A stretch of 64,000 bases of DNA from NCBI GenBank assembly GCA_900542055.1, contig UQMA01000001.1, positions 8,079-72,078 of the forward strand, in the 5' to 3' direction. The notes beneath the pieces are model-generated. The model did not search any database. It had not been told where the DNA came from and saw only the letters and a list, made by a program, of their open reading frames with translations. Origin of the DNA: an uncultured Azospirillum sp. (GTDB lineage: Bacteria; Pseudomonadota; Alphaproteobacteria; RF32; CAG-239). Positions 1-64,000 of the stretch are shown here, piece after piece. The position numbers and the translations under genes were made by a program. Numbering within the stretch: position 1 is the stretch's first letter; every line of letters begins with the position of its first letter.

Positions 1-1282
1 CGTTACCTTTGCCGTTTCATATGTAATGATCGGAAATATGGGGGACAGCCTATGGTGGAAGCTTTCGGTTATCATCAGTTGCGGAACTTTTGCATCTGCC
101 ATCATTCCAGAATTTACTAAAATTTTCACTTCCTCAAAATCCATTCACGTTCAGGAAATTGTTAACGCCAGCCGTCAAGCCGGTGCATCGCTGAACATTA
201 TTTCGGGTATGGTTGCCGGAAATTTTTCTGCCTTTTGGAAAGGTCTGGTTATGATTGCGTTGATGGCTGTTGCTTATTTCACATCATCAAACGGTTTAGA
301 TGAATATATGGTTTATCCGAATGTTTTTGCTTTTGGTCTGGTTGCTTTTGGTATGCTCGGCATGGGACCTGTTACCATTGCCGTTGACAGTTACGGTCCT
401 GTAACAGACAATGCACAATCTGTTTTCGAACTTTCGCAAATAGAACAACGCAAAGGGATTAAAAACGAAATCAAAAAAGATTATGGTTTTGAACCTGATT
501 TCACAGTCGGCAAAGAATTGCTTGAACGCAACGATTCTGCCGGAAACACTTTCAAAGCTACCGCCAAACCGGTATTAATCGGCACTGCAGTAATCGGCGC
601 CACCACAATGATTTTTTCAATCATTTTACTCTTAAATCTCAAACTTGATTTAATGAACCCAATGGTATTGTTCGGTTTGCTGCTGGGCGGCGCCGTTATT
701 TATTGGTTCTCGGGAGCATCTATGCAAGCTGTTTCCACCGGCGCTTATCGTGCAGTCGATTACATCAAACAACATATCAAGCTAAATACGCAACAAGCCG
801 CTTCGATTGAAGATTCTAAAAAAGTTGTCAGAATTTGCACAATCTATGCTCAAAAAGGTATGTTCAATATCTTTATGGTCATTTTCTGCCTGACAATCGC
901 TTTTGCTTGCTTTGATCCTGATTTGTTTGCCAGCTACTTGATTTCAATTGCCGTATTCGGTTTGTTCCAAGCTTTGTATATGGCCAACGCCGGCGGTGCT
1001 TGGGATAATGCCAAAAAGGTTGTTGAAGTTGATTTGAAAGAAAAAGGCACAGCTTTGCATGATGCCGTAGTTGTCGGCGATACAGTCGGTGACCCTTATA
1101 AAGACACTTCTTCCGTTGCCTTAAACCCAATCATTAAATTTACGACTTTGTTCGGATTATTGGCTGTTGAAATGGCTGTTTCCGCACCTCGTTGTATTGC
1201 TTTGGGTGCCGGCATCAGTTTGTTGTTAATCGCCCTCATTTTTGTATGGCGTTCATTCTACAAAATGAGAATTAACAGCTAG
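1..1282 (+). CDS. hppA: K+/H+-translocating membrane pyrophosphatase, 5'-truncated by the window edge
   Basis: The frame is open to position 1. C-terminal half of a V-type H+-PPase: GPVTDNAQS, DTVGDPYKDTSSVALNPIIKFTTLF, multiple TM helices. Confidence 0.9.
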   Translation, partial: VTFAVSYVMIGNMGDSLWWKLSVIISCGTFASAIIPEFTKIFTSSKSIHVQEIVNASRQAGASLNIISGMVAGNFSAFWKGLVMIALMAVAYFTSSNGLDEYMVYPNVFAFGLVAFGMLGMGPVTIAVDSYGPVTDNAQSVFELSQIEQRKGIKNEIKKDYGFEPDFTVGKELLERNDSAGNTFKATAKPVLIGTAVIGATTMIFSIILLLNLKLDLMNPMVLFGLLLGGAVIYWFSGASMQAVSTGAYRAVDYIKQHIKLNTQQAASIEDSKKVVRICTIYAQKGMFNIFMVIFCLTIAFACFDPDLFASYLISIAVFGLFQALYMANAGGAWDNAKKVVEVDLKEKGTALHDAVVVGDTVGDPYKDTSSVALNPIIKFTTLFGLLAVEMAVSAPRCIALGAGISLLLIALIFVWRSFYKMRINS

Positions 1283-1305
1283 AAACCGTTTTTATAGACC
1301 TGTAA

Positions 1306-1346
1306 TGAAAATCCTCGAAATTGGTAACAATTTTGAGGATTTTCTT
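1306..1346 (+). terminator. Long hairpin (about 16 bp: aaaatcctcgaaattg...caattttgaggatttt) followed by a T-rich tract, downstream of hppA
   Basis: Inverted repeat read directly from the sequence. Confidence 0.55.
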
Positions 1347-1380
1347 GCATATTGAATTTTAATCTTATAGTATCGGCGTA

Positions 1381-2508
1381 ATGAAGAAACTGAATATATA
1401 TATCGCCGGACAAATATTTGTCGGCTTTTTACTTGTCACATTTTCCCTGATGTCGATTTTGTGGCTTACTCAGTCTTTGCGTTTTATCGAAATGATTACC
1501 AATAAAGGATTGCCTTTAAGTTTATTCATTAAAATGACATCTTGCTTAATGCCCAGATTATTTGCTATTTTATCCCCTATATCACTATTTGTCGCAGTTT
1601 TGTTTGTTTATAACCGCATGCTGTCCGATCGGGAATTAGTAGTTATAAAATCAGCGGGTATCAGCCCGTGGCAAAGTGCAAAACCTGCTTTGTTTATGGG
1701 AATTATAATTTCATTGTTCGCTGTTTATGTAAATAATTTCGGTATTCCCTATGCGGAGAAAAAATTTCAGGATTTAGAATGGCAGGTAAAAAATGATGTA
1801 TCCCATCTTATGTTCCGAGAAGGAGAATTTACAACATTAGACAACAACCTGACCGTTTTCATCACTGCTCACAATAAAGACGGATCCGTTGAAGGAGTTA
1901 TGATTAATGACGAACGCAATCCGAAAACAAAAGTCACGGTTGCCGCCGAAAACGGCATAATTATTTATACGGACCAAGGCCCGCGGATTGTTTTGATAAA
2001 CGGCGTACGCCAAGAAATAAATAACCAAACGCTTCAGTTTTCATCTCTTTCTTTTGATCGTTATTCCGTTGATTTCGGCGCTTCGCAAAGCAAAAAACGA
2101 AAAGGAGCTTCCGCAAGATCAAAATCTTTGAAAGAACTTTTAACTGCGGCGCAAAATCCGAATTTGTCACAAGCCGAAGCCCGCCGTTATATTGTCGAAG
2201 GACACCGCCGGTTGGCTAATCCTTTTTACAACTTGATTTTGGCTCTGATAGGATGTGTGGGACTTTTGGTAGGAAATTTCAACCGCCGCGGACAAGGAAA
2301 AATTATCTCGCTTTCAATTATGACAATGGTGCTTATTGAAGCTGATGACTTGGTTTTGGGAAATTTGGCTGCTAAAAACTTATACTTTTTACCGCTTTAC
2401 TATGCCAATTTCATTATTCCGCTCATCATAGGAATTTATTTATTGTTTTTTTATAATCCGGCTTGGTTTGCCAGACTGCGCTCAAAAACCAAAGGAACAG
2501 ATTTTTAA
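1381..2508 (+). CDS. LptF/LptG-family (YjgP/YjgQ) LPS export permease
   Basis: 375 aa. N-terminal TM helices followed by a periplasmic beta-jellyroll-like segment. TAATG overlap with the lptD start. Confidence 0.7.
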   Translation: MKKLNIYIAGQIFVGFLLVTFSLMSILWLTQSLRFIEMITNKGLPLSLFIKMTSCLMPRLFAILSPISLFVAVLFVYNRMLSDRELVVIKSAGISPWQSAKPALFMGIIISLFAVYVNNFGIPYAEKKFQDLEWQVKNDVSHLMFREGEFTTLDNNLTVFITAHNKDGSVEGVMINDERNPKTKVTVAAENGIIIYTDQGPRIVLINGVRQEINNQTLQFSSLSFDRYSVDFGASQSKKRKGASARSKSLKELLTAAQNPNLSQAEARRYIVEGHRRLANPFYNLILALIGCVGLLVGNFNRRGQGKIISLSIMTMVLIEADDLVLGNLAAKNLYFLPLYYANFIIPLIIGIYLLFFYNPAWFARLRSKTKGTDF

Positions 2509-4709
2509 TGAGAAAAATTTTTCGCAACATTATATTAGCTTTTTTGCCGGCATTGTTTGTTTGCCCTGTATTTCTGCACGCCGAGCAAACTAAGAATTCT
2601 CAGCCGATTTTTTTCAGCGCTGATGAAGTTGAAGAAGACAGCCAAACAAAAATTATTACGGCACGCGGAGATGTAAATATTGTTCGCAACGGTGTTACGC
2701 TAAAAGCCGATACTCTGACTTTTGACAGAAAAAATGATGTATTAATCGCCGATGGGAATGTCAGTATACGACAGCCTGACGGAACAACAGTTTTTTCAAA
2801 AAACGCCCGCTTGAGTGATAAAATGTCAAAAGCAACTATTACGGATGTCAAAGCAATTTTAGCAGATGAAAGCCGTTTAGCCGCCAAGCGCATAAAACAA
2901 ACATCAAACAAAGACAAACACTTCTTTTATGCAGTCTATTCTCCGTGTGATGTTTGTCAAAATAATCCCAAACCATTATGGTCAATTAAGGCTCGCAAAA
3001 TTACCCATGATGCCGACAAACACGATGTTTATTATCGAAGCGCTTTTTTGTCGGTAAAAAATGTACCGGTTTTATATACACCATTTTTCTCACATCCTGA
3101 CCCAACAGTAAAACGCCGCAGCGGCTTTTTGCCGCCTTCGCTTGCCAGCAACAATTATCTTGGTTCAGCTGTTGAAATGCGTTATTTTATTGATTTAGGA
3201 GATCATGAAGATATTACGCTCACCCCGATTTTGAGCAGTGACCAAAATATTATTTTCGGCGGCACATACCGCAAAATGATGTACAACGGTGATTTAAATA
3301 TCAGCGGCACCTTAATGGAAGACAAAAACACCAATGAAACCCGCGGAAATATTGTTGCTAAAGGCCGTTATGAAATAAATGATTTATGGCTGGCGAAGAT
3401 GGATATTAATTATGCTTCTGACGGAGCGTATTTAAAAGATTTATCTTTACCGGGAAGAACTGAAACATGGCTTACCTCATCAGTTTCTGCCGAACGTTTT
3501 GAAGGGCGCGACTATGCTGCAATTGAAGGCTTTTCATACAAACTGGTCAGTTATTCGCTGCGCACGTCTGATATAAATGCTTTTGAACAAAGAGAATACA
3601 GCAAACCTTATATTTTACCGTTAGCCACTTATGAAAATATAGGAGAATCAAATTCCATCGGAGCATATTTCAAAAACACGTTCAATATGGCTTCAATCTA
3701 TCGCGAACGCGACGAAACACAAACCCAGCGCGCCACAATGATAAATTCATGGAACTTGCCTTATACCAGCCCGTTCGGCGAAAAATATCGCTTTATGGCT
3801 TCCGTAAAATCTGATCTTTATTACATAGATAATTACTACAATCCTTATAACCAAAATTACACAGGTGCTACGGGACGCATTTTTCCGCAGGCCGGCGTGG
3901 AATGGCGCTTACCTTTTGTAAAGGCAACCGAAACCTCACGGCAAATTCTCGAACCAACCATTGTTGCAGTTGCTGCGCCGAACGGAGGCAATAAAATCGA
4001 CAAAATTCCGAATGAAGACAGCTTAAATGCCCAACTGGATGACAGTAATATATTGGACATTGACCGCTATTCAGGATATGACCGCAACGACACCGGCAGC
4101 CGTATAAGCTATGGATTAAACTGGAGTGCATACGGAAATATTCTCGGCAGAACATCTTCATTTTTCGGGCAGAGCTACTATTTTGAGAAAGATGAAAGTT
4201 TCACCCAAAGTTTAGGAGATACTTCGTCGCATTTCAGTGATTATGTGGGCAGAATTTTTGCCGCTCCGAATTCTTATATTGATTTTAATTATCGTTTTCG
4301 CCTTGACAAAGATAATTATGACCTTAAATACAGCGAATTAAACACGCGTATCGGACCGCAAATGTTTTGGGCTTATATTGCATATACTTCAATAAAAGGA
4401 CGCAAAGAAAAAGGCTCAGATTCTGATTTATATTTCTTTGATGACTATAAAGAAAGAAAAGAACTTTATACATCACTTAATGCTAAGGTTTCACGCGACT
4501 GGACTGTCGTCCTTTATAACCGCCAAGATTTATCAAAAGAAAATAACACCTCTTTGGAACATGGCGGAAAACTAATTTATGAAGATGAATGCTTTAAACT
4601 TATTTTCAACACCCATAAATATAATTCAACAGATCCGGATTATGACGACGGATATGAATTTTCTGCAACTTTCCTGCTTAAAACATTAGGAAGCGTGGGC
4701 TCAGAATAG
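2508..4709 (+). CDS. lptD: LPS assembly outer-membrane protein LptD (OstA)
   Basis: Signal peptide MRKIFRNIILAFLPALFVCPVFLHA, OstA N-domain, then a large beta-barrel. The ORF-track start at 2463 is probably a 5' extension. Confidence 0.85.
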   Translation: MRKIFRNIILAFLPALFVCPVFLHAEQTKNSQPIFFSADEVEEDSQTKIITARGDVNIVRNGVTLKADTLTFDRKNDVLIADGNVSIRQPDGTTVFSKNARLSDKMSKATITDVKAILADESRLAAKRIKQTSNKDKHFFYAVYSPCDVCQNNPKPLWSIKARKITHDADKHDVYYRSAFLSVKNVPVLYTPFFSHPDPTVKRRSGFLPPSLASNNYLGSAVEMRYFIDLGDHEDITLTPILSSDQNIIFGGTYRKMMYNGDLNISGTLMEDKNTNETRGNIVAKGRYEINDLWLAKMDINYASDGAYLKDLSLPGRTETWLTSSVSAERFEGRDYAAIEGFSYKLVSYSLRTSDINAFEQREYSKPYILPLATYENIGESNSIGAYFKNTFNMASIYRERDETQTQRATMINSWNLPYTSPFGEKYRFMASVKSDLYYIDNYYNPYNQNYTGATGRIFPQAGVEWRLPFVKATETSRQILEPTIVAVAAPNGGNKIDKIPNEDSLNAQLDDSNILDIDRYSGYDRNDTGSRISYGLNWSAYGNILGRTSSFFGQSYYFEKDESFTQSLGDTSSHFSDYVGRIFAAPNSYIDFNYRFRLDKDNYDLKYSELNTRIGPQMFWAYIAYTSIKGRKEKGSDSDLYFFDDYKERKELYTSLNAKVSRDWTVVLYNRQDLSKENNTSLEHGGKLIYEDECFKLIFNTHKYNSTDPDYDDGYEFSATFLLKTLGSVGSE

Positions 4710-4720
4710 AGGAGAAAAAT

Positions 4721-5797
4721 ATGAAAAAAATATTGCTGACATTATTAGGATTACTTATGTCTTTTCCCGCTCAGGCGCAATTTGCTTCGGGATATGCTCC
4801 GCGTTATGAAAATGAACCAGCTGAAACTGATGCAGAAGAAAATAGCGAGCCATCTTCTGTTTTTCAAACACAGTCGCCTCAAATGTCAGCTCCGCGCCCG
4901 CAGCCGATTGTTCCGCAAAATATAAAAAAACCGACGCCATACACAGGAAACATCAGAATTTTAGCTTCCGTTAATGGAGAAATTATTACCACAGAAGATA
5001 TAAACAACCGCGTCCGTGCTTTCTGCATGACAACAGGTATTCCTTATAATGATCAAACAAAATTGTTGATTATCAACAAGGTAATGCAAAACACCATTGA
5101 TGAAAAACTTAAATTACAAGATGCCGTAAGCAACAAAATAGAAATCAGCAAAAACGACGTTGACGATGCTATAAAGAGTTATGCAGCAAACAACAAAACC
5201 ACTCCCGAGCATTTGAAAAAAATGTTAAAAGAGCATGGCGTAAGCGAAAGTATTTTTCGTGAACAAATGAAAAGCGATTTGGCATGGGTGCGTTTGGTTA
5301 GAAACAAAACTTCAAACGATACCGTTACCGAACCGGAAATTCAAGAAGCTCTTGAATTAACAAAAAAAGATATGAGCAAAACCAAATATATGGTTTCTGA
5401 AATAGTCATCGACAGCAAAAATGCAAAAAACATCTTCGGTTTATCACAAACTTTGCGTCAAGATCCTCGTTTTGAAATGTATGCAGCACAATTTTCACAA
5501 AGTCCCAGTGCTTCAAGCGGCGGTCGTTTGGGCTGGATTAATGCTGGACAACTTCCGGAACAGCTTGACAAAGCTTTATCAAAAATGTCAGCAGGAGAAA
5601 TTTCAGATCCTATTCTTTATAACAACGCATATCATATTTTTCGCGTTGAGCAAAAATTCGATCCTTCAAAAGATAGTCTGCCAGAGCCGGATTCACGTGC
5701 AATTGCTGAAATGTTATCAGGACAAAAAACCGAACGTTTTGCCGCCAGACATTTACAAGATCTCCGTCAACGAGCCGCTATTGAACTGAAAGAATAA
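4721..5797 (+). CDS. surA: SurA-like periplasmic chaperone / parvulin PPIase
   Basis: Signal peptide. SurA N-domain followed by a parvulin domain (GGRLGWINAGQLPEQLDKAL, YHIFRVE). Synteny lptD-surA-ksgA. Confidence 0.75.
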   Translation: MKKILLTLLGLLMSFPAQAQFASGYAPRYENEPAETDAEENSEPSSVFQTQSPQMSAPRPQPIVPQNIKKPTPYTGNIRILASVNGEIITTEDINNRVRAFCMTTGIPYNDQTKLLIINKVMQNTIDEKLKLQDAVSNKIEISKNDVDDAIKSYAANNKTTPEHLKKMLKEHGVSESIFREQMKSDLAWVRLVRNKTSNDTVTEPEIQEALELTKKDMSKTKYMVSEIVIDSKNAKNIFGLSQTLRQDPRFEMYAAQFSQSPSASSGGRLGWINAGQLPEQLDKALSKMSAGEISDPILYNNAYHIFRVEQKFDPSKDSLPEPDSRAIAEMLSGQKTERFAARHLQDLRQRAAIELKE

Positions 5798-5800
5798 AAT

Positions 5801-6625
5801 ATGCTTCTCTCTTTGCGTGATACTGTTAACTTTTACGGTCTTATGGCCGATAAATCTCTCGGACAAAACTTTCTTCTTGATTCAAATATTACCGACAAGA
5901 TTGTTCGGTTAAGCTTGAGCCATCAGGGGTTGAAGGATTTCAGCGCTTATAATATGATTGAAGTCGGCCCTGGTCCGGGAGGATTAACCCGATCTGTTTT
6001 AGAACAAAATCCTTTATCTTTGACCGTAATTGAAATGGATTCGCGTTGTGTTCGGATTATGGAAGATCTGAAAAATGAAACGGATTGTCCGATGAATATT
6101 GTAAACGGCGATGCTTTAGCTTTTACCCCAAGTAAAAATATTTCTTCTCCGCGACAGATTATCAGCAATCTGCCTTATAATATATCCGTACCTTTATTAA
6201 TAAAATGGTTGGAAGAAATAAAAAATTATTCAGCTTTAACTCTGATGTTTCAAAAAGAAGTTGCCGAAAGAATAATGGCCTCCACCCGCTGCAAAGATTA
6301 TGGGCGCGTATCTGTTTTAGCACAGCTTAGCTGTAAAATCGAAAAATTAATGGATTTAAATCCGGAATGTTTTACGCCTGCGCCGAAAATTTGGTCAAGC
6401 GTTCTGCTTTTCCGCCCGCTTGACAAGCCTATTACTCAAGAAGAAAGAACAAAAATAGAAAAAATAACTTCTCTTGCTTTTGGACAAAGACGGAAAATGC
6501 TGCGTCAAAGTTTGAAATCTTTGCCCGATATACTAGGCAAACTTGAACAGCTTCAAATTGCTCCGACAGCACGTGCAGAAGAACTAACACCGCAGCAATT
6601 TTTGGATTTAGCGCATTTATATTAA
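5801..6625 (+). CDS. rsmA: 16S rRNA (adenine1518/1519-N6)-dimethyltransferase RsmA/KsgA
   Basis: LGQNFL, EVGPGPGGLT and NLPYNIS motifs. Confidence 0.9.
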   Translation: MLLSLRDTVNFYGLMADKSLGQNFLLDSNITDKIVRLSLSHQGLKDFSAYNMIEVGPGPGGLTRSVLEQNPLSLTVIEMDSRCVRIMEDLKNETDCPMNIVNGDALAFTPSKNISSPRQIISNLPYNISVPLLIKWLEEIKNYSALTLMFQKEVAERIMASTRCKDYGRVSVLAQLSCKIEKLMDLNPECFTPAPKIWSSVLLFRPLDKPITQEERTKIEKITSLAFGQRRKMLRQSLKSLPDILGKLEQLQIAPTARAEELTPQQFLDLAHLY

Positions 6626-6711
6626 TTTTTGTCAAATTTTGTTGATTTATCTTCCAGACAATGCTATACAAAAATTACTGAATATTATTAATCAATTAAA
6701 ATTTAAAACTT

Positions 6712-7257
6712 ATGCATCAAAAAGACAGTTACAAAGTTTTAGCCCAAAAGTTGGGTATAAAACAAATGAGCTTAAAAGATTGCAAGCTCTCAGACGGCAA
6801 AATTTATGTTGAATATTTCAAACAAGTATTCAAACAAATAAATCGCGACATTCTGGCAAACAAGTACAACATCAATCCTACCGATGAGTTTTCAAACAAA
6901 TCTAAATCTCCTTGGAGTTATCTCAATTCGGAAGCAACCTTGCTTGATTTTGCCCGTTTGCTCGCCATTCCTGCCAGCCGCAGCGCCGCCAATATCCGCG
7001 CTCAGTGCACCAGACCGCGAATAAGCAAACAAATGCTTACTGTTTTGCTTGCCGACCAGCTTGAAAAAGAGCCTCAGGAAATTGATCTCGATATGCAAGT
7101 TCGCCAAATTCGCCTGCCTATTGCAAATTATAACAAACATTCATGGGTAACTTTTATCCGTTGGTGCGAACAAGCGGGGTTCAGCGGACATCCGGAAGAT
7201 CTCAATCAATTGGCTGAGATTAGTGTTAATCAACTTTTTGATTATTGGGTTAGATAA
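6712..7257 (+). CDS. Hypothetical protein (181 aa)
   Basis: Clean ORF followed by a terminator. No family recognised. Confidence 0.45.
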   Translation: MHQKDSYKVLAQKLGIKQMSLKDCKLSDGKIYVEYFKQVFKQINRDILANKYNINPTDEFSNKSKSPWSYLNSEATLLDFARLLAIPASRSAANIRAQCTRPRISKQMLTVLLADQLEKEPQEIDLDMQVRQIRLPIANYNKHSWVTFIRWCEQAGFSGHPEDLNQLAEISVNQLFDYWVR

Positions 7258-7278
7258 CATAATTGTGAATCTACCTAC

Positions 7279-7309
7279 AAAAAAACTCCCTTAAACGGGA
7301 GTTTTTTAC
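7279..7309. terminator. Bidirectional hairpin terminator (actccc-ttaaac-gggagt) with an A-run on the left and a T-run on the right
   Basis: Between the convergent genes 6712..7257 (+) and 7313..8650 (-). Confidence 0.7.
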
Positions 7310-7312
7310 TAT

Positions 7313-8650
7313 TTAAGCATATTCAGACCTTGAAAACAGATTCATAAAGCGTCGCAATCCTGAAACTTGTTTTTCCTGCGGTTGCTGTTGCCTTGCTTCT
7401 GTCTGGCGTGCTTCCTGATTTTGCTGTTTTACGGTTGCAGCCACATCTTCACATTGAAAATGGCGGGCAGCAAAATCATAATGCGGAGTCGATTTTTCGC
7501 CGCGCATTCCTGCCAATTCTTCTCTTCGCTGCTGCAAACGCTCATTATCTTTGCGCATTCCCTCAACAATATCAGCTCGAGCTAAACTTTCGGCGTTTCT
7601 TCTTTCACGAAAAGCTGCTATTCTTTCACTGATAGCGGAATGTCCCGCTGACATTGATGCTGTCAGATTTTCCATACCTGTATGATTTTCTGGCAGATCC
7701 GCTTGCGCCGTCGGTTTGCCGGCTGTTTTCTGCGCTGAAGCGCTGTTTTGTTGCTGTTTTTGCAACTGCTCCTCTCGCAACTGATTGTCTAATTGCTGAA
7801 GCTCTTTATCATTCAATTGCTCAAATTGATGTTTGAAACATTTTTCGGCATATTGGCTGGTATGAAAAACTTTTACTTGTTTATTAATGCACCACCCCAA
7901 TCCGCTGTTTACGCTTTCGCCGTTTCCGCCGGTATACGTAGCCTTTCCATTTTTATCAACATTTGCTCTCACACAATGCCAGCCGGAAGCTGTGTTGTTG
8001 GCAACGCCTGTTCTGATAAACAACAAATCACCATCTTTCAGCTTTGGATTCCCTTTTTTATCAAGAGCAACTTGTCCATTAAGACGAACATAGTCCGAAA
8101 CTTTGTTTCCGTTTGTATCCATAAAGCCGTTTTCACCATATTTTTTTATTGCCGACGGACAGCTTCTGGCTTCTTCGCAACGCAGACTATCCCTCGGACA
8201 TACTGGATTTTTACCATGTAATGCTTGAAAATTATTTTCAGTTTTTAAATAAAGCGGATTCGCAAAAACTTTTGATTCAGGAACATCCTGTTCCAAATTC
8301 TGTCTTAAATCTTCACCAATTTCCTTATTGGCTTTATTCATGGCATCGAATTGAATGGCCACGCAATAATTGGTTGCCAATCCTTTCAACCCAAATTCAG
8401 CGCCGTATGTACTGCAGGCATATCTTTTACGTTCCGTATCCGAACTTTTGTTACGGGGATATTTTCTTTGAACATCCCGCACCGATTGAGTAACGATTTC
8501 GCCCTGGCGCGTTGTAAATTCTTCCGTTTTTGCTTTCGACAAACGGTCGACCATTGCCGCACGTTCTTCCGCGGACAATTCTGTTTCTTGTTTTTCCGTT
8601 TGTTTTTCTTTCGGTTCTTCGGGAACTTCAGTTAATTCTGCTTCAGACAT
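7313..8650 (-). CDS. Hypothetical protein, Glu/Gln-rich with coiled-coil ends and a Cys/Gly/Trp-containing central domain (445 aa)
   Basis: No signal peptide and no recognised family. The centre has GWHCVRANVDKNGKATYTGGNG and GLGWCINKQ motifs. The C-terminus is Q-rich (LQKQQQNSASAQ). Confidence 0.5.
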   Translation of the reverse strand: MSEAELTEVPEEPKEKQTEKQETELSAEERAAMVDRLSKAKTEEFTTRQGEIVTQSVRDVQRKYPRNKSSDTERKRYACSTYGAEFGLKGLATNYCVAIQFDAMNKANKEIGEDLRQNLEQDVPESKVFANPLYLKTENNFQALHGKNPVCPRDSLRCEEARSCPSAIKKYGENGFMDTNGNKVSDYVRLNGQVALDKKGNPKLKDGDLLFIRTGVANNTASGWHCVRANVDKNGKATYTGGNGESVNSGLGWCINKQVKVFHTSQYAEKCFKHQFEQLNDKELQQLDNQLREEQLQKQQQNSASAQKTAGKPTAQADLPENHTGMENLTASMSAGHSAISERIAAFRERRNAESLARADIVEGMRKDNERLQQRREELAGMRGEKSTPHYDFAARHFQCEDVAATVKQQNQEARQTEARQQQPQEKQVSGLRRFMNLFSRSEYA

Positions 8651-8733
8651 AGTCTTTCTCCGTTAACATATATTTTATAATAGCAAAAACAGTGATTTTA
8701 CGCAATTACAATATGATGACAAAAAAATGAAAT

Positions 8734-9645
8734 TTAATTCGGAATTTTGTGCTTTGCCAAAGGATGGTTTTCTCTTACTTCTTCGCACAATTGCTCCGAT
8801 ACAATATGCGTATATATCTCCGTTGTCGAAATATCTTCATGACCCAGCATTTTTTGCACGCTTCGCAAATCTACCTTATGATTTAACAAATGAGTAGCAA
8901 ACGAGTGGCGCAAAACGTGAGGCGAAATTTTTGCCGGAGAAATTCCAGCCTCTGCTGCTATTTTTTTCAAATCCTTAAAAAAAGCATCTCTGGTTATATG
9001 TCCGTCCGCGGCGAGTTTTGACGGAAACAGCCAAATTGACTTTTCACCTTTTAGATAATATTTCCGAGCAGCCAAATAATCTTCAACCGTATTCAGAGCC
9101 GATGATGCCGCCGGAATAATCCGCTCTTTGCCGCCCTTGCCTAAAACAATAACCTGTTCTTTTTTAAAATTAACATTTTTTTCAGGCAAGCCGACCAGTT
9201 CAGATACACGCAGACCGCAAGCATACATAAGTTTCAGCATTGCCGCCAAACGCAAGCCGACAAAACCTTTTTTAGCTTCGGCAATGTCAATCATACGCCC
9301 TATTTCTTCTTCTGTTAAAAACTTAGGTAAAGGTTTTTCCTTTTTGGGAGAAAGTACATCAGCCGCCGGATTATCTGCAATTTTGCCTTCGGAAAGCAAA
9401 AATTTAAAAAATTCCCGTACAGCTGAAATCTTACGCGCAATAGATTTACCGCTGTATTTTTTGTCGCCCAAATCTTTAATAAAATCGGCAATTTCATTTG
9501 CCTTCACCGTTGATATATCTTGATTAACGAATTCATAAAACTGTTCCAAATCTTTTCGATATGCAGCGGCTGTAAGCGGTGACAGCCCTTTTTCAGCAGT
9601 AGCGGCGTCTAAAAAAAGATAAATATAATTTTTATCAGAAGACAT
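8734..9645 (-). CDS. xerD: Tyrosine site-specific recombinase, XerC/XerD family
   Basis: C-terminal catalytic motifs HVLRHSFATHLL...LGHEDISTTEIYTH. The choice of xerD over xerC is tentative. Confidence 0.8.
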   Translation of the reverse strand: MSSDKNYIYLFLDAATAEKGLSPLTAAAYRKDLEQFYEFVNQDISTVKANEIADFIKDLGDKKYSGKSIARKISAVREFFKFLLSEGKIADNPAADVLSPKKEKPLPKFLTEEEIGRMIDIAEAKKGFVGLRLAAMLKLMYACGLRVSELVGLPEKNVNFKKEQVIVLGKGGKERIIPAASSALNTVEDYLAARKYYLKGEKSIWLFPSKLAADGHITRDAFFKDLKKIAAEAGISPAKISPHVLRHSFATHLLNHKVDLRSVQKMLGHEDISTTEIYTHIVSEQLCEEVRENHPLAKHKIPN

Positions 9646-9789
9646 TTATTTTGCAAAAGTATTGGCTAGAGGTTGTTCTACTGTTTCTTCGCTAAACGGC
9701 ATTTCCTGCGACACCAGCCAAAACAATCCGGCAACTGCTATTCCTGCTAAAATATAAACCCAACTGTAATTTTTTTTACGATTTAACAT
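9646..9789 (-). CDS. Small single-TM protein (47 aa), not in the ORF track
   Basis: MLNRKKNYSWVYILAGIAVAGLFWLVSQEMPFSEETVEQPLANTFAK. Its stop abuts the xerD start codon. Confidence 0.3.
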   Translation of the reverse strand: MLNRKKNYSWVYILAGIAVAGLFWLVSQEMPFSEETVEQPLANTFAK

Positions 9790-9842
9790 AAACTTGCCCT
9801 TTTCTTTAAAAAAATATTGATAAAATCAAAACTATTTATATT

Positions 9843-10418
9843 ATGGCAATAATATTTAAAACAAAGATTAAAACAATGCAAATTAATAAAATAATTTTAT
9901 TGGTCGGATTAATGGGAAGCGGCAAAACCAGCGTGGGAAAACGTCTGGCAAAAAGGCTGAATCTGCCCTTTGTCGACGGCGATCAAGAAATAGAAAAAGC
10001 TGCAGGACTTCCTTTAGTCGATGTTCTAAAATGTTTTGGCGAAGAAGAATACCGTGCCGGCGAAACCAGAGTTATGCATCGTTTGCTACAGGGCTCTCCT
10101 TGTGTTTTGGCCTCAGGAGGAGGTTCTTTTGTTCCGCAGCAAACCAGAAATTTAGCCAAAGAACATGCTATTACTATTTGGCTGAAAGCTGATGTTGACA
10201 CTTTATACCACCGCACATACGGACGTAAACACCGTCCTTTTTTGCGGGGAAATGACGAACACCTGAAAAACAAGCTTGAGGAATATATAGGAGAAGAATA
10301 TCCTTATTATTCCGAAGCCGACATTGTAGTCGAAACCAGAGATGAAGCCGTTGAAGCAACGGTAAACCGAGTTACTACCGCCATCAATAATTTTATCGGC
10401 GCAAAATCATCGGATTAA
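9843..10418 (+). CDS. aroK: Shikimate kinase
   Basis: Walker A GLMGSGKTSVGKRLA. The true start may be the internal Met at about 9873. Confidence 0.85.
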   Translation: MAIIFKTKIKTMQINKIILLVGLMGSGKTSVGKRLAKRLNLPFVDGDQEIEKAAGLPLVDVLKCFGEEEYRAGETRVMHRLLQGSPCVLASGGGSFVPQQTRNLAKEHAITIWLKADVDTLYHRTYGRKHRPFLRGNDEHLKNKLEEYIGEEYPYYSEADIVVETRDEAVEATVNRVTTAINNFIGAKSSD

Positions 10419-10469
10419 GCAAAAAAACTCTTTACAAATAACAAAATTGTTGTAAAAAGACAGCGGGTT

Positions 10470-10596
10470 TTAATAATAAAGCCCATAACTTTAATTTCAC
10501 ACGCAGGACGGCGGACACTCTAAGTTTTCGCTCCGGTGCTCTTAGCAAAGAGCCGAATGCCTGCGGAGGTTTAACCGGAAAACAAAGGATTATAAA
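10470..10596 (+). promoter_or_regulatory. Structured, GC-enriched 5' leader of rpsB (possible S2 autoregulatory element)
   Basis: Long-range complement cgcagg...cctgcg and a local hairpin gctctt-agcaa-agagc immediately upstream of the rpsB SD. Confidence 0.35.
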
Positions 10597-11442
10597 ATGA
10601 GTCTTCCAAAATTTACTATTCGCCAAATGATTGAAAACGGCGTACATTTCGGTCACCACGCTCGTCGTTGGAATCCGAAAATGGCCGAATATATCTATGG
10701 CAAAAAAGATAACATTCACATCATTGACTTGCAGCAGACTTACCCGATGCTCTACACTGCTTTGAATGCTGCCCGCGAAATTGCTGCCAACGGCGGTAAA
10801 GTTTTATTTGTCGGCACCAAAAGACAAGCTCAGGACATCATTAAAGAGAATGCTGAAAGATGTGGACAGTACTATGTAAACTATCGCTGGCTCGGCGGTA
10901 TGTTGACCAACTGGAAAACCGTTTATAAATCAATCTCTCGTTTAAACAAATTGAATGAGATGTTTGATAAAAACGAAACTGAAGGCTATACTAAAAAAGA
11001 ATTGCTCAATTTGAAAAAAGAACAAGACAAATTGGCAAAAGAATTGAATGGTGTTATGAATATGGGCGGACAGCCTGACTTGTTGTTCGTTGTTGATATG
11101 CCTAAAGAAGATTTGGCTATCAAAGAAGCTAAAAAACTCGGCATCCCGGTTATTGGTATTGCTGATACCAATGCGGATCCAAGCTTGGTTGACTTCCCAG
11201 TTCCAGGTAATGATGACGCTGTTCGTGCAATTCAATTTTATTGTGAATTGTTGTCTTCTGCCGTTTTGGACGGTATTCAAGCTGAAATCGCCGCACAAGG
11301 CGTTAAAGTTGACGAAATTGTAGCTGAAGCTAAACCTGCTCGCAAAAAAGCCGCAAAAGCTGATAGCGAAGCCGAAGGCACAGCTGAAGAAAAAGCTCCG
11401 GCTAAAAAAGCCGCCGCTAAGAAAAAAGCTGCTGCTGAATAA
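10597..11442 (+). CDS. rpsB: 30S ribosomal protein S2
   Basis: HFGHHARRWNPKM, and a Lys/Ala-rich C-terminal tail typical of alphaproteobacteria. Confidence 0.95.
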   Translation: MSLPKFTIRQMIENGVHFGHHARRWNPKMAEYIYGKKDNIHIIDLQQTYPMLYTALNAAREIAANGGKVLFVGTKRQAQDIIKENAERCGQYYVNYRWLGGMLTNWKTVYKSISRLNKLNEMFDKNETEGYTKKELLNLKKEQDKLAKELNGVMNMGGQPDLLFVVDMPKEDLAIKEAKKLGIPVIGIADTNADPSLVDFPVPGNDDAVRAIQFYCELLSSAVLDGIQAEIAAQGVKVDEIVAEAKPARKKAAKADSEAEGTAEEKAPAKKAAAKKKAAAE

Positions 11443-11470
11443 TAGCCAAAAGCTATAAATACAACTTAGC

Positions 11471-11508
11471 AAATGGCGGTATTTTATCTAACTAAAATAT
11501 CGCCATTT
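11471..11508 (+). promoter_or_regulatory. Imperfect long hairpin (aaatggcggtattttat...ataaaatatcgccattt) in the rpsB-tsf spacer; candidate attenuator
   Basis: Inverted repeat read directly. It is followed by tttt. Confidence 0.4.
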
Positions 11509-11538
11509 TAATTAAAACACAAAATTTGGGGAAAATTA

Positions 11539-12468
11539 ATGAGCGAAATTACAGCCGCTAAAGTAAAAGAATTAAGAGAATCAACCGGTGCCGGTATGCT
11601 TGATTGCAAAAAAGCTTTGGTTGAAACTAATGGCGATATGGAACAAGCCGTAGATTGGCTGCGCAAAAAAGGTTTGGCATCTGCCGCTAAAAAATCCAGC
11701 CGCGTTGCTGCCGAAGGTTTGGTTGCTGTTGCTGTTGACGGCAACAAAGGCGCCATTGTTGAAGTTAACTCCGAAACCGACTTCGTTGCCAAAAATGAAA
11801 TGTTTCAGGAATATGTTGAAGATGCAGCTAAAGTTGCTCTTGCCAGCCACGGCGATATCTGCGACATGAAAAACTTTAACTGCCCGAAATGTGGCAAAAC
11901 ATTTGCAGAACGCTTGACAGACTTGATCGCCAAAATCGGTGAAAATATGACCTTGCGCCGCGCACAAATGGTTGAAGTTGATAACGGTGTTATTGCTTCT
12001 TATGTTCACAATGTTACTCGTGGCAACCTCGGCAAAATCGGCGTTTTGGTAGCTTTGGAATCGAATGCCGCCGACAAAGCAAAATTGGCTGAACTCGGTA
12101 AACATTTGGCCATGCATATTGCCGCTTCACGTCCGTTATTCCAGACAATTGCTTCTGTAGATCCGGCAGCAGTTGAACGTGAAAAAGCTATTTTCAGCGA
12201 ACAGGCTAAAGCTTCTGGCAAACCTGAAAACATCATTGAAAAAATGATTGAAGGCCGTATCAAAAAATACTACGATGAAGTTGTATTTGAAGAACAGGCT
12301 TACATTATGGATCCGGACAAAAAAATCAAACAAGTTATCGCCGATACTGCTAAAGAACTCGGTGCAGACATCAAAGTTAAAGAATTTGTTTGCTTCAAAC
12401 TCGGTGAAGGCATCCAGAAAAAAGAAGAAGATTTTGCAGCTGAAGTTGCCGCACAATTGGCAAAATAA
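11539..12468 (+). CDS. tsf: Elongation factor Ts
   Basis: N-terminal UBA-like segment ITAAKVKELRESTGAGMLDCKKAL. Length 309 aa. Confidence 0.95.
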   Translation: MSEITAAKVKELRESTGAGMLDCKKALVETNGDMEQAVDWLRKKGLASAAKKSSRVAAEGLVAVAVDGNKGAIVEVNSETDFVAKNEMFQEYVEDAAKVALASHGDICDMKNFNCPKCGKTFAERLTDLIAKIGENMTLRRAQMVEVDNGVIASYVHNVTRGNLGKIGVLVALESNAADKAKLAELGKHLAMHIAASRPLFQTIASVDPAAVEREKAIFSEQAKASGKPENIIEKMIEGRIKKYYDEVVFEEQAYIMDPDKKIKQVIADTAKELGADIKVKEFVCFKLGEGIQKKEEDFAAEVAAQLAK

Positions 12469-12484
12469 CTTCCGTTTTATCTTC

Positions 12485-12519
12485 AAAAAAAGCTCCGTTT
12501 TAAAAACGGAGCTTTTTTA
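12485..12519 (+). terminator. Hairpin agctccgtt-ttaaa-aacggagct followed by a T-run, after tsf
   Basis: Read directly from the sequence. Confidence 0.8.
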
Positions 12520-12538
12520 GTACAAATAAAAACATTGA

Positions 12539-12958
12539 TTAGCAGCAAGGCAGATCCGCAACTTTTATTTTGAGAATCTCAAGCACAAAATCATACACAG
12601 GCTGCAAATCGGGATCATCGGCCAGAGCTTGTTTCAGTCTGCCTTCAACTAAAATCAAATCTATCACCGGCAATGATTGTAAAACAATAATCATCAACTC
12701 GGGATTAGCGCAGATTTCATCAACTGAAGTATTAATGCCGCGGCGATAAAATTCTTGCTGAATTTTACCATAGTATGACAAACATTCTTTAGCTGCTGAC
12801 CTAACGCTTTCAGGAAGGTTAAGGACCATTGTTACAGTTGACTGAATAACATCAAGCGTGTTCTGATACTCAGCCAATGTTAATAGATCTGTTTCTTCAA
12901 AATTGAGTGTTTGCAAATTTTTAAGCAAAGAACCCAAATCAATTTCAAGATAATCCAT
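12539..12958 (-). CDS. Hypothetical protein (139 aa)
   Basis: ORF only. Acidic, ends in CC. Confidence 0.4.
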   Translation of the reverse strand: MDYLEIDLGSLLKNLQTLNFEETDLLTLAEYQNTLDVIQSTVTMVLNLPESVRSAAKECLSYYGKIQQEFYRRGINTSVDEICANPELMIIVLQSLPVIDLILVEGRLKQALADDPDLQPVYDFVLEILKIKVADLPCC

Positions 12959-13035
12959 ACGCTATATGATAATCGGTTAATAATATTCTGCGATATGCAA
13001 TTTAGCGCAAAAACAGATAAAAAACAAGTCCAATA

Positions 13036-14172
13036 TCAAGCGGCTTTAAACATATCCTTTATGCGGTTAAAAAAGTTTTTTTCTTCAGGCAAACAATTAT
13101 CTTCACCTGAAATTTTTCTAAATTCTTCCAAAATTTCTTTTTGGCGGGCATTCAAGTTTACCGGCGTTTCCACTTTTATTTCAGCCCATAAATCTCCTTT
13201 TTGAGTAGCACGCAAACGCGGCATGCCTTCGTTTCGTATTTTCAAACGTTGTCCGCTTTGAGTTCCTGCCGGAATTTTAAGCTCCAATTTTCTTCCATCG
13301 ACCGAAGGAATTTCTATTGTTCCGCCCAAAGCAGCGCAAGCCATCGAAACAGGAACCCGCACAAATAAATCACTTCCCTGACGTTCATAGAGTTTATGGC
13401 CTTTAACATTCACAAAAACATACAAATCGCCGTTCATTCCGCCGCGTATTCCTGCAGCTCCTTCACCGGTAACGCGAATACGCGTGCCATCATCGATACC
13501 GGCCGGAATTTTGATTTTTAATTCTTTTTTATATTTGATATAGCCGTTACCGTTACAATCAGGGCATTTATCGGTCACTTTCCGTCCGCTGCCATGACAA
13601 TCGGGGCAAACTGTTTCCATAATCATAAAACCATGTTGCCGATGTACGCGTCCGCTTCCGCCGCACGACTGACAAACAGGAGCTTCTTTTCCGTCTTTTG
13701 TTCCGTGCCCATGACAAGTTTCGCAAGCTTTTGTCGTATTAAAAGAAATCGTCTTTTCCAGCCCCGCATAAGCTTCTTCCAGACTTACTTCCAAATCATA
13801 ACGCAAATCTTCGCCGTTTTGCGCTGATGAAGGAGAGCGCCGAGATTGTCCGCCGCCCATAAAATCAGAAAACACTTCAGAGAAAATATCTGCAAAACCG
13901 CCTGCCCCGCCGAAATTAAAATCAAACGGATTGGCTCCGCCGCCTTGTTCAAAAGCTGCATGCCCATAACGATCGTATGCTGCACGCTTTTGCTCGTCTT
14001 TTAAAACTTCATAAGCTTCGTTAATATCTTTAAATTTGGCTTCAGCCTCAGCATTCCCTGCATTGCGGTCAGGATGGTATTGCATAGCCAAACGGCGGTA
14101 TGATTTTTTTATTTCTTCGGCTGTTGCGGTTTTAGACACTTCAAGAACTTCGTAATAATCTTGCTTATTCAT
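13036..14172 (-). CDS. dnaJ: Molecular chaperone DnaJ
   Basis: J-domain with HPD, G/F region, and four CxxCxGxG zinc-finger repeats. Confidence 0.95.
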
Positions 14173-14350
14173 AGCTTATTTTCCTGATTTTTATAAATTA
14201 ACTTGCCTATTATTTAGTTTTTTTAATACTAAAACGCAAGTGCAAATTTACTGTCTTTTCTAAAATTGCCTTTGCTCCGAATAAGCATGCTTGCACATTT
14301 GCTTTTAAAGTGTTACTTCAATTGTAGTTTTAATTTATGGAAATAGAAAA

Positions 14351-15769
14351 ATGTCTTATGATGTAAAATCATCCAAAGCCGAAGAATTTATTTCACAAGA
14401 AGAAATTCTTGCAACTTTGGATTATGCCAATCAAAACCGCCACAATGCCGAATTGATTTCAAAAACCATCGACAAAGCTTCCTTATTAAAAGGACTTACT
14501 CACCGTGAAGCTTCGCTTTTATTAGCTTGCGATCTTCCTGAACAAAATAAAAAAATATTTGATTTAGCCGAGCAAATCAAAAAAGACTTTTATGGAAACC
14601 GTATTGTTCTGTTTGCTCCGCTGTATTTATCAAACTATTGCGTCAACGGATGCACCTATTGCCCTTATCACGCTAAAAACCGCCATATTCCTCGCCTGAA
14701 AATGACACAAGAGCAAATTCGCAAAGAAGTTATCGCCCTGCAAGATATGGGACATAAGCGTCTTGCCATAGAACTCGGAGAAGATCCGATTAACAACCCG
14801 ATTGAATATGTTTTGGAATCAATCAAAACCATTTACGATATCAAGCATAAAAACGGAGCAATTCGCCGTGTAAACGTAAATATCGCGGCAACCAGCGTTG
14901 AAAATTACCGCAAGCTTCATGAAGCCGGTATCGGCACGTATATTTTATTTCAGGAAACATATAACAAAGAAAATTATGAAACTTTGCACCCGACAGGACC
15001 AAAACACAACTACGCTTATCATACCGAAGCAATGGACCGCGCCATGGAAGGCGGAATCGATGATGTCGGATTAGGCGTGTTATTCGGATTGTCAACTTAT
15101 CAGTATGAATTTGCCGGATTGCTTATGCATGCCGAACATCTTGAAGCTAAATACGGTGTTGGTCCTCATACAATCAGTTTTCCTCGTATTAAACATGCCG
15201 ACGATATTGATCCAAACGCTTTTGACAACGCCATAAGCGATGACATTTTCGCAAAAATTATTGCTTGCACCAGAGTTGCCGTTCCTTACACAGGAATGAT
15301 TATCTCCACCCGCGAAAGCAAAGAGTGCCGTGAAAAAGTTATACATTACGGCATCAGCCAAATCAGCGGCGGCTCAAAAACTTCTGTCGGCGGTTATGCT
15401 GAACCCGAAATAGAAAATGAATCTGAACAATTTGATGTCAGCGACAAACGCACTTTGGATGAAGTCGTCAGATGGCTTATGGAAATCGGTTATATTCCAA
15501 GTTTTTGCACCGCATGCTACCGTGCGGGAAGAACCGGTGACCGCTTTATGTCATTTTGCAAATCACGGCAAATTCTTAACTTTTGTCATCCAAATGCTTT
15601 AATGACATTAAAAGAATTTTTGATTGACTATGCTTCTCCCGAAACCCAAAAAGTCGGTGAAGAGCTTATCAAGCGAGAATTATCGAAAATTCCGAACCCT
15701 AATATAAAATCCGTTTGTGAAAATAATTTGGAGCAAATCGAAAAAGGCACCCGCGATTTTCGTTTTTAA
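14351..15769 (+). CDS. Radical-SAM tyrosine-lyase family enzyme (ThiH/HydG-like)
   Basis: CVNGCTYCPY (Cx3CxYC) radical-SAM motif. 472 aa. C-terminal CTAC-x22-C, i.e. the CX2CX22C auxiliary-cluster spacing seen in HydG. Confidence 0.7.
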   Translation: MSYDVKSSKAEEFISQEEILATLDYANQNRHNAELISKTIDKASLLKGLTHREASLLLACDLPEQNKKIFDLAEQIKKDFYGNRIVLFAPLYLSNYCVNGCTYCPYHAKNRHIPRLKMTQEQIRKEVIALQDMGHKRLAIELGEDPINNPIEYVLESIKTIYDIKHKNGAIRRVNVNIAATSVENYRKLHEAGIGTYILFQETYNKENYETLHPTGPKHNYAYHTEAMDRAMEGGIDDVGLGVLFGLSTYQYEFAGLLMHAEHLEAKYGVGPHTISFPRIKHADDIDPNAFDNAISDDIFAKIIACTRVAVPYTGMIISTRESKECREKVIHYGISQISGGSKTSVGGYAEPEIENESEQFDVSDKRTLDEVVRWLMEIGYIPSFCTACYRAGRTGDRFMSFCKSRQILNFCHPNALMTLKEFLIDYASPETQKVGEELIKRELSKIPNPNIKSVCENNLEQIEKGTRDFRF

Positions 15770-15793
15770 ATTTTCAAATATTTTCCATGCGCA

Positions 15794-15824
15794 ATAAAGG
15801 CGGAAATATCCGCCTTTATTTATA
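15794..15824 (+). terminator. Hairpin aaaggcgg-aaatat-ccgccttt with T-tract
   Basis: Downstream of the radical-SAM gene. Confidence 0.6.
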
Positions 15825-15871
15825 TTGACAGAACAAAGCAATATTCATAAATTTACATAATTAATTAATAA

Positions 15872-16816
15872 ATGGAGATTCTCGTGACTGAACAACCTCT
15901 TGTATCGATAATCGTACCTGTTTTCAACACTTCGGCTTATCTTGAGCGCTGCTTAGACAGCCTGATCGGGCAAACATTGTATGATATTGAAATTATATGC
16001 ATTGATGACGGTTCCACAGATAACAGCATAGACATCCTTAATACTTATGCGCAAAAAGACCGAAGAATTAAAATTATCCGTCAGCAAAATGCCGGACAAT
16101 CTGCAGCGCGCAATGCCGGTATCAAGGCCGCAAGCGGGCGTTATATCGGTTTTGTTGATTCAGATGATTATGTTGACCTTGATTTTTACGGCAAGTTATA
16201 TCGCACGGCTATCATTTCAGCTGCCGGAATTGTTCAAGCCGCGACCCGCCGTATAGGAAAACGCAAAACCAGAGTGCAAAGATGCAAACCTCAACATATA
16301 AGAGATTTTGCTGTTGCTCTTCAAAACTTGAATCACGGAGGAGTTTGGGACAAACTCTATCAAACCGAAATAATAAAAAATCATCGGTTAAAATTTACCG
16401 AAGGACGAATTTTTGAAGATAATTTGTTTGCAATTCAGGCTTTGTGGTACGGAAAAACCATGCATATTATTTCAAACACATGCTATAATTATGTGTTTAA
16501 TTCCGATTCAACCACAACATCTCCTGAAAAGCTACAAAAAAGGAAATCCGACAGTTTAATAATCGCCGAAATGATTATGGATTTTGCCAACAAAAAAATG
16601 CCGGCAGGCGAAAAATCTCTAATAAAACGTTTCATCCTCAAAAATTTTATTAATCTTGATTTTCTAAATCAGCCGGATTACATGAAAAAATTACAGGAAA
16701 TACTGCAAGACTATCCTTTATTGCTGCGAATGAAAATAGTTTATAATCTTAAATATCAAATCAAACGTATTCGCAGAAAAATAAAAAACTTTTTTCAACC
16801 TGTAAAAAAAGCATAA
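15872..16816 (+). CDS. Family-2 glycosyltransferase
   Basis: IIVPVFNTSAYLERCLDSL...IDDGSTDNS, and DxD in FVDSDDY. Confidence 0.8.
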   Translation: MEILVTEQPLVSIIVPVFNTSAYLERCLDSLIGQTLYDIEIICIDDGSTDNSIDILNTYAQKDRRIKIIRQQNAGQSAARNAGIKAASGRYIGFVDSDDYVDLDFYGKLYRTAIISAAGIVQAATRRIGKRKTRVQRCKPQHIRDFAVALQNLNHGGVWDKLYQTEIIKNHRLKFTEGRIFEDNLFAIQALWYGKTMHIISNTCYNYVFNSDSTTTSPEKLQKRKSDSLIIAEMIMDFANKKMPAGEKSLIKRFILKNFINLDFLNQPDYMKKLQEILQDYPLLLRMKIVYNLKYQIKRIRRKIKNFFQPVKKA

Positions 16817-16845
16817 AAAAAATGCCCATCAAGGGCATTTTTTTA
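16814..16845. terminator. Hairpin atgccc-atcaa-gggcat flanked by an A-run and a T-run; bidirectional
   Basis: Between the GT2 gene and tRNA-Arg. Confidence 0.7.
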
Positions 16846-16922
16846 TGGCGTCGACGAGAGGACTCGAACCTCCCACCCACAGTTTAGGAAACTGTTGCTC
16901 TATCCTGATGAGCTACGTCGAC
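16846..16922 (-). tRNA. tRNA-Arg (anticodon CCT)
   Basis: Reverse complement folds as a cloverleaf: GTCGACG acceptor, anticodon loop TTCCTAA, T-arm GGTTCGAGTCC, 3' CCA encoded. Confidence 0.85.
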
Positions 16923-16964
16923 ATAAGGAGATAATTATAATAAAAAATCGCTTTATGCAACTGT

Positions 16965-17366
16965 TTATTCTTCACCTTCTATCCACGCGCGGATTCTACT
17001 CCATCCATATGAAAAATCACGGCGAAAACGGCGACGGAAAGCAGCATAATTGGTATCACGCAAAGTTACTGTAACCCAATATCCTCCGACTGCCAAAATA
17101 ATCAAAACGCCGACCAGCAGACCTCCGGCAAAAATCCACATTATTGCTGTAATCAAAGATAGAAAAAAAATCAGCAGCCAAGAATAATTGGCTCCTTTGA
17201 TAAAATAAATCGAATAAACAAACATTGCCAACAAAACAAAAGGGCCCAAAAAAGCAATTAACCGCGCCGGATACTCAAAGCGCCGTAAATTTAAATTAAC
17301 TGCCCATATTGCTCCGGCGGTCAAAACGCCGACCACAAACAGCAACACTGAATATAAAGTAGTCAT
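16965..17366 (-). CDS. Small integral membrane protein (133 aa, 3-4 TM)
   Basis: Hydrophobic ORF, no family recognised. Confidence 0.45.
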   Translation of the reverse strand: MTTLYSVLLFVVGVLTAGAIWAVNLNLRRFEYPARLIAFLGPFVLLAMFVYSIYFIKGANYSWLLIFFLSLITAIMWIFAGGLLVGVLIILAVGGYWVTVTLRDTNYAAFRRRFRRDFSYGWSRIRAWIEGEE

Positions 17367-17415
17367 TGTAAAATTATCCTCAAACGAGGTAAAATTATAT
17401 ACAAAATTTGCATAT

Positions 17416-17445
17416 TTGTCCAGTTTTTTATATTTGTCTTATAAT
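17416..17445 (+). promoter_or_regulatory. Candidate sigma70 promoter (ttgtcc -35, 18-nt spacer, tataat -10) for the GH24 gene
   Basis: Hexamers read directly, followed by SD ggaggg. Confidence 0.35.
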
Positions 17446-17506
17446 AAAGCTTCTCTTTATTTTTTTGAAAGAGCATGTTAGTATAATTTATTATGGAGGG
17501 TGCAAT

Positions 17507-18517
17507 ATGTCAAAATTAAAAACATTTCTGCTATCGGCATTTTTATCCGCAAGTTCTTTTCACGGACAAACTGCAACTGTTTCCGAAAGCAACAATTCAA
17601 ATGAAAACGCATCGCCTAAAACTGAAATTGTCAGCAAACCCAAAAAAGATAATTTTGCACAATACCGACAGGCCGAAAAAATAGCTATTCCAGCGCTCAT
17701 ATTCTTGGAAGGCTGCTCAAATGAAGCCTATCAGGATATGTGCAAAATATGGACAATAGGCATAGGCAACACCAAGCATCCCAACGGCTCCCCTGTAAAA
17801 AAAGGAGATATATTAAAAGATCAGGAAGAAATTAACCGCTACGTTATCAGTCATTTTGAAAAAGAAATCTATCCATACTTGAACAAATATATTAAACGTC
17901 CGCTTGCTCCGCATGAAATGGCGGCGGTAATTTGTTTGGCCTATAACTGCGGCGTAGATGCTCTTGGCAGCAATAATGCTAGAATAGCCAAAGCCATAAA
18001 CAGCAAAAATCAAGATGAAATTTCCAAAGCATTTTTAACCAGAGTAGCAACCAAGACAAAAAAATTTTCAAATGGACTTGCCATCCGCAGAACCTTGGAA
18101 TATCTTATTTTCAAAGGTGCGCTTACCGAAAAGGACATTAAACAGTTTTACATCGGAGGTTATGGTAAACTGAATTATAAAAACATCACAAAAGTTAAGA
18201 AAAATAAAAATTTTTACGGACGGGTTGCCAAAACTGATTTAGCTTGCCTGAATTACATAAAATCCATTTGTTCTCAATCTCCTGATCCAAATTTAATATC
18301 CAGTATTTCATGGTACGGAGGAGATAAAAAAGTCGGCGAATATATGGAAACACGTCAAGAAGAAAGAATGGTTACCAATATTTTTGCTCAATGTACCAAA
18401 GCGGCTCTGACATATTTACAAAAAAACAAAAAAGAAACAGCGGCAGAAAAAACAATTGCACAAGCCGCAAACATTTCTTATACCGCTGTTTCAAAAGCTC
18501 AGTCAAATATCCGCTAA
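17507..18517 (+). CDS. Secreted GH24 (phage/lambda-type) lysozyme-like protein with a C-terminal extension
   Basis: Signal peptide MSKLKTFLLSAFLSASSFHG. Catalytic-region motif FLEGC...QDMCKIWTIGIGNT (E...D...T). SD ggaggg. The ORF-track start at 17408 is an extension. Confidence 0.7.
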   Translation: MSKLKTFLLSAFLSASSFHGQTATVSESNNSNENASPKTEIVSKPKKDNFAQYRQAEKIAIPALIFLEGCSNEAYQDMCKIWTIGIGNTKHPNGSPVKKGDILKDQEEINRYVISHFEKEIYPYLNKYIKRPLAPHEMAAVICLAYNCGVDALGSNNARIAKAINSKNQDEISKAFLTRVATKTKKFSNGLAIRRTLEYLIFKGALTEKDIKQFYIGGYGKLNYKNITKVKKNKNFYGRVAKTDLACLNYIKSICSQSPDPNLISSISWYGGDKKVGEYMETRQEERMVTNIFAQCTKAALTYLQKNKKETAAEKTIAQAANISYTAVSKAQSNIR

Positions 18518-19614
18518 GCTTTAAACTCTTTCAAAAAGTTTTTTTGAATTTCAGCCAATTGTTCAACACTGTCCCATTCGACATATTCGCCTGAAGCATG
18601 CATTCCGTCACCGCTACCCGAGTGCATAACGACAACCGAACCTTTTTCGGCAAAAGCGCGCGAATCTGTTGCACCGCCGATATATTCAAATTCAATGTTT
18701 TTATTTATAACATTTTCGGCAATTTTTTTATACTGCAAAATATACTGATTTTTTTCGTCCATAACAACCGGATGAGAAGCTGTTATAATTTTATATTCCG
18801 TCCCCGCAACCAAACAAGAAGACAACTTTTTTTCTAACTCGGTTACCGATGAGTTTTCGGTTAATCTAAAATCAAGCAAAGCCTCGCAGCTATTAGAAAT
18901 AACATTGGCAACTTCCCCTCCTTCTATTTTGGCAAAATGCACCGTATCAATCCAAGTATTGTCAGGACGTTTGGTTTCTTTTGAAAAATAAGGATATAAT
19001 TTGCGGATATTATTTAAAACCTGCAACATTTTTTCATTAGCATCTACTCCTTCCCAAGGTGTTGATCCATGAGCTTCCAACCCTTTGGAAATAATTTTAA
19101 CAAAAACCGGATTTTTACATTTCGCCACGATTTTTGTTATATCGCCTGCAACATCGACATCAAGCACAACTTTGGCATTAATTTGCGGATTATCTTGTAA
19201 AAAGGCATCTAAACCAAAACTGCCTTTTTCTTCATCAGTTGAAAGCAAAACACCGAAATTCAGCGGAAGATTTTGTTTGATGGTATATTCAAGCGAATTT
19301 AGACCGACAGCAGCAAAAGACTTCATATCAAGAGTTCCTCTGCCGTAAATTTTATTATTTTCTTCTCTGGGAACAAACATATTGTCAGCAGCGGGAACCA
19401 CATCTAAATGACCGACAACCAATACGTCAAAATTCATTCCTTCATGGTTTGAAAGCAGTAAAACCGGCGCCAATTTATCTTTTTGATATAATGTACGGCA
19501 AATCTCATTGCCGAATAATCCCTGCACATATTCAAGACAACGGTTTATTTCCGATAAATTTCCGGTTTCGGTACGAAACTTTATTAAATTTTCAGCAATT
19601 TTTTTAAGCTCCAT
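18514..19614 (-). CDS. M20-family metallopeptidase (ArgE/DapE-like)
   Basis: HLDVVP, GRGTLDMK, DEE and C-terminal HG motifs. Confidence 0.8.
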   Translation of the reverse strand: MELKKIAENLIKFRTETGNLSEINRCLEYVQGLFGNEICRTLYQKDKLAPVLLLSNHEGMNFDVLVVGHLDVVPAADNMFVPREENNKIYGRGTLDMKSFAAVGLNSLEYTIKQNLPLNFGVLLSTDEEKGSFGLDAFLQDNPQINAKVVLDVDVAGDITKIVAKCKNPVFVKIISKGLEAHGSTPWEGVDANEKMLQVLNNIRKLYPYFSKETKRPDNTWIDTVHFAKIEGGEVANVISNSCEALLDFRLTENSSVTELEKKLSSCLVAGTEYKIITASHPVVMDEKNQYILQYKKIAENVINKNIEFEYIGGATDSRAFAEKGSVVVMHSGSGDGMHASGEYVEWDSVEQLAEIQKNFLKEFKA

Positions 19615-19700
19615 TTTTTTCCTCCCTTTTACTTTTTATTCATCATATTGAACTATGTTTATCCTAATTGTAATAAGAAAAAATTAATGAGGAAAAATAA

Positions 19701-20201
19701 ATGAAAAGATTTTGCCTGATATTGTTAGCGCTCGTATATTTCGTTTGTCCGGCCTTTGCACAGGAAGAAGACGGAGATACAGGCCACAATTTACCGCGAA
19801 TGGCATCTTTTCGCTCCAATCACATCAACGCGCGTTCCGGTCCCGGATCACGCTATCCCATTGAATGGATTTACAAACAAAAAAACGCTCCTGTCGAAAT
19901 TATTGCCGAATTTGAATTATGGCGAAAAATCAAAGATTGGGAAGGCGCTGAAACTTGGGTGCATAAAGCCATGTTGACCAATAAACGCTGGATAAAAATG
20001 ACTAAAAAGGAAACCGCAAACATATATGCTAAACCGCAATCGGATTCACGTATTATAGCAAAAGTTGAGGATCAGGTTATCGGCAAAATTGAAAAATGCC
20101 CCGAACAAAAGGATTTTTGCCTGATCAAATTTTCAGAATTTGAAGGATGGGTAAACCGCAACGATTTCTACGGTGTTTATCCAAACGAAACCATAAACTA
20201 A
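19701..20201 (+). CDS. Secreted bacterial SH3 (SH3b)-domain protein
   Basis: Signal peptide MKRFCLILLALVYFVCPAFA. Two SH3b-like segments (ARSGPGSRYPIEWIY..., ANIYAKPQSDSRIIAKVEDQ...). Confidence 0.55.
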   Translation: MKRFCLILLALVYFVCPAFAQEEDGDTGHNLPRMASFRSNHINARSGPGSRYPIEWIYKQKNAPVEIIAEFELWRKIKDWEGAETWVHKAMLTNKRWIKMTKKETANIYAKPQSDSRIIAKVEDQVIGKIEKCPEQKDFCLIKFSEFEGWVNRNDFYGVYPNETIN

Positions 20202-20216
20202 TTTGCGAGAAAACCT

Positions 20217-21191
20217 ATGACCACTATTAACGAAATTGATTTTTCAGATATTTATATCACACCGGATCACACGGCATACATTCCCGACAACCGCACGCCG
20301 AACGGCTTAACGCGGTTAAAAGCAGATGATTTCAGTTATTTTTTTGAAAAAATTGAAAAAAATTATGATGGACAAAACCCGAGTTATTCTATTTTATACA
20401 ATAAAATATTTTACCGTATTGAACGCAGTATGACAATATACGGCGTTCAATATTGCGCACGAAAAATGCCTCGAGAAGTGCCTGGTTTTTCAAATTTAGG
20501 TTTTCCTTTAGAATTAAGAAAATATTTGCTTTCACTCAGCAACACGGCCGGCCTTATTTTATGGTCAGGTCCTACCGGAGCCGGCAAAACCACCGCTATT
20601 TCATCATTGATGAAAGAATATTTGGTAACCGAAGGAGGTTTTGCCTACACAATCGAAGATCCGTCCGAAATGCCTTTAGACGGCACTTATAATGCTGTTA
20701 ACGGAAGTTTAGGATTGTGCAAGCAAACGCAGCCGGTCAACGGCAATTGGGGAGAATGCCTGAAATCGGCGCTCCGTTCTAAACCGCGCTTTATTATGGT
20801 CGGCGAAATCCGTACTCCCGATACAGCCAGTGAGGTTTTGCGTGCTTGTACTTCAGGACACTTGGTTTTATCAAGTATTCACGCCAACAATGTTGCCGAT
20901 GCAATCAACTCCGTAATCAAATACGCTGCCTCAACCGGTATGACCGAAGAACTCGCTTATGACTTGTTTTCGCGCGGCATGCTGGCCGTTTTGCACCAAA
21001 CTCTTTCAGGAATAAAAAATAAAATGCCGCAAGTCAGCTACTTATTTGCTAATCCTGATACCACACAAGGCGATCAGGTTCGCGCTATTATCAAAACCGG
21101 AAAGCTGAATCTTGCGACTTCTATCGATACACAGCGTAGCCGTTTGAGTTTAGGCAAAGAACTCTTCCCAAAACTACATGTAACAGACTAG
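20217..21191 (+). CDS. PilT/GspE/VirB11-family secretion ATPase with an atypical N-terminal region
   Basis: Walker A GPTGAGKTT. Asp box region FIMVGEIRTPDT. His box GHLVLSSIHANN. Confidence 0.7.
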   Translation: MTTINEIDFSDIYITPDHTAYIPDNRTPNGLTRLKADDFSYFFEKIEKNYDGQNPSYSILYNKIFYRIERSMTIYGVQYCARKMPREVPGFSNLGFPLELRKYLLSLSNTAGLILWSGPTGAGKTTAISSLMKEYLVTEGGFAYTIEDPSEMPLDGTYNAVNGSLGLCKQTQPVNGNWGECLKSALRSKPRFIMVGEIRTPDTASEVLRACTSGHLVLSSIHANNVADAINSVIKYAASTGMTEELAYDLFSRGMLAVLHQTLSGIKNKMPQVSYLFANPDTTQGDQVRAIIKTGKLNLATSIDTQRSRLSLGKELFPKLHVTD

Positions 21192-21721
21192 CCTTTTTCA
21201 GCTTTAAGCTGATACATATATTCGATAACATCATCGCTGTCCCATCTAACACTGCCGCGAATACGCCCTATTTCTTGGCTTTCGCGGCTGACTAATACGC
21301 TCACCGGCGATGAAAAAATCCCCAATGCCGAAGCCAGCTGCTCTTTTTCATCCACATAAATTTCAAGATTATCTGCCTCGAACCGCTGCAAAAAGCGATG
21401 TTGCTCATCAAAACCGCCGTTCCACTCTCCTTTAGGCGAAATCATAATAACTCTGATACCGTCATTACGGGTTTTCTTCGAAAAACTGCTGAGGCTTTTA
21501 AGCTCTTTAATACAAGGCAAACAATAACGCGACCAAAAAACCGCTATAACAAAGTTTCCGGAAAAACTATCCAATTTTACCTTGTTTCCGCTCTCTCCGA
21601 TAATTTCCTTTTGAGGAACATCACGTGAAAATGCGTAAATATTAGCCTTATCTTTGGCGGCGGCATTTACCGCAAAAACCAAAAATAATAAAATCAGCGC
21701 TATTTTTATATTTATTTTCAT
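21188..21721 (-). CDS. Periplasmic thiol:disulfide oxidoreductase (TlpA/ResA-like thioredoxin fold)
   Basis: Signal peptide. WSRYCLPC (CxxC) motif. Confidence 0.75.
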   Translation of the reverse strand: MKINIKIALILLFLVFAVNAAAKDKANIYAFSRDVPQKEIIGESGNKVKLDSFSGNFVIAVFWSRYCLPCIKELKSLSSFSKKTRNDGIRVIMISPKGEWNGGFDEQHRFLQRFEADNLEIYVDEKEQLASALGIFSSPVSVLVSRESQEIGRIRGSVRWDSDDVIEYMYQLKAEKG

Positions 21722-21819
21722 CTTTTATTTAATAACTGTGTTTTATTTTTTGTATTTAATCTGTTTTAGGATAATATATAGCCATTACCGAAAAACATAC
21801 AAGCAAAAGGTAAAAAAAT

Positions 21820-21954
21820 ATGCAGAAACTGAATCAGATTGTATTGGCTGTTTTACTAATTGCAGCAGTTATAACCACAAGCAGCTGTGGCAAAATCTCC
21901 GCTCCTTCGGCTATTGAAGGCAGCGGTTATCCTCACAGTTATCCGCGCAACTAA
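21820..21954 (+). CDS. Small lipoprotein (44 aa), not in the ORF track
   Basis: MQKLNQIVLAVLLIAAVITTSSC|GK... is a lipobox-like signal. SD aagg precedes it. It ends 12 nt before the vWA gene. Confidence 0.4.
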   Translation: MQKLNQIVLAVLLIAAVITTSSCGKISAPSAIEGSGYPHSYPRN

Positions 21955-21966
21955 GGATTAGTACCG

Positions 21967-22659
21967 ATGAGTGCAGAAAACAATTTTATTGACGAAATGA
22001 TACCATATGTCGAATTTGCCGACAATGCCAATGAACGAACACCATGCGTTTTGGTGTTGGATTGTTCAGGCTCAATGCGGGGAGAACCCATAAAACAGCT
22101 TAACGTCGGATTGAAAGCTTTGGAACGCGAACTGAAAGAAGACATTGATGCCAGTTCCCGTGTTCAGCTCTTAATTATAAAAGCTTTCGGCAAAGACGAA
22201 ACCGAAGTGTCATCAGATTGGATTGACGCCATGAATTTTACCGCTCCGGAAATGGTAGCCGGCGGATTAACTCCTCTCGGCAAAGCTATGGAATTGGCTT
22301 TACAAAAAATAGAAGAACAAAAATGCCTCTACGACAGCTGCGGTATTACTTCAAAACGCCCTTGGATTTTTTTAATCAGCGATGGAGAACCGACTGACTA
22401 TGACTGGGAATCGGTTGCAAAAAAATGCTGTCAGGCACAAAAAAACAAAAAAGTAGTTATCCATGCTGTTGGCACTGAAGGAGCAAATCTTGAAAAATTG
22501 GCAAAATTCTCATTAATTTCGCCCAAAAGACTCAGCGGACTGAAATTTACGGAATTTTTCTTATGGTTGAGCCGCAGTGTATCCTGCATTTCAAAAGCGG
22601 CTCCAAATGCCTCTGATTTATTGGACGATACCGGAAATTGGGATGAAGAACAACACTAA
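21967..22659 (+). CDS. von Willebrand factor A (MIDAS) protein, TerY-like
   Basis: MIDAS DCSGSM (DxSxS), then T...D(G) in LISDGEPTD. 230 aa. Confidence 0.8.
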   Translation: MSAENNFIDEMIPYVEFADNANERTPCVLVLDCSGSMRGEPIKQLNVGLKALERELKEDIDASSRVQLLIIKAFGKDETEVSSDWIDAMNFTAPEMVAGGLTPLGKAMELALQKIEEQKCLYDSCGITSKRPWIFLISDGEPTDYDWESVAKKCCQAQKNKKVVIHAVGTEGANLEKLAKFSLISPKRLSGLKFTEFFLWLSRSVSCISKAAPNASDLLDDTGNWDEEQH

Positions 22660-23395
22660 TAATCACATAAAAGTATTGTCGGCCTGCGTCACCGGACCTA
22701 TGCATAAAATCAGGCAAATGCCTTGTCAGGATTATTGCCGCCATTCAACTCGAGGCGATAATTTTGTCGCCGTGCTCTCCGACGGCGCCGGTTCCGCAAA
22801 ATATGGACGCATCGGTGCAAAAATACTTTGTGATACCTTAATAGACCTTTTGCCCAATGTTCCTTTCCGCGATATAAAAACCTCAATTATAAATTCCGTT
22901 GAAGTTGCCCGTGAAAAACTTTTATTTCATCGCCTGAATTCGCGCAACAATCATCGCGGACTGATGGCTTTTTCGGCAACTTTAGTCGGAGTTGTTTATC
23001 ATAAAAACCACGGTATATTTTTTCATATAGGGGACGGAGCCGCATTAGCTTTTACGGGCAGCAATTTTTCCGAATATGTAGCTTCCAAACCCGAAAATGG
23101 TATTTTTTCCTGCGAAACATATTTTTACACAATGGATGATTGGCGCGACTGCCTACGTTTTACAACTTTCGAAAAAGCTCACACCATAATGATGATGAGT
23201 GACGGAGTAACCGGATTTTCATTTTCCTCCGACTATAAAAACATAGAACCGCGTTTTTTGTTGCCGATAGACAGATTTTTAAGTAAAGAACCTATAAAAA
23301 GCCGCGCCCGCCGCGCATTATACAACACGCTCGGCACACCGCAGGCACAAAAAATAAATCCCGATGATAAAACATTTTTGTGGGCAAAACTATGA
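22643..23395 (+). CDS. PP2C-family Ser/Thr protein phosphatase (PP2C_2-like)
   Basis: The start MKNNTNNH overlaps the vWA stop by 17 nt. Motifs SDGAGSAKYG, FHIGDGAALAF, MMMSDGVT. Confidence 0.75.
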   Translation: MKNNTNNHIKVLSACVTGPMHKIRQMPCQDYCRHSTRGDNFVAVLSDGAGSAKYGRIGAKILCDTLIDLLPNVPFRDIKTSIINSVEVAREKLLFHRLNSRNNHRGLMAFSATLVGVVYHKNHGIFFHIGDGAALAFTGSNFSEYVASKPENGIFSCETYFYTMDDWRDCLRFTTFEKAHTIMMMSDGVTGFSFSSDYKNIEPRFLLPIDRFLSKEPIKSRARRALYNTLGTPQAQKINPDDKTFLWAKL

Positions 23396-24870
23396 ACGGA
23401 CAGGAAATAAAATATAATGCCGTTTACGGAGACGGTTCTTTTGAACAAATTACTCTGGGCGAGCTGATCAACAAAGGCGGCGCCGCCGGAAAAATTGTTG
23501 AAGTGAAAGAACACCCGCAACTGGTTGCAAAAATTTTTCACAGCTTAGCCAAAAGCAGCACCAACCGCGAAAAACTGCAAGCTATGCTGCTCAACCGTCC
23601 GGCTTTTTCGCCGGCTTTGAAAAACGGCAAAGAATTTTTGGCCGATGACGGAAAAAAATATATTCAAATTGCATGGCCGGAAGCTATTCTGGAAAATGAA
23701 GAAGGGTTTTGCGTCGGCTATTTAATGCCTCGCATTGAACTGAATCGTGCCGCCTCATTAGACCATTTTATGCAGCGCGCAACCAGACAAAAACTAAAAC
23801 TTCCGGAAAATTACGAATATCGGATTCGCATCGCCTGCAATCTAAGTTCCATGGTCGCTGCATTACATGAAAAAGGACATTATATTGTCGATTTAAAACC
23901 TTCAAACGTTTATGTTTATAAAGAAAGTATGCTTATTTCCATGCTCGATTGCGATGGTTTTTCGATTTTGGGCGACAAAGCACGTTATCCTGCCGAATTT
24001 GTAAGCGAAGAATATATCTGCCCCGAAGGCATGGAACAGGGATGTGACGAAATGGGAGAAGAGCAGGATAAATTTGCTCTGGCTGTAATTATCTTCAAAC
24101 TTCTGAATAATGGTATTCACCCTTTTTCGGGAACGCCGCGCAAAAACAATTCCGCCCCTCTGACCATACAGGAAAGAATAGCGCAAAATCATTATGCTTA
24201 TGGTTCATGGGCTGATTTATATCAGGCTCCGCATCCATATTCCATCCATGATTATTTTGCAAAAGACACCCTCGAACTTTTTGATCGCGCCTTTGTCCGC
24301 GGTCTCAAGCGTCCGAGCGCACAGGAATGGGAACAGCACCTGCGGAAACTGATAGCCAATCTGCGCCACTGTAAAAAGAACCGCAACCACGTTTATTTTA
24401 CTTCCAAAGGCTGCGGGTTGTGCATAATGGAAGAAAAAATAAAAGCCAATCTCAGCGATATAAAAAAACAATTTCAAAATCCCAAAACTGTACGCGGCAT
24501 GGCCGTTGACAATTTGACACCTGAAAAAATAGCACAAAACAAAAACTTACAGCTAAAAAAACTTAAAACAGTCAATCAAATAAGCGCTGTTGTCATCGTG
24601 CTTTATATGATATTTTGGACTATGCTTTATCCGATACTCAGTCCGATTGCCTCCCAAATAGTTCACTTGGGCTTCGGATTGCAAATGATTTGTTTTATTT
24701 TGCTCATGAGCTTTATATATCACGGATTAAAAAAATTTTCCACCAGAGTACCTTTGTTGAGCCATCCGGCCGTAACGGCAGCATTATTTGTTTATTCGCT
24801 GTTTTGCACAGTCATAACTTTATTGGCTATAAACGACCTTCCCGTTGAAATGTTGATGTTAACAAAATAA
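23392..24870 (+). CDS. Hanks-type Ser/Thr protein kinase with a C-terminal Cys cluster and three C-terminal TM helices
   Basis: ATGA overlap with the PP2C stop. Gly loop GGAAGKIVEV, Lys VAKIFH, catalytic loop HYIVDLKPSN, DCDGFS (DFG-like). Then CKKNRNHVYFTSKGCGLC and three hydrophobic helices. Confidence 0.8.
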   Translation: MNGQEIKYNAVYGDGSFEQITLGELINKGGAAGKIVEVKEHPQLVAKIFHSLAKSSTNREKLQAMLLNRPAFSPALKNGKEFLADDGKKYIQIAWPEAILENEEGFCVGYLMPRIELNRAASLDHFMQRATRQKLKLPENYEYRIRIACNLSSMVAALHEKGHYIVDLKPSNVYVYKESMLISMLDCDGFSILGDKARYPAEFVSEEYICPEGMEQGCDEMGEEQDKFALAVIIFKLLNNGIHPFSGTPRKNNSAPLTIQERIAQNHYAYGSWADLYQAPHPYSIHDYFAKDTLELFDRAFVRGLKRPSAQEWEQHLRKLIANLRHCKKNRNHVYFTSKGCGLCIMEEKIKANLSDIKKQFQNPKTVRGMAVDNLTPEKIAQNKNLQLKKLKTVNQISAVVIVLYMIFWTMLYPILSPIASQIVHLGFGLQMICFILLMSFIYHGLKKFSTRVPLLSHPAVTAALFVYSLFCTVITLLAINDLPVEMLMLTK

Positions 24871-24938
24871 ATATATGCAAAAGCAATAATTTGTGTTATA
24901 TTCCGCAACGTTGTATAAAATTATGAAAGGTAAAAACT

Positions 24939-26336
24939 TTGTTAGATTTAAAACCGATTATGATTTCCGGCAAAGAAGTCTTGCCTCTTATTGAAGGAGG
25001 AAAAGGCATAAACGCCAGTGATGGCCGTAGCAGCGGTGCTTGGGCACATGAAAACTGTGTAGGCACTTTTTCTGGTGTAAGTCCGGATTTTTATGATGAA
25101 AAAGGAAATGTCGTTGCCGAGATTTTCACCAGAAAAACTCGTGCGGAACGCCATCAAGAAATGATTGAAATGGCTATTAAAGGCGGCATTGCACAAGCCG
25201 AAGTCGCTCACGAAATCTCAAACGGCAACGGACGCATCCACATGAATATGCTATGGGAAATGGCAGATTCGCAAGCCGTTCTGGAAGGCGTACTTTCTAA
25301 AGCAAAAGGACTTATCAACGGCATTACATGCGGTGCTGGCATGCCTTATCATCTCGGAGAATTAGCTACAAAATTCGGAGTTTATTACTACCCTATTGTA
25401 TCATCGGCACGCGCTTTTAATATTTTATGGAAACGCGCCTATAACCGTTTTACAGAATTTTTAGGTGGAGTAGTTTACGAAGATCCATGGCTGGCAGGCG
25501 GACACAACGGTTTGTCAAACGCCGAAAATCCTGAAAAACCGGAAACCCCGTACAATCGCATTGTGGAACTGCGCCGTTTAATGAATAGCTATGGTTTGAA
25601 CGCAATTCCTATTATTTTGGCCGGTGGAATTTGGTCATTAAAAGATTGGGAAAGCTATATTAACAATCCAGATATCGGAAAAATTGCTTTTCAGTTCGGA
25701 ACAAGGCCGATGATTACAAAAGAAAGCCCAATAAGCGAAGCTTGGAAAAAAGTAATGATGCACGTCAGAAAAGGCGATGTCATATTGCAGCGTTTCAGTC
25801 CGACAGGTTTCTTTTCTTCTGCGATAAAAAACACTTTTCTCGAAAAGCTGATTTTGCGCAAAAACGGTGAAATAGCCTTTAAAACACAAGCTGAAGGAGA
25901 ATATTCGGAACCTTTGAAAATTAATGATCATAAAACTGTTTTCATTAAATCGGCAGACAAAGAAAAAGCTATGAACCAAATTAACGCCGGTTTAACCGAA
26001 ATCAAAGAAACGCCGGATGAAACGGTTGTATTTATGACACCGGAAGACTGGGAACAAATGAAAGAAGACCGTAAAAACTGCGTAGGCTGTTTGTCACAAT
26101 GCCAATTTTCGACATGGTGCGCATCATCGCCAACTAAATCAACTGGAAAAATTCCGGATCCCCGCACTTACTGCATTCATAAAACCTTATACGAAGTCGG
26201 ACACGGCGGCAGCGTAAAAGACCATTTGTTGTTTGCAGGACATCAAGTTTACCGTTTTGCCACGGATCCGCTTTACCGCAACGGATGCATTCCGAGTGTG
26301 AAAGAGTTGATTGACCGCATTAAAAACGGCGAATAA
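24939..26336 (+). CDS. TIM-barrel flavoprotein of the nitronate-monooxygenase/FabK-like family with a Cys-rich C-terminal extension (tentative)
   Basis: GGKGINASDG, ILAGGIWSLKDW, C-terminal CVGCLSQCQFSTWC. Family assignment is by motif resemblance only. Confidence 0.4.
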   Translation: MLDLKPIMISGKEVLPLIEGGKGINASDGRSSGAWAHENCVGTFSGVSPDFYDEKGNVVAEIFTRKTRAERHQEMIEMAIKGGIAQAEVAHEISNGNGRIHMNMLWEMADSQAVLEGVLSKAKGLINGITCGAGMPYHLGELATKFGVYYYPIVSSARAFNILWKRAYNRFTEFLGGVVYEDPWLAGGHNGLSNAENPEKPETPYNRIVELRRLMNSYGLNAIPIILAGGIWSLKDWESYINNPDIGKIAFQFGTRPMITKESPISEAWKKVMMHVRKGDVILQRFSPTGFFSSAIKNTFLEKLILRKNGEIAFKTQAEGEYSEPLKINDHKTVFIKSADKEKAMNQINAGLTEIKETPDETVVFMTPEDWEQMKEDRKNCVGCLSQCQFSTWCASSPTKSTGKIPDPRTYCIHKTLYEVGHGGSVKDHLLFAGHQVYRFATDPLYRNGCIPSVKELIDRIKNGE

Positions 26337-26346
26337 ATATAATAAA

Positions 26347-26378
26347 TAAAAACCTCCGATTTTCATCGGAGGTTTTTA
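26347..26378. terminator. Hairpin aaacctccgat-tttc-atcggaggttt with T-run; bidirectional
   Basis: Between convergent genes. Confidence 0.8.
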
Positions 26379-26393
26379 TTTAACTGCGATAAA

Positions 26394-27107
26394 CTATTTA
26401 CGATCACCCATAATTCTGAGCAAAGCCATAAACAAGTTAATAAAATCAAGATACAATGATAATGCGCCAACAATAACTTTTCGTCCTTGCATATCGCTTG
26501 TATCCGAAGACATATAAATTTCACGAATTTTTTGTGTATCATAAGCTGTTAAACCTACAAACACAAAAACTGTTACAAATGACAAAGCATAATAAAAAGC
26601 TGAGCTCTGCATAAAAATATTAACTATAGAAGCAATAATAATTCCCCAGAGTCCCATACGTAAAAAAGAGCCCCAAGAAGTTAAATCGCGCTTTGTTGTA
26701 TATCCGTAAAGGCTCATTGCTCCGAAAGTTCCGGCTGTTATCAAAAACACCCTTGTCATACTCGCGCTTGTATAAACCATAAATATCGGAGCCAGCGAAA
26801 TTCCGATTAAAGCAGAATACAAAACAAAAACACCGCGAACCTGACTGAGTGTACCGCGTTGAACAACATGTCCGAAAGCAAAAACAACAATCAAAGGAGC
26901 CAGAAAAAACAGCCATCCCAAACCGGACATTCCGCCGCGGGCATCAAACATCATCCCGAGCATTGAAGTATTGGCAACGATAAAAGCTGCTAATGCCGTT
27001 ATCAGCAAACCACCGGCCATATAATTATATACACTAACTAAATAGCTGCGCAAACCTTCGTCTATGTCAGCTCTTTCCACTGCTGAAGTATAATTTCTTT
27101 CAAGCAT
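26394..27107 (-). CDS. Bax-inhibitor-1/YccA-family membrane protein
   Basis: 237 aa, 7 TM. Charged C-terminus characteristic of the family. Confidence 0.75.
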   Translation of the reverse strand: MLERNYTSAVERADIDEGLRSYLVSVYNYMAGGLLITALAAFIVANTSMLGMMFDARGGMSGLGWLFFLAPLIVVFAFGHVVQRGTLSQVRGVFVLYSALIGISLAPIFMVYTSASMTRVFLITAGTFGAMSLYGYTTKRDLTSWGSFLRMGLWGIIIASIVNIFMQSSAFYYALSFVTVFVFVGLTAYDTQKIREIYMSSDTSDMQGRKVIVGALSLYLDFINLFMALLRIMGDRK

Positions 27108-27176
27108 TTATTTCTCCCAATTATTAAAACTTTCTACAAATAATATAGTTTTTTTATTCATCGAAATCAAGCAGGA

Positions 27177-27887
27177 TTAAATATAGACATTCAATTTTGA
27201 GCCGTTTTCTTTAAGCCATTTTCTTCCATCAGCCGCATTTTTTGCCAAAACATCAACACATTGCCAAAATGCCGGCGAATGATCCGGATGTTTTAAATGC
27301 GCCGTTTCATGAGCGACCAAATAATCTATAACAAAATCCGGAGCCAGCATTATCCGCCAGCTGTAATTTATATTTCCTAAAGAAGAGCAACTGCCCCAAC
27401 GCGATTTTGTATCTTTAATAACCACTCGGTTGACTTTTTTTTCAATTAAAGCCGCTTTGGCTTCAGACATTTCCCAAAGCACTTTTTGAGCTTGTTTTTT
27501 TATAAAATCTTTAACACGGCGCGACAAAAAATCTTTTTCTCCTGAAACCAGTAGATTTTCCCCCTCAACTTGCACGCCGAAATACTGTTCTGGACAATGT
27601 CGGATTAAAAATTCTTTTCCGCCTATACTTATTTTATCCCCATCTGAAAAAGACTTTTGCAAAGGCAATTTTGCCAAATGTTCATCAATCCATTTTTTTT
27701 GAGATTTGACGAAAGCAAGCGCCTGCTGTTTTCCGCATCTTTTCGGAACAGTCAAAACCGGAATTCTGTTTTTGGAATCAATCCGCAACCCCAGCCTTTT
27801 GGCTCTGGCTGAAAAAACTATTTTCAGTTCAAAATTCAATTCATCAGTTAAATCAAACATCTTTCCAGTTAACAATGTAATTTTCAT
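27177..27887 (-). CDS. YgjP/DUF45-family zinc metallohydrolase
   Basis: HExxH within AHETAHLKHPDHSPAFW. Confidence 0.7.
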   Translation of the reverse strand: MKITLLTGKMFDLTDELNFELKIVFSARAKRLGLRIDSKNRIPVLTVPKRCGKQQALAFVKSQKKWIDEHLAKLPLQKSFSDGDKISIGGKEFLIRHCPEQYFGVQVEGENLLVSGEKDFLSRRVKDFIKKQAQKVLWEMSEAKAALIEKKVNRVVIKDTKSRWGSCSSLGNINYSWRIMLAPDFVIDYLVAHETAHLKHPDHSPAFWQCVDVLAKNAADGRKWLKENGSKLNVYI

Positions 27888-28359
27888 ATTCGTCGTCTTT
27901 TACTTCACTTTCAGAAATCAACAAACGTCCTCTGACCGATTGAAAAGCTTCGTGCACGCTATTTTTATTTCCACTTACCAGCGGATGCCACTCAGGCAAA
28001 TCCTTACCGTTTTCCAACAGCCAATAAGCACAGGTTTTAGGCAGCCAGCGCGGACGTTCTTTAAGCGCGGCGCGGTTAACACTTCGGCAATCAGGAACTT
28101 TTGCAAAACGGTTTTCATAAATTCGGCACAAACAACTTTTGCTGTCCAAAAAACGGCATTTAACACAGGTAAAATAAATTTTACCGCCGATTTCTAGTTT
28201 ATTCAGGCAACATTTTCCGCAACCATCGCAAAGTAACTCCCATTCTTGAGCTGTCATTTCATCAAGCTTTTTCTTTTTCCAGAATTCCGGCTCTACTTTA
28301 TTTTCATCGGCACGATATGTATTTTGCACAACAATCGTATATTGTTTTTTGTTATCCAT
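27853..28359 (-). CDS. YcgN/UPF0260-family Cys-rich protein
   Basis: CDGCGKCC...C...C pattern. 168 aa. Confidence 0.65.
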   Translation of the reverse strand: MDNKKQYTIVVQNTYRADENKVEPEFWKKKKLDEMTAQEWELLCDGCGKCCLNKLEIGGKIYFTCVKCRFLDSKSCLCRIYENRFAKVPDCRSVNRAALKERPRWLPKTCAYWLLENGKDLPEWHPLVSGNKNSVHEAFQSVRGRLLISESEVKDDEYENYIVNWKDV

Positions 28360-28363
28360 AAAA

Positions 28364-29827
28364 TTATCCTATTTGTTCAGGCAGTTGCTCATCACGAATA
28401 AAATTACCGAATTGCGCAAACTCACCGTTCCAAGATAAATCGACTTTTCCTGTAGGACCATGACGGTGTTTGCCGATAATAACTTCTGCGCGATATTTGG
28501 TCGCTTTCATTTTCTGCTCCCATTTATCATGCTTTTCCTGACTGTAATTTTTATCGGTTTCTTTCGGTTCTTCATTTTGAATATAATAATTCTCACGATA
28601 AACAAACAAAACAATATCAGCGTCTTGTTCAATAGAACCGGATTCGCGCAAATCCGACATTAACGGTCTTTTATCATCACGTTGCTCAACGCCTCGGTTC
28701 AGCTGTGATAAAGCGATAACCGGCACATTAAGTTCTTTTGCCATAATTTTAAGCCCGCGGGAAATTTCCGACAATTCCTGCACACGATTAGCCTCGCCTC
28801 TTTTTGAACTGCCCATAATCAATTGAATATAGTCAATAACTATAAGTCCTAATCCTTTGGTTCGTTTCAGACGGCGGGCGCGGTTGCGAATAGCATTGAT
28901 AGAAAGCCCCGGAGTATCATCAATATACAAAGGCATTTTTTCAAGTGAACGGATAACTTCCGCGATACGCCCAAACTCTCCGCTGTCAATATCGCCGTTA
29001 CGCATTTTTTGCGAAGAAATACCCGCTGTTGACGATAAAATACGCGTAGCAAGCTGATCTGCTGACATTTCCAAAGAAAAGAAAGCAACCCCGCGAGATT
29101 TATCTTCAAAATTTGCGCTGTCACGGCTCATTAATTCAGCAACATTATAAGCTATATTGGTAGCCAACGCCGTTTTTCCCATGGCAGGACGTCCGGCAAG
29201 AATAATCAAATCCGAATTATTCAAACCGCCGGTACGTTTGTCAAGATCATCCAGTCCGGTAGATATTCCCGAAATATTGCCTTCACGCTGATATGCTTTT
29301 TCTATTGTATTCAAAGACGCGGTTAAAGCTTCCGAAAAATCAACAAAGCCACGGCTTGCATCTCCTTTGTCAGACAAATCATACAATCTTTTTTCAGCTT
29401 CTTCAATTTGTGTTGCCGCGTTCGAATCAATATCTTCTTTCATAGCGTGGTTGACAATATCATAACCAGTCGCTATCAGTTCCCGCCGCAAATACTGCTC
29501 ATAAATATATTGCGCATAATATTCCGGATTTGTAAGCGGCGATGAACTTTCTGCCAATTTAATCAAATATTTATAGCCACCGACATCATTCAAAGAACCT
29601 TCTTGCTCAAAATAATTTTTCAGCGTTATTGTATCGGCAACATGTCCGCGCAAAATAAGCTTTGATATAACCTCGTAAATTTTTGCATGTATCGGATCTG
29701 CAAAATGGTTGGGCTTAAGATAGTCCGAAATCGATTCGAAAGCTTTATTATTTGCGAGCAATGCGCCCAATAGGGCTTGTTCAGCCTCAATATTCTGCGG
29801 TAAAGACGTGATGTCGGGCTTTTCCAT
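28364..29827 (-). CDS. dnaB: Replicative DNA helicase DnaB
   Basis: Walker A GRPAMGKTA, and the DnaB C-terminal RecA-like domain. Confidence 0.95.
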   Translation of the reverse strand: MEKPDITSLPQNIEAEQALLGALLANNKAFESISDYLKPNHFADPIHAKIYEVISKLILRGHVADTITLKNYFEQEGSLNDVGGYKYLIKLAESSSPLTNPEYYAQYIYEQYLRRELIATGYDIVNHAMKEDIDSNAATQIEEAEKRLYDLSDKGDASRGFVDFSEALTASLNTIEKAYQREGNISGISTGLDDLDKRTGGLNNSDLIILAGRPAMGKTALATNIAYNVAELMSRDSANFEDKSRGVAFFSLEMSADQLATRILSSTAGISSQKMRNGDIDSGEFGRIAEVIRSLEKMPLYIDDTPGLSINAIRNRARRLKRTKGLGLIVIDYIQLIMGSSKRGEANRVQELSEISRGLKIMAKELNVPVIALSQLNRGVEQRDDKRPLMSDLRESGSIEQDADIVLFVYRENYYIQNEEPKETDKNYSQEKHDKWEQKMKATKYRAEVIIGKHRHGPTGKVDLSWNGEFAQFGNFIRDEQLPEQIG

Positions 29828-30015
29828 TCCAAGATGACCTTTCTATAAAAAACTGTTTTCTTTCTTCTATCAAATAAAACCTATTTTTCAAAGCCAATTT
29901 TTGACAAATGTGATTCATTAAGTTCAAAAGCAATTTTTATCAATTTATAAGACTTGTTTTTACGAAAAAAATATTTTATTCTGCCTCCGTTTTCAAAAAA
30001 ATGACAGGATAAAAA

Positions 30016-30450
30016 ATGAGTGGAGAAAATAGCAACAGTTGGCTAAAACGCTTTTTTAAAATTTTTCTGTTTTCACCGGTTAATATGGTGTTTATCGTCG
30101 CATTGCTTTGGTTTGCGGCAAAAGCTTATATTTGGGAACCCTCTTTTTCAAACAAAATAATTGTTTATGCTATACTCGGACTCTGGATTTTTTGGATTAT
30201 TGCAAGATATATGATAATTTTATTTGTGGCTTTAGCATTGCTTGCCGGAGGCTATTACGCCTATTACCAATATTCTCACCGTGAACAGCGAAAATGCGAA
30301 GAAACCGGCGGATATTGGAATAAAAAAACAAACACTTGCGAAGCCAAACGCACCATTTTGGAAAAAATAGACACGTTCATCAAAGAACAAATGGAAATAT
30401 ATTTTCCAACTAAAAAGAACAATGAAGATAAGAAAGAAACCGCTGAATAG
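30016..30450 (+). CDS. Hypothetical membrane protein (144 aa)
   Basis: Two or three TM helices plus a basic tail. Confidence 0.45.
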   Translation: MSGENSNSWLKRFFKIFLFSPVNMVFIVALLWFAAKAYIWEPSFSNKIIVYAILGLWIFWIIARYMIILFVALALLAGGYYAYYQYSHREQRKCEETGGYWNKKTNTCEAKRTILEKIDTFIKEQMEIYFPTKKNNEDKKETAE

Positions 30451-30465
30451 TTTTTCTACAACATT

Positions 30466-30497
30466 ATAAAAAAGCCTCTTAACGAGGCTTTTTTTGT
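30466..30497. terminator. Hairpin aaagcctc-ttaac-gaggcttt with T-run
   Basis: Between the 30016..30450 gene and tRNA-Arg. Confidence 0.7.
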
Positions 30498-30574
30498 TGG
30501 CGTACCCGAAGGGATTCGAACCCATGACCTTTGGCGTCGGAGGCCAACACTCTATCCAGCTGAGCTACGGGTAC
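30498..30574 (-). tRNA. tRNA-Arg (anticodon CCG)
   Basis: Reverse complement: GTACCCG acceptor, anticodon loop CTCCGAC, T-arm GGTTCGAATCC, CCA encoded. Confidence 0.85.
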
Positions 30575-30715
30575 ATATACTCTAAAACAAAAACAGTAAT
30601 AGCGCTAAAAAAAACAAAATGCTACATTTTTTTTAATTTATACAAATAATTCTTGACTTTTAGCCAGAAAATGGCTATTAACAGGCAACAAGTTTGTTTT
30701 TCAAGGATTGGAATA

Positions 30716-31081
30716 ATGGTAAAAAAATGTGATATTTCGGGCACCGGCGTTATGAGCGGTAACAATGTAAGCCACGCGAACAACCGCAGCCGTCGTCGTT
30801 TTATGCCCAACTTGCAAATTGTTTCACTGTTCAGTGAAGCTTTAAATAAATTTTTCAAATTGAAAATTTGCTCAAAAACTTTGCGTTCAATTGAACACAA
30901 TGGCGGTTTGGATGCTTATTTGGAATCTACTTCCTGCAACAAATTGACTCCTGAAGCTCAGAAAATCAAAAAATCTGTTGCCAAGAAAAAAGGCGTTGCA
31001 GAAAAAACTGTAGCTAAAGCTGCTCCTAAAGCTATACCGGCACGTGTTGCAAAAGTTGCCGCAAAAAATGCTGCTAAATAA
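30716..31081 (+). CDS. rpmB: 50S ribosomal protein L28 with a ~45-aa Lys/Ala-rich C-terminal extension
   Basis: MVKKCDISGTGVMSGNNVSHANNRSRRRFMPNLQ matches the L28 core. The tail is KKSVAKKKGVAEKTVAKAAPKAIPARVAKVAAKNAAK. Confidence 0.8.
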   Translation: MVKKCDISGTGVMSGNNVSHANNRSRRRFMPNLQIVSLFSEALNKFFKLKICSKTLRSIEHNGGLDAYLESTSCNKLTPEAQKIKKSVAKKKGVAEKTVAKAAPKAIPARVAKVAAKNAAK

Positions 31082-31101
31082 TCGCGCATTTAATTTGATA
31101 T

Positions 31102-31132
31102 AAAAAAGACCACCGTTAAGGTGGTTTTTTTA
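31102..31132 (+). terminator. Hairpin gaccacc-gttaa-ggtggtc with T-run, after rpmB
   Basis: Read directly from the sequence. Confidence 0.8.
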
Positions 31133-31138
31133 TGCTTT

Positions 31139-31168
31139 TTCAAAGCCCCTTTGAAAGGGGCTTTTATT
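31139..31168 (-). terminator. Hairpin aaagcccctt-tgaa-aggggcttt downstream of grpE
   Basis: Second hairpin back-to-back with the rpmB terminator. Confidence 0.6.
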
Positions 31169-31743
31169 TATTTGCTGACAACAACCATCGCTTCACGCAG
31201 CAAACGATCATTTATCATATATCCTGTCTGCAATTCGGCAATTATTGTTCCTGCCGGTTTGGTTTTGTCTTCGACTTCTTGCACCACTTGATGAAAAGAG
31301 GGATTAAAAACTTTTCCCATAGCCTCCATTTTGGTAACTCCGAATTTGCCCAAAACCTTCATCAACTCCGATTCTGTCAGCTCAACGCCTTTGCGGAACT
31401 GTTCCATTTGTTCAGCGTCGCTGTTTCCGGCTGCGTCAAGAGCACGTTGTAAATTATCGGCAACACTCAATAATTCTTTTGCAAAAGATGAAATTGCATA
31501 TTTGGAATTTTTTTCAATTTCTTGTGCACATCTTTTTTTGGTGTTCTCCAAATCGGCATAAGCGCGCAAATAATCTTCCTTCAATTTGGCGTTATCTTTT
31601 TGCAAAGCTTCAATATCCGCTTTCATATTGTCGGCAGCGGTATTTTCTTCTTGTTCTTCAAGAATTTCCGCTTCTGAATTTTCGGCAATATCCTCAATAT
31701 TTTCGATTTCGGAATTTGTATTGTTATTTTTATGTTTTTTCAT
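31168..31743 (-). CDS. grpE: Nucleotide exchange factor GrpE
   Basis: Acidic N-terminus, coiled coil, GrpE C-terminal beta-domain. Confidence 0.9.
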   Translation of the reverse strand: MKKHKNNNTNSEIENIEDIAENSEAEILEEQEENTAADNMKADIEALQKDNAKLKEDYLRAYADLENTKKRCAQEIEKNSKYAISSFAKELLSVADNLQRALDAAGNSDAEQMEQFRKGVELTESELMKVLGKFGVTKMEAMGKVFNPSFHQVVQEVEDKTKPAGTIIAELQTGYMINDRLLREAMVVVSK

Positions 31744-31920
31744 TTTTTCCTCTTTAACTTTTTAACAAAAGCTCATATATTTCACTTATATAAAATTTAG
31801 TAATTAAAGCCTGACAAGTCAAGTACAGAAGTTTTTATTTGCGTTTTAATCAATTCTTAAAATTGATGGCATAATCTTTATACAAATTGGCTTGATTATT
31901 TTGAAAATGAGAGAATTGTT

Positions 31921-33966
31921 ATGAATGCAAAAATTGTTTGCACCCCAAAAGAAAGCGGATACAAACCGTTACCTAAAGATTTTAACAAAAAGAAAAACTT
32001 TATGGCTTTTGGCGCTGTTAACAATCCCATTTTAGCTGAAATTCAAAATCTCGGACGGACACAATGTCTGGGCAAAAATGATTGGCCTGAAATTTCAAAC
32101 ATAAATGCATGGATGATTACTGCCGAAACCGCCACATTTATGAAATGGGGCGGCTTGGGTATGGTTGCATCAGAACTGCCCGAAGCCTTTAACACGACTT
32201 TTTCAAAAGAAAAAGACAAAATATCCATCATAACACCGATGTATACAGGAAATACCGGCAAAAAAGCAGCCTGTTTCGACGGCAAAATTTATTTCGGCGC
32301 CGAAAAACAAGATATAAAGCTGAAAAAAATAATCGGACTTAAAGTTCCTTTTATCGGTCAAAGAAACACCTTAATCAAACATCATGTCGACATTTATAAA
32401 GGCACATACGGCAATGCCGATTATATTTTTTTGCAAAACGAGCGTTTTTTTTCGATAACCCCTCATCCTGATAACAATCCGGCACAAGACGGCTGCTACA
32501 TTCTTAACAGCAACAATATCAACGAGGTTGAGAGATTTGCATTTTTTTCAAAAGCTGTATTTTGTTTGTTGGAAAAACTGACTGAAAAAAAATTGCCGGA
32601 ACTTTCGTTGCCTAATATCCTTGTAGCCAATGACTGGCATAGCGGCGCTTTAGCAGGACTGCTCAAATATTTCACGCTTGCACGCGTTGAAGAAGGTTCG
32701 ATGCCTATGGAGCAAGCCGATGTTTTAAGAAAACTGCCGATAATCCATTTAGCCCACCATTTGGGATATCAGGGATGGGACTACAACAACACGTCGCGCA
32801 TTTTAAACTCTTTATACGAAAATTTAGCAACATTGGTTTTCAAAAATGCCAAAGCCATAAAAAACAGCAATCCGCGCGCTTCAAACACGCTGATTGTTTA
32901 TGACTGCTACAATCAGGCATCATGCAATTTGCATTTGGCAGACAGAGTTGTCACAGTTTCAAAAAACTATATGGAAGAAGTTTCCAAAGAATTGGATTTT
33001 GGATTTGATTTTCGCGATATTCTTAAAATTCGCAAAGATCACCGCAACTTCTTCGGCATTGTAAATGGTTATGATAAAAAACTTATTTCTCCCAATCAGC
33101 AAAGAATTGAAAAATTAAACAAATATTTTGCACCTTCTGATTTTGTTTTTTATGATGAAAACAATTTGAAAGGCAAACTTGAAAACAAAAAAGAATTTAT
33201 TCGTCTGTTGTCCAAAATTGCTTCTGATGACGATTTCAAACAAAAAGTTATCCCGTTGGTAGACATTTACAAATTTAACGACATATCCTCTGCTGTTAAA
33301 AAAGCCGCCAAAACGCCTATTATTTGCGCCACCAGCCGCCTAGTTGAACAAAAAGGATATGACATTGCGGCACAGGCAATTCTCAATCTGGCTGAGCGTT
33401 TTACAAACCTTAAAAATTTTGAAACCCCGATTTTCATCTTAGGCGGAGCCGGCGATGCCAAATATTTTGAAAATCTGACAAGCCTAAAAGATAAAATCGC
33501 GGCACTTAATCCGGATTATGGTAAAAGAATTTTTGTTTTCCGCGGCTATCAGGACGATTTCGCTTATGCTATACAATTGGCATCTGATTTTTATATGATG
33601 CCATGCCGTTTTGAACCTTGCGGCTTGACGCAAATGGAAGCCATGGCCAAAGGCGCTCTGCCTATTGCCATGTCAACCGGCGGATTGGTAGACACGATTG
33701 ATGACGGCGTTGACGGTTTTCGCACTGAAGTATTTTTTTCACAGCAAAAACGACGTGTCTACGGCAACAATTTAGCGGCGCAGCGGCTTAAAAATAATGT
33801 TAATGCTTATGCCGAAACATTGGAAAAAGCTTTGGAAATATTTTATCGGCACCCCGATAAAATCGCCCGCATGATCTATAACGCCATGCACAAAGATTTC
33901 AGCTGGAACGTTGAAGGCGGCAGCATCTATAAATACCGCCAGCTTTTCAAAACCGGCCACATCTAA
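31921..33966 (+). CDS. GT5-family (glycogen/starch-synthase-like) glycosyltransferase, unusually long at 681 aa
   Basis: N-terminal KWGGLGMVASELP, compared with GlgA KTGGLADV. C-terminal CRFEPCGLTQMEAMAKGALPIAMSTGGLVDTI. Confidence 0.7.
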   Translation: MNAKIVCTPKESGYKPLPKDFNKKKNFMAFGAVNNPILAEIQNLGRTQCLGKNDWPEISNINAWMITAETATFMKWGGLGMVASELPEAFNTTFSKEKDKISIITPMYTGNTGKKAACFDGKIYFGAEKQDIKLKKIIGLKVPFIGQRNTLIKHHVDIYKGTYGNADYIFLQNERFFSITPHPDNNPAQDGCYILNSNNINEVERFAFFSKAVFCLLEKLTEKKLPELSLPNILVANDWHSGALAGLLKYFTLARVEEGSMPMEQADVLRKLPIIHLAHHLGYQGWDYNNTSRILNSLYENLATLVFKNAKAIKNSNPRASNTLIVYDCYNQASCNLHLADRVVTVSKNYMEEVSKELDFGFDFRDILKIRKDHRNFFGIVNGYDKKLISPNQQRIEKLNKYFAPSDFVFYDENNLKGKLENKKEFIRLLSKIASDDDFKQKVIPLVDIYKFNDISSAVKKAAKTPIICATSRLVEQKGYDIAAQAILNLAERFTNLKNFETPIFILGGAGDAKYFENLTSLKDKIAALNPDYGKRIFVFRGYQDDFAYAIQLASDFYMMPCRFEPCGLTQMEAMAKGALPIAMSTGGLVDTIDDGVDGFRTEVFFSQQKRRVYGNNLAAQRLKNNVNAYAETLEKALEIFYRHPDKIARMIYNAMHKDFSWNVEGGSIYKYRQLFKTGHI

Positions 33967-33976
33967 AAGATTTGAT

Positions 33977-34016
33977 AAAAAAAACACCTTCCGCACAAAC
34001 GAAAGGTGTTTTTTTA
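33977..34016. terminator. Hairpin aacaccttc-cgcacaaac-gaaaggtgtt with flanking A-run and T-run
   Basis: Between the GT5 gene (+) and the 34018..34230 gene (-). Confidence 0.7.
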
Positions 34017-34017
34017 A

Positions 34018-34230
34018 TTATTTTTTCTTAACCGGCATTATCGCCATAACTTCATGAACTTCATCATCCACAGTCTGCTTTTTATAATCTTCCTGAGACA
34101 CAGAGTTTTTTTCTTCTTCTGTTACAGAAGTTTTAACATTTTGTTCCTGCTGTGAAACATTTTCTTCAGCCGCATTTGCCATTCCTAATGTTAAAACGCA
34201 TGCCAGCATCAAAGCCACAAAAAATTTCAT
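34018..34230 (-). CDS. Small secreted acidic protein (70 aa)
   Basis: Signal peptide MKFFVALMLACVLTLGMANA. Confidence 0.45.
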   Translation of the reverse strand: MKFFVALMLACVLTLGMANAAEENVSQQEQNVKTSVTEEEKNSVSQEDYKKQTVDDEVHEVMAIMPVKKK

Positions 34231-34242
34231 TTCTTATCTCCT

Positions 34243-34280
34243 TATTTTATTTTGAAAAACAGAAAGACCCGCTAAACGGA
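34243..34280 (-). terminator. Hairpin cagaaagaccc...gggtctttctg with T-run on the minus strand
   Basis: Downstream of the lipoprotein gene. Confidence 0.6.
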
Positions 34281-34309
34281 TCTTTCTGTTTTATAAACAC
34301 TAAAAGTAA

Positions 34310-35614
34310 TCACTTCTTGCCATAGTAAAGAACATAGCCAATTGCAGAATAGACGTAAGAAATCTTTCCGAAGCCGATTGTCGAAACAAATTGCAAGTCC
34401 ATTTGCTCATGATTTTCCTGCGAATACCAATCTTTTTTCAAAGAAACTGCTATATCTGCTCCAGAATATTGCAATGCCGGCATTTCGTATTCAAAACCAT
34501 TTTTTGCATAAACAGCTTTTTCATACATAACACCAAACACGTAGTTTACGCCCTCATTGGCAGTGCTTTTAACATTCAGGCGGTATATTCGCTCATACGT
34601 ATTTATGGTCATGTCCCCCTCAGTTCTACTCTTGTCCAGAGCATCGCTGTATTCAGGACTGCCGATAACAAGATCCGCAAAGGCAATTTTGCTTTTAGCC
34701 CCAAGTGAAAAATTTACGTAAGAATATTCTGAAGGCATATTCTTAAGCAACACTTCCTTAGTTACGGTTTTAGTTCCGCTTTCCGACCAAGTTTCTTCAA
34801 TCTTTATCCAAGATTTTGAAACACCGGTCTTCTTTTCAAGATCATACGAAACAAGCTCAACACCTGAATCAACAACCTTTTGCGAAACCAAATAATCATC
34901 CTTAAGTTCTTTCTTAAGAACGACTTCGGCATTAACAGCATATTCTTTGCCGTTAAACACAACTGTAAGCGAATGTTTATACAGCTTTTGCAAGTAGTTT
35001 TTACCATTTTCTTTACTATTGTCCAAATCAGATAAACTGCCGCCGTTATCCCTTATTTCAGAATATTTATGATAAGGCATAACAACTTTGGTAACACCAT
35101 CGTTATAGACAGCCACCTGATAAGGCAACACAAATTCAATGGCAAACGCACCACGGTTAACCGTGTACACCAACGCGGAATCAATAACCGACACAAATTT
35201 TTGAACGGCGTGTTTGTTTACAGCCAATTCTCGATAGTCCGTAGCGGACACACCATCCGACAACTCAAAGCTTTTCACCTCGAAAATCGACGAATAGTTT
35301 TCAATGTTGTTAGTCAGCTGAACTGAAATTTTATTTCCTTCAGCAGAGCTGCTCGCTCTGGTTTTTGGCTGAGCTTTAGAAGTGCTGCCGTCGGCAAAAA
35401 GCTGCGACACAACAATCCAAGACTCATAACTCAAGGAAGTTCCTTCAGTTCCGTTACTTACTGCAGTTACCTCTTCAGCGGTACCTGGGTCAACCACTTC
35501 GCTTTTGATCACCCGGTCAGGATCTGCGAAAAACTCACTTTCTTTGCTGCAAGCAACAAAGAGCGTCATCACTGTGCTGAGCACTAATGCTGACAAGATA
35601 CTTTTTGTCTTCAT
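34310..35614 (-). CDS. Lipoprotein, hypothetical (434 aa)
   Basis: Lipobox LFVAC|SK. No family recognised. Confidence 0.55.
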   Translation of the reverse strand: MKTKSILSALVLSTVMTLFVACSKESEFFADPDRVIKSEVVDPGTAEEVTAVSNGTEGTSLSYESWIVVSQLFADGSTSKAQPKTRASSSAEGNKISVQLTNNIENYSSIFEVKSFELSDGVSATDYRELAVNKHAVQKFVSVIDSALVYTVNRGAFAIEFVLPYQVAVYNDGVTKVVMPYHKYSEIRDNGGSLSDLDNSKENGKNYLQKLYKHSLTVVFNGKEYAVNAEVVLKKELKDDYLVSQKVVDSGVELVSYDLEKKTGVSKSWIKIEETWSESGTKTVTKEVLLKNMPSEYSYVNFSLGAKSKIAFADLVIGSPEYSDALDKSRTEGDMTINTYERIYRLNVKSTANEGVNYVFGVMYEKAVYAKNGFEYEMPALQYSGADIAVSLKKDWYSQENHEQMDLQFVSTIGFGKISYVYSAIGYVLYYGKK

Positions 35615-35760
35615 AATTTTTTTAATTAAAAGGATTAATATATGTTAACTGTTTTAACTCAAACAAATCTTCAACAAAAAATCATCCGAATTTTCAGGGC
35701 AAAACCTGACATCAATAATAGTGTTTATATTAATAATTCTAAATAATAATTTGTTGAATT

Positions 35761-38357
35761 TTAGTAAGCTAATCCCATCAAATTGGCATTATAGCAGCCG
35801 GTGCACAGCGTTGAGCCATTCCAGTTAGGATCAAAATCACTATTGCAATCTCCTTTGCATTTTCCTCCCGTGCTGCATGGATTATAAGTATAATTATACT
35901 TATCGAATTTATAATACCAAATTCCGTTAATAGCCCAATCATCCTCCATTTTATGATAATTGGAACCAAGCCTCAGCAGTCCACCGTTATCACGGTGTCT
36001 AATAGCGCCTCTTCCGCTATCAAAAGAAAAGCTTTTTCCTCCAATTTCTGCTTTACCGCCCCACATGCAAATAAGAGTTTTTGTACTGTTTTCCATTTTA
36101 ATAGGAGCCGCAATAACATTGCTGTTTTCTATATACATTTTCACACCTTCATTAAGCCAACTTGGTTCGTTTATGGTCAAAGTAGACGAATTTCTTACAT
36201 GCACTCCGCGAGCTCTCCATAATACTTCTCCTGAATGTTCAACTGTAGACGCATCACTCAATCCGCCAAACCTGAAATAACTAGCATCTCTTGCCCCGGA
36301 ACCATGTGTTCTTATTGTTGTCGCCGTAATTTCAGAACCAGACAAACCAACATTTATAGAACTCCAAAAATCTCCTACCGATGAATTCGTATTAGCCATT
36401 TTGGAATCAATAAACAATACCGTGCCATCGTCACCATCCCAATTAACATTCTGCCCCCAGTATATGTTACCATTGTACTCGCCATTCGTGTTAATTGTTG
36501 CATTTTTGAATATAACAGTACCGCCAATTCTGAAATTAAAAGGTGCTGAATATGCCTTTTTACCTGTTATCGGATCATTATAACCCTCACCAAAAAGGCT
36601 ATTAGTTAAAAATCCTATTCTTCCTGATAAGGTCAGAATTTTTCTCGCATTTACGATAATTTCATTCACCCAATCGCCATGAAGAAACTTATGATAGCCT
36701 TCATCTCCAACTTTCACCTTTTCAGGATATAGAACTGAAATAATACCAACATTGTGCCATTCATGGTCGGCGTCTATAATAAAGTTTTCGGCAAAACCGC
36801 CTTGTTTGTCCTTTGTATTAGTTGCATAAAACTCTATCGATATATCAGAAAGATCACGATTCAAAAACGTATTATCTTTATTGATGTTATTGCCGTTAAA
36901 TTTCATTACCGGACGGTCCCAAATATAACCTTTATCGCTGGAGTCCCTGCATCCTGCAAACATCAAGCTACCATCGGAATATTTCATATTTGTATTGCCC
37001 AACGCCCACATGCCATTGATCGAAGAATAAGAAACTTTATTGCCGATATGTTCCCAAGAACCCCTGTTGGTATTCATAGAAGATTTAGGCAATGTTATAT
37101 TTTCCGTAATATACAAATGTTTGTTGCCGCTGCTGTCTGTTCTCACAAAACCGACCACGCCGCCTTTATCACCAACCATTGATGTGTCTTGCGTTAAATA
37201 TCCTTTTGAAAAAGCTCTGCGCACTTCCTGTTCGCATGGAAGCTTACAGGTGTAATAATACAATGCGTTATCATCATTCCCCGGACATACCTCATAGGTT
37301 CCGACGAAACCATCCACTGTACTGCAGCTTGCGCCTTCTCTCGGCTTTGTAGACATTGTGCTGGTATAACCATGGCCTACACACCAACTAGCCTTATCAA
37401 ACACGCATTTATACAATGCCGGATTTGTCGGATAAGGACACTGTTCACCCAAAATACAATTATAAGAAGTTAAATATTCATATTTCTTCGTATCAGGATT
37501 ATACACTTGATTTTTTGTTCTGCAATTATGCTGCATTGAGCAATCGGTATGCTGAAAACCTGTGTGCTTTTTGTTGGCTACAGTGGTTCCCAAGCTATCT
37601 CCGTCTTCTTCTTCATCATAGGTTCGGCAGGCTTCTTCAGCTGTTTTGCATCTGGAATAATATTCGCGCTGCGAATTACTGTCTATACAAGTCGACGCGC
37701 CGATAGCCGGACCATATTCACAGCTGGCATGCTCATAAACCGCTCTGTCGCAATAACATTTGCTATAAGTCTCCCCAGCATCATCTGTGCATGACGCCGA
37801 CAGTGTTTGATTATTTTTACACTTGTTGCCTTTATCAGTATAAATAGCTCTGTCGCATGTACAGGTTTTATACTTAATGGTATCTGTAGTTCCATCATTC
37901 AACATACAATAACCGCCGCCCGGCTGGCAATTGTTTTGCTTGGCATAATCCGAAGTTACTCCGTACTCATCAGGACATTTGCAAGCATAACGGGTGCCGC
38001 ATTTGCCAAATATTGTTTGTCCCTTAATTACTCCGCCGACAGCAGTTGTATCTACTTCCAAAGGATAGATGCAGCCTTCATAGCGAAATTTCGGAGCGCA
38101 GCATTTTATATAAGAGCTCTTGTAAGGACAGTTATATTTGAAATAACCGTCTAAGCAGGATGTTGTTTTGCTGTCAGCATAGCCCTCGTTTTCACAAGCG
38201 GTATCATTCGGATCAACGAGGGGATTTGCAGGAAAATTGCCGCCGCTGCCGCAATTTTCATCGGTAGCGAAGCAAACTCTAGCCTGCGAATCGGTACAAA
38301 AAAGCGCACCGCATAGCACAGCAGTGAGCATAAATATAGCAAAATTACGTGTTTTCA
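35761..38357 (-). CDS. Large secreted Cys-rich protein (about 865 aa). N-terminal ~400 aa is dense in Cys; C-terminal half is Gly/Asn/Ser-rich and beta-rich
   Basis: Signal peptide MKTRNFAIFMLTAVLCGALFC. Recurring CxC and CxxC pairs. No recognisable catalytic motif. The ORF-track start at 38415 is an extension. Confidence 0.6.
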
Positions 38358-38545
38358 TTGCTCTTCCCCTTAAAAAGCTTCTTACACTTATGTAAATGTA
38401 AAATAATAAAAACAAAGCGCACTGCGGCTTTGCGGCACTAATCGACAGATAACCCCCTATCGATTGTTTAAAAGTTTAACATACAAAAAAATAAAACACA
38501 ACAATTTTTGCGCGTTTTTTATAAATCATCAGTAAACTGACAGCT

Positions 38546-39247
38546 CTAACCCAATTTTTTGAAAAAGTCTTTTCTTTCCCGCCGCTGCATAGACCACAAA
38601 TTACCCCAGCCGTTGACCGGCTGAAATTCATTTTTGCACTTAAAATCAAAATTTCTGCTCAAAAACAAAGAAGTCGTTTTAGTGTAACAGTTCATCGGGC
38701 AAAAGCCGAAAAAGTCGACTTGCAGCAAATTTGCCGATTTTAGCGCCGCCGCTGCACGGCGATATTCCTCGCTTGTATTTATTCTGTCGCTGTCGTCCAA
38801 AATAATCATCCCGCCTTCAGCCAGAGCTTTAACCGCGGCTTCAGCGCACCACGCGCGGCGTTTGCCGTCAACAACAATCACATCATATGCCTGATTGTCC
38901 TCAAAAATGGCGTTTTCATATTCTTCGCCTTCATCGCGCAGCCTAATTTCAAAGTTGTCATACTTAAACAGCTCTGACCACTTTTTAAACCAATCTTCCT
39001 TATCTTCTATACTAGTCACGCTCAAAGCACGCTGCGCCCAAAAAGCCGATGAATAACCGCAGCCGTATTCAAAAATTTTTTTATCGGTATAATCAAACTG
39101 CGACAAATATTCTATTGCCGGATAAGTGTACCACGGTATCGGATTTCCATCACGGTCAAGACAAAGCTTTTCATCAATGCTTTTTTCCATGGCAAAATCT
39201 TTTTGCCACATTTCGATAAACTTTTGAAACTTTTCGCTATACATCAC
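38546..39247 (-). CDS. Class I SAM-dependent methyltransferase
   Basis: Motif I EYGCGYSSAFWA, acidic motif II region VIVVDG. 4-nt overlap with holA. Confidence 0.6.
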   Translation of the reverse strand: MMYSEKFQKFIEMWQKDFAMEKSIDEKLCLDRDGNPIPWYTYPAIEYLSQFDYTDKKIFEYGCGYSSAFWAQRALSVTSIEDKEDWFKKWSELFKYDNFEIRLRDEGEEYENAIFEDNQAYDVIVVDGKRRAWCAEAAVKALAEGGMIILDDSDRINTSEEYRRAAAALKSANLLQVDFFGFCPMNCYTKTTSLFLSRNFDFKCKNEFQPVNGWGNLWSMQRRERKDFFKKLG

Positions 39248-40257
39248 ATTTGCCTTTTTGCAGCGCCCGACAACCGCAGCAACGCCATACTGACAATATC
39301 TTCAGCCGGCATCCCTGTGGTTTTGCAGTCTTTTTCCGCATCATAAAGCAACTCGAGCGCACGCAGAATCTTGTCTTTATTCCACAGACGCAGCTGCTGC
39401 TTAAACGCCTCAACTCTATAAAAAATAAGTCTGGGGGTTAAACGCTGCAAAGCTTTATCCAAACCTTCGCCTTTTTCGATTCCCGCTTGGCAAACCAACA
39501 ATTTCATAACATGATAGCTGAGCGCTCTGATAACTGAAACCGGTTCATTGCCTTCATTTATGTATTTATTATAAAGAGTGTCCGCTTTAACTTTATCGCC
39601 TTCCATAACAGCATAACAAATATCATCGGTGCTGGAATCCGACTGATCGCTTATAACTTTCATTATAATCGCCGGCGTTACTTCTTTGGCCTCTCCCATA
39701 TAAGTTTTGAGCTTTTCAAGCTCTGCCATATTAATCATTCGGTCGCCGGACAAGCGAGAACACAGCAGCTGAATGGCAGCAGGTTCAAAAGTGAGACCCA
39801 TTGTTTTCAATACGTTGTATATATCTTCGTTTTTATCTTCATAGCAGGGTAGACAGCCCATGTCTTCGCTGTCTTCCGCCAATTTGACCAATGAAGATTT
39901 TTTGTTCAAATCATTGGCATAAAGCAGCAGCAAATTCTCGGAATTGCTGCCGTCCAACATTTTACGCAAATCTTTTGTAAGCGAATTTCCGGCATCGCGA
40001 ACCATAATTACCCGCCGACCGCCCATAAGAGATTGCCCGTTATATTCTCCATACAATTTTCCGAAATCAGCCGCCACATCGTCACCGGACAATTCGGCAA
40101 CCTGAAAAGCATCATTCAAATCAGCGCAAACGGAACGGGCTATTTTTTTAACCGTGTCTAACACCAAACCATCATTGCTGCCGTAAACCAAAAATGCTTT
40201 TATTTTTTCGTCGGGGCGTTTGATATAATTTTCAATCTGAACCGATTTAAAAATCAT
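39244..40257 (-). CDS. holA: DNA polymerase III delta subunit
   Basis: 337 aa. leuS-lptE-holA synteny. N-terminal AFLVYGSNDGLV. Confidence 0.75.
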   Translation of the reverse strand: MIFKSVQIENYIKRPDEKIKAFLVYGSNDGLVLDTVKKIARSVCADLNDAFQVAELSGDDVAADFGKLYGEYNGQSLMGGRRVIMVRDAGNSLTKDLRKMLDGSNSENLLLLYANDLNKKSSLVKLAEDSEDMGCLPCYEDKNEDIYNVLKTMGLTFEPAAIQLLCSRLSGDRMINMAELEKLKTYMGEAKEVTPAIIMKVISDQSDSSTDDICYAVMEGDKVKADTLYNKYINEGNEPVSVIRALSYHVMKLLVCQAGIEKGEGLDKALQRLTPRLIFYRVEAFKQQLRLWNKDKILRALELLYDAEKDCKTTGMPAEDIVSMALLRLSGAAKRQM

Positions 40258-40798
40258 TTTGAACGCCCTGTTTGGTTGCTATTGCATGAAAATAAGCCCC
40301 AAGCCGCAAAGATATATCATTGGAAATTATTTTTGCCGCATCCCGATCGCCTTTTTTCTTGGCCATGGTTGTAGAATAAGGATTCGCCAAAATATCATAA
40401 CTTGTAAAAGCTATACTGTCGCCGTCCAGCAGCCTTTCATTTTCAGACATCATATAATAAGTAACTTTATAACGCACCATCTTGCGCGTTGCCGTAATAT
40501 CCGAACGCAAAGCCTGATCCGTTTCCTGCTTAGAGGCCAACTTCACATATAATCTGTATTTCGGATGTTCCGGCTGTCCGAGAGGAGAAAGTAAATCTAT
40601 TAAATCATTGCGCAAAAGCTGACCGAACCTGTCGCTAATCGGCTGCACTTTAATTTTTGCCATTTCTTGCGAAATCGAAGTATCGAAATCACCATTAAAA
40701 TACCATGCGTTATCATGTTTTTTTTCAACATATAACGGTTCAAAGCCGCAAGCCGCAACAAGCAAGGCCAGCAATATAATATAATTTTTACGCAACAA
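40247..40798 (-). CDS. lptE: LPS assembly lipoprotein LptE
   Basis: Lipobox LLVAAC|G. Position between leuS and holA. Confidence 0.7.
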   Translation of the reverse strand: MLRKNYIILLALLVAACGFEPLYVEKKHDNAWYFNGDFDTSISQEMAKIKVQPISDRFGQLLRNDLIDLLSPLGQPEHPKYRLYVKLASKQETDQALRSDITATRKMVRYKVTYYMMSENERLLDGDSIAFTSYDILANPYSTTMAKKKGDRDAAKIISNDISLRLGAYFHAIATKQGVQNDF

Positions 40799-43244
40799 TA
40801 TTCACAATCCTGTTAGGTACGACAATCACTTTTTTAATTTCACGCCCTTCTAATTGACGAGCAACATTCTCCAAAGCCAAAGCTTTTTTCTCAACATCTG
40901 CCTGCGGAGCATCTTTAGGCATTTCGATGGTTCCGCGCATTTTTCCGCAAATCTGAACAGCCAAAGTAACGACATTGTCTTCGGCCAATTTTGCGTCGCC
41001 CTTCGGCCATGATTCATTGAGGACCAATGTATCTTTACCGAGGCGCGCCCACATTTCTTCACTCAGATGCGGAGCAAACGGCGACAGCAATTTCATCAGC
41101 GTTTCATACATTTCTTGCGGAATTTTATCCAAACCGCTCAGATAGTTAACATATGTCATCAACGATGAAACCGCTGTATTAAAACGCATACCGTCAATTC
41201 TTTCCGTAACTTCAATAATACATTTATGCATAGCGCGCAAATCATCGGCAGACGGTTTTACGTCGGCAACCTTTTTAAACAAGCCGTAAATTTTTCCGAC
41301 AAAACGATAAACACCCATCAGGCTTTCTTCAGACCACATAGCCACCTGATCAAACGGACCGATAAACATTTCATACAAACGGAAAGTATCAGCGCCGTAT
41401 GTATTGACAATATCATCAGGATTAATCACATTGCCGCGTGATTTTGACATTTTTTCACCGTTTGAAGCCAAAATCATACCATGCGAAGTACGTTTATTAT
41501 AAGGCTCCTTGGTTGGAACATAACCGCAGTCATATAAAAATTTATGCCAAAAACGAGAATACAGCAGGTGCAAAGTGGTATGCTCCATACCGCCGTTATA
41601 CCAGTCAACATTCATCCAATAATCCAAAGCTTCTTTTGAAGCAAATTCTTTATCATTATGCGGATCACAATAGCGCAAGAAATACCATGACGAACCCGCC
41701 CAGTTTGGCATAACATCAGTTTCGCGCCGAGCTTTTCCGCCGCACTTCGGACAAGTTGTATTCACCCAATCCGTAGCTTTTGACAACGGAGATTCGCCTT
41801 CGTCATTCGGATGATAATCAGGAACTTCAGGCAAAGTTAAGGGCAGTTCCGATTCCGGAATAGGCTGCCAGCCGCAATGTTCGCAATAAACCATAGGTAT
41901 CGGCTCGCCCCAATAACGCTGACGCGAAAATACCCAATCACGCAGCTTGAAATTTACCTTGGAACGACCAAAACCATTTTTAACAGCATAATCAATTGCC
42001 GCGCGCATTCCTTCTTCTTTATTCATACCATTCAAAAATTCCGAATTGATATGCGCTCCGTCTTCTTCCCAAGCTTTTTCGGAAATATCTCCGCCTTCAA
42101 GCACTTGCACAATCGGCAAACCAAAAACTTTTGCAAAATCATAATCTCGCTGATCATGCGCAGGCACCGCCATAATCGCGCCGGTGCCATAGCCTGTCAA
42201 AACATAATCGGAAATAAATACCGGTATCATCTTGCCATTATAAGGGTTGCGGGCTTTAATTCCCTTCAACTCAACACCGGTTTTATCTTCACTCATACTG
42301 CGCTGCAATTCAGATTTTTTAGCAGTATCAGCAACATAAGCTTTAATTTCCTCTTGATTTTCAAATTGCTGCATATATTTATTAACAAAAGGGTGTTCCG
42401 GAGCTAAAACCATATAAGTAACACCGAAAGCCGTATCAGGGCGTGTGGTAAACACCGTCAGTTTTTCACCGGCAAAATCAAAATCAAGCTCAGCCCCCTC
42501 GGAACGGCCTATCCAGTTTATCTGCTGAGATTTCACGCGGTCAATAAAATCAAGATCATTCAAATCATCAATCAAACGATCTGCGTATTTGGTAATAGCT
42601 ATCATCCATTGTTCTTTATTTTTACGAACAACTTGTGCGCCGCAACGTTCGCAGCAACCGTTTACAACCTCTTCATTAGCCAAACCGACTTTGCAGTTCG
42701 GACACCAGTTTATGGCTATTTTATCTTTATAAGCCAAACCTTTTTCAAAAAATTTGATAAACATCCATTGCGTCCATTTATAATATTCCGGATCGCAAGT
42801 TGTAACACATCTGTCCCAATCAAAACTAAAGCCTAAAGATTTAAGCTGGCGGGTAAAATTAGCAATATTGGCTTTTGTTGAAATTGCCGGATGAACACCG
42901 GTTTTAATTGCATAATTTTCGGCAGGAAGTCCAAAAGCGTCAAACCCCATGGGATACAAAACATTATAGCCCTGCATTCTCTTTTTGCGGGCAACTACAT
43001 CTAAAGCCGTATAAGAGCGCGGATGCCCCACATGCAAACCGGCTCCCGAAGGATAAGGAAACTCTACCAAAACATAAAATTTTTCTTTATTTTTATCAAT
43101 ATCTACATGGTACGTCTTTTCGTCTTCCCAAATTTTTTGCCATTTATTTTCAATTGTGCGAAAATTGTATCTATCTTCCAACGCCCACTCTTTCTGCCAT
43201 TCAGCAAAACTTTTGCCGTTATGGCGCGCATTTGTTTCACTCAT
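40788..43244 (-). CDS. leuS: Leucyl-tRNA synthetase
   Basis: HVGHPRSY (HIGH), KMSKS, 818 aa. Confidence 0.95.
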   Translation of the reverse strand: MSETNARHNGKSFAEWQKEWALEDRYNFRTIENKWQKIWEDEKTYHVDIDKNKEKFYVLVEFPYPSGAGLHVGHPRSYTALDVVARKKRMQGYNVLYPMGFDAFGLPAENYAIKTGVHPAISTKANIANFTRQLKSLGFSFDWDRCVTTCDPEYYKWTQWMFIKFFEKGLAYKDKIAINWCPNCKVGLANEEVVNGCCERCGAQVVRKNKEQWMIAITKYADRLIDDLNDLDFIDRVKSQQINWIGRSEGAELDFDFAGEKLTVFTTRPDTAFGVTYMVLAPEHPFVNKYMQQFENQEEIKAYVADTAKKSELQRSMSEDKTGVELKGIKARNPYNGKMIPVFISDYVLTGYGTGAIMAVPAHDQRDYDFAKVFGLPIVQVLEGGDISEKAWEEDGAHINSEFLNGMNKEEGMRAAIDYAVKNGFGRSKVNFKLRDWVFSRQRYWGEPIPMVYCEHCGWQPIPESELPLTLPEVPDYHPNDEGESPLSKATDWVNTTCPKCGGKARRETDVMPNWAGSSWYFLRYCDPHNDKEFASKEALDYWMNVDWYNGGMEHTTLHLLYSRFWHKFLYDCGYVPTKEPYNKRTSHGMILASNGEKMSKSRGNVINPDDIVNTYGADTFRLYEMFIGPFDQVAMWSEESLMGVYRFVGKIYGLFKKVADVKPSADDLRAMHKCIIEVTERIDGMRFNTAVSSLMTYVNYLSGLDKIPQEMYETLMKLLSPFAPHLSEEMWARLGKDTLVLNESWPKGDAKLAEDNVVTLAVQICGKMRGTIEMPKDAPQADVEKKALALENVARQLEGREIKKVIVVPNRIVNIVA

Positions 43245-43413
43245 CCGAAAACCTTTCTTTAGCTTTTATTTTTATATGTGAAAAATTCTGTTTGCCAGAC
43301 TATAATATTTTCGTCAAAAAGACAATAGGGTTAAATTATTTTCCCACTTGTAATTCTTTTTGCATTTTCATAAACTGTCGATTAATGATCGACTTTAATG
43401 AAAGGCAGAAAAA

Positions 43414-44694
43414 TTGAACATCAGAGAAACAGCTGCAGAAATTTATCGCAAAGCACTTGAAGGAAAAGGCGCTGATGCTGATATCGCGGCAAATGCCGCC
43501 GCTCAGGAAAGAGCTTTTATCAAACGGCTTGTACTGACTGCATTACGCCGTCAGGAGTTTTTGAAAAAAATAATCGGCAAATTTTCTTCAAAGCCTCTTC
43601 CCGCAAAATTATCCGCCGTTCATTTATTAATTATACTCGGCGCAGTCGAAATTTTATATTTCGATACTCCTGAATACGCCATAGTTAACAGCTATGTGGA
43701 ATTAGCCAAAAAGAACGGCGGAAAATATGCCGGCGGTTTTGTAAACGCAATTTTGCATAAAATCTGCCAAAACAAAGAAAACATATCACAAGCAGCCGGA
43801 GCTCCTTTTTTCCCGAAAGCTTTCCGGCGCTTATTACAGGATGATTATTCGCAAAAACAAATAAACGCCGTCGAACGGACAGCGCTTAATGAACCGCCTT
43901 TGGATATAACTGTAAAAAAAGGCGCTTCAGAATGGAGCAAACAATTAGACGGAAAAATTATGCCCAACGGCTCGGTACGGCTTTATTCAGCCGGAGATGT
44001 AAAATTACTTTCCGGTTATAATGAAGGAGCGTGGTGGGTACAGGATATGGCTTCTTCTTTGGCTGTAATTTCTCTGGGAGATATAAAAGGAAAAAACATT
44101 TTGGATCTTTGCGCTGCCCCCGGAGGAAAAACTGCCCAATTAGCAAACGGCGGAGCCTGTGTAACTGCGCTTGATATTTCGGCAGAACGTCTGAATACAT
44201 TAAAAAACAATTTAGACAGATTGCAATTGCCTGTTCAGAAAATTATTTGCGAAGATGCCTTAAACTTTTTAAAAAATACCGATAAGGTCTACGATATTAT
44301 TTTAGTTGACGCTCCCTGTTCGGCAACGGGAACTTTGCGCCGTCACCCTGAAATTATTCATACCCGCGGAGCTAAAGACATCGAACAAAATGCAGCCTTG
44401 CAGAAAAAACTGTTGGAAGCGGCGGCATCTCGCATTATTAACGGCGGAATAATACTTTATGCCGTTTGTTCTCTTTCTAAAAAAGAAGGTGAAAAACAAA
44501 TTTTAGAATTTGTTTCATCTCATCCCGAATTTAAAATAAATCCGATAAAAGCTGAAACCATCGCCGGACAAAGAAAAAATGAAATCAACGAGTTAATAAC
44601 CAATGAAGGTTTTATTCGCTGTCTTCCCTGCTATTTTGAGCAAGACGGCGGTCTTGACGGATTTTTTGTTGCTCAACTGAAAAAGGTAAAATAA
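43414..44694 (+). CDS. rsmB: 16S rRNA m5C methyltransferase RsmB/Sun family
   Basis: DLCAAPGGKT, VDAPCSATGTLRRHPE, and the NusB-like N-terminal domain. Confidence 0.8.
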   Translation: MNIRETAAEIYRKALEGKGADADIAANAAAQERAFIKRLVLTALRRQEFLKKIIGKFSSKPLPAKLSAVHLLIILGAVEILYFDTPEYAIVNSYVELAKKNGGKYAGGFVNAILHKICQNKENISQAAGAPFFPKAFRRLLQDDYSQKQINAVERTALNEPPLDITVKKGASEWSKQLDGKIMPNGSVRLYSAGDVKLLSGYNEGAWWVQDMASSLAVISLGDIKGKNILDLCAAPGGKTAQLANGGACVTALDISAERLNTLKNNLDRLQLPVQKIICEDALNFLKNTDKVYDIILVDAPCSATGTLRRHPEIIHTRGAKDIEQNAALQKKLLEAAASRIINGGIILYAVCSLSKKEGEKQILEFVSSHPEFKINPIKAETIAGQRKNEINELITNEGFIRCLPCYFEQDGGLDGFFVAQLKKVK

Positions 44695-44695
44695 T

Positions 44696-45601
44696 ATGAC
44701 AAATCCCATTTATATCATTGGAAACAACGCTCTTGCATGCTATCTCGGAGCACAACTGCAAAGCGGCGGAAATGATGTGATTATGCTGCTTGACAGAAAA
44801 AATGCAGCCGAAGCTATGGCGACAGACGGAATTTCCATAAAAGAAGATCGGAGCCTGACTCAAAAAAGGCACAAATTAAATGCGGCAACCTTTATGAAAG
44901 AACCTGCAAAAATGGTTATTATTGCCGACTATGCCAATAAAATTAACGGCGCTTTAAGCAATGTTTCAGCTATCAAAACCGGAAATGCTCCGGTTGTCTG
45001 CTTTACCCCGCTTAAAGATATGTCATATTTAGCACCTATCGTCGGAAAAAATTTACATCCGGCATATTTTAATGGTTACGTAATGACAAGCAAAAATACC
45101 GTTTCACTGCTTGGACGCAACACAAACATCACTCTTTGCCCGCCGGAAAACGGCGAAATAGACCCGATTGCCTTAAACACTTTTACCGAAAGCAGAATGC
45201 AAATCTCGGCCAGCAGCAACAGGCTATTGAGCTTTTGGGAATTTTTTGCCCCTTATGCGCTGTGTTCTTTACTTTCAGCCGCCGAAAATCAAAAAATTTC
45301 GGATATTTTGAAAGACAAAGCCAACAAAGAAGCCATGCGCCCGCTGGTAGATGAATTTTGCTGTCTGGCGCAAACCGACGATGTTGTTTTGCGTGCCGAT
45401 GCAGTGCTTAAGACAATTTACAGCACGCCGGCAAACTATATATATCCGCTTCATCAGTCGGTTTGGAACGGAGGAAGAAATGAATTTAATCTCATAAGTT
45501 CTGTTATTTCAACTGCTGAATTAAAAGCCGGATCAAGTTTTCCTCAAATAGGCATATTATTAAAAAAACTGTACAAATTAATTCTCAATCCAACATTGTA
45601 G
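44696..45601 (+). CDS. Rossmann-fold protein, possibly ketopantoate-reductase (ApbA/PanE)-like
   Basis: N-terminal IYIIGNNALACYLGAQL. Weak assignment. Confidence 0.35.
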   Translation: MTNPIYIIGNNALACYLGAQLQSGGNDVIMLLDRKNAAEAMATDGISIKEDRSLTQKRHKLNAATFMKEPAKMVIIADYANKINGALSNVSAIKTGNAPVVCFTPLKDMSYLAPIVGKNLHPAYFNGYVMTSKNTVSLLGRNTNITLCPPENGEIDPIALNTFTESRMQISASSNRLLSFWEFFAPYALCSLLSAAENQKISDILKDKANKEAMRPLVDEFCCLAQTDDVVLRADAVLKTIYSTPANYIYPLHQSVWNGGRNEFNLISSVISTAELKAGSSFPQIGILLKKLYKLILNPTL

Positions 45602-45662
45602 TTGAAGAAAAACATCTTTCAGATTATAAATAACAATATACAGCGTCAAAAAAGAGGTCAAA

Positions 45663-46748
45663 ATGAACAGCATTTTTTTTATTGCACTTCTGGCTGCTTT
45701 TGCGGCTTTTTTAATTCCGGCATTAATATATAACCGTTTGGCAAGCAGAAGCCGACGTTTTAACAGTGGTCTCAACGTGCAAAAAATGCTTTTCATACCT
45801 TTTGCCGGAATATTATTTGTTATTTCTTCTTTTTTATATTTCACACTGTACAATCAGCAACAATTTTTAACATCTTTGTCATATACGGAATTGGCGGTTC
45901 CTTTCATTATGGCTGGCATAATCTGTTTGCTTTCGGGTTACAACAAAACCTCGCGATTTTTCCCGTTATTTTTATTAGCAGGCACTATTGCCGCAACTTT
46001 TGCTGTTCCTTCGGAAGCTATCGCTGCCGCAACGCCTTTACCAGCCTTTTATAACCGATTGATTATTTGTTTGGCATGGTTTGTTTTCAGCTATGCTTAT
46101 CGTTATGCCAACACCGGCGATGCCATGCTCAGCATTCAATCAATCATCATTGCCGGCGGTATAGGAATTTTGGGATTGATTGACGCCATTCCTTTATTGC
46201 TCGGCATATTGGGTTTTGTTTTTACCGCCGGTTTTGTCGCTTTACTTGTGTTCAACTGGCCGCCGGCTCGCTTATCAATATCAGCTGACACAGCCAGCTG
46301 TTTCGGTTTTTTGCTTTTTGCCTTATGCGTATGGACTGCTGCCGAAAATGCAGGAAGCTGCGTAGCTATATACATGCTGTATTTTTTATTAGATTTGGTA
46401 TGGGCATTATTATTACGTTTCAGCTTTATTGAAAAATACTCAAATTTTATTGAAAATACAGCTTACCGTCAGGCTATTGCCGAAGGAGTATCACCCCAAA
46501 GTGCGGCAACATTTGCTTTTCGCGCACAAATTTTACTTATTTTTTTAGGTTGCTTTCAAGCTCTTGCCGACAACCAAACATCACTATTGCTTATATCAAG
46601 CCTGATCACCATTTGGCTGCTATATCGTTTTCGTTCTATATCCATACCGGTAGATAGTTTTAAGGATATAAACAAGCAAGTTCTTGATGATTTGCAAGAC
46701 CGTGTAAACGACATTAAACAATATATCAACAAGGGCAGTGATTTTTAA
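45663..46748 (+). CDS. Polytopic membrane protein, possibly a divergent MraY/WecA-like glycosyl-phosphate transferase
   Basis: FNWPPARLSISADTASCFGF resembles N-x-PA(R/K)-x-FMGD-(A/T)GS. The DDxxD motif was not found. Confidence 0.3.
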   Translation: MNSIFFIALLAAFAAFLIPALIYNRLASRSRRFNSGLNVQKMLFIPFAGILFVISSFLYFTLYNQQQFLTSLSYTELAVPFIMAGIICLLSGYNKTSRFFPLFLLAGTIAATFAVPSEAIAAATPLPAFYNRLIICLAWFVFSYAYRYANTGDAMLSIQSIIIAGGIGILGLIDAIPLLLGILGFVFTAGFVALLVFNWPPARLSISADTASCFGFLLFALCVWTAAENAGSCVAIYMLYFLLDLVWALLLRFSFIEKYSNFIENTAYRQAIAEGVSPQSAATFAFRAQILLIFLGCFQALADNQTSLLLISSLITIWLLYRFRSISIPVDSFKDINKQVLDDLQDRVNDIKQYINKGSDF

Positions 46749-48136
46749 TGATACGTAATTTTTGGCAAAAATTATTCAAAGTATCATCAGAACCCAAAAG
46801 TTCTGAAAATATTGCCGATTATGGACCTAAATTTCGCATCACCGTTGCCGATTTTTACGACAATATAAGTAACACCGGCGCTTTTCATTTGGCAGAAGCT
46901 CTGAACAGCTGTGAAGGAATTGAAGCTTTTGCCGACTGTAAAGATTTTGATCACAATTTTTTAAATCTCGAAAGCCGAAATATTTTTGACCTTATTGATA
47001 CCGGACAGAACATTTTGCATCAAAATAACTCGGAAGTTGTAATTTGGGGATATCGCGAAAAAGATCGCATCAGACTTAATTTTCAAAATACCGCACAATA
47101 TGAAGACGTCGGAAATTCTTTTATATCATTGATGGACTGTTTTTATCTTCCGGCAGATATGCTTGATGACAATGAACCGAAAGTCCCTTCGACTTTACTC
47201 ATACTGATTTATGGTATAGTTATAAGTGCTGTAAACAATCCTGCCAAAGAGTTTCAAATTTATAAAAAATATTTACTGAAAAAAATAGTGCACCAATTAT
47301 CGCAGATTGATTCGGCGCAATCTCTCGGCTTGGAATATATGCCTTATATCCTCAATTTCTTGGGCATTATTTACCTTAGTGTTGCTTACGACAGCTCGGA
47401 AACTGAAAACTTCAAAACAATTCGCAGTTTATTTGAAAGCGCACTCAAGCATCAAAATCAAATTTTACAGCCAACACATTTAGGCTGTATTTACTACCAT
47501 TTAGGTCAATTATACGACAGTGCAACTCACTATATTCCTGAAAGTCCGTCTTCTCTTTTTCGCGGTGCGATTAAAAATTATCAAATGGCGCAAAAATATC
47601 TGAGCAAATACACCTATCCTTATGATTATGGTTATATTTGCTACAAATTATCAGGTTTATACGTCAGTTATTGGAAACAAACTGAAGACACTCAGGCGCT
47701 TAGAGATGCTGTTTTCCAGCTTCGTGAAGCTGAAAAAGTTTACACTCAAGCTTTATTTCCTGACTTTTGGGCTCGAATAGAAGGGAATTTAGGTTATTTG
47801 CTGCAAAATCTCGGACATTTAACCAAAAGCACCGAAATCGGCAATTTAGCTATCAGGGCTTATCAAAATCAACAAAAGATTGTAACCGAAAAAAACAACC
47901 CTATTCTTTGGGGCGAGATTCAGGAAAAAATCGGAAATATTTTTTACCTTCAAGGACGTAATCACAGCGATACGGAAGCGCTGGAAGAATCATTGTCTTG
48001 TTTTCATGACGCTCTTTACGTTTTTGAAACATCAGGCGAACTAATAAAAGCCAAACAATTAAAATTCGATATAAACAAAACATATCAAACTTTATCTGAG
48101 TTAAAAGCAGCCGATAACGAAGAAGAAACAGAATAA
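46748..48136 (+). CDS. Hypothetical TPR-like repeat protein (462 aa)
   Basis: TAATG overlap with the previous gene. Repeated L/Y/A-rich helical pairs. Confidence 0.5.
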   Translation: MIRNFWQKLFKVSSEPKSSENIADYGPKFRITVADFYDNISNTGAFHLAEALNSCEGIEAFADCKDFDHNFLNLESRNIFDLIDTGQNILHQNNSEVVIWGYREKDRIRLNFQNTAQYEDVGNSFISLMDCFYLPADMLDDNEPKVPSTLLILIYGIVISAVNNPAKEFQIYKKYLLKKIVHQLSQIDSAQSLGLEYMPYILNFLGIIYLSVAYDSSETENFKTIRSLFESALKHQNQILQPTHLGCIYYHLGQLYDSATHYIPESPSSLFRGAIKNYQMAQKYLSKYTYPYDYGYICYKLSGLYVSYWKQTEDTQALRDAVFQLREAEKVYTQALFPDFWARIEGNLGYLLQNLGHLTKSTEIGNLAIRAYQNQQKIVTEKNNPILWGEIQEKIGNIFYLQGRNHSDTEALEESLSCFHDALYVFETSGELIKAKQLKFDINKTYQTLSELKAADNEEETE

Positions 48137-48155
48137 ATTTTTTGATTTATAAAAA

Positions 48156-48246
48156 TGGCGGATGAGGAGGGATTTGAACCCCCGTTACGGGATTACCGTA
48201 AACACGATTTCGAGTCGCGCGCATTCAGCCTCTCTGCCACTCATCC
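48156..48246 (-). tRNA. tRNA-Ser (long variable arm; anticodon read as CGA)
   Basis: Reverse complement: GGATGAG acceptor pairs with CTCATCC. Extra arm present. T-arm GGTTCAAATCC. CCA encoded. Length 91 nt. Confidence 0.75.
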
Positions 48247-48371
48247 ATCCAAGCTGCGAAATACTGCAAGCAAAATCAATATACATTTATTAAAAGCAAA
48301 CATAAAATTTTGCAAGTTTTTTTTAGCCTGAATACATCAATTTTTAATATTAAGATATTTTTGCCAAATTC

Positions 48372-48400
48372 TTGACAAAAATATCTTTTTTATATATATT
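48372..48400 (+). promoter_or_regulatory. Near-consensus sigma70 promoter (ttgaca, 17 nt spacer, tatatt) upstream of the second GH24 gene
   Basis: Hexamers read directly from the sequence. Confidence 0.4.
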
Positions 48401-48437
48401 TAATCCGTTTTTAAATTATGTTATAAAATTATTTTAT

Positions 48438-49238
48438 ATGAAAAAATTTTATGTTATCGCATTAATTATCAGTATAATTTATGCGTACAATAATTTGTCC
48501 GAAGATTCCAGACATCCGCCGCGAGACATTGAAATTTCTAGCAATGAACTCTGTATGGCCGATGAAGATACAGTCAGTATAGAAACTTCTCCCAACAAAG
48601 AAACTTATCTGAGTGTTGAAGACGAAGTTCTTATCTGCCTTGCGTATGTTGAAAACTATAGCGAACGTTCTTATTTCTGCGGAAAAAGATGGACAATAGG
48701 CTACGGTTCCACATATTACGCCGATGGAACAAGGGTGCAAAGCAATGAGCAAATAACCATGTTACAAGCTCAAAAATGTGTCAGACAGCATCTGCGCAGA
48801 TATGTTTTTCCATATATTGATAAATATGTAAAACGCAGGCTCTCCAGACAAGAAATTATCGGAACAAGTATGTTTATTTACAATATCGGTTCCGAAAATT
48901 TTAAACAGAGCGCCTTTTTGCAAGCCGTCAATAATGGAAAATCGCCTAAAGAATGCGCAAGACGTATGACAGAGTTTAGTAAATCAGGCGGAAAAACAGC
49001 TTTAGGATTGCTGAAAAGAGAATGGGTGCAAGGAGCAATATACTGTGGCCACATTTCTCCGCATGAACTTTTGAATTTAAAACCGGCAGGATTTTATAAC
49101 TTTGGGTTAAGTGAGTTTTACAACAACCAATACCGTTTATGGGATGGTTTTTATGATTATAACTTCTCTCAACAAAAAATAAAATCTTTCCTGCACAAAA
49201 ACAAAAGCAATGATTTACGCGTTATCGACATCATCTGA
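48438..49238 (+). CDS. Second secreted GH24 lysozyme-like protein (paralog of 17507..18517)
   Basis: Signal anchor MKKFYVIALIISIIYA. YVENYSE...CGKRWTIGYGST. The conserved Asp is replaced. Confidence 0.65.
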   Translation: MKKFYVIALIISIIYAYNNLSEDSRHPPRDIEISSNELCMADEDTVSIETSPNKETYLSVEDEVLICLAYVENYSERSYFCGKRWTIGYGSTYYADGTRVQSNEQITMLQAQKCVRQHLRRYVFPYIDKYVKRRLSRQEIIGTSMFIYNIGSENFKQSAFLQAVNNGKSPKECARRMTEFSKSGGKTALGLLKREWVQGAIYCGHISPHELLNLKPAGFYNFGLSEFYNNQYRLWDGFYDYNFSQQKIKSFLHKNKSNDLRVIDII

Positions 49239-49277
49239 AAAAAGCCTTTACTTTATCAAAAGTAAAGGCTTTTTTGT
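49239..49277 (+). terminator. Hairpin aaagcctttac-tttatcaaaa-gtaaaggcttt with T-run
   Basis: After the GH24 paralog. Confidence 0.8.
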
Positions 49278-49360
49278 TCAACATTTTTATAAAAAAATCA
49301 AAAGCCACATTATCCAGCAGCATTTGATTTTTAAATATTTAGTTTTATATAAGCAAACAA

Positions 49361-49397
49361 CAAAAAAGTATCACTCTTTGCAGAGTGATACTTTTTC
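49361..49397 (-). terminator. Hairpin agtatcactct-ttgc-agagtgatact
   Basis: Downstream of the minus-strand gene 49415..49798. Confidence 0.7.
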
Positions 49398-49414
49398 ATT
49401 ATAGCAAGCCCTGA

Positions 49415-49798
49415 TTACGCTGTAGCACCATACTTACGTAAGAGTGCACATTTTTTCTCATCATCCTTACATAACTCCAAAAGCGAGCCATAGAAATAAT
49501 CTTCGTGCTCAAATGGAGAATATTCATTACAATAAGAAAAATCATTAGTATACCTTTCTTTTGTAACAACTATTGTGTTAGGGTTTAAACCTTTTTTAAG
49601 CAAGGCTTCAAGCTGGTTAATATCGCCATATTTGCAGAGATATTTAAGTTCTTCATTAAACTTCAATTTTCTCTCATTATACTTAGCAATACACCTATCA
49701 ATGCCCTTAGCTGCAATATTAACAAGATGCGATATTACAACACACAAACCAAGCATCACAATTAGAAAAACTACTGATAAAATTACGTATACAATCAT
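49415..49798 (-). CDS. Hypothetical N-terminally membrane-anchored protein (127 aa)
   Basis: ORF with a hydrophobic N-terminus. Confidence 0.4.
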   Translation of the reverse strand: MIVYVILSVVFLIVMLGLCVVISHLVNIAAKGIDRCIAKYNERKLKFNEELKYLCKYGDINQLEALLKKGLNPNTIVVTKERYTNDFSYCNEYSPFEHEDYFYGSLLELCKDDEKKCALLRKYGATA

Positions 49799-50084
49799 AA
49801 TTACTTAATTTAAGTTTAACATTCAAAAATAAAAAAGTATTATAAAGCAAGCTACAAACAAATTATAACAAATTATAGCAAATTAATGACAAATATAATA
49901 ATACTTTAAGAAATACTATTATACCACATTTACTTGTTTTAGCAAGTTTTTTTATATTTGTGCTGAGATAAAATCTCAAAAGCAAACGATAACTGTTTTT
50001 GTCAGGAAAATGGCTAAAATGCCGCAAATAAAAAATATTAAACTTTGTTCGGATTTCAAACATTGTTTAACATTTTAGTGAAAA

Positions 50085-50839
50085 TTACTTCTTTTGCCAT
50101 TGCATTAAAAATTCTTTTTCATTGGTAACATCATCTAATTGCTCACGGATGAAATCAAACTCATTTTGCTTATAAAATTTGTAGGCAAGTTCATTTTTTT
50201 GATAAACCGATAATCTCAAACTATGATTCAATGATTTTGCATAATTCAGTAATTGCTTTCCAATTCCTTGCGCTCTGGCATCTCTTTGCACAAAGACGCC
50301 TGCGATAAATTCATCTTGCAAGCCTATAAAGCCCTTTATTTGGTTGGATTTTTCATCTTCATAAACATAAACCTTGCTTTGTGGCAGCATTTGCTTAACA
50401 AAATCATAGTTTTGTTGCCAATATTCCGATGCAATAAAATGATGTGCTTGCAAATTACCATCAAGCCATATCTGCATCACCATGTCTAAATCTGTTATTT
50501 TCAGCGGTCGTATCATTTCCTTTGCGCCATCATACGGAAGTTCCATACTTGCGTTTGGCATCATAGTCTTTGCTGCTTTCACAGGTTTTACCAGAAATCT
50601 GTCGTCATAAATTCCGCCAATTACTTTGTCACGATAATAAATGATATATTCCCCCATCATGCCCGATAGGAAACTTCATTCAATTCTGACAGTTGGTCAA
50701 CTATAAAATCCAAGAATTCTTTGCTTGATGCCATTATTTTCCTCATTTTGAGAGTAATATTAAGGCAATTTTGGTTAAAAAAGACATAAATTGGCTGTAA
50801 AAAATCATAGTTTTGATTTTTGTAATTTACGAAAATCAA
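50085..50839 (-). pseudogene. TfoX_N-domain / GNAT acetyltransferase fusion gene split by a 1-nt frameshift
   Basis: The upstream frame ends ...SELNEVSYRA*. The next frame continues MMGEYIIYYRDKVIGGIYDDRFLVK, matching the TfoX_N consensus S.LGEVS.RRMFGGYGLY.DG.MFAL..DD.LYLK across the break. GNAT motif A is QGIGKQLL. Confidence 0.5.
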
Positions 50840-51180
50840 TTTTATTTTTTCCGTTGGAACATGTTTTTTTCATCATTGTATAAAAATCGGTGGTAGAAGA
50901 TTTTTCCACGATAAATGTAAGCGATGCGGGTGGACGTATCGCCGTGCGAAATTCGGTAGTGGATTAGCAGAAAGCCCTTATAAATAAAGCCTTTCTCCCA
51001 TAAAGTTATTAAATCACCAAGGGGTATTTTATCAATTTTGTAACTGAAATACGGGCAAGCAAATAAATTTATTACAAATCCCGTAACTATGAAATTTGTG
51101 CATGTTTTGCGCCGAAAATGCTCCCAAAATGATGTTACGAAAAAGCATATTTCAAATATTAAAGAGATGTTAGAAAAAGA

Positions 51181-51370
51181 TAGAGTCTTTAAGTAGTATA
51201 TTGTTTGTCTTCGCAATGGGATTGGCTTTGCCGCTACGTCCTCGCTCGGCGTTGCCTCACCGGCGTACTACCGTTCTCCTCTCGCCCCTTGTCGACCCCA
51301 CTTTTTCGTGGCTCCTTATCCCGCCACTCCTAATAACAAAAAAGGCTACCTTTCGGTAACCTTCTTTTAT
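51181..51370. ncRNA. Candidate structured non-coding element, about 67% GC and C/T-rich on the plus strand, ending in hairpin ggctacc-tttc-ggtaacc
   Basis: Strong compositional contrast with the surrounding AT-rich DNA. No convincing protein-coding frame: only a 50-codon Pro/Leu/Arg-rich ORF, whose composition follows from the C/T bias. Strand and identity unknown. Confidence 0.3.
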
Positions 51371-51373
51371 TAT

Positions 51374-51448
51374 TGGAGCGGGTGAAGGGATTCGAACCCT
51401 CGACATCAACCTTGGCAAGGTTGCGCTCTACCCCTGAGCTACGCCCGC
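51374..51448 (-). tRNA. tRNA-Gly (anticodon GCC)
   Basis: Reverse complement: GCGGGCG acceptor, anticodon loop TTGCCAA, GGTTCGAATCC, CCA encoded. Confidence 0.9.
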
Positions 51449-51555
51449 ATCGTTAGAACGAGTTATTTAATAGCATATACAAAAAATTTTGCAAGTATTT
51501 TTTTCATATTTTTTATATTTTTTTGCTCTTTTAAAATAATGCCATTTTCATTTAT

Positions 51556-51597
51556 ATAAAAAATCCCCGAACTGCAAACAATTCGGGGACTTTTTTT
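51556..51597 (-). terminator. Hairpin tccccgaa-ctgcaaacaa-ttcgggga downstream of groEL
   Basis: A-run and T-run flank the hairpin. Confidence 0.75.
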
Positions 51598-51609
51598 ATA
51601 AAAGACCGG

Positions 51610-53271
<1,662 letters not shown>

Positions 53272-53559
53272 TTATTCAACTATACCCAACAAATCAGACT
53301 CTTTAACAATAAGTCTGTCTTCGCCATTGATTTTAACTTCTGTTCCGCCCCATTTAGCAAACAAAACATGATCTCCGACTTTAACTGTCATCGGAATAAT
53401 TTTGCCGTCTTCAGTGCGGGCACCAGTGCCGACAGCTTCAACAATACCTTCAGAAGGTTTTTCTTTAGCCGTATCCGGAATAATAATTCCACCGGCAGTT
53501 TTATTTACTTCTTCAAGTCTTTTGACCAAAACACGGTCATATAACGGTCTGATATTCAT
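53272..53559 (-). CDS. groES: Co-chaperonin GroES
   Basis: 95 aa. Mobile-loop region TAGGIIIP. Confidence 0.95.
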
Positions 53560-53630
53560 AACCTTTAACTCCTCTTAAATTTTTCTATACTTTAGTTAGT
53601 GATTGATTTTTTCAAAGTCAAGTTTACAGG

Positions 53631-53664
53631 CAAAAAAAATGCCGGAAAAATTTCCGGCATTTTA
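53631..53664 (-). terminator. Hairpin atgccggaaa-aa-tttccggcat
   Basis: Downstream of the ion-channel gene and upstream of groES. Confidence 0.7.
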
Positions 53665-53674
53665 TCTTTGCAAA

Positions 53675-54391
53675 TTAAAGCTCTGAACGCACCTTAAATT
53701 CTTTTTTGACCATAACCGCAATAACACTCAAAATAAAACTGATTATCAGCAAAAAAGAAATCATAACAAAAATAAAAAAGAATATCCAGGAATACGGATA
53801 AAGATGCATAACCGGACGCGCTATTGTCGAAGCCCAGCCGTCCAAAGTAAAAATTTGCACCAAACTGAAAACAGCAGACCACAAATCTTCAAAAGCAGGT
53901 ATGTCATCACCGAACATAGCCACCGACATCACGCCGAACACATAAACAAACACGCCCGAAACAACTGTCATTGCCATAAAATTAGGCAATATAGATATCA
54001 TTATATTAATAATGCTCTTCAACGGTTTAAAATGGCTGACATAGCGCAGCAACCGGAACAAACGGAATGTACGTAAAATTATAAAACAACTGGCCACAGG
54101 CATAGATGAAACGGCAATTACGCTCAAATCAAACACATTCCAGCCCGATTTAAAAAAGCGCGGACCGTAAGCATACATTTTCAAGAGCATTTCCATAATA
54201 AAAATAGCCATACAAAGCTTATCGAGCAAAAACATCGTTTTCATAAAATCAATATTATAAAAACCGATGGTTAGCATGCCCAAAGCAATTGCATCCATAC
54301 ATATAACAAACATTATCAAGTAGTCAAAATTATTGCCTTCAACTACTTTTCGAGCTTTTGAACGTTCTTCTGCAATATCAATAATTCCCAT
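53675..54391 (-). CDS. Voltage-gated-ion-channel-family protein (NaChBac-like single 6TM domain)
   Basis: S4-like RTFRLFRLLRYVSHFKPLK. Pore FTLDGWAS, compared with NaChBac TLESWAS. Confidence 0.65.
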   Translation of the reverse strand: MGIIDIAEERSKARKVVEGNNFDYLIMFVICMDAIALGMLTIGFYNIDFMKTMFLLDKLCMAIFIMEMLLKMYAYGPRFFKSGWNVFDLSVIAVSSMPVASCFIILRTFRLFRLLRYVSHFKPLKSIINIMISILPNFMAMTVVSGVFVYVFGVMSVAMFGDDIPAFEDLWSAVFSLVQIFTLDGWASTIARPVMHLYPYSWIFFFIFVMISFLLIISFILSVIAVMVKKEFKVRSEL

Positions 54392-54405
54392 TTCAGCCCC
54401 CTAAA

Positions 54406-55074
54406 TTAAAAAATAAAAAACAAGACCATACCAGCGGCAACAGCCAAAGCCGGTCCGAAAGCTCCGGCTTTTTGGCGTTTGACAATAGAATATACGCCGA
54501 ATAGCAAGCATGAAAGCAAAATCGTGTAAAGAAGTCCTTCAACACCGAGCCAAGCTCCTATTGCTGACAAAAGTTTTATATCTCCGCCGCCAAAAGCTTC
54601 TGTACTGCGCCACAGCATCAATAAAGTTGCTATAACCGGAATAACATAACCGGCCAAAGCCGCTACTGAGCTTTCAAACGGACTCAAAAAAGGATGAAAT
54701 GAAGCCGCAAAAACAAAACCGCAAATCAACAGCGGCACCGTTAATATATCCGGCAGCAACAAAATTTTACAATCGATTTCAGTAAGCAATATCAGTGTCC
54801 AAATAAAACCGAGCCACCACCAGACATTTTCGTTTTCTAAACGATACAAAAACAACGCCGTCGTCAATGCCGTAACTAAAGCATACAAAAAACTGCGCAT
54901 TTGGTATGCTTTTAATAGTTTTCTATATTTATCGTTTCGCCGATTTGATGTTTTGTTTTTTTTCACCAAGCGATAAAGAGCATAAGCCGGAGTTGCTGGC
55001 ATAAATTTTGCAAACCGCCGCGCCATATACGGCACCAAAGCCCCGAATAAAAATCCTGTAAAAATATAAATCAT
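54406..55074 (-). CDS. A24-family prepilin peptidase
   Basis: Two conserved Asp regions (EIDCKILLLPD, GGGDIKLL). Polytopic membrane protein. Confidence 0.7.
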   Translation of the reverse strand: MIYIFTGFLFGALVPYMARRFAKFMPATPAYALYRLVKKNKTSNRRNDKYRKLLKAYQMRSFLYALVTALTTALFLYRLENENVWWWLGFIWTLILLTEIDCKILLLPDILTVPLLICGFVFAASFHPFLSPFESSVAALAGYVIPVIATLLMLWRSTEAFGGGDIKLLSAIGAWLGVEGLLYTILLSCLLFGVYSIVKRQKAGAFGPALAVAAGMVLFFIF

Positions 55075-55137
55075 TGTTATACCGTAAAAATTATTATATT
55101 TTACTTTATAATAACAAAGACTAACAAATACTTAAAA

Positions 55138-55842
55138 TTATTTAATCAAATTCCAAAATTCAGCTAAATTTGAAGCGCTGAGATAAGGATTGCAAACTTT
55201 TTCTTCACCCAAAGTAAATGGCCCTGCCGGCAATCCCTGAGCTAGACGGCGTTTAGCTTTTTCGGCATAAATCTGCGCGGGCAGCCCGTTAAGTGAATAT
55301 AAGCCATAAGCCGTATATTCATGCCCGGGGTAAAACAAAACATCATCAGGCAATTTTTTTATTTTCTGCAAAGTATGCCACATTTGTTCCGGCGTGCCTT
55401 CAAATAATCCGCCGATACTGAGATTAAACAATGTATCTCCCGTAAATAAAATTTTATCTTTTGGAAAATACCATAAAATGTGCCCGATGGTATGACCGTC
55501 AGCCTCAATAATTTTTGCTTGGCTGTCGCCCAAATCGAAAACATCTCCGTCGTCAAGACAAATATCCATTCCTTCAATTCGTTTAGAATCAACCGCTGAA
55601 CCGACAATTTTAGCATTATAAAGCTGTTTCAGTTCCAAATTGCCTTCAACATGGTCAAAATGATGATGCGTATTAAATAAAAATTGCGGTTTAACGTTTT
55701 GTTTTTTGCACTCGGCAATTATCGGAACAGCTTCTGATGCGTCTAAAACTGCTGCCGTTAAAGTGGAGCTATCCTGAAGCAGATAAGCATAGTTATCCAT
55801 TTTTCCGGCGCGGCATAAAATAGGAGTAACTTTTAACATCAT
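55138..55842 (-). CDS. gloB: Hydroxyacylglutathione hydrolase (glyoxalase II, MBL fold)
   Basis: HHHFDHVEGN metal-binding motif. Confidence 0.8.
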   Translation of the reverse strand: MMLKVTPILCRAGKMDNYAYLLQDSSTLTAAVLDASEAVPIIAECKKQNVKPQFLFNTHHHFDHVEGNLELKQLYNAKIVGSAVDSKRIEGMDICLDDGDVFDLGDSQAKIIEADGHTIGHILWYFPKDKILFTGDTLFNLSIGGLFEGTPEQMWHTLQKIKKLPDDVLFYPGHEYTAYGLYSLNGLPAQIYAEKAKRRLAQGLPAGPFTLGEEKVCNPYLSASNLAEFWNLIK

Positions 55843-56759
55843 TTTTTCTCCAGCACTTTAATGTTTCCTAAATGCGATTCATCAATATTTATTAAATCAT
55901 AAAAGGTCAAAATATAGGTAAGCAATCCCGCATAATTTTCCAACGGCGAACCGGTCACCATATTATAAACCGTTGTACGTCCTTTCAATACCTGGTTATG
56001 CGCTCGCAATTGACGGCGGGAAATCCTGAAATGCTGAAAATTAATGTCGCTGTTGAGTTTCAAGGCGTAATCACGGATAGACTCATATAAATTAGGATAA
56101 ACGCGAATGCGATAACTGTCATCATCTTCGCCCGCTGGTTTAATGCCTTTATCAGTATACCAATCTTTGAGTTTATATAAAGAATTTCCCTTTTTGACTT
56201 CAACAGCCGTTCCCCAATTGCTTTCGGCTGCAGCCGTTGCAATTAAAAGAGCCGGCGGTATCTGATCAATTTTTTCAGCCAAGGCATTCAACAGAATATC
56301 AAAACGGTCACGGCCTTTCATACGAGTAAACACGTCATATTTTTTTGCCAAATTTTCAACTTTTTCTTTTTGCTTGGAATCCAGTTCTTTCCCTTTATCA
56401 AAAACTTCTTTTATTAAGATTAAATCTTGTCTTTCCAACGCAAGTTCTTCGTTTATTTTAAGCGTAAGCGGCGCCAACACCATAATAAACAATTGATTGC
56501 GTTCATCTTTTGACTTTATTTTATCAAAATCTGCAGGCAGATGTTCCAGCATAAGCGGCGGAATAGTTTTTTCTTTATTAATAACATTCACATAACCGTA
56601 ATCTTGAAAAATTTTTTTCATTACAGCAACATTCAAATTATCCAGATACAAACCATCGGGACGCAAATCCATTTTAAGTTTTGGCGCAGCATTAACGCAA
56701 GCAATTCCAAACAATGCAAGCAAAAATACAGGCAAAAAGATTTTTTGTTTAATTTTCAT
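55839..56759 (-). CDS. Secreted Bax/FlgJ-type glucosaminidase-domain protein
   Basis: Signal peptide MKIKQKIFLPVFLLALFGIACVNA. LIATAAAESNWGT matches the glucosaminidase motif. Confidence 0.6.
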   Translation of the reverse strand: MKIKQKIFLPVFLLALFGIACVNAAPKLKMDLRPDGLYLDNLNVAVMKKIFQDYGYVNVINKEKTIPPLMLEHLPADFDKIKSKDERNQLFIMVLAPLTLKINEELALERQDLILIKEVFDKGKELDSKQKEKVENLAKKYDVFTRMKGRDRFDILLNALAEKIDQIPPALLIATAAAESNWGTAVEVKKGNSLYKLKDWYTDKGIKPAGEDDDSYRIRVYPNLYESIRDYALKLNSDINFQHFRISRRQLRAHNQVLKGRTTVYNMVTGSPLENYAGLLTYILTFYDLINIDESHLGNIKVLEKK

Positions 56760-57300
56760 ATTTTTCCACGGCTTTAACTTCTGGTATATAATTTCGAATA
56801 ATTTTTTCAACTCCGTCTTTCAACGTTCTTTGCGCATACGGACAACCAACGCATTTTCCCTGCAATTCAACATAGACTATACCATTTTCTATTTTTTTTA
56901 CAGCAATATCTCCGCCGTCTTTTTGAATAGCCGGTCGAATTCTGGCGTTCAGCAGTCCGTTGATTTTATGTTCCAGCTCTTCAGCGCTCATAGTTTTATT
57001 TTCCAAAACTATTTCTTGTCCGGAAATTAAAAAATCCATAATTTCAGCTAAAATCTGCGGTTTTAAAATATCCCAAGAACCGCTGTCATTTTTAGTAACA
57101 GAAATACAATCAGGTGTAATCATCACCGATTTTATATCACCTAGATCAAACAAATTTTCAGCCAAAGGAGAACGACGGATTGACTTTGCATCGCTGTATT
57201 CGCTGCTGTTTTTAATATCTAATTTTTTTTCAGGATAAAAATGCATAAGATTATTATCCGATGACATTTGCGTTTCAATTCGCATTTTGTTTTTCTCCAT
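56749..57300 (-). CDS. NifU/Nfu-type Fe-S cluster assembly protein
   Basis: C-terminal GKCVGCPYA (CxxC) NifU domain. Confidence 0.75.
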   Translation of the reverse strand: MEKNKMRIETQMSSDNNLMHFYPEKKLDIKNSSEYSDAKSIRRSPLAENLFDLGDIKSVMITPDCISVTKNDSGSWDILKPQILAEIMDFLISGQEIVLENKTMSAEELEHKINGLLNARIRPAIQKDGGDIAVKKIENGIVYVELQGKCVGCPYAQRTLKDGVEKIIRNYIPEVKAVEKYEN

Positions 57301-58279
57301 TTAAATGCATATTAACTTTCATAAGTAAATTTTCCGCTTTTAAAACATAATAACCCAAACTTGTTAAATGATTAGCTTTAAATTTTGCTTCCAACTCGCC
57401 GTTAACAACCACATTTGGATTAATTTCAACGCTGTTTTGCAGCGACCGCAGCATCGTCGTCCATTCCGAATACAAATTTTCAGCCATTAACACCTGTTTA
57501 AAATCGCGTCCTATTTTTCGCAAAACCATCATATACGCATAAATCCGCCCTTGATTGAAATAAAAAACGTCATCAGCTTTACTGTCAAACCAACTGTTTC
57601 CACCTTCTCTGACTTCCGTTTCAATACTTAAAATTGCTTTATCCAAACCTCTGATAACTGCTTTATTTATGTCAAAAAGATTATTTGCGCTATGATTCCA
57701 AAAACACTTTTCCTCTTTCAGAGCCGTATTGACATCTTTCAGATATTTGCGAGCCTTTCTGTACTGACTTGAAGACGAAGGAGCGGTTTTTAGTTTGTTA
57801 TCGGGAGCAAACAGCCAAACATTCCCTGGATATGCCAGCAACTGTGCGCTTTCATTCAGTTCCGCTATGTTTTTATCATTTTCAAGGCATTGAATTTGAT
57901 GTGATAAAACTTTTATTATATCTGAAATTCCTTTAATAATTCCAGTTTGGAAATTAGGCATATTATCCAAACTGGAAGCCGGAAACAAAAAAGGCAGATT
58001 TGCACTCCAAATATGCTCATTAACTTCACGATTAATTAAATAAGCTGCCATTTCTAATCCTTCGGACTGCGATGAATCTAAATACGCAAAATCATAATCC
58101 GGAGTACGATCTATTTTTTCACTGACTATTCCACCCAAAGGATAATACAGAGTAACCACAAGTAAAATTGTTCCGATAAAAGCTTTCGGCCATGAATTAA
58201 ACAATTTTTTTATCAAAGCAAAACATTTAGATAATAAAATCATTATAAATTTAAATATTTGCAAAAAATATTGTTTCAT
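57275..58279 (-). CDS. Hypothetical N-terminally anchored protein (DUF2333-like)
   Basis: The start MKQYFLQIF overlaps the murJ stop (ATGA). Confidence 0.45.
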   Translation of the reverse strand: MKQYFLQIFKFIMILLSKCFALIKKLFNSWPKAFIGTILLVVTLYYPLGGIVSEKIDRTPDYDFAYLDSSQSEGLEMAAYLINREVNEHIWSANLPFLFPASSLDNMPNFQTGIIKGISDIIKVLSHQIQCLENDKNIAELNESAQLLAYPGNVWLFAPDNKLKTAPSSSSQYRKARKYLKDVNTALKEEKCFWNHSANNLFDINKAVIRGLDKAILSIETEVREGGNSWFDSKADDVFYFNQGRIYAYMMVLRKIGRDFKQVLMAENLYSEWTTMLRSLQNSVEINPNVVVNGELEAKFKANHLTSLGYYVLKAENLLMKVNMHLNGEKQNAN

Positions 58280-59919
58280 TTGGATCTCCTTTTTCGCAAA
58301 GCTCGTTTTATAAAAGCAAAAACATCTGTTACACCGCATAATTTTATGAGAAACAAGAACAAAATACCACCCAAAGAACATATCACGCCTAAAAGCAGCA
58401 ATTTAGCTATTGTTGAAAAACTCAACCAGTCTTCAAATAAAAATTCTATTCCTTCTTTTTCAATATACAGAAAAACGCCCATTATAAAAGAACATCCTAT
58501 TATCTTGGCGATTCTCGAGCATAAATCTGCTGAAAAGCACCAATATTTTCTTTTTTTCAAACCATGGACATATTGATAAAAAGATACAAAAGCCGCCAAA
58601 GTTGTCGCCGCTGCTATACCTACGTGTCCGAATGGTTTCATAAGCAACAAAGCAAACAACAAATTTGCAAAAAGCACAACTACGCTATATTTAACCGGAG
58701 TTTTAGTGTCACAGCGTGCAAAAAAATTAGGAGTCATAGCTTTAACCATTACATAAACAGGCAAACCAACGGCATAGGCAATAACTGCTTTTGCCGTCAT
58801 CACTGTTTGCAAGGTTCCAAATTTACCATGTTGAAACAAAATATTGACAAGAGGCGTTGCCAACACAATCATTATTACCGCCGCCGGTATTGACATCAAA
58901 GCGCCATATTCTATTGCCTTATCCTGTGTCTGATTCGCTTCAGAAATTTGTCCGGCTTTTAGTTGTTTTGACAATATCGGCAGCAAAGCAACTCCAATAG
59001 CTGCTCCAACGACGCCTAAAGGCAATTGCTGCAATCTGTTCGCGTAATACAACCAAGAAATAGCTCCGGTTCCAACCAGCGAAACCAAAATAGTGTCAAC
59101 CATCATATTAATCTGATAAATTCCAGCGCCGAACACGCCCGGAGCAATACGTTTAAATAGTATTTTTATTTCATTGGATTTCATTAAGTTTAAAACATCT
59201 TTTTGCGGATAAATAAAGACATCTTGTCTTTTTAGAAAATAGTGCAGCCATATAACTTCCAGCACTCCGGCAGCAGGAATTCCCAAAGCAATGCGATAAG
59301 CCGGCGTTGCAATAAAAGGCATAAGAACAAAAACCGAAGCAATCATAGTCAGATTCAATATAACGGGAGCAGCTGCCGGAGCAGCAAACTTGTTTAGCGA
59401 GTTTAATATGCCTGATTGGAAAGAAACTAATGAAATTAGTAACAAAAAAGGAAATGTAATTCTTGACAAAAAAACGGCTAATTTTATTTTTTCTGCATCA
59501 TCTGAAAATCCCGGAGCCAAAAACATAACTACTACCGGCATCAATATTTCCATAATTAGCACAAACACCCCGACAAACAAAGCCAAAACTGAAATTGCCT
59601 GCGCTGCGAATTTAATGGCGTTTTCTTTACCGTTACCGACTAATTTTTGTGAAAAAATCGGAACAAAAGCCGCCGTAAAAGCCCCCTCTGCAAAAAGACT
59701 TCTAAATAAATTCGGTAATTTAAAAGCTACAAAAAAAGCATCGGAAACAGCTCCTGCCCCCAAATAATTTGCAAGAACGACATCGCGGAAAAAGCCTGTA
59801 ATTCTGCTGATTAGGGTCCAACCGCCAAATGTTGTTATAGATTTCAATAAAGACATTTTCTTCTCTGGACAAATTATCAAAACAAAGGCATTATATGCCA
59901 CAAAACAGAATAAATCCAA
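58276..59919 (-). CDS. murJ: Lipid II flippase MurJ (MviN)
   Basis: 547 aa, 14 TM. MLSLLKSITTFGGWTLISRITGFFRD N-terminus. Confidence 0.9.
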   Translation of the reverse strand: MDLFCFVAYNAFVLIICPEKKMSLLKSITTFGGWTLISRITGFFRDVVLANYLGAGAVSDAFFVAFKLPNLFRSLFAEGAFTAAFVPIFSQKLVGNGKENAIKFAAQAISVLALFVGVFVLIMEILMPVVVMFLAPGFSDDAEKIKLAVFLSRITFPFLLLISLVSFQSGILNSLNKFAAPAAAPVILNLTMIASVFVLMPFIATPAYRIALGIPAAGVLEVIWLHYFLKRQDVFIYPQKDVLNLMKSNEIKILFKRIAPGVFGAGIYQINMMVDTILVSLVGTGAISWLYYANRLQQLPLGVVGAAIGVALLPILSKQLKAGQISEANQTQDKAIEYGALMSIPAAVIMIVLATPLVNILFQHGKFGTLQTVMTAKAVIAYAVGLPVYVMVKAMTPNFFARCDTKTPVKYSVVVLFANLLFALLLMKPFGHVGIAAATTLAAFVSFYQYVHGLKKRKYWCFSADLCSRIAKIIGCSFIMGVFLYIEKEGIEFLFEDWLSFSTIAKLLLLGVICSLGGILFLFLIKLCGVTDVFAFIKRALRKRRSK

Positions 59920-60014
59920 CCGATTTTTGAATTAACTGCATTTTTTTATTGACAAAACTTTCAAATATTGGGATAATAGACAAAAAAGATGGGAAATTAT
60001 TAAGGAGAGCCCAA

Positions 60015-60374
60015 ATGACCAAATTACTAAACGAAAATAACGCCAAACATATTTTTTCTTCGGAAAATGGCGGCGCTCATAGTTTTATGAGTAAAGGCGG
60101 CGTTAAATATACAAGTGCAGCAGGAATTGAACCTGCTGACGCAAATAAATCTTACATCAGCAATGTGACCATCTCAAAAGGAGGAACTTCTTGGGTGAGT
60201 TCTATGACAAAAGCTCCTGAATATTTGGCTAAATTGCGCTATGATACCAAAGAACTTTCTCACGGCAGTTTTGATAGTCAAGATAAAAGCTTGGCTCAAA
60301 CAATGGTTAAAAATGCTGAAAAAGAAATAGCCCAAAATGCCGTTTTGAAATCCCGTCAAGCCTATACTATGTAG
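60015..60374 (+). CDS. Hypothetical protein (119 aa)
   Basis: SD aaggag 7 nt upstream of the internal ATG. The ORF-track start at 59949 is probably an extension. Confidence 0.4.
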   Translation: MTKLLNENNAKHIFSSENGGAHSFMSKGGVKYTSAAGIEPADANKSYISNVTISKGGTSWVSSMTKAPEYLAKLRYDTKELSHGSFDSQDKSLAQTMVKNAEKEIAQNAVLKSRQAYTM

Positions 60375-60389
60375 TTTCTCCTTAAAAAA

Positions 60390-60421
60390 TCAAAGCCGTT
60401 CTGAAAAGAGCGGCTTTTTTA
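60390..60421 (+). terminator. Hairpin agccg...cggct with T-run
   Basis: After the 60015..60374 gene. Confidence 0.6.
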
Positions 60422-60750
60422 TTGCATACCTTGCAACCCCCGATTTTAGCTGAATGCAAAGGTATCATTAGCCTCAGTTCCAAGCTAACTAGGCGTAATC
60501 AGACATGATTGTTTATATAATATTATTATAGATATCCCCTGTAAACTGGAGGTTTCAGCAAAGCTTGCAATAAACCATATTGATAAAAATACGCCTTAAT
60601 TAAAATCTTCCTAAATACAAGTAATATTAATTATATTATGTTTCCCCTAAAAACTTACAAGTTTAACATTTGAAGGAAATGTTAATACCATTATCTAAAA
60701 ACGTCACATTTTAACGATAAATTTTCACTAACTTATCAACGTTCGAACCA

Positions 60751-60783
60751 TAAAAAAACGCTCCATATCGGAGCGTTTTTGTA
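60751..60783 (-). terminator. Hairpin cgctcc-atatc-ggagcg with A-run and T-run
   Basis: Downstream of the 897-aa repeat-protein gene. Confidence 0.75.
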
Positions 60784-60801
60784 TTAGACCACCGTTAACA
60801 G

Positions 60802-63495
60802 CTATTTTCTGTTTTTAGCAGGCATAGCCTCTGGAGTTTTGGCAACCGGATTATCAATATATGATGATACAGGTTTACGCCATACTTTTTGTTCCGGTTT
60901 TGGTGCTGCTTTCGGGAAAGCTTTTCCGCAAATTTCTACACCCAAACTACGCATAGCTGTTTCCATCGGCAGGAACAGATCTGTTTCCGGATCTTGTGCA
61001 CGATGCGATAAACCGGCAACGCGTCCTTTTTCATCAATCAGAGAGGTGCCAATTGTTGCCTTTGGATTAAAAGTTTCAACCACAATTTCGGCAATTCCAT
61101 CTGGAGTATAGCGATAGCTTGAAACTTTTGCAGTATTATTTAGATAAGCTTTATCATTGTCTGTTACCGGAGTCGGAGCAACATAGCTGCCTTTTGCAAC
61201 CGGAGGCAATTCAAGCGTTAACGCCAAAGGAGCATATTCAGCATGTTCGCTCAACACCAACAATGCAGTATTACGATGCGGATTCAAGCGGAAAGCTTTA
61301 GCCTTAATAGTTTTTCCTCCTGAAGTTTCAACCGTATAGCTATTATCTTCACGATTTAGCAAATCAGCTGAAGTCATAACAAATTGTTCTGAAATCAACA
61401 ATCCTGCGCCTTTTTTACCTTTAGAATTTGTAATAGAGACAATAGATTTTCTTGTTTCTTCAATTGTATCAGAACTCAAATTTGCATAGTCGGCGCGTTC
61501 TACAATACACAATTTATCTGCTTCATAGATAGCGCCCGTGGCAACAGGCTCAACAGCTGCAACACCGTTTTCAACAACACCTGAATTTTCAGTTACCGGC
61601 GGATTTTTAAAATCAACAGCTACCACACCTGCTTCTTTAACACCAGAATCTTCGGTTACAGGAGGATTTTGATATTCAATTGCTACAACCCCCGACTCTT
61701 TAACGCCAGAATCTTCAGTTACAGGAGGATTTTGATATTCAATTGCTACAACACCCGACTCTTTAACACCAGAATCTTCAGTTACAGGAGGATTCTTCAT
61801 TTCGACAACCGGCTCTATAGAAACAATTGCCGATTCGTTAATACCTGAATCTTCAACAACCGGAGGATTCTTCATTTCAATTACAGGGGTTGCTTTAATA
61901 ACTTTAACCTCAGTTTCAACAACAGGTTTAACAACCGGAACTTCTCTTATTTCAATCCAGCCTTCTTTTGAAACATAACCACCGGAAACAGCGCCGAAAT
62001 CTTCAACGACTTTGAATTGGCAAATGCCGCTGGCGCGCTGAATTTCCATAAGAGTCTGTTTTTGTCTTTGCATTTCTTCCGGACTGACTCGAACAGCCAA
62101 TTGATCTTCAAACCCCGGCAAATAGCGAAGATTATCGGCAGCATCGGCAAACGCACGTTGGATTAACAACATTTCGCCGTTATACTCACCTTCTTCTACT
62201 TCACCATACCCCGTTGATTCACCTTTCCAAAGAACATTGGTTTTGCTTGCATCCATCAAACGCCATGTTACCTTCATTTCAGATGAACCGTTACGGCTGT
62301 TTTCCATTTTGGCTTCATCCCAGTTATACTCATCACATACATTCATAAAATAATCTGTGATTTCAGCTGTCAAAACATATTCCGGCAAAACACTGTTTTC
62401 ATCAATACACTGTTGCGGATTTACAATCGTGTAGCAATCAGAGACCATATCTTTGAAAATTTCACCGAAGTTCATATCTTTTTCAACAATGCGGCCTTCA
62501 TTCAAAATTGCATTTTTGGTATTCCGACGGCAGCCGAAAATTCTAAAACGATAATTTCCGAGTTTGCGGGAATAAGTTTTTACATCGCCGCGGACAATTC
62601 TGAAATCGACCCACTCCATACTTAACGGAGCAAAATCTTTGCAGCTGCGAACGACTTCCTGCATTTCATATTTTTTAACACATGCCGGTTTCGGAGCAGG
62701 AACGGGTTGTACGCATGTCTGACAAGGTTTCGGAGCTACACATGTACGACAAGGAGCTTTTTGGCAAGGAGCAACTTGACGGCATGGCCGTTTGCAACTT
62801 TGGCAAGGAGTTTTTGTTTGTTGAGCGCAGTTTTTGCACGGACCGCCGCCGAAAATACTGCCGTTTTTGGTGCAGTTTTTGCACGGACCACCGCCAAAAA
62901 TACTGCCGTTTTTGGTGCAGTTCTTGCATGGACCGCCGCCGAAAATACTGCCGTTTTTATCTTTTCTTTTGCACGGACCGCCGCCAAAAATACTGCCGTC
63001 GCGGCAAGTTTCTTCTTCACCTTCAAAAACTTTCTGTCTTTCCGAACGAGATGACATAACAAATTCGGTTTCGGCTTTAGGAGTTTCATTTTGTGAAAAT
63101 TTATATTCATAAGTTTTTTCGGTTCTGCCGCGGCGTTCTACTTCCTGTTGGCTTACAGGCACCAAACGATGTTCTTTGGGCTCATCAACACTTGTCATGT
63201 GATAAACTTTTTCAGGAGCGCGACGGGTTCTTACAGCTTGCGGAGCCGGTTGCGGCTGAGCAGTAACAGGAACTTCCTGATAAACAGGTTCCGCAAAACG
63301 GGTATAAACCTGTGTCTGTGAAGAACAGTCATAATTTTTAACGGACGGATAGATAACATCCGATTGATAATTTTGGACAGGAACATATCTTGCAGAAGTT
63401 GCCTCTGGGCAGCCGCAATCTGATGCATTTGCCGCAGATATGCTCAAGACGGCTGTAACCGTCCAAGTAAACACCCTTGATATTTTATTCAACAT
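60802..63495 (-). CDS. Large secreted repeat protein (897 aa): N-terminal Cys/Pro-rich region, 4x GSIFGGGPCKNCTKN, 4x about 21-aa NPPVTEDSGVKESGVVAIEYQ, C-terminal trypsin-like (possibly inactive) domain
   Basis: Signal peptide MLNKISRVFTWTVTAVLSISAANA. The C-terminus GTSLIDEKGRVAGL sits where a GDSGGP-type motif would be. Confidence 0.65.
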   Translation of the reverse strand: MLNKISRVFTWTVTAVLSISAANASDCGCPEATSARYVPVQNYQSDVIYPSVKNYDCSSQTQVYTRFAEPVYQEVPVTAQPQPAPQAVRTRRAPEKVYHMTSVDEPKEHRLVPVSQQEVERRGRTEKTYEYKFSQNETPKAETEFVMSSRSERQKVFEGEEETCRDGSIFGGGPCKRKDKNGSIFGGGPCKNCTKNGSIFGGGPCKNCTKNGSIFGGGPCKNCAQQTKTPCQSCKRPCRQVAPCQKAPCRTCVAPKPCQTCVQPVPAPKPACVKKYEMQEVVRSCKDFAPLSMEWVDFRIVRGDVKTYSRKLGNYRFRIFGCRRNTKNAILNEGRIVEKDMNFGEIFKDMVSDCYTIVNPQQCIDENSVLPEYVLTAEITDYFMNVCDEYNWDEAKMENSRNGSSEMKVTWRLMDASKTNVLWKGESTGYGEVEEGEYNGEMLLIQRAFADAADNLRYLPGFEDQLAVRVSPEEMQRQKQTLMEIQRASGICQFKVVEDFGAVSGGYVSKEGWIEIREVPVVKPVVETEVKVIKATPVIEMKNPPVVEDSGINESAIVSIEPVVEMKNPPVTEDSGVKESGVVAIEYQNPPVTEDSGVKESGVVAIEYQNPPVTEDSGVKEAGVVAVDFKNPPVTENSGVVENGVAAVEPVATGAIYEADKLCIVERADYANLSSDTIEETRKSIVSITNSKGKKGAGLLISEQFVMTSADLLNREDNSYTVETSGGKTIKAKAFRLNPHRNTALLVLSEHAEYAPLALTLELPPVAKGSYVAPTPVTDNDKAYLNNTAKVSSYRYTPDGIAEIVVETFNPKATIGTSLIDEKGRVAGLSHRAQDPETDLFLPMETAMRSLGVEICGKAFPKAAPKPEQKVWRKPVSSYIDNPVAKTPEAMPAKNRK
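61575..61890. repeat. In-frame tandem repeat array, about 63-nt unit x about 5 (units 4-5 degenerate)
   Basis: Unit ...acccgactctttaacaccagaatcttcagttacaggaggattttgatattcaattgctaca... Confidence 0.8.
62836..63005. repeat. In-frame tandem repeat array, 45-nt unit x about 4
   Basis: Unit gcacggaccgccgccgaaaatactgccgtttttggtgcagttttt. Confidence 0.85.
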
Positions 63496-63508
63496 TATTT
63501 GTCATCTC

Positions 63509-64000
63509 CTAAATCTTATAATCCGGCGCTTTCCAACGTAAAGACAAAGCCTCGGCAATGTGTATTCTATGCAATTTTATTTCATTTTGCAAGTCTGCAA
63601 TTGTCCGAGCCAGCTTTAATGTGCGGTTATATCCTCTGGCTGAAAGTTTTACACGATTTGCGTAATTTAGCAACAATTCTTTTGCATCATCATTCATCGG
63701 AACCGATTTTTCTAATAAATCGCCCGACAACTGAGAATTGGTATGCAGATTATCATATCCAAAAGCGCAGAAACGAGCTTGCTGAATCTTGCGGGCGGCA
63801 ATAACCCTTTTCCTTATTTCAGCACTGGATTCACCCGTTGCTGTCTTAGCCATATCCCATGGGCTGACAGCGGGAACTTCAATTTGTATATCGATTCTGT
63901 CTAACAATGGTCCCGAAATTTTGGCTTGATATTCTTGAGCGCAGCGCGGGGCACGCGCACATTCTCGTGCAGGATTGCCCAAAAATCCGCAGCGGCAAGG
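63509..64000 (-). CDS. YifB/ComM-family Mg-chelatase-like AAA+ ATPase, C-terminal part (the gene continues beyond the window)
   Basis: ISGPLLDRIDIQIEVP, and the C-terminal LSARGYNRTLKLARTIADL. The frame is open to the window edge. Confidence 0.75.
   Translation of the reverse strand, partial: PCRCGFLGNPARECARAPRCAQEYQAKISGPLLDRIDIQIEVPAVSPWDMAKTATGESSAEIRKRVIAARKIQQARFCAFGYDNLHTNSQLSGDLLEKSVPMNDDAKELLLNYANRVKLSARGYNRTLKLARTIADLQNEIKLHRIHIAEALSLRWKAPDYKI

What the first reader, a model, noticed from the sequence alone, without database searches (positions are those of the whole stretch)
21820..24870. Variant TerY-P-type module: small lipoprotein, vWA (TerY-like), PP2C phosphatase and membrane-anchored Ser/Thr kinase
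Four co-directional genes are packed with overlapping stop/start codons: the vWA and PP2C genes overlap by 17 nt, and PP2C and the kinase share an ATGA. The vWA protein has an intact MIDAS (DCSGSM). The phosphatase has the PP2C_2-type SDGAG and GDGA motifs. The kinase keeps the catalytic Lys, the DLKPSN loop and a DxDGF motif. This matches the TerY-P triad proposed from comparative genomics as a phosphorylation switch and later reported as an anti-phage defence system. Two things depart from the usual triad. A 44-aa lipoprotein gene sits immediately upstream. The kinase ends in a Cys4-like cluster (C-x14-C-x2-C) followed by three TM helices, so the kinase/phosphatase pair is tethered to the membrane. 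Finding this module in what looks like a reduced, host-associated genome is notable. An NMO-like flavoprotein gene follows 68 nt downstream with no intervening terminator and may be co-transcribed.
Basis: partly seen in the sequence, partly recalled or inferred. Interest (0 to 1): 0.72.

Follow-up and report, generated by a model that had tools for sequence, protein, structure and literature searches.

The report
Core lipoprotein-linked YegL/PphC/YegI phosphorylation operon
This is a real four-gene operon in an uncultured gut alphaproteobacterium: a tiny lipoprotein plus the metal-binding protein, phosphatase and membrane kinase trio that E. coli carries as YegL/PphC/YegI, and here it behaves like a strongly conserved housekeeping signalling unit, not a mobile anti-phage system.

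Summary
All three proteins are homologues of E. coli K-12 YegL, PphC and YegI in the same order, so this is a TerY-P-type triad.

Two claimed departures are not departures. The kinase's C-terminal zinc knuckle (C-H-C-C, invariant in an 18-sequence family alignment) and a following membrane segment occur in nearly all, and most, of the 150 best family representatives. YegI is a proven inner-membrane protein.

The anti-phage reading is not supported. PADLOC TerY-P models do not match, the neighbours are housekeeping genes, and the block is syntenic in at least 80 gut and rumen alphaproteobacterial species.

Three features are new:
- A lineage-specific 40-53-aa lipoprotein (mature CGK…GSGYPHxYP) always sits 4-28 nt upstream of the vWA gene behind a conserved promoter-like element.
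- The kinase has a short three-helix C-terminus.
- The vWA protein is exceptionally constrained: 87% median identity where the kinase is 58%, at equal synonymous divergence.

The downstream "NMO" gene is a FabX-like flavoenzyme with its own promoter-like element and is not always adjacent.

Verdict: new variant of a known kind, moderate interest.

The parts
21750..21777 (+). Promoter-like element (TTGTAT-N16-TAATAT) upstream of the lipoprotein gene, in the 98-nt divergent intergenic region
   Evidence: Read from the sequence. Comparable -35/-10-like hexamers, followed by ACAAG..AAAGG and the ATG, are visible upstream of the lipoprotein gene in the related loci. It falls below the threshold of the automatic scan, so it is an inference.
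21820..21954 (+). Small lipoprotein gene: 44-aa precursor, Cys23 lipidation site, 22-aa mature peptide CGKISAPSAIEGSGYPHSYPRN
   Evidence: ORF. A hydrophobic signal segment is present. Orthologues were found in 76 distinct sequences, mostly with a canonical lipobox L[SAT][AG]C, and C-G-[KR] (Lys in >90% of an aligned subset) and S-x-Y-P-H-x-Y-P are invariant. The invariant residues are encoded by several synonymous codons each. The stop lies 4-28 nt before the vWA start in all 76. There is no Pfam, NCBIfam or PADLOC hit. A profile search finds 338 clusters; the 120 listed are all 39-70 aa and unnamed.
21967..22659 (+). Cytoplasmic TerY/YegL-type vWA protein (230 aa). MIDAS residues are D32, S34, S36, T102 and D139. 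A C-terminal W-L-S202-x-S204-x4-S209 motif is also present.
   Evidence: Pfam VWA. It is 41% identical to E. coli YegL, E 3e-50. It is 28-30% identical to the vWA genes of plasmid ter clusters. The MIDAS residues and the three serines are invariant across 13 sequences from four phylogenetic groups. No hydrophobic segment is present. Median identity in distant relatives is 87% against 58% for the kinase, at equal synonymous divergence.
22643..23395 (+). PphC-type PP2C Ser/Thr phosphatase (250 aa); overlaps the vWA gene by 17 nt
   Evidence: PF13672 PP2C_2, 4.4e-33. BLASTP to E. coli PphC gives 1e-12 over the full length, and the Asp aligned with PphC D46 is retained (D46N is the catalytic mutant in bioRxiv 10.1101/303594).
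23392..24870 (+). YegI-type Hanks Ser/Thr kinase (492 aa): kinase domain residues 1-325, CHCC zinc knuckle, linker helix, three C-terminal TM helices. The start codon shares ATGA with the PP2C stop codon.
   Evidence: Pfam Pkinase. BLASTP to E. coli YegI gives 1e-27 over 351 residues, including the knuckle. K47, D167, N172, D186, D188, P211-E212, D226 and R307 are invariant or nearly so. The AlphaFold model has pLDDT 82 and matches PknB-like kinase domains.
24370..24423 (+). Zinc knuckle codons: C327-x5-H333-x7-C341-x2-C344
   Evidence: All four ligands are invariant in an alignment that spans the lineage, distant representatives and E. coli YegI. A CxxC at the equivalent position occurs in nearly all of the 150 best family representatives.
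24568..24846 (+). Three-helix membrane anchor (residues about 393-485); predicted topology N-in, C-out
   Evidence: Hydropathy peaks. AlphaFold helices at 377-410, 412-425, 428-450 and 459-480. Lys/Arg lie before TM1 and between TM2 and TM3, and none lie in the TM1-TM2 loop (sequence). Full-length matches to this C-terminus come only from the lineage.
24939..26336 (+). FabX-like FMN flavoenzyme with a C-terminal Cys cluster (465 aa). It is a neighbour and probably a separate transcription unit.
   Evidence: Pfam NMO. The best solved relative is H. pylori FabX (7E1Q), at 5e-22 over residues 4-303 with the GGH catalytic motif kept. A promoter-like ATGCAA-N16-TGnTATATT lies in the 68-nt gap and is conserved in near relatives. 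The gene is moved upstream on the other strand in L036 and L067, and is not downstream in L095, L111 and L118.
26343..26382 (.). Terminator-like hairpin (18 pairs) between the convergent FabX-like and Bax1-I genes
21188..21721 (-). Divergently transcribed TlpA/ResA-like periplasmic thioredoxin-fold protein (177 aa, signal peptide, CLPC motif); a conserved neighbour
   Evidence: Pfam AhpC-TSA/Redoxin. An N-terminal hydrophobic segment is present. It sits next to the lipoprotein gene in almost every locus; L030 is the exception.

Best explanation
The locus is a chromosomal, vertically inherited member of the YegL-PphC-YegI (TerY-P) family of Ser/Thr phosphorylation switches. In one lineage of uncultured gut and rumen Alphaproteobacteria it has been extended by a dedicated small lipoprotein.

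Gene content and transcription:
- A promoter-like element drives one transcript encoding a 44-aa prolipoprotein, a cytoplasmic vWA/MIDAS protein, a PP2C phosphatase and a Hanks kinase.
- The kinase is held in the inner membrane by three C-terminal helices, with its catalytic domain and zinc knuckle in the cytoplasm.

Proposed mechanism:
1. The kinase autophosphorylates on self-association. This step is shown for E. coli YegI and inferred here.
2. The phosphatase resets the kinase. This step is shown for E. coli PphC and inferred here.
3. The vWA protein is the output. It is a metal-dependent adaptor whose partner binding is switched by phosphorylation, possibly on the family-invariant C-terminal serines S202, S204 and S209. 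This step is inferred.
4. The 22-residue mature lipopeptide lies on the periplasmic side and most likely feeds an envelope signal into the kinase's membrane helices, because the kinase has no extracytoplasmic domain of its own. This is the weakest step.

In this lineage the module behaves as a constrained core signalling device, not as an accessory phage-defence cassette. The FabX-like gene downstream is a housekeeping neighbour.
For: Family membership:
- Domains are confirmed by Pfam.
- All three proteins match E. coli YegL, PphC and YegI.
- The same order and tight junctions occur in E. coli and in Azospirillum, Sinorhizobium and Granulicella plasmids.
- Catalytic, MIDAS and zinc-ligand residues are invariant.
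- The kinase fold is confirmed.

Biochemistry of the family:
- YegI autophosphorylates with second-order kinetics and is a membrane protein (bioRxiv 10.1101/819920).
- PphC dephosphorylates YegI (bioRxiv 10.1101/303594).

Core status:
- 80 species-representative genomes, plus further metagenome contigs, keep the order TlpA-like(-) | lipoprotein, vWA, PP2C, kinase.
- The flanks are housekeeping genes.
- Synonymous divergence is equal across the four genes (0.45-0.49). Amino-acid identity is 87% for the vWA protein, 58% for the kinase and 56% for PP2C.

Lipoprotein as part of the operon:
- It is present in every complete locus.
- It lies 4-28 nt before the vWA gene, behind a conserved promoter-like element.
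- It is under protein-level purifying selection.
- It stays attached when the TlpA-like or FabX-like neighbours are lost or moved.
- It is absent from outgroup triads.
Against: - No experiment exists for this lineage.
- The substrate of any YegI-type kinase other than itself is unknown.
- Phosphorylation of the vWA protein has never been shown.
- Linkage of the lipoprotein to the triad could reflect only shared transcription in a lineage whose local gene order is generally conserved. M20, SH3 and the PilT-like gene also stay nearby.
- Prevalence across all genomes of the lineage could not be measured, so 'core' rests on synteny and selection, not on a presence/absence census.
- The promoter is inferred by eye and falls below the scanner's threshold.
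Confidence: 0.6

Rival explanations
1. It is an anti-phage defence system of the TerY-P type, as validated by Gao et al. 2020. It senses infection and triggers a phosphorylation-dependent response.
For: The domain triad is the same as in the validated system (PMC7699616, PMC11090510). Related triads sit on plasmids next to methyltransferases and a GIY-YIG nuclease. They are also embedded in CoCoNuT restriction systems (PMC11090510).
Against: - PADLOC models do not recognise the phosphatase or the kinase, and give only 14 bits for the vWA protein. The same models also miss E. coli YegL/PphC/YegI, so the validated family is a separate branch.
- The validated kinases carry an OB fold where this one has a zinc knuckle and TM helices (PMC11090510).
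- No defence or mobile genes are nearby.
- Synteny is stable in at least 80 species, and the vWA protein is extremely conserved. This is the opposite of the patchy, fast-turnover pattern of defence cassettes.
Confidence: 0.12
2. The triad is an ordinary YegL/PphC/YegI switch, and the small lipoprotein is functionally unrelated. It would be a structural or outer-membrane lipoprotein that merely shares a promoter, or one that works with the divergent TlpA-like oxidoreductase.
For: - The lipoprotein has no detectable homology to anything known.
- Outgroup triads work without it.
- Local gene order is broadly conserved in this lineage, so adjacency alone is weak evidence.
- The TlpA-like gene is its divergent neighbour in nearly all loci.
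Against: - The lipoprotein stays fused to the vWA gene with a 4-28 nt spacer in all 76 sequences, even where the TlpA-like gene is missing (L030) or the FabX-like gene has moved.
- The lipoprotein and the short three-helix kinase C-terminus were seen together in every in-lineage locus examined and in none of the outgroup loci.
- The mature peptide has no second Cys that a thiol oxidoreductase could act on.
Confidence: 0.28
3. The phosphorylation module regulates a neighbouring function. One candidate is the FabX-like enzyme (membrane lipid unsaturation). The other is type IV pilus activity through the nearby PilT-like ATPase.
For: - The FabX-like gene follows the kinase with no terminator in most loci.
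- A PilT-like ATPase gene lies within about 1.5 kb upstream in most loci.
- In L001-L003 a bundlin/PilS/T2SSF pilus operon lies just downstream.
Against: - The FabX-like gene has its own promoter-like element.
- It is moved or not adjacent in several relatives that keep the four-gene core.
- The PilT-like gene changes side and distance.
- Neither association is seen in outgroup triads.
Confidence: 0.1

Closest known systems
E. coli K-12 YegL / PphC (YegK) / YegI
   Same: - All three proteins are homologous (41%, 22% and 26% identity; E 3e-50, 1e-12 and 1e-27). The gene order is the same and the vWA/PP2C genes overlap.
- The MIDAS motif, the PP2C catalytic Asp and the CHCC knuckle are all shared.
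- The kinase is membrane-anchored with a cytoplasmic catalytic domain (bioRxiv 10.1101/819920).
   Different: - YegI is 648 aa, with two TM helices and a further cytoplasmic C-terminal region that gives a weak, sub-threshold helix-hairpin-helix hit. The kinase here is 492 aa and ends in three TM helices.
- YegI lacks the canonical DLKPxN loop, which this kinase retains.
- E. coli has no upstream lipoprotein and no FabX-like neighbour.
- The E. coli locus is reported as barely expressed (bioRxiv 10.1101/303594). The locus here is under very strong purifying selection.
TerY-P triad as defined by comparative genomics (Anantharaman, Iyer and Aravind 2012, as summarised in PMC11090510)
   Same: A TerY-like vWA protein, a PP2C phosphatase and a Ser/Thr kinase fused to a C-terminal zinc ribbon. 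The triad is proposed to be a metal-sensing phosphorylation switch.
   Different: Those triads are typically associated with tellurite-resistance, restriction or other conflict systems and are often mobile. This one is a core-genome operon with an added lipoprotein. The original paper was not available in the library.
TerY-P anti-phage system (Gao et al. 2020; PADLOC/DefenseFinder)
   Same: The same three domain types (PMC7699616).
   Different: - The kinase C-terminus there is an OB fold, not a zinc ribbon (PMC11090510).
- The PADLOC models do not match at useful significance.
- The genomic context here is not defence-related.
TagQRST-PpkA-PppA-Fha1 threonine phosphorylation pathway of the Pseudomonas aeruginosa H1 type VI secretion system (from my own knowledge, not tested here)
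   Same: A lipoprotein-dependent periplasmic input feeds a membrane Hanks kinase that is opposed by a PP2C phosphatase, and a vWA domain takes part.
   Different: In that system the vWA domain is the periplasmic part of PpkA, the substrate is an FHA protein, and the lipoprotein TagQ is much larger. No FHA domain is found in the operon proteins here. No type VI secretion domains were seen among the window proteins scanned.
Helicobacter pylori FabX (comparison for the downstream gene only)
   Same: Best solved-structure match, with the FMN TIM-barrel region aligned and the GGH catalytic motif kept. A C-terminal Cys cluster is present.
   Different: The protein here is about 100 residues longer. 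The Cys spacing is C-x2-C-x3-C-x6-C against C-x3-C-x3-C-x11-C in FabX, and the cluster region is not aligned (PMC8626469).

Membership tests
TerY-P / YegL-PphC-YegI phosphorylation triad | TerY-like vWA protein with an intact MIDAS motif | tested here: met
   Pfam VWA above its cut-off. 41% identity to YegL. 28-30% identity over more than 80% of its length to the vWA genes of plasmid ter clusters. D32, S34, S36, T102 and D139 are invariant.
TerY-P / YegL-PphC-YegI phosphorylation triad | Adjacent PP2C-family phosphatase | tested here: met
   PF13672 at 4.4e-33. Full-length match to PphC at 1e-12.
TerY-P / YegL-PphC-YegI phosphorylation triad | Ser/Thr kinase fused at its C-terminus to a zinc ribbon | tested here: met
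   Pkinase hit. Hanks fold confirmed. C327, H333, C341 and C344 are invariant, including in YegI.
TerY-P / YegL-PphC-YegI phosphorylation triad | Tightly linked gene order vWA, PP2C, kinase | tested here: met
   17-nt and 4-nt overlaps. The same order occurs in E. coli and three plasmids.
TerY-P / YegL-PphC-YegI phosphorylation triad | Kinase autophosphorylation that is reversed by the phosphatase | not testable with these tools
   Shown only for the E. coli proteins (bioRxiv 10.1101/819920 and 10.1101/303594).
TerY-P anti-phage defence system (Gao 2020 / PADLOC) | Significant matches to the system's protein models | tested here: not met
   vWA protein: TerY model at 14.2 bits, E 0.0057. Phosphatase: no hit. 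Kinase: only PD-T4-6, MkoA and PglW kinase models.
TerY-P anti-phage defence system (Gao 2020 / PADLOC) | Kinase with a C-terminal OB fold (as described in PMC11090510) | tested here: not met
   The C-terminus is a zinc knuckle plus three helices.
TerY-P anti-phage defence system (Gao 2020 / PADLOC) | Accessory, patchy distribution in defence or mobile contexts | tested here: not met
   Housekeeping neighbours. Syntenic in 80 species genomes. Strong purifying selection.
TerY-P anti-phage defence system (Gao 2020 / PADLOC) | Protection against phage | not testable with these tools
   Needs a phage-challenge assay.
Bacterial lipoprotein (Lgt/LspA substrate) | Signal peptide with a basic n-region, a hydrophobic core, a lipobox and an invariant Cys | tested here: met
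   The window sequence ends its signal peptide in ITTSS-C. Most orthologues have L[SAT][AG]-C, and the Cys is invariant in 76 sequences.
Bacterial lipoprotein (Lgt/LspA substrate) | Actual lipidation and membrane location | not testable with these tools
   Needs biochemistry.
FabX-type FMN/[4Fe-4S] acyl-ACP dehydrogenase-isomerase (downstream gene) | NMO/FabK-like TIM barrel with the catalytic His | tested here: met
   phmmer 5e-22 to 7E1Q over residues 4-303, with GGH aligned. H182 is the catalytic His in FabX (PMC8626469).
FabX-type FMN/[4Fe-4S] acyl-ACP dehydrogenase-isomerase (downstream gene) | Four-Cys cluster-binding C-terminal subdomain | tested here: inconclusive
   A Cys cluster (CVGCLSQCQFSTWC) is present, but it has different spacing, follows an insertion of about 100 residues, and lies outside the aligned region.
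T6SS threonine phosphorylation pathway (PpkA/PppA/Fha1) | FHA-domain substrate and linkage to type VI secretion genes | tested here: not met
   No FHA domain in the operon proteins. No type VI secretion domains among the window proteins scanned.

The most novel reading that the evidence does not exclude
In this gut alphaproteobacterial lineage a TerY-P triad has been domesticated into a core envelope-to-cytoplasm signalling system. The input would be a dedicated 22-residue lipopeptide that acts on the kinase's three-helix membrane bundle. The output would be a vWA protein under purifying selection as strong as that on core housekeeping proteins. This would imply a conserved cellular partner and an indispensable, non-defence function for a family whose role is still unknown even in E. 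coli.
Probability: 0.25. Interest if true: 0.65.

Novelty: new variant of a known kind. Interest (0 to 1): 0.42.

Why it matters
The YegL/PphC/YegI (TerY-P) triad is widespread, but its physiological role is unknown. In E. coli its expression has not even been detected, and one divergent branch has been tied to phage defence.

A lineage where the triad is fixed in the core genome gives three things:
- It argues that the family has a non-defence function.
- It suggests where the input comes from, namely the envelope, through a dedicated lipoprotein.
- It points to the vWA protein as the key constrained component.

It also gives concrete test targets: the invariant serines S202, S204 and S209, the MIDAS site, and the GSGYPHxYP lipopeptide.

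Finally, it adds an unannotated small-lipoprotein family that gene callers often miss.

Tried and rejected
- **NCBIfam and PADLOC.** Searches of all proteins gave no specific family for any member of the module.
- **Rfam.** A scan of the whole window found only four tRNAs and the rpsB leader, and nothing in or near the module.
- **Lipoprotein identity.** It has no Pfam, NCBIfam or PADLOC hit. I considered LptM/YifL from memory. I dropped the idea because the mature N-terminus (CGK-x-S-x-P) does not carry the remembered CG-x-KGPL motif and nothing supports it.
- **SH3 link.** An SH3 gene follows the kinase on a Sinorhizobium plasmid, and an SH3_4 gene lies near the module here. BLASTP shows only generic SH3 similarity (4e-05 over 48 residues), so I did not pursue it.
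- **Recent transfer as the cause of vWA conservation.** Rejected, because synonymous codon identity is the same for the vWA, PP2C, kinase and FabX-like genes.
- **The 2012 paper defining TerY-P.** It could not be read. Its content is cited through PMC11090510.
- **Genome scan.** It returned only in-lineage loci. Outgroups had to come from the metagenome scan, the plasmids and E. coli.
- **vWA structure.** No structure prediction was run for the vWA protein.

Full report
**What is in the window.** Between 21820 and 24870 there are four co-directional ORFs on the + strand:
- a 44-aa ORF at 21820-21954
- a 230-aa ORF at 21967-22659
- a 250-aa ORF at 22643-23395, counted from the ATG that overlaps the previous gene by 17 nt
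- a 492-aa ORF at 23392-24870, whose ATG shares ATGA with the previous stop codon

Gene calls on identical public contigs give the same products. The 44-aa gene is called in some assemblies and missed in others. Pfam assigns VWA (above its cut-off), PP2C_2 (4.4e-33) and Pkinase (above its cut-off) to the three larger proteins, and NMO to the 465-aa ORF that starts 68 nt downstream. The only correction is that the cysteine cluster is C-x13-C-x2-C and includes an invariant histidine, giving C327-x5-H333-x7-C341-x2-C344.

**Where the window comes from.** The kinase is identical to a protein of a MAG labelled 'Azospirillum sp.'. A scan of one genome per species returned 80 loci. All but one come from uncultured Alphaproteobacteria or unclassified proteobacterial MAGs from human gut, rumen, chicken and deer samples, with labels such as 'Azospirillum sp.', 'CAG:495' and 'Candidatus Scatocola'. 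The exception is L007, the 99%-identical best hit, which is labelled 'Bacteroidaceae bacterium'. One relative lies on a 1.89-Mb contig.

**What family it is.** The three proteins match E. coli K-12 YegL (41% identity, 3e-50), PphC/YegK (22%, 1e-12, full length) and YegI (26%, 1e-27 over 351 residues, including the zinc knuckle). In E. coli the genes lie in the same order. The same vWA, PP2C, kinase order with abutting or overlapping genes is annotated on plasmids of Azospirillum, Sinorhizobium meliloti and the acidobacterium Granulicella. The vWA protein also matches, at 28-30% identity over more than 80% of its length, the vWA genes of the enterobacterial plasmid tellurite-resistance clusters. 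This supports the label 'TerY-like'. A published summary defines the TerY-P triad as a TerY-like vWA protein, a PP2C phosphatase and a Ser/Thr kinase with a C-terminal zinc ribbon (PMC11090510). All four sequence-level defining features were tested here and met.

**Residues and fold.** In an alignment spanning the lineage, distant representatives and YegI, the following kinase residues are invariant or nearly so:
- the catalytic Lys (K47)
- the catalytic loop D167-x-K-P-x-N172
- D186 and D188 of the DCDGF motif
- P211-E212, D226 and R307
- the four zinc ligands

An AlphaFold model built from 57 lineage sequences has mean pLDDT 82. It shows a kinase fold that superposes on PknB and other Hanks kinases with target-normalised TM-scores near 0.7. 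In the vWA protein the five MIDAS residues (D32, S34, S36, T102, D139) are invariant across 13 sequences from the lineage, outgroups, three plasmids and E. coli. So are three serines in a C-terminal W-L-S-x-S-x4-S motif. I propose these serines as candidate phospho-acceptors. That is an inference only.

**The claimed departures in the kinase are the family norm.** An exhaustive search of 1.84 billion representatives found 634 relatives at E below 1e-30. Among the best 150, nearly all have a CxxC at about residue 330-340, and most have a hydrophobic segment some 60 residues later. This is followed by C-terminal regions of very different lengths. E. coli YegI is an experimentally mapped two-pass inner-membrane protein with both termini in the cytoplasm (bioRxiv 10.1101/819920). 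Zinc knuckle plus membrane anchoring is therefore the rule. What is specific to this lineage is the short C-terminus made of three hydrophobic helices with no further domain. Hydropathy peaks lie at about 393-415, 419-446 and 457-485, and the model has helices at 377-410, 412-425, 428-450 and 459-480. Lys and Arg lie before TM1 and between TM2 and TM3, which fits an N-in, C-out topology. Full-length matches to this C-terminus come only from the lineage.

**Is it the anti-phage TerY-P system?** The evidence says no.
- PADLOC models give only a 14-bit hit (E 0.0057) of the vWA protein to TerY, nothing for the phosphatase, and only generic kinase models for the kinase.
- As a control, the same models also fail on E. 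coli YegL/PphC/YegI and on the Azospirillum plasmid triad. The validated defence systems are therefore a separate branch.
- The literature describes the validated kinases as carrying an OB fold in place of the zinc ribbon (PMC11090510).
- The genomic context is housekeeping: rpsB with its leader, tsf, dnaJ, a radical-SAM/BATS enzyme, an M20 peptidase, Bax1-I, YgjP, dnaB, grpE, leuS, holA and rsmB. No integrase, transposase or restriction genes were found among the ORFs scanned.

**Conservation in the lineage.** I ran tblastn with the window's proteins against the 80 genome loci. The order TlpA-like(-) | lipoprotein, vWA, PP2C, kinase holds in essentially all of them, even where the outer flanks differ. 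More divergent members recovered from metagenomes (kinase 50-53% identical) keep it too.

The vWA protein is by far the slowest-evolving gene in the neighbourhood. In the 55 most distant genome loci the median identities are:
- vWA 87%
- FabX-like 76%
- PilT-like ATPase 70%
- M20 peptidase 60%
- kinase 58%
- PP2C 56%
- TlpA-like 48%

Among codons that encode the same amino acid, the fraction using the same codon is 0.45-0.49 for all four genes tested. They have therefore diverged for the same time, and the difference reflects purifying selection, not recent transfer. This pattern is unlike that of an accessory defence cassette. It is the most notable result of this analysis.

**The lipoprotein is real and belongs to the operon.**
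- An orthologue was found in every locus that covers the region, giving 76 distinct sequences. It has a basic N-terminus, a hydrophobic core, a lipobox (mostly L[SAT][AG]C) and a mature peptide of about 21-22 residues. The consensus is CGK[VMI]S-x-P-x-P-x-EGSGYPH-x-YP[RK]-x.
- The invariant Ser, Tyr, Pro, His, Tyr and Pro are each encoded by two to four different codons, including both serine codon families. This shows selection on the peptide.
- Its stop codon lies 4-28 nt before the vWA start in all 76 cases. Upstream there is a conserved -35/-10-like pair and a Shine-Dalgarno sequence. In the window this is TTGTAT-N16-TAATAT at 21750-21777.
- The gene stays attached to the vWA gene where the TlpA-like gene is missing (L030) and where the FabX-like gene has moved (L036, L067).
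- A profile search of 5.8 billion proteins finds 338 clusters. The 120 listed are all 39-70 aa, unnamed and without Pfam domains.
- Outgroup triads lack it. These are two metagenome loci, one of which has two tandem vWA genes, plus three plasmids and E. coli.

In the loci examined, the lipoprotein and the three-helix kinase C-terminus occur together in the lineage and in none of the outgroup triads.

**The downstream 'NMO' gene.** Its best solved relative is H. pylori FabX, an FMN and [4Fe-4S] decanoyl-ACP dehydrogenase/isomerase (phmmer 5e-22 over residues 4-303, with the GGH catalytic motif aligned, PMC8626469). It carries a C-terminal cysteine cluster, but with different spacing and after an insertion of about 100 residues. 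It is highly conserved.

No terminator-like site separates it from the kinase gene. However, the gap contains a promoter-like ATGCAA-N16-TG-n-TATATT that recurs in near relatives. The gene sits upstream on the opposite strand in L036 and L067, is separated by an insertion in L041 and L062, and is not downstream of the kinase in L095, L111 and L118. I therefore treat it as a housekeeping neighbour, not as part of the module.

**How it most likely works.**
- Shown for homologues: YegI autophosphorylates with second-order kinetics and sits in the inner membrane, and PphC removes that phosphorylation (bioRxiv 10.1101/819920 and 10.1101/303594).
- Shown here by sequence: all catalytic, metal-binding and zinc-binding residues are intact. 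The four genes form one tight unit. The vWA protein and the phosphatase show no hydrophobic segment in the hydropathy scan, consistent with a cytoplasmic location. The kinase is anchored by three helices. The lipoprotein is exported.
- Inferred: the kinase and phosphatase form a switch whose output is the vWA protein. The vWA protein would use its MIDAS site to bind a conserved partner and may be phosphorylated on the invariant C-terminal serines. The lipopeptide would supply the extracytoplasmic input to a kinase that has no sensor domain of its own.

I give about 0.9 to family membership, about 0.6 to the overall switch model and about 0.3 to the lipoprotein-as-input step.

**Rivals.**
- Anti-phage defence (about 0.12). 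It is contradicted by the model searches, the architecture, the context and the conservation pattern.
- A functionally unrelated lipoprotein that only shares a promoter (about 0.28). This cannot be excluded, because local synteny is generally high in this lineage.
- Regulation of the FabX-like enzyme or of type IV pili through the nearby PilT-like ATPase (about 0.1). It is weakened by the variable position of those genes.

**Verdict.** The finding is a correct identification of a known kind of system. Its stated novelties are only partly right. The real novelties are the lineage-specific lipoprotein, the minimal three-helix kinase C-terminus, the fixation of the module in a core-genome position across at least 80 species, and the exceptional constraint on the vWA protein. 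I rate it a new variant of a known kind, with moderate interest.

Noticed in passing
window 20217-21191 (+); L001 9277-13458: A 324-aa PilT-like T2SSE ATPase gene lies just upstream of the block. It stays within about 1.5 kb of the block in most related species. In L001-L003 a different T2SSE ATPase, two bundlin/PilS-like pilins and a T2SSF gene lie immediately downstream of the FabX-like gene. This hints at a recurring neighbourhood with type IV pilus genes.
   Followed up: partly
window 24939-26336 (+): The 'NMO' protein is FabX-like but about 100 residues longer than H. pylori FabX. Its Cys cluster is CVGCLSQCQFSTWC. It is 72-95% identical across the lineage and starts with TTG. It may be this lineage's unsaturated-fatty-acid enzyme.
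   Followed up: partly
window 21967-22659 (residues 200-209): The C-terminal motif W-L-S-x-S-x4-S of the vWA protein is invariant from this lineage to E. coli YegL, an Acidobacteria plasmid and other Alphaproteobacteria. This makes the serines candidate phosphorylation sites.
   Followed up: partly
L170, L172, L005 against L171, L004: The 44-aa lipoprotein gene is called in some public assemblies and skipped in others that carry identical or near-identical DNA. It is a small gene that annotation pipelines miss systematically.
   Followed up: yes
L007 (CAVIWQ010000016.1): The species-representative contig that is 99% identical to the window is labelled 'Bacteroidaceae bacterium', while all other relatives are labelled Alphaproteobacteria. 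The contig is probably mis-binned or mislabelled.
   Followed up: no
L088 (S. meliloti plasmid) 1405-8568: A related triad sits directly downstream of a His-Xaa-Ser radical-SAM system (hxsB, hxsC, hxsA) and is followed by an SH3-domain gene.
   Followed up: partly
L092 1622-3036: An outgroup metagenome locus has two tandem TerY-like vWA genes before the phosphatase and kinase genes.
   Followed up: no
window 34310-35614 (-) and 35761-38415 (-): Two large ORFs (434 and 884 aa) have no Pfam hit at E 0.001.
   Followed up: no
window 10498-10592 (+): An Rfam rpsB leader element lies upstream of the ribosomal protein S2 gene. Four tRNA genes lie at 16849, 30501, 48159 and 51377.
   Followed up: no
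window 26343-26382: An 18-pair hairpin with T/A runs on both sides lies between the convergent FabX-like and Bax1-I genes. It is likely a bidirectional terminator.
   Followed up: no

Follow-up and report, generated by a model that had tools for sequence, protein, structure and literature searches.

The window, as the 64,000-nucleotide stretch of DNA analysed here is referred to, contains three adjoining minus-strand genes that form a cassette with a fixed position and a content that is hypervariable between strains of one species. Such strain-to-strain hypervariability resembles that of surface antigens or recognition molecules, and we give a probability of about one half to the reading that this is a clade-restricted, hypervariable allelic cassette at a fixed site, whose behaviour is that of a strain-specific locus for a surface antigen, adhesin or receptor. 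The three genes, referred to below as BIG, LIPO and SMALL, had been suspected in a preliminary description to be an adhesin- or toxin-type locus, and their evolutionary behaviour does fit an adhesin, toxin or surface-interaction flavour.

Organization of the Locus

All three minus-strand open reading frames of the preliminary description are present (Table 1), and they lie between housekeeping genes as it proposed, viz. the gene for a GT5/GlgA-like synthase on one side and those for a methyltransferase (MTase) and holA, to which lptE and leuS can be added, on the other. Its claim that the block is bounded by terminators was also borne out, with strong ones following LIPO and SMALL; folding energies indicate only weak hairpins after BIG and upstream of it.

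Table 1. Positions in the window of the cassette genes, their parts and associated features
Feature	Position	Strand	Basis
BIG, secreted modular 865-aa protein	35761..38358	-	ORF list; start by homologue alignment and ribosome-binding site
BIG putative signal peptide, aa 1-25	38284..38358	-	read from sequence
BIG N-module, aa 26-375, conserved Cys-rich domain	37234..38283	-	Cys conservation, identity, codon changes
BIG C-half, aa 376-800, hypervariable beta-rich module of beta-solenoid-like appearance	35959..37233	-	AlphaFold2, Foldseek, allele identity
BIG C-terminal tail, aa 801-865 plus stop, 5 Cys	35761..35958	-	conserved motif
LIPO, 434-aa all-beta lipoprotein	34310..35614	-	ORF list, lipobox
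LIPO variable C-terminal domain, aa ~296-434	34313..34729	-	homologue alignment, co-variation with BIG C-half
SMALL, 70-aa product, third, facultative cassette gene	34018..34230	-	signal peptide and acidic low-complexity mature part
Intrinsic terminator 3' of LIPO	34251..34297	-	inverted repeat, -23.6 kcal/mol, then T-run
Bidirectional terminator between SMALL and convergent GT5 gene	33975..34018	.	inverted repeat, -21.2 kcal/mol, A and T runs flanking
Segment swapped for an unalignable allele in L018, ends taken as recombination breakpoints	34051..37831	.	blastn

Replacement of Alleles Within Species

All comparisons between loci rest on metagenome assemblies. When the window was compared by blastn with L018, a locus from the same species, the two were 95.8% identical down to position 37831 and 95.6% identical from position 34051, with nothing alignable between these points; the unalignable part extends from about residue 176 of BIG through the end of SMALL, the latter falling within the segment that is replaced between alleles. 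At the protein level, the two loci are 99% identical in leuS, as against 65% in the N-module and 34% in the C-half of BIG, and 37% in the N-part and 19% in the C-domain of LIPO. L001 and L003 have flanks that are 98% identical; their alignment breaks off at BIG nucleotide 89 and resumes only beyond the small ORF. L029 and L030 are 93% identical up to about BIG residue 485, with BIG residues 486–817 unalignable, and in LIPO their residues 1–290 are 81% identical, the C-terminus alone being unalignable. Overall, same-species alleles share 20–34% identity in the BIG C-half and 12–20% in the LIPO C-domain, and the flanks of unalignable same-species alleles are 93–98% identical at the DNA level. 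BIG contains the left breakpoint, which falls in the N-module for L018 and L001/L003 and near residue 485 for L029/L030; in the contigs that are long enough (L018, L001/L003), the right breakpoint coincides with the cassette end.

The allele in the window resembles the L001, L006 and L008 alleles more than it does the one in L018, which comes from its own species, i.e., it is trans-specific, and this sharing of alleles across species points to lateral exchange of the cassette. Mosaic forms of BIG were also observed: P0004 and P0011 are 90% identical in the N-module and 36% in the C-half, and the corresponding values for P0016 and P0020 are 97% and 45%.

The N-module of BIG is under purifying selection, and the C-half is exchanged between alleles and gathers nonsynonymous changes. 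Between the window and L019, BIG codons 101–400 differ by one nonsynonymous and eight synonymous changes, codons 401–865 by 30 and 5, respectively (Fisher p=6e-5), and the pooled flanking genes by 10 and 38 (p=3e-9 versus the BIG C-half), all of these counts being small. In 10 loci, the BIG C-half and the LIPO C-domain diverge in step (Mantel rho 0.90, p=0.0002), and rho is about 0 between the BIG N-module and LIPO. As LIPO is the neighbour of the BIG C-half on the DNA, the co-variation could in part reflect physical linkage.

Features of the Encoded Proteins

BIG consists of three parts: a conserved Cys-rich N-module of the disulfide type, a beta-rich C-half that varies, and a conserved, Cys-containing tail, which is short and ends in an aromatic residue. 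The listed reading frame is TTG-extended to position 38415 and encodes 884 aa; the true start is an ATG at 38358, from which 865 aa are translated. It is preceded by the ribosome-binding site AAGGGGAAG, and the M1-K2-T3 that follows aligns with all homologues. Cleavage by signal peptidase (SPase I) is likely between SQA and RVCF, and all family members share the mature N-terminus [RK]VCF.

With 42 Cys residues, or 4.9% (the median for window ORFs of at least 200 aa is 1.6%), BIG is indeed the 865-aa protein of very high Cys content reported in the preliminary description. Its first 400 residues contain 35 Cys, 33 of them beyond the signal peptide (mature residues 26–375); in 22 homologues of 37–96% identity, 31 of these 33 are invariant and the other two are at least 90% conserved. 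Such conservation is far above chance, and the Cys-rich domain suggested earlier is real and conserved. The CxC and C-x(n)-C patterns ascribed to this region are found as three CxC (126/128, 166/168, 201/203), one CC (86/87) and several C-x4-7-C, but CxxC, which was also claimed, does not occur in the first 400 residues, the sole instance (852/855) being in the C-terminal tail. The N-module also has tandem Y-x-x-C-x-C-D-R-x-x-Y units (hhalign probability 88%), which are seen as a DNA repeat as well.

The mean pairwise identity among BIG homologues is 57% in the N-module and 39% in the C-half. In the alignment of the C-half, invariant core positions are scattered throughout, which argues that one fold is being varied rather than unrelated domains substituted. 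In the AlphaFold2 model (mean pLDDT 72.7, with low confidence in the C-terminal tail), the C-half has block pLDDT values mostly of 75–95 and is all-beta by DSSP, in agreement with the beta-rich character proposed for it; the Gly/Asn/Ser richness proposed at the same time is seen over the whole of BIG and extends to Thr (Gly 10.3, Asn 8.1, Thr 8.0, Ser 7.7%). Foldseek returned no match to this model at E<=0.001, its top matches, all beta-helical adhesins, autotransporter passengers or tailspikes, being non-significant (E>=0.01), and the label beta-solenoid for the C-half is an impression from this list. The tail ends in the conserved motif LC[TS]GCxxCxxxG[ML][GA][YF], with GMGY or GLAY endings.

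In LIPO, the N-part is conserved and the C-domain varies. The Cys of its lipobox (TLFVA-C22) is invariant in 32 homologues, and many of its relatives have in the homologue alignment an Asp at position +2, which in Escherichia coli leads to retention in the inner membrane. The AlphaFold2 model (pLDDT 85.4, pTM 0.51) has 24 long strands. Foldseek gave a single match at E<=0.001 (6x5w, TM-score 0.11) and no convincing PDB match; the top-ranked matches, mostly non-significant, include elongated multi-beta-sandwich adhesion proteins. SMALL has a signal-peptide-like N-terminus (MKFFVALMLACVLTLGMANA), and all three products carry the export signals expected of them; its mature part contains 12 acidic and 7 basic residues. 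Counterparts of like character, 56–198 aa in length, are present in L001, L006, L008 and L018, and none was seen in L003, L009, L010 and L015.

Distribution and Genomic Position

The BIG and LIPO families are orphan families that are restricted to one clade. None of the 51 homologues of BIG or the 49 of LIPO has a Pfam domain, a profile search for remoter relatives of LIPO found none, and a search of 1.84 billion representative proteins with BIG retrieved only 97. The preliminary description had recognised no family and recommended structure prediction and structure searches; in Pfam, NCBIfam, PADLOC, PHROGs, PDB sequence profiles and Foldseek searches of AlphaFold2 models, no known family was found for BIG, LIPO or SMALL. 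About 50 paralogue clusters have only the N-module in common with BIG, and one paralogue has an Lcl_C adhesin domain. Contigs end directly behind those paralogues that have the N-module alone, and LIPO is mostly found on short contigs; both are typical of strain-variable loci. The related carriers are free-living gut or rumen commensal Alphaproteobacteria represented by metagenome-assembled genomes (MAGs), and intracellular symbiosis is not known for them.

The gene order leuS-lptE-holA-MTase-BIG-LIPO is kept in at least nine related gut or rumen Alphaproteobacteria MAGs (L001/L002/L007, L003, L009, L010, L015, L018, L019, L020, L029, L030). As LIPO does not adjoin the BIG homologue in L014, and in L021/L022 the cassette is absent from the site with the MTase and flanks kept, the BIG-LIPO pair is not obligatory. 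The adjacency to GT5 is not conserved, a hydrogenase operon separating it from the cassette in L001 and L003.

Alternative Explanations

The main rival to a surface complex is a polymorphic toxin or bacteriocin with a cognate lipoprotein, which we consider unlikely. BIG would then be an exported toxin with an N-module for export or receptor binding and an active, variable C-half; LIPO would be a periplasmic immunity lipoprotein or a MafA/MafB-like outer-membrane secretion partner, and SMALL an accessory or immunity protein. The conserved N-terminus, variable C-part and co-varying downstream gene match the architecture of polymorphic toxins, as do trans-specific alleles swapped as cassettes inside species; MafA/MafB is an earlier case of a Sec-dependent polymorphic protein whose secretion depends on the cognate outer-membrane lipoprotein encoded beside it (PMC7738311), and SMALL is acidic, like many immunity proteins. 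However, known toxin, pre-toxin and immunity domains are absent from BIG, LIPO and 53 paralogues, orphan C-terminal or immunity cassettes are absent downstream, and by Pfam and NCBIfam LIPO and BIG are not homologous to MafA and MafB (DUF1020). Further, the variable part of BIG comprises 425–490 aa with one retained beta-rich fold rather than unrelated small toxin domains, its extreme C-terminus is conserved, 434 aa is unusually large for an immunity protein, and several alleles lack SMALL. More doubtful still is a glycan-active enzyme system, in which BIG would be a secreted polysaccharide lyase or hydrolase of beta-helix type and LIPO a surface lipoprotein that binds glycans; the alleles would then differ in substrate specificity and partition between them the niches offered by host or dietary glycans. 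Although the Foldseek list includes pectate lyase, polygalacturonase, alginate lyase, capsule depolymerase tailspikes and GH110, and the carriers inhabit the gut or rumen, BIG and its relatives have no Pfam Beta_helix, Pectate_lyase_3, Glyco_hydro_28 or other beta-helix, lyase or hydrolase families. A conserved acidic catalytic cluster is not evident, the invariant C-half positions being mostly Gly, aromatic and hydrophobic, an identity down to 20–34% within a species goes beyond the divergence usual for enzyme specificity, and the GT5 glucan synthase gene that adjoins the locus here is not a conserved neighbour.

The preliminary description called the cassette an island; on this reading it would be distinct from its flanks, have been acquired horizontally and carry host-interaction effectors of a symbiont. 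That its genes are orphan and exported, lie between terminators and housekeeping genes and have alleles common to several species would accord with this, but the GC content of the cassette is 0.393 versus 0.390 for the window, its GC3 is inside the range of neighbouring genes and its position is the same in the relatives, a combination that the description itself had named as telling against an island. The conserved synteny and flank-like GC indicate that the cassette is not a recent foreign insertion. Integrase, tRNA, direct-repeat and mobile-element signatures were not found at 31–41 kb, nor were viral relatives, and alleles are exchanged at the resident locus by homologous replacement instead of being inserted. 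Acquisition as an island thus appears largely refuted by synteny and composition, and we hold it to be highly improbable. Scarcely credible is an envelope-biogenesis or housekeeping factor tied to the lptE-holA operon and having no role in strain-specificity: the cassette is directly downstream of leuS-lptE-holA-MTase in many genomes and purifying selection on the BIG N-module is strong, but the extreme allelic divergence, the nonsynonymous excess, the absence of the cassette alone in L021/L022, the limitation of the family to one clade and a terminator-like hairpin between the cassette and the MTase operon all speak against it.

The products of the cassette are best read as a strain-specific envelope or surface complex, which would be under diversifying or balancing selection. 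BIG and LIPO would cross the inner membrane via Sec, the BIG N-module probably folding with about 16–17 disulfides and providing a common function, e.g., anchoring, stalk or export. The variable parts of the two proteins would join them in the complex, and a frequency-dependent agent (phage, host IgA or neighbouring cells), to which these parts would be exposed, may select among them. New types would be spread by homologous recombination, with crossovers in the downstream flank and in the N-module, where sequence is conserved. A translocator in the outer membrane was not found.

Comparison with Known Systems

The Clostridioides difficile slpA cassette and Caulobacter RsaA, which has an N-terminal LPS anchor, are strain-variable surface-layer cassettes, where whole divergent cassettes are swapped at a fixed site by homologous recombination and a conserved anchor is combined with a variable exposed part. 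The BIG cassette, which resembles them in its fixed site and swapped cassettes, is not homologous to them, and S-layer proteins, unlike BIG, are normally Cys-free. Autotransporter passengers, chlamydial Pmp proteins and phage tailspikes share with BIG a beta-rich, solenoid-like variable module, and its top Foldseek matches, all non-significant (E>=0.01), are Hbp, UpaB, Hap, Ag43 and the CBA120/AS12 tailspikes. As in tailspikes, with their anchor and receptor-binding domains, the N-terminal module is constant and the C-terminal modules can be exchanged. In contrast to these beta-helical surface proteins, BIG lacks a C-terminal beta-barrel translocator, its tail being only about 65 aa, as well as Chlam_PMP repeats and a phage context. 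A disulfide-rich domain such as that predicted for BIG fits awkwardly with type V-like export.

In the Neisseria Maf system, MafA is an outer-membrane lipoprotein and MafB a polymorphic secreted protein (PMC7738311, PMC4287609). Like BIG, the latter bears a Sec signal and joins a conserved N-terminal domain to a C-terminal part that varies; in both cases a genome encodes several members of the family, and recombination is the source of variation. The secreted Maf protein shows cognate specificity with the lipoprotein encoded beside it, and BIG and LIPO resemble this pair in gene adjacency and co-variation. However, sequence homology is absent (the DUF1020/MafB and MafA models gave no match), the gene order is opposite, with BIG preceding LIPO, and BIG differs in its conserved extreme C-terminus, its Cys-rich N-module and its lack of toxin/immunity domains or orphan cassettes.

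TraA/TraB of Myxococcus is a polymorphic kin-recognition receptor (PMC3820747, PMC6372800). Like TraA, BIG combines a hypervariable recognition-type domain with a Cys-rich repeat region and would be exposed at the cell surface, and in both systems a partner is co-encoded and there are numerous specificity types, both inside a species and between species. The order of parts in TraA is opposite, with a variable PA14-like domain followed by Cys-rich repeats and MYXO-CTERM, and BIG has no PA14 domain, MYXO-CTERM tag or OmpA-type TraB partner. Unlike in TraA, a second protein co-varies here, and the co-variation of LIPO with BIG points to a heterotypic rather than a homotypic specificity.

Gene Content and Flanks of the Cassette

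The DNA between positions 34018 and 38415 was presented in the preliminary description, which was based upon the sequence alone, as an island of three secreted genes. ORF calls confirmed the three consecutive minus-strand genes, which encode a large secreted protein (BIG), a lipoprotein (LIPO) and a secreted peptide (SMALL), whose N-terminus resembles a signal peptide and whose mature part is acidic and of low complexity. In BIG we distinguish a signal peptide (residues 1-25), an N-module (26-375), a C-half (376-800) and a tail (801-865), and in LIPO an N-part and a variable C-domain. An ORF finder prolonged the BIG frame to a TTG at 38415; the true start is the ATG at 38358, because it is preceded by AAGGGGAAG and the residues M1-K2-T3 align with every homologue. 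Strong intrinsic terminators lie 3' of LIPO (-23.6 kcal/mol) and of SMALL (-21.2 kcal/mol), whereas the hairpins after and ahead of BIG are weak. Domain searches placed a GT5/GlgA-like synthase and grpE on one flank and a class-I methyltransferase (MTase), holA, lptE and leuS on the other, as had been described for the synthase and for the methyltransferase and holA.

The MTase has weak matches to Methyltransf_24 and to PADLOC mad2 (E=4e-5), and its start overlaps the stop codon of holA. It is conserved (62-99%) in all relatives, including those lacking the cassette, of which it seems to be independent. A functional link between the two was rejected, as the MTase is kept and conserved where the cassette is missing (contigs L021 and L022).

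Coordinates of features in the window and in contigs of related metagenome-assembled genomes (MAGs)
Feature	Sequence	Position	Strand	Remarks
SMALL	window	34018-34230	minus	70-aa ORF
LIPO	window	34310-35614	minus	434-aa ORF
BIG	window	35761-38358	minus	865-aa ORF
MTase	window	38546-39247	minus	233 aa
MTase start/holA stop overlap	window	39244-39247		
rpsB leader (Rfam RF01815)	window	10498-10592	plus	48.8 bits; upstream of ORF 10597-11442
Protein with eukaryotic-type protein kinase domain	window	23380-24870	plus	496 aa
Low-GC stretch	window	~48150-51450		GC 0.29-0.34, against 0.39
tRNA-Ser(CGA)	window	48156-48246		
ORF with phage-lysozyme domain	window	48372-49238		
GNAT acetyltransferase	window	50085-50660		
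tRNA-Gly(GCC)	window	51374-51448		
Prepilin (type IV leader) peptidase	window	54406-55074	minus	
Exported repeat protein	window	60802-63495	minus	897 aa, 3.1% Cys
tRNA-Gly region adjoining MTase	L021	7729-7884		89-90% identical (both contigs) to window 51365-51521
tRNA-Gly region adjoining MTase	L022	9316-9473		
[FeFe]-hydrogenase operon	L001/L003	12578-16529		three genes
BIG-like and LIPO-like proteins, second site	L017	9001-13593		1063 aa and 425 aa
N-module-only paralogue, second site	L027	6001-8130		709 aa

Distribution of the BIG and LIPO Families

The preliminary description had recognised no family for these proteins, and this is borne out for BIG and LIPO, which have no match in Pfam, NCBIfam, PADLOC or PHROGs. 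BIG has no Pfam match at E<=0.1, searches of the PDB with sequence profiles of both families gave no matches at E<=10, and family searches with SMALL gave only sub-threshold noise. In a collection of 5.8 billion proteins 51 relatives of BIG were detected, all of them from alphaproteobacterial MAGs and either unnamed or annotated as "hypothetical protein". When 1.84 billion representatives were searched exhaustively with an HMM, a family of only 97 proteins was recovered. About 20 of these are full-length, while about 50, counted as paralogue clusters, have in common only the Cys-rich module (the first 230-300 positions), joined to other C-terminal regions. Pfam analysis of 53 BIG paralogues revealed one Lcl_C adhesin domain and otherwise nothing. 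For LIPO about 50 relatives were found, and profile searches gave no distant ones. Where a source is named, it is a gut or rumen MAG (from human, mouse, chicken, roe deer and others) that bears the label Alphaproteobacteria bacterium, "Azospirillum sp." or Candidatus Scatocola. Viral contigs contained no relatives of BIG or LIPO, and a prophage or tail-fibre origin was rejected on this ground. A literature search on the clade found nothing on the cassette genes. BIG and LIPO represent two orphan families that are confined to this clade.

Sequence Features and Predicted Structures

The very high Cys content noted earlier for the large protein was confirmed: 42 residues of BIG (4.9%) are Cys, the window median being 1.6%; 40 of them lie in the mature protein and 33 within residues 26-375. 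The patterns include three CxC, one CC and several C-x4-7-C spacings. Although CxC motifs are present in the N-terminal domain as described, CxxC is not; the sole CxxC is at 852/855, in the tail. The N-module is presumably disulfide-bonded, and its 33 Cys together with C470 would make about 17 disulfides. Two neighbouring units of ~37 aa within it share the motif Y-x-x-C-x-C-D-R-x-x-Y (hhalign probability 88%, with a matching DNA repeat of 105-nt spacing), and internal-repeat analysis supported this one pair and no more. The last ~15 residues of BIG are conserved (LC[TS]GCxxCxxxG[ML][GA][YF]); the terminal four are GLAY or GMGY, and a hydrophobic anchor is absent.

The mark of a bacterial lipoprotein is a signal peptide that closes with a lipobox, [LVI][ASTVI][GAS]-C, in which the Cys is invariant. 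The lipobox of LIPO, MKTKSILSALVLSTVMTLFVA-C22 (TLFVA-C22), fits the PROSITE pattern PS51257, and C22, which is the sole Cys of the protein, is invariant in 32 homologues; with its signal peptide, LIPO has every feature expected of a lipoprotein, as was proposed for the 434-aa product. In many BIG paralogues (e.g. P0039, P0125, P0155, and P0160) the signal peptide contains L-[VIL]-A-C-G-C, a plausible lipobox that precedes a conserved mature start, A-[RK]-VCF, and because of this some members of the BIG family may themselves be lipoproteins. The BIG of the window has A-V-L-C-G, which is atypical. Another exported protein of the window, of 897 aa, has a signal peptide and two sets of tandem repeats, NGSIFGGGPCKNCTK and NPPVTEDSGVKESGVVAIEYQ, as well as a stretch rich in Pro and Cys that contains CxxC motifs. 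It is an orphan with no Pfam match at E<=1e-5, and it was rejected as a paralogue of BIG, to which its sequence is unrelated.

In the AlphaFold2 model of BIG (22-sequence alignment, mean pLDDT 72.7), the N-module forms beta-hairpins at moderate confidence, residues ~376-800 consist almost entirely of short beta-strands (block pLDDT mostly 75-95), in accord with the beta-rich C-terminal half described earlier, and the tail is poorly modelled. Foldseek searches with the full model gave no match at E<=0.001 in the PDB or BFVD. Because right-handed beta-helix proteins (viz. Hbp, UpaB, Hap, Ag43, HpmA, phage tailspikes and pectate lyases), none of them at E<=0.001, head both lists, the C-half may be called "beta-solenoid-like". 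For LIPO the model (pLDDT 85.4, pTM 0.51) contains 24 long antiparallel strands; both elongated multi-sandwich adhesion proteins and barrels appear in its Foldseek list, and the one nominal PDB match (6x5w, E=3.8e-4) has a TM-score of 0.11 and is treated as uninformative. The structural assignments are weak. In the alignment, invariant Gly, aromatic and hydrophobic positions run throughout the BIG C-half, and its alleles are therefore variants of one fold and not unrelated domains.

Composition and Synteny

The proposal that the three genes form an island set apart from its flanks did not hold. The GC content of 34018-38415 is 0.393 against 0.390 for the window, where 4.4-kb segments span 0.335-0.422; GC3 lies inside the range of the neighbouring genes, the skew is also flank-like, and the borders contain neither a tRNA nor repeats. 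The gene order leuS-lptE-holA-MTase-BIG-LIPO is kept in at least nine related genomes or contigs. As the composition is ordinary and the synteny is kept, a foreign island is refuted on the grounds proposed in the preliminary description itself, and horizontal acquisition, which would call for unusual composition, mobility genes or else a tRNA or attachment sites at the borders, and patchy presence between flanks that are collinear in other respects, is a most improbable explanation. The locus is a hypervariable, resident, clade-specific cassette rather than an island.

The cassette is missing from its usual site only in L021 and L022, from two related species, in which a tRNA-Gly and an [FeFe]-hydrogenase operon come after the MTase instead; in L021 the tRNA-Gly region directly follows the MTase, ahead of the operon. 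As this region occupies the cassette's place, the DNA downstream of the MTase is a rearrangement hot spot. One contig (L014) carries a BIG homologue with no LIPO beside it. In L001 and L003 a three-gene [FeFe]-hydrogenase/NADH-dehydrogenase-like operon, whose products are HydA-like (589 aa), 51K-like (559 aa) and 2Fe-2S thioredoxin-like (160 aa), lies between the cassette and the GT5 gene, where the window lacks it. The clade is probably anaerobic and fermentative. Elsewhere in the window, the low-GC stretch between tRNA-Ser(CGA) and tRNA-Gly(GCC), with its phage-lysozyme-domain ORF and acetyltransferase gene, is a better candidate for an acquired islet than the BIG-LIPO cassette.

Allelic Replacement, Selection and Co-variation

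Comparison of the window with L018, a contig of the same species, showed 95.8% DNA identity over 9.5 kb upstream, down to position 37831 (BIG residue ~176), and 95.6% over 6.9 kb downstream, from 34051 in the last codons of SMALL, with nothing alignable in DNA between these points. The flanking proteins are 98-99% identical, as against 65% for the BIG N-module, 34% for the BIG C-half, 37% for the LIPO N-part and 19% for the LIPO C-domain, and the third gene of L018 encodes an unrelated secreted acidic protein of 198 aa. In a second species (L001 and L003, flanks 98%) everything from BIG nucleotide 89 to the end of the small ORF has been replaced. In a third lineage (L029 and L030) identity is 93% up to BIG residue ~485, with none for BIG 486-817, and 81% for LIPO residues 1-290, with none for the LIPO C-terminus, which indicates two hypervariable modules with a conserved stretch between them. 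The window's allele is shared by L019 and L020 (BIG 96% and 88%, respectively; flanks 99-100%), and it is nearer to those of L001, L006 and L008 than to that of L018; that is, the alleles are trans-specific.

A second conserved site for the family, in other genomes, follows a flagellar cluster (fliG-fliH-fliN), an SRP54-type GTPase, a ParA/MinD-type ATPase and a J-domain gene (L017, L027). Over 900 nt the DNA for the L017 N-module shows 83% identity to that for BIG of the window, and the rest of L017 does not align with the window, a pattern that may reflect gene conversion, or transfer, from one locus or species to another. Contigs stop directly after three different N-module-only paralogues; contig ends of this kind are typical where strain variation breaks assemblies.

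Diversity-generating retroelements are characterized by a nearby reverse transcriptase, a template/variable repeat pair and adenine-specific mutagenesis, and invertons or shufflons by inverted repeats around a promoter or gene segment together with a site-specific recombinase. Both were considered and rejected for this locus: no repeat longer than 34 nt is present at 31-41 kb, the inverted repeats there are terminator hairpins or chance-level ones, no reverse transcriptase is found among the neighbours and no recombinase gene nearby, and the divergence spans more than 3.7 kb.

In pairwise comparisons of 22 full-length BIG proteins, the N-modules are on average 57% identical and the C-halves 39%, and mosaics occur in which the two parts differ strongly (90% and 36% for P0004 and P0011; 97% and 45% for P0016 and P0020). 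Column entropy climbs along the protein, with peaks at residues 526-625 and 676-825, between which residues 626-675 form a conserved island. The alleles of the window and L019 are nearly identical; between them, codons 101-400 of BIG carry one nonsynonymous and eight synonymous differences, whereas codons 401-865 carry 30 and five (Fisher p=6e-5); the pooled flanking genes have 10 and 38 (Fisher p=3e-9 against the C-half). Estimated from these counts, dN/dS is roughly 1-2 for the C-half and 0-0.2 for the flanks. In Mantel tests over 10 loci, the BIG C-half was correlated with the LIPO C-domain (rho 0.90, p=0.0002) and with the LIPO N-part (rho 0.57, p=0.012), while the N-module was correlated neither with the two LIPO parts (rho -0.02 and 0.09) nor significantly with the C-half (rho 0.21). 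The N-module is under purifying selection and the BIG C-half and LIPO C-domain change together, and diversifying or balancing selection appears to act upon both of the latter.

Possible Function and Significance

All of the evidence comes from metagenome assemblies and in silico models. We favor, with a probability of roughly one half, the reading that the locus behaves like a strain-specific surface antigen, adhesin or receptor, which retains the spirit of the earlier assignment to a surface- or interaction-type locus; the observations behind that assignment also stand, although its island does not. Both proteins would be exported by Sec, with the conserved N-module supplying a common anchoring, stalk or export function and the variable parts of BIG and LIPO interacting with each other and facing, at the cell envelope or surface, an agent whose action depends on frequency (e.g. 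phage, IgA or other cells). Alleles of the cassette appear to be swapped by homologous recombination, with crossovers in the N-module and in the downstream flank. The window also encodes a prepilin peptidase, which implies a type IV pilus, Tad or T2SS-like apparatus somewhere in the genome, and such an apparatus bears on the export of folded disulfide-rich proteins.

The main rival, which we regard as unlikely, is a polymorphic toxin with the lipoprotein as cognate immunity or Maf-like secretion partner (PMC7738311). In polymorphic toxins the extreme C-terminus is hypervariable and bears toxin domains whose folds are unrelated; cognate immunity genes come next, and in many cases orphan toxin/immunity cassettes as well (PMC3482391). 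The cassette has a variable C-part and a co-varying downstream gene, and the co-variation speaks for this rival. Against it, the extreme C-terminus of BIG is conserved, a single fold is retained across alleles, no known toxin or immunity domain was found, there are no orphan cassettes and the third gene is facultative. Somewhat more doubtful is the idea that BIG and LIPO form a heterotypic lock-and-key pair for self-recognition, in which the BIG beta-solenoid, cell-bound or released, would bind only the matching LIPO variable domain. This S-locus-like reading is suggested because two modules co-vary across a conserved segment, the alleles are trans-specific and their behaviour resembles that under balancing selection. 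If true, it would mean strain-specific cell-cell recognition in gut Alphaproteobacteria, built from two orphan protein folds, or, alternatively, a hitherto unknown route that depends on a lipoprotein and is dedicated to the export of a disulfide-rich protein. The remaining alternatives fit less well: a beta-helix enzyme acting on glycans, accompanied by a binding lipoprotein, is improbable, and a housekeeping envelope factor can be given hardly any credence.

The gut Alphaproteobacteria that make up this clade occur widely in humans, mice, chickens and ruminants, yet they are uncultured and functionally unknown, and their MAG records carry either the label "Azospirillum sp." or Candidatus Scatocola. 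For them the cassette is probably the main determinant of strain type and individuality, and a likely target of recognition by phage, IgA or other bacteria; it also offers a marker for strain tracking. Newly defined here are a Cys-rich domain, with about 50 paralogue clusters, and an all-beta lipoprotein, both without prior description. The coupled variation of two proteins from two orphan families in a strain-variable exported cassette is unusual and, should they be a cognate pair, they would constitute a new recognition or secretion module.

Comparison with Known Systems

Classical (type Va) autotransporters end in a 12-stranded beta-barrel translocator (Pfam Autotransporter, PF03797), whereas in BIG, for which no such Pfam match exists, the ~65 residues after the beta-rich region form the Cys-containing tail. 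Two-partner secretion combines a TpsA protein with an N-terminal TPS domain (Haemagg_act) and an adjacent Omp85-type TpsB with POTRA domains; unlike TPS domains, the N-terminus of BIG is Cys-rich, it matches no Pfam or NCBIfam family, and its neighbours are the methyltransferase and LIPO. The chlamydial cysteine-rich envelope proteins OmcB and OmcA carry Chlam_OMP6 repeats, and the Pmp proteins Chlam_PMP repeats (GGA[ILV]/FxxN) with an autotransporter barrel, none of which is detected by Pfam in BIG.

The Maf system comprises MafB, with an N-terminal DUF1020 and a variable C-terminal toxin, a MafA-family lipoprotein, MafI immunity genes and orphan cassettes. Its general logic, viz. a polymorphic exported protein with a cognate lipoprotein (PMC7738311), is all that the present locus shares with it; Pfam and NCBIfam matches are wanting for both proteins, as are orphan cassettes, and BIG has a conserved C-terminus. 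The outer-membrane-exchange receptor TraA/TraB is recognised by a PA14-like variable domain, Cys-rich repeats, a MYXO-CTERM sorting tag and an OmpA-domain TraB partner. NCBIfam and Pfam scans for these were negative, BIG ends in its GLAY/GMGY sequence and the partner lipoprotein has no OmpA domain; the likeness is to TraA in that this receptor is polymorphic and contains Cys-rich repeats (PMC3820747, PMC6372800). Beta-helical surface proteins and tailspikes combine a conserved anchor with swappable heads, and the locus would work alike. Every defining domain tested is absent, and the locus is a member of none of these systems; in its manner of working it is closest to Maf, TraA and the beta-helical surface proteins and tailspikes.

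Follow-up and report, generated by a model that had tools for sequence, protein, structure and literature searches.

Does a long bacterial gene whose product ends in a trypsin-like domain still encode a protease, and if not, what might the protein do instead? This question is raised by an open reading frame on the minus strand (60802..63495) of the window, a 64,000-nt stretch of DNA from an uncultured Azospirillum sp. The preliminary description had reported a secreted protein of 897 aa at this position, and the open reading frame list bears this out (897 aa plus stop codon) and places it on the minus strand. An identical 897-aa protein is encoded in the human-gut MAG GCA_900753935.1, and the sequence was found on 5 contigs in total. 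The gene is present in 108 species representatives of an uncultured gut and rumen lineage, and all carriers are dwellers of the animal gut or rumen.

The protease-like domain spans aa 656-857 (60925..61530, minus strand), and Pfam, a PDB profile alignment to HTRA1, a structure model, Foldseek and HMM comparison mark it as a catalytically dead S1C/HtrA-like domain. That it adopts a chymotrypsin/HtrA-like fold had been proposed from the sequence, and both profile search and structure prediction support the proposal. The C-terminal 248 aa matched Pfam Trypsin_2 (PF13365) with an E-value of 2e-5 and 25.8 bits, below the gathering score of 27.6; the full-length protein gave no Pfam match, although most orthologues have a precomputed PF13365 match. 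Foldseek searches with the AlphaFold model of the domain (pLDDT 77) returned Rv3671c, HtrA1, MucD, DegS and DegP, with E-values of 3e-10 to 1e-8 and TM-scores of 0.57/0.70, at most 0.58/0.74, and model and matches together show the chymotrypsin-like double β-barrel of S1C proteases. This fold is common to the window protein and to HtrA, DegP, DegS, HtrA1 and MarP (Rv3671c), all exported envelope proteins, from which it differs in its missing catalytic triad, its missing PDZ domain, its sub-gathering Trypsin_2 score and its other N-terminal domain. No PDZ domain was found in the C-terminal part with Pfam at E-values up to 10, and only a 40-aa predicted disordered tail follows the protease-like domain.

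The serine motif had been described as replaced by TIGTSL, and alignments with HTRA1 and with active relatives place TIGTSL where GNSGGP is expected, with I815 (codon att, 61051..61053, minus strand) at the catalytic Ser. The replacement goes beyond what had been described, as D711 (61363..61365, minus strand) occupies the catalytic His position and N742 (61270..61272, minus strand) the catalytic Asp position. Over 78 species, the His site is D (63), G (6), S (5), K (2) or N (2) and never His; the Asp site is Asn in 78/78; and the Ser site is V (44), I (25), P (3), A (2), T (2), G (1) or M (1) and never Ser, beside an invariant G816. With all three triad residues replaced in every species examined, the protein is, judged from its sequence, catalytically dead. 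Identity over the C-terminal domain nevertheless amounts to 53-78%, and such conservation despite loss of the triad argues for selection on a non-catalytic role. A degenerate S1C active site under selection, shared by 78/78 species, is also what characterizes pseudoproteases of the MamO type.

MamO, from magnetotactic Alphaproteobacteria, is a repurposed HtrA-like pseudoprotease whose dead domain binds transition metals (PMC4794232). Both MamO and the window protein have alphaproteobacterial S1C-type domains with a degenerate active site and a non-catalytic role, putative in the case of the window protein, and MamO is a precedent for the independent evolution of pseudoproteases. The traits particular to MamO were not found in the window protein, which has no NCBIfam MamO match, no transmembrane segment or TauE-like domain and no magnetosome context, and whose hosts are gut anaerobes as opposed to magnetotactic bacteria. 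A second parallel is the S1C-like sensor domain of RsgI9, a Clostridium thermocellum anti-sigma factor, which binds cellulose (PDB 7sjy; PMC12203970). This domain is a direct structural match of the C-terminal model (rank 11, E-value 2.8e-9, TM-score 0.55) and, as we propose for the window protein, is a protease-like S1C domain serving as a binding or sensor module; RsgI9 differs in being Gram-positive and membrane-anchored, in its NTF2-like partner domain and in having no repeats.

Active relatives of the window protein were found among shorter alphaproteobacterial proteins. A profile was built from 54 relatives of about 440 aa that have triad-like motifs (identified by regular expression), 40 of them with a lipobox. 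The profile is collinear with the window protein, its positions 27-240 aligning to aa 276-489 (108 bits), within the middle domain, and its positions 232-432 to aa 660-857 (57 bits); in this alignment naHVV lies over SADLL, rDVAL over RNTAL and GnSGGP over ATIGTS. Reciprocal profile searches between the window family and the active relatives gave E-values of 1e-17 to 1e-4. Five active relatives that were scanned score 98-110 bits on Trypsin_2, and H, D and GNSGG/GSSGG were all present in the five inspected. The collinear match to both domains suggests that the gene derives from a two-domain ancestor to which a Cys-rich extension at the N-terminus and a linker between the domains were added. 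On the reading that we favor, that ancestor was probably an alphaproteobacterial lipoprotein serine protease, with an N-terminal α/β domain (CsgG/LptE/PelC-like) followed by an S1C/HtrA-type protease domain. Unnamed alphaproteobacterial lipoprotein S1C proteases of about 430-460 aa (for example MCK5296163.1, ‘serine protease’, and MDX1711385.1, ‘trypsin-like peptidase domain-containing protein’; Rhodovibrionaceae) have the same two domains in the same order as the window protein, likewise alphaproteobacterial, and one Cys pair of the N-domain is common to both. Compared with them, the triad and the lipobox are gone from the window protein, whose signal peptide is of the AxA type, and three elements have been added: a Cys-rich extension of 250 aa at the N-terminus, a repeat linker of 155 aa and the conserved basic tail.

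The middle α/β domain (aa 275-500; 61996..62673, minus strand), delimited by alignments and the structure model, was absent from the preliminary description; its 226 aa, with six invariant Cys, are the most conserved part of the protein. No Pfam family was found for it at E-values up to 1 (25 members scanned) and no PDB sequence relative, the matches to Apaf-1 CARD (E 0.17-0.3) and, with a wider profile, to AT3G17980 and TIMP-3 (E 0.15-0.9) being noise; among 1.84 billion representatives, the domain search yielded about 150 clusters at 50% identity. Foldseek searches with the model, which was built from 17 sequences and has a pLDDT of 80-90 in its core with a mean of only 66, returned CsgG (E 2e-6, TM-score 0.40) and LptE, PelC, FlgT and HpaA (to E 1e-3) with a probability of about 1.0, at TM-scores of 0.3-0.4 and rmsd above 10 Å. 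The modeled fold may resemble that of CsgG, LptE and PelC, and the domain has what we take to be the fold-typical pattern of a long strand (EYVLTAEITDYF), a hairpin (SEMKVTWRLMD..TNVLWKG) and a helix (LIQRAFADAADNL). CsgG, LptE, PelC, FlgT-N and HpaA are outer-membrane-associated lipoproteins, with which the middle domain would have this predicted fold in common; the window protein differs from the group in having no sequence-level relation to it, low TM-scores and no lipid anchor, the lipobox being present in nearly all proteins of the CsgG/LptE fold and absent here.

Export itself, claimed previously, is supported by the N-terminus. By inspection, aa 1-24 (63424..63495, minus strand) form a Sec signal peptide, MLNKISRVFTWTVTAVLSISAANA followed by SD, with a type I AxA cleavage site and no other hydrophobic stretch in the protein. 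At this site (ANA↓SDC), Asp takes the −1 position before the first Cys, hence there is no lipobox; a lipobox is likewise absent in 75/79 orthologues, and an AxA-type site was seen in many of those inspected. The protein contains 28 Cys, and eight of them, six in the middle domain and two in the C-terminal one, are invariant, which is consistent with oxidative folding outside the cytoplasm. Between signal peptide and repeats lies a low-complexity region (aa 25-166; 62998..63423, minus strand) in which the family alignment shows conserved C27-x-C29, NYDC57 and EFVMSS. Pfam gave no match above threshold for this region, and a sub-threshold Nucleoporin_FG match to the N-terminal part (E 4e-4) was rejected as a compositional effect of the GSIFGGG units. 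At its other end, the protein closes with a conserved basic tail (aa 858-897; 60805..60924, minus strand; pI 10.3; ending in ...KTPEAMPAKNRK) that is likely disordered, to go by the low pLDDT of the model. Its conservation over 78 species is concentrated at P888 (78/78), E889 (70/78), M891 (74/78), R896 (75/78) and K897 (75/78). Inspection ruled out a PEP-CTERM-like, LPXTG or beta-signal tail, as it has neither a hydrophobic segment nor a terminal aromatic residue, and full-length Pfam and NCBIfam scans returned nothing useful, their only matches, mtrH and TCP11, being noise.

The gene has a fixed genomic context. Its 5′ neighbor is the 3′ end of comM/yifB, which encodes a Mg-chelatase-like AAA+ ATPase (63509..64000, minus strand; Pfam Mg_chelatase and Mg_chelatase_C), and the complete comM gene in L001 matches TIGR00368 with 550 bits. 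The comM stop codon, overlapped by an AGGAG, precedes the ATG by 13 nt. In 75/79 species the gene directly follows comM, with a distance from comM stop to gene start of −26 to +19 nt. An intrinsic terminator directly 3′ of the stop codon (60754..60780, minus strand; 12-bp stem and T run; RNA fold −19 kcal/mol, z −2.5) closes the unit, of which comM is the first and the pseudoprotease gene the last member; the genes around it in the window are comM, murJ and nifU. The AT-rich non-coding region of about 420 nt that was said to precede the gene in fact lies 3′ of it, past the terminator (about 60375-60801, GC 0.31, between two convergent terminators). An Rfam scan of 59800-64000 found no known RNA family near any gathering score, and a small convergent downstream open reading frame was rejected as a conserved partner, since it is not homologous to the open reading frame that the P0073 lineage has in this position. 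As to whether linkage to comM is ancestral, the three active relatives looked up (P0163, P0170 and P0184) have varied gene contexts and do not adjoin comM; of two related lipoproteins with a dead triad, P0146 does and P0155 does not. MamO regulates MamE, which serves as a model for seeking an active HtrA-like target gene; no second, active HtrA-like gene was found within the 64-kb window.

We consider it probable, on the whole, that the gene encodes a Sec-exported, disulfide-rich, catalytically dead envelope protein, descended from a two-domain lipoprotein protease and turned to a non-catalytic scaffold or binding role; what goes beyond ‘exported and catalytically dead’ we infer. Such a protein would have its site of action in the periplasm or the outer membrane. 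Its dead protease domain would bind a partner, protein or peptide, in a retained peptide-binding cleft, while the middle domain may dock on, or oligomerize at, a component of the envelope, as is the case for proteins of its fold. The repeats would serve as flexible spacers of loosely constrained length, and the CxxC motifs of the units and the basic tail are putative conserved functional elements. The suggestion of the preliminary description that the C-terminal domain is a pseudo-protease binding module thus holds in its first part, the triad being lost in 78/78 species, and its second part, binding, stays a proposal. A point that counts against our explanation is the conserved comM linkage, for which an envelope scaffold does not account.

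The two tandem arrays, reported earlier as different and both in frame, proved real by TRF and translation. The 45-nt array (62818..62997, minus strand; TRF 62827-62999, 3.8 copies, score 260) encodes four 15-aa units of the type GSIFGGGPCKxCxKN at aa 167-226, GSIFGGGPCK(RKDKN/NCTKN/NCTKN/NCAQQ), with a CxxC in 3/4 units. The 63-nt array (61543..61869, minus strand; TRF 61576-61794, 3.5 copies, score 326) encodes five copies of NPPVTEDSGVKESGVVAIEYQ at aa 543-651, NPPV(T/V)E(D/N)SG..., the outer ones degenerate, and lies within an acidic inter-domain linker (aa 501-655; 61531..61995, minus strand; pI 4.2). Near-identity at the DNA level had been claimed for the repeats and applies only to copies 2 and 3 of the 63-nt array, which differ at 2 nt; the other 63-nt pairs differ at 10-25/63 nt and the 45-nt units at 4-11/45 nt. 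The recent expansion read from it likewise fits only these two central copies. It does not fit the 15-aa unit, an old conserved motif, because the motif also occurs in orthologues of about 50% identity and units 2 and 3, which differ at 4 synonymous sites, code for an identical peptide.

Variation in length between strains had been anticipated, and a comparison of near-identical sequences found it. Among sequences that have at least 98% identity outside their arrays, the 15-aa unit occurs in 2-4 copies and the 21-aa unit in 3-7, alleles always differ by whole units, and 21 near-identical full-length sequences fall into 10 allele combinations, the two arrays varying independently. Between species, the linker ranges from 6 to 429 aa (79 species) and is built from units of 63, 75, 84, 87, 117 or 132 nt depending on the lineage. 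As far as the aligned sequences tell, the linker and the N-terminal array change their length in steps of whole tandem units, both between strains and between species. A linker of as few as 6 aa implies that the two domains need no particular distance from each other, which weakens the idea of a molecular ruler. Phase-variable switching of frame or promoter was not found: units of 45 and 63 nt are multiples of 3, they lie inside the open reading frame, and all alleles are in frame, so that the repeat changes amount to length polymorphism only.

Strain-level polymorphism of both arrays is also what would be expected of a variable antigen or adhesin, surface-exposed or released, whose array lengths vary under host IgA or phage pressure and whose globular domains bind host or microbial ligands. 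Unrelated linker units expanded independently in different species, every carrier comes from an animal gut or rumen, and acidic, Pro-containing repeats are like those of known bacterial surface proteins. We nonetheless hold this alternative to be unlikely. Pfam, NCBIfam and inspection revealed neither an anchor or known sorting motif nor an autotransporter barrel or a signal for translocation across the outer membrane. The ancestral lipoproteins belong to a periplasmic type of protease, the globular domains show high conservation as opposed to diversification, and the gene is single-copy at its housekeeping position after comM.

Assemblers can collapse near-identical tandem repeats, and the alleles compared here come from metagenome assemblies and MAGs (ENA, Logan, NCBI), presumably built from short reads, with the two central 63-nt copies only 2 nt apart. 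The differences in copy number might then be artefacts of assembly and the true array length fixed. Against this, individual alleles were each found on more than one independent contig (8 contigs for the 921-aa form, 5 for that of 918 aa, 4 for that of 879 aa and 5 for the 897-aa form of the window), most units are 4-25 nt apart and can be separated by assemblers, the 10 combinations show the two arrays to be independent, and unit types and numbers clearly differ in species-level orthologues. An assembly origin of the variation is therefore quite improbable.

The Cys-rich part of the protein admits a further reading, in which CxxC units and dead protease domain together make up a module for metal binding or redox chemistry, like that of MamO for metals. 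The first 272 residues hold 20 of the Cys, aa 190-261 contain six CxxC, and the Cys/Pro-rich basic segment that follows the 45-nt array (aa 227-274; 62674..62817, minus strand) has 9 Cys and 3 CxxC and differs in length among species. The GSIFGGGPCxxC peptide was kept despite synonymous change in the DNA, and MamO shows that an alphaproteobacterial pseudoprotease can bind metal (PMC4794232). Haem c binding is ruled out, however, since no His follows the CxxC motifs; neither MamO nor any metal-binding family was matched in the Pfam and NCBIfam scans; the Cys-rich array is not universal, as many orthologues have only 1-3 CxxC and no GSIF unit; and periplasmic Cys may simply be in disulfides. We regard such a module as very unlikely. 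That the protein is still an active hydrolase with a non-canonical nucleophile is scarcely credible, for although the fold, G816 after the Ser position and polar residues such as Y794, R795, Y796 and D799 are conserved, none of the three triad residues is retained, the nucleophile position is V, I, A, M, T, P or G depending on the species, the His position is mostly Asp (also G, S, K, N), and the alignments show no invariant alternative Ser, Cys or Thr near the cleft.

A much bolder account, to which we give little credence, would combine several of these elements: an undescribed alphaproteobacterial family, uniting a new CsgG/LptE-like domain with an S1C protease, would have become a non-catalytic envelope component in a gut and rumen lineage, translationally linked to the recombination helicase-like ComM, and could act in DNA uptake as a partner on the periplasmic side, or as a checkpoint in the envelope, with spacers of strain-specific length and the CxxC module as a ligand-binding or redox element.

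The scaffold or binding protein that we favor changes no major concept, and is best read as a bacterial pseudoprotease of a type already known, here in a new variant form with variable spacers. If the variation between strains is true, the repeat arrays could be natural markers for tracking strains in metagenomes. The middle domain adds a domain without Pfam coverage. The family offers a clean bacterial case of the passage from enzyme to pseudoenzyme, all stages of which are present in public data, from active ancestral lipoproteins through intermediates that are lipoproteins but have a dead triad to dead descendants that are exported, and its last members are a lineage-specific, conserved envelope protein of widespread uncultured Alphaproteobacteria of the human and ruminant gut.

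The 897-residue repeat-bearing protein of the preliminary description (hereafter the window protein) is encoded by a single long ORF with an ATG start in the ORF list (60802..63495). This ORF is encoded by the minus strand, and its 5′ flank therefore has the higher coordinates. In that flank, 13 nt separate its ATG from the stop codon of comM/yifB (3′ end, 63509-64000, minus strand; Mg_chelatase and Mg_chelatase_C domains), and an AGGAG ahead of the gene overlaps that stop codon. A strong intrinsic terminator (60780..60754, minus strand) follows the stop codon of the window protein gene. The ~420-nt AT-rich noncoding region said to precede the gene (about 60375-60801, GC 0.31, no Rfam family match) is in fact 3′ of it, because the gene runs on the minus strand. 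A second terminator (60392..60417, plus strand) closes a small convergent ORF (59949-60374, plus strand; 141 aa, or 118 aa if translation begins at an internal Met) that has no Pfam or NCBIfam match. The AT-rich piece between the two convergent terminators (60418-60753, ~340 nt, GC ~0.31) contains a promoter-like site (60545..60517, minus strand, 10/12 matches), from which transcription would run antisense to the small ORF, towards murJ. A similar-sized but nonhomologous ORF occupies the equivalent place in a related lineage (locus L002, 8693-9001).

The order rpsF-rpsR-rplI (divergent), an unannotated 113-120-aa ORF without a family match, comM/yifB and then the window protein gene is kept in lineages only ~50% identical (loci L001, at 4113-5987, L002-L004 and L089). 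In 75 of 79 loci, the comM stop falls -26 to +19 nt from the orthologue start; over-extended start calls account for the negative distances. The window protein gene is the last gene of the comM unit. At 13 loci (L040, L049, L050, L054-L058, L060, L062-L064 and L070), the first in-frame ATG overlaps comM by 26 nt and gives an N-terminus of the form MLCR(Q/P)NR(Y/F)RR; the signal peptide begins at a second Met ~12 residues on, so the automatic starts are probably too long. Elsewhere in the window, the neighbor of a type IV prepilin peptidase (54406-55074) is a 238-aa protein (53675-54391, minus strand) that contains one Ion_trans domain (E 1e-32) and has the size of a single-domain ion channel. 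Another ORF, of 368 aa (57275-58381, minus strand), matches DUF2333 partially (E 2e-11); its listed start runs ~100 nt into the end of the murJ ORF, and the TTG start listed for murJ is probably too far extended.

The full-length window protein had no Pfam match. The anticipated similarity to Trypsin_2 emerged at an E value of 2e-5 when the last 248 residues were searched alone, with a score (25.8 bits) just below the gathering score of 27.6, and most orthologues carry a precomputed PF13365 match. An AlphaFold model of the C-terminal domain (17 sequences, pLDDT 77) matched Rv3671c, HtrA1, MucD, DegS, HtrA2 and DegP (E 3e-10 to 1e-8; TM up to 0.58/0.74), and the non-catalytic S1C-like domain of RsgI9 was also among its structure matches. 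Alignment of the family profile to HTRA1 from the PDB placed D711 at the catalytic His site, N742 at the Asp site and I815 at the Ser site. The profile match, this alignment and the structure matches make the proposed chymotrypsin/HtrA-like fold a sound assignment. The replacement of the Ser motif was correctly noted but incomplete as an account, as the alignment indicates an active site degenerate at all three triad positions. Across 78 complete orthologues, the His position is D in 63, G in 6, S in 5, K in 2 and N in 2; the Asp position is N in 78/78; and the Ser position is V in 44, I in 25, P in 3, A in 2, T in 2, and G and M in 1 each. The Gly after the Ser position (G816) is invariant in the same set, and the basic extreme C-terminus (..PEAM..K.RK) almost so. 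On the evidence of these alignments, the window protein is catalytically dead yet under strong purifying selection.

A type I signal peptide can be read at the N-terminus (MLNKISRVFTWTVTAVLSISAANA/SD), consistent with the secretion already proposed; no other stretch of the protein is hydrophobic. No lipobox-like motif occurs in 75 of 79 orthologues, and many of those read have an AxA-type site. Of 28 cysteines, eight are invariant within the two domains. By these features, the protein is predicted with confidence to be exported and disulfide-rich. Its most conserved part, residues 275-500, was absent from the preliminary description. This middle domain has six invariant cysteines and long invariant motifs (WVDFR, FRIFGCR, NEGRxxEKD, PEYVLTAE, WRLMD and RAFA); no Pfam model matched it in 25 members tested, and no sequence relative was found in the PDB. 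In Foldseek searches, its model (mean pLDDT 66, core 80-90) best matched CsgG (E 2e-6), followed by LptE, PelC, FlgT, HpaA, Cj1090c and a DUF330 protein, with probabilities of about 1.0 but TM scores of only 0.3-0.4. The model thus offers a fold-level lead towards periplasm-facing, outer-membrane-associated lipoproteins that does not imply family membership.

A search of 1.84 billion cluster representatives with the middle-domain profile matched only 149 at E ≤ 0.001. The ~40 best (E ≤ 1e-30), which measure about 530-1,180 aa where full-length, are without the triad motifs: the regex matches among them (one Ser-motif, a few His/Asp) are stray or partial. Ranked lower is a group of ~430-460-aa proteins, in which the five scanned score 98-110 bits on Trypsin_2 and all five sequences read retain H, D and GNSGG/GSSGG; named members are alphaproteobacterial 'serine protease' entries, including Rhodovibrionaceae. 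All three triad motif checks are passed by 54 proteins, 40 of which have a lipobox. A profile of these 54 is collinear with the window protein (HMM 27-240 with residues 276-489, 108 bits; HMM 232-432 with residues 660-857, 57 bits), pairing naHVV with SADLL, rDVAL with RNTAL and GnSGGP with ATIGTS. The window protein therefore corresponds to a two-domain lipoprotein protease with three additions, which by this alignment comprise about 250 residues N-terminal to the two domains, some 155 inserted between them and 40 C-terminal. Representatives P0145-P0157 of the same search combine a lipobox with a dead triad and look like intermediate forms. None of three active relatives with contigs looked up adjoins comM; of the dead-triad lipoprotein relatives, one does and another does not. 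The profile comparisons argue firmly for descent from a lipoprotein protease. The two-domain family to which the window protein belongs, as a diverged member, is alphaproteobacterial and unnamed, and its N-domain lacks a Pfam model; our literature search found no paper describing the protein.

Relatives were found in 108 species when a single genome of each species was scanned, and 80 loci were kept. Nearly all carriers are MAGs of uncultured gut or rumen Alphaproteobacteria (labeled Alphaproteobacteria, Rhodospirillales, 'Azospirillum sp.' or Candidatus Scatocola), presumably the lineage named RF32 in GTDB. Six loci (L005, L034, L039, L042, L047 and L048) lie in bins titled Bacteroidaceae, Lactobacillaceae, Eubacteriales or [Ruminococcus] gnavus; their contigs are probably mis-binned contaminants. 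The exact window protein is also found in the human-gut MAG GCA_900753935.1, and on five contigs in all.

We consider it reasonably likely that the window protein has a binding or scaffolding role, independent of catalysis, at the outer membrane or within the periplasm. What is left of the substrate cleft in its dead protease domain would serve to grip a peptide or protein, and its middle domain would attach to some envelope component, in the manner of that domain's structural neighbors. Non-catalytic use of a dead protease domain has a precedent in MamO (PMC4794232), and a protease-like binding domain in the RsgI9 sensor (PMC12203970).

Both in-frame arrays that had been described were recovered with Tandem Repeats Finder and translation: a 45-nt array (62827-62999; 3.8 copies, score 260) encoding, at residues 167-226, four copies of GSIFGGGPCK continued by RKDKN, NCTKN, NCTKN and NCAQQ, and a 63-nt array (61576-61794; 3.5 copies, score 326) encoding, at residues 543-651, five units starting NPPV, the first and last degenerate. 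The description of the repeats as near-identical fits one pair only, the two central 63-nt units (2 nt apart), because every other 63-nt pair differs at 10-25 of 63 nt and the 45-nt units diverge from one another at 4-11 positions. In the 45-nt array, units 2 and 3 encode an identical peptide with four synonymous differences, and the GSIFGGGPCxxC unit, present as a 45-nt repeat in 33 species, is an ancient motif that selection on the peptide has maintained. The window protein and eight relatives share ≥98% identity once the arrays are set aside, and their length differences correspond exactly to 15- and 21-aa units. As the suggested strain comparison anticipated, copy number varies: in 21 full-length near-identical sequences, the 15-aa unit occurs 2-4 times and the 21-aa unit 3-7 times, making 10 combinations. 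From species to species, length ranges from 92 to 390 aa for the N-terminal region and from 6 to 429 aa for the linker, and 46 of 79 species have in-frame arrays. Linker unit lengths differ among lineages (63, 75, 84, 87, 117 and 132 nt); expansion of the linker is therefore a repeated, independent event. As every unit is a multiple of 3 nt, the arrays can lengthen or shorten the protein but not silence the gene. A surface-exposed variable antigen or adhesin would also vary in this way, but we regard this role as unlikely. That the variation is an assembly artefact, which would bear on the polymorphism only, is rather improbable; all repeat alleles derive from metagenome assemblies, presumably short-read, and several recur on independent contigs, up to eight for one allele. 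There is a slim chance that the CxxC units have a metal-binding or redox role, which is compatible with a binder or scaffold. Residual catalysis by another nucleophile is very improbable given the replaced triad.

The window protein works like an S1C-type pseudoprotease; it falls outside HtrA proper, lacking the triad and a PDZ domain and scoring below the Pfam threshold. It presents a tidy evolutionary case without conceptual surprise, and the repeat-bearing gene may be of use as a strain marker.
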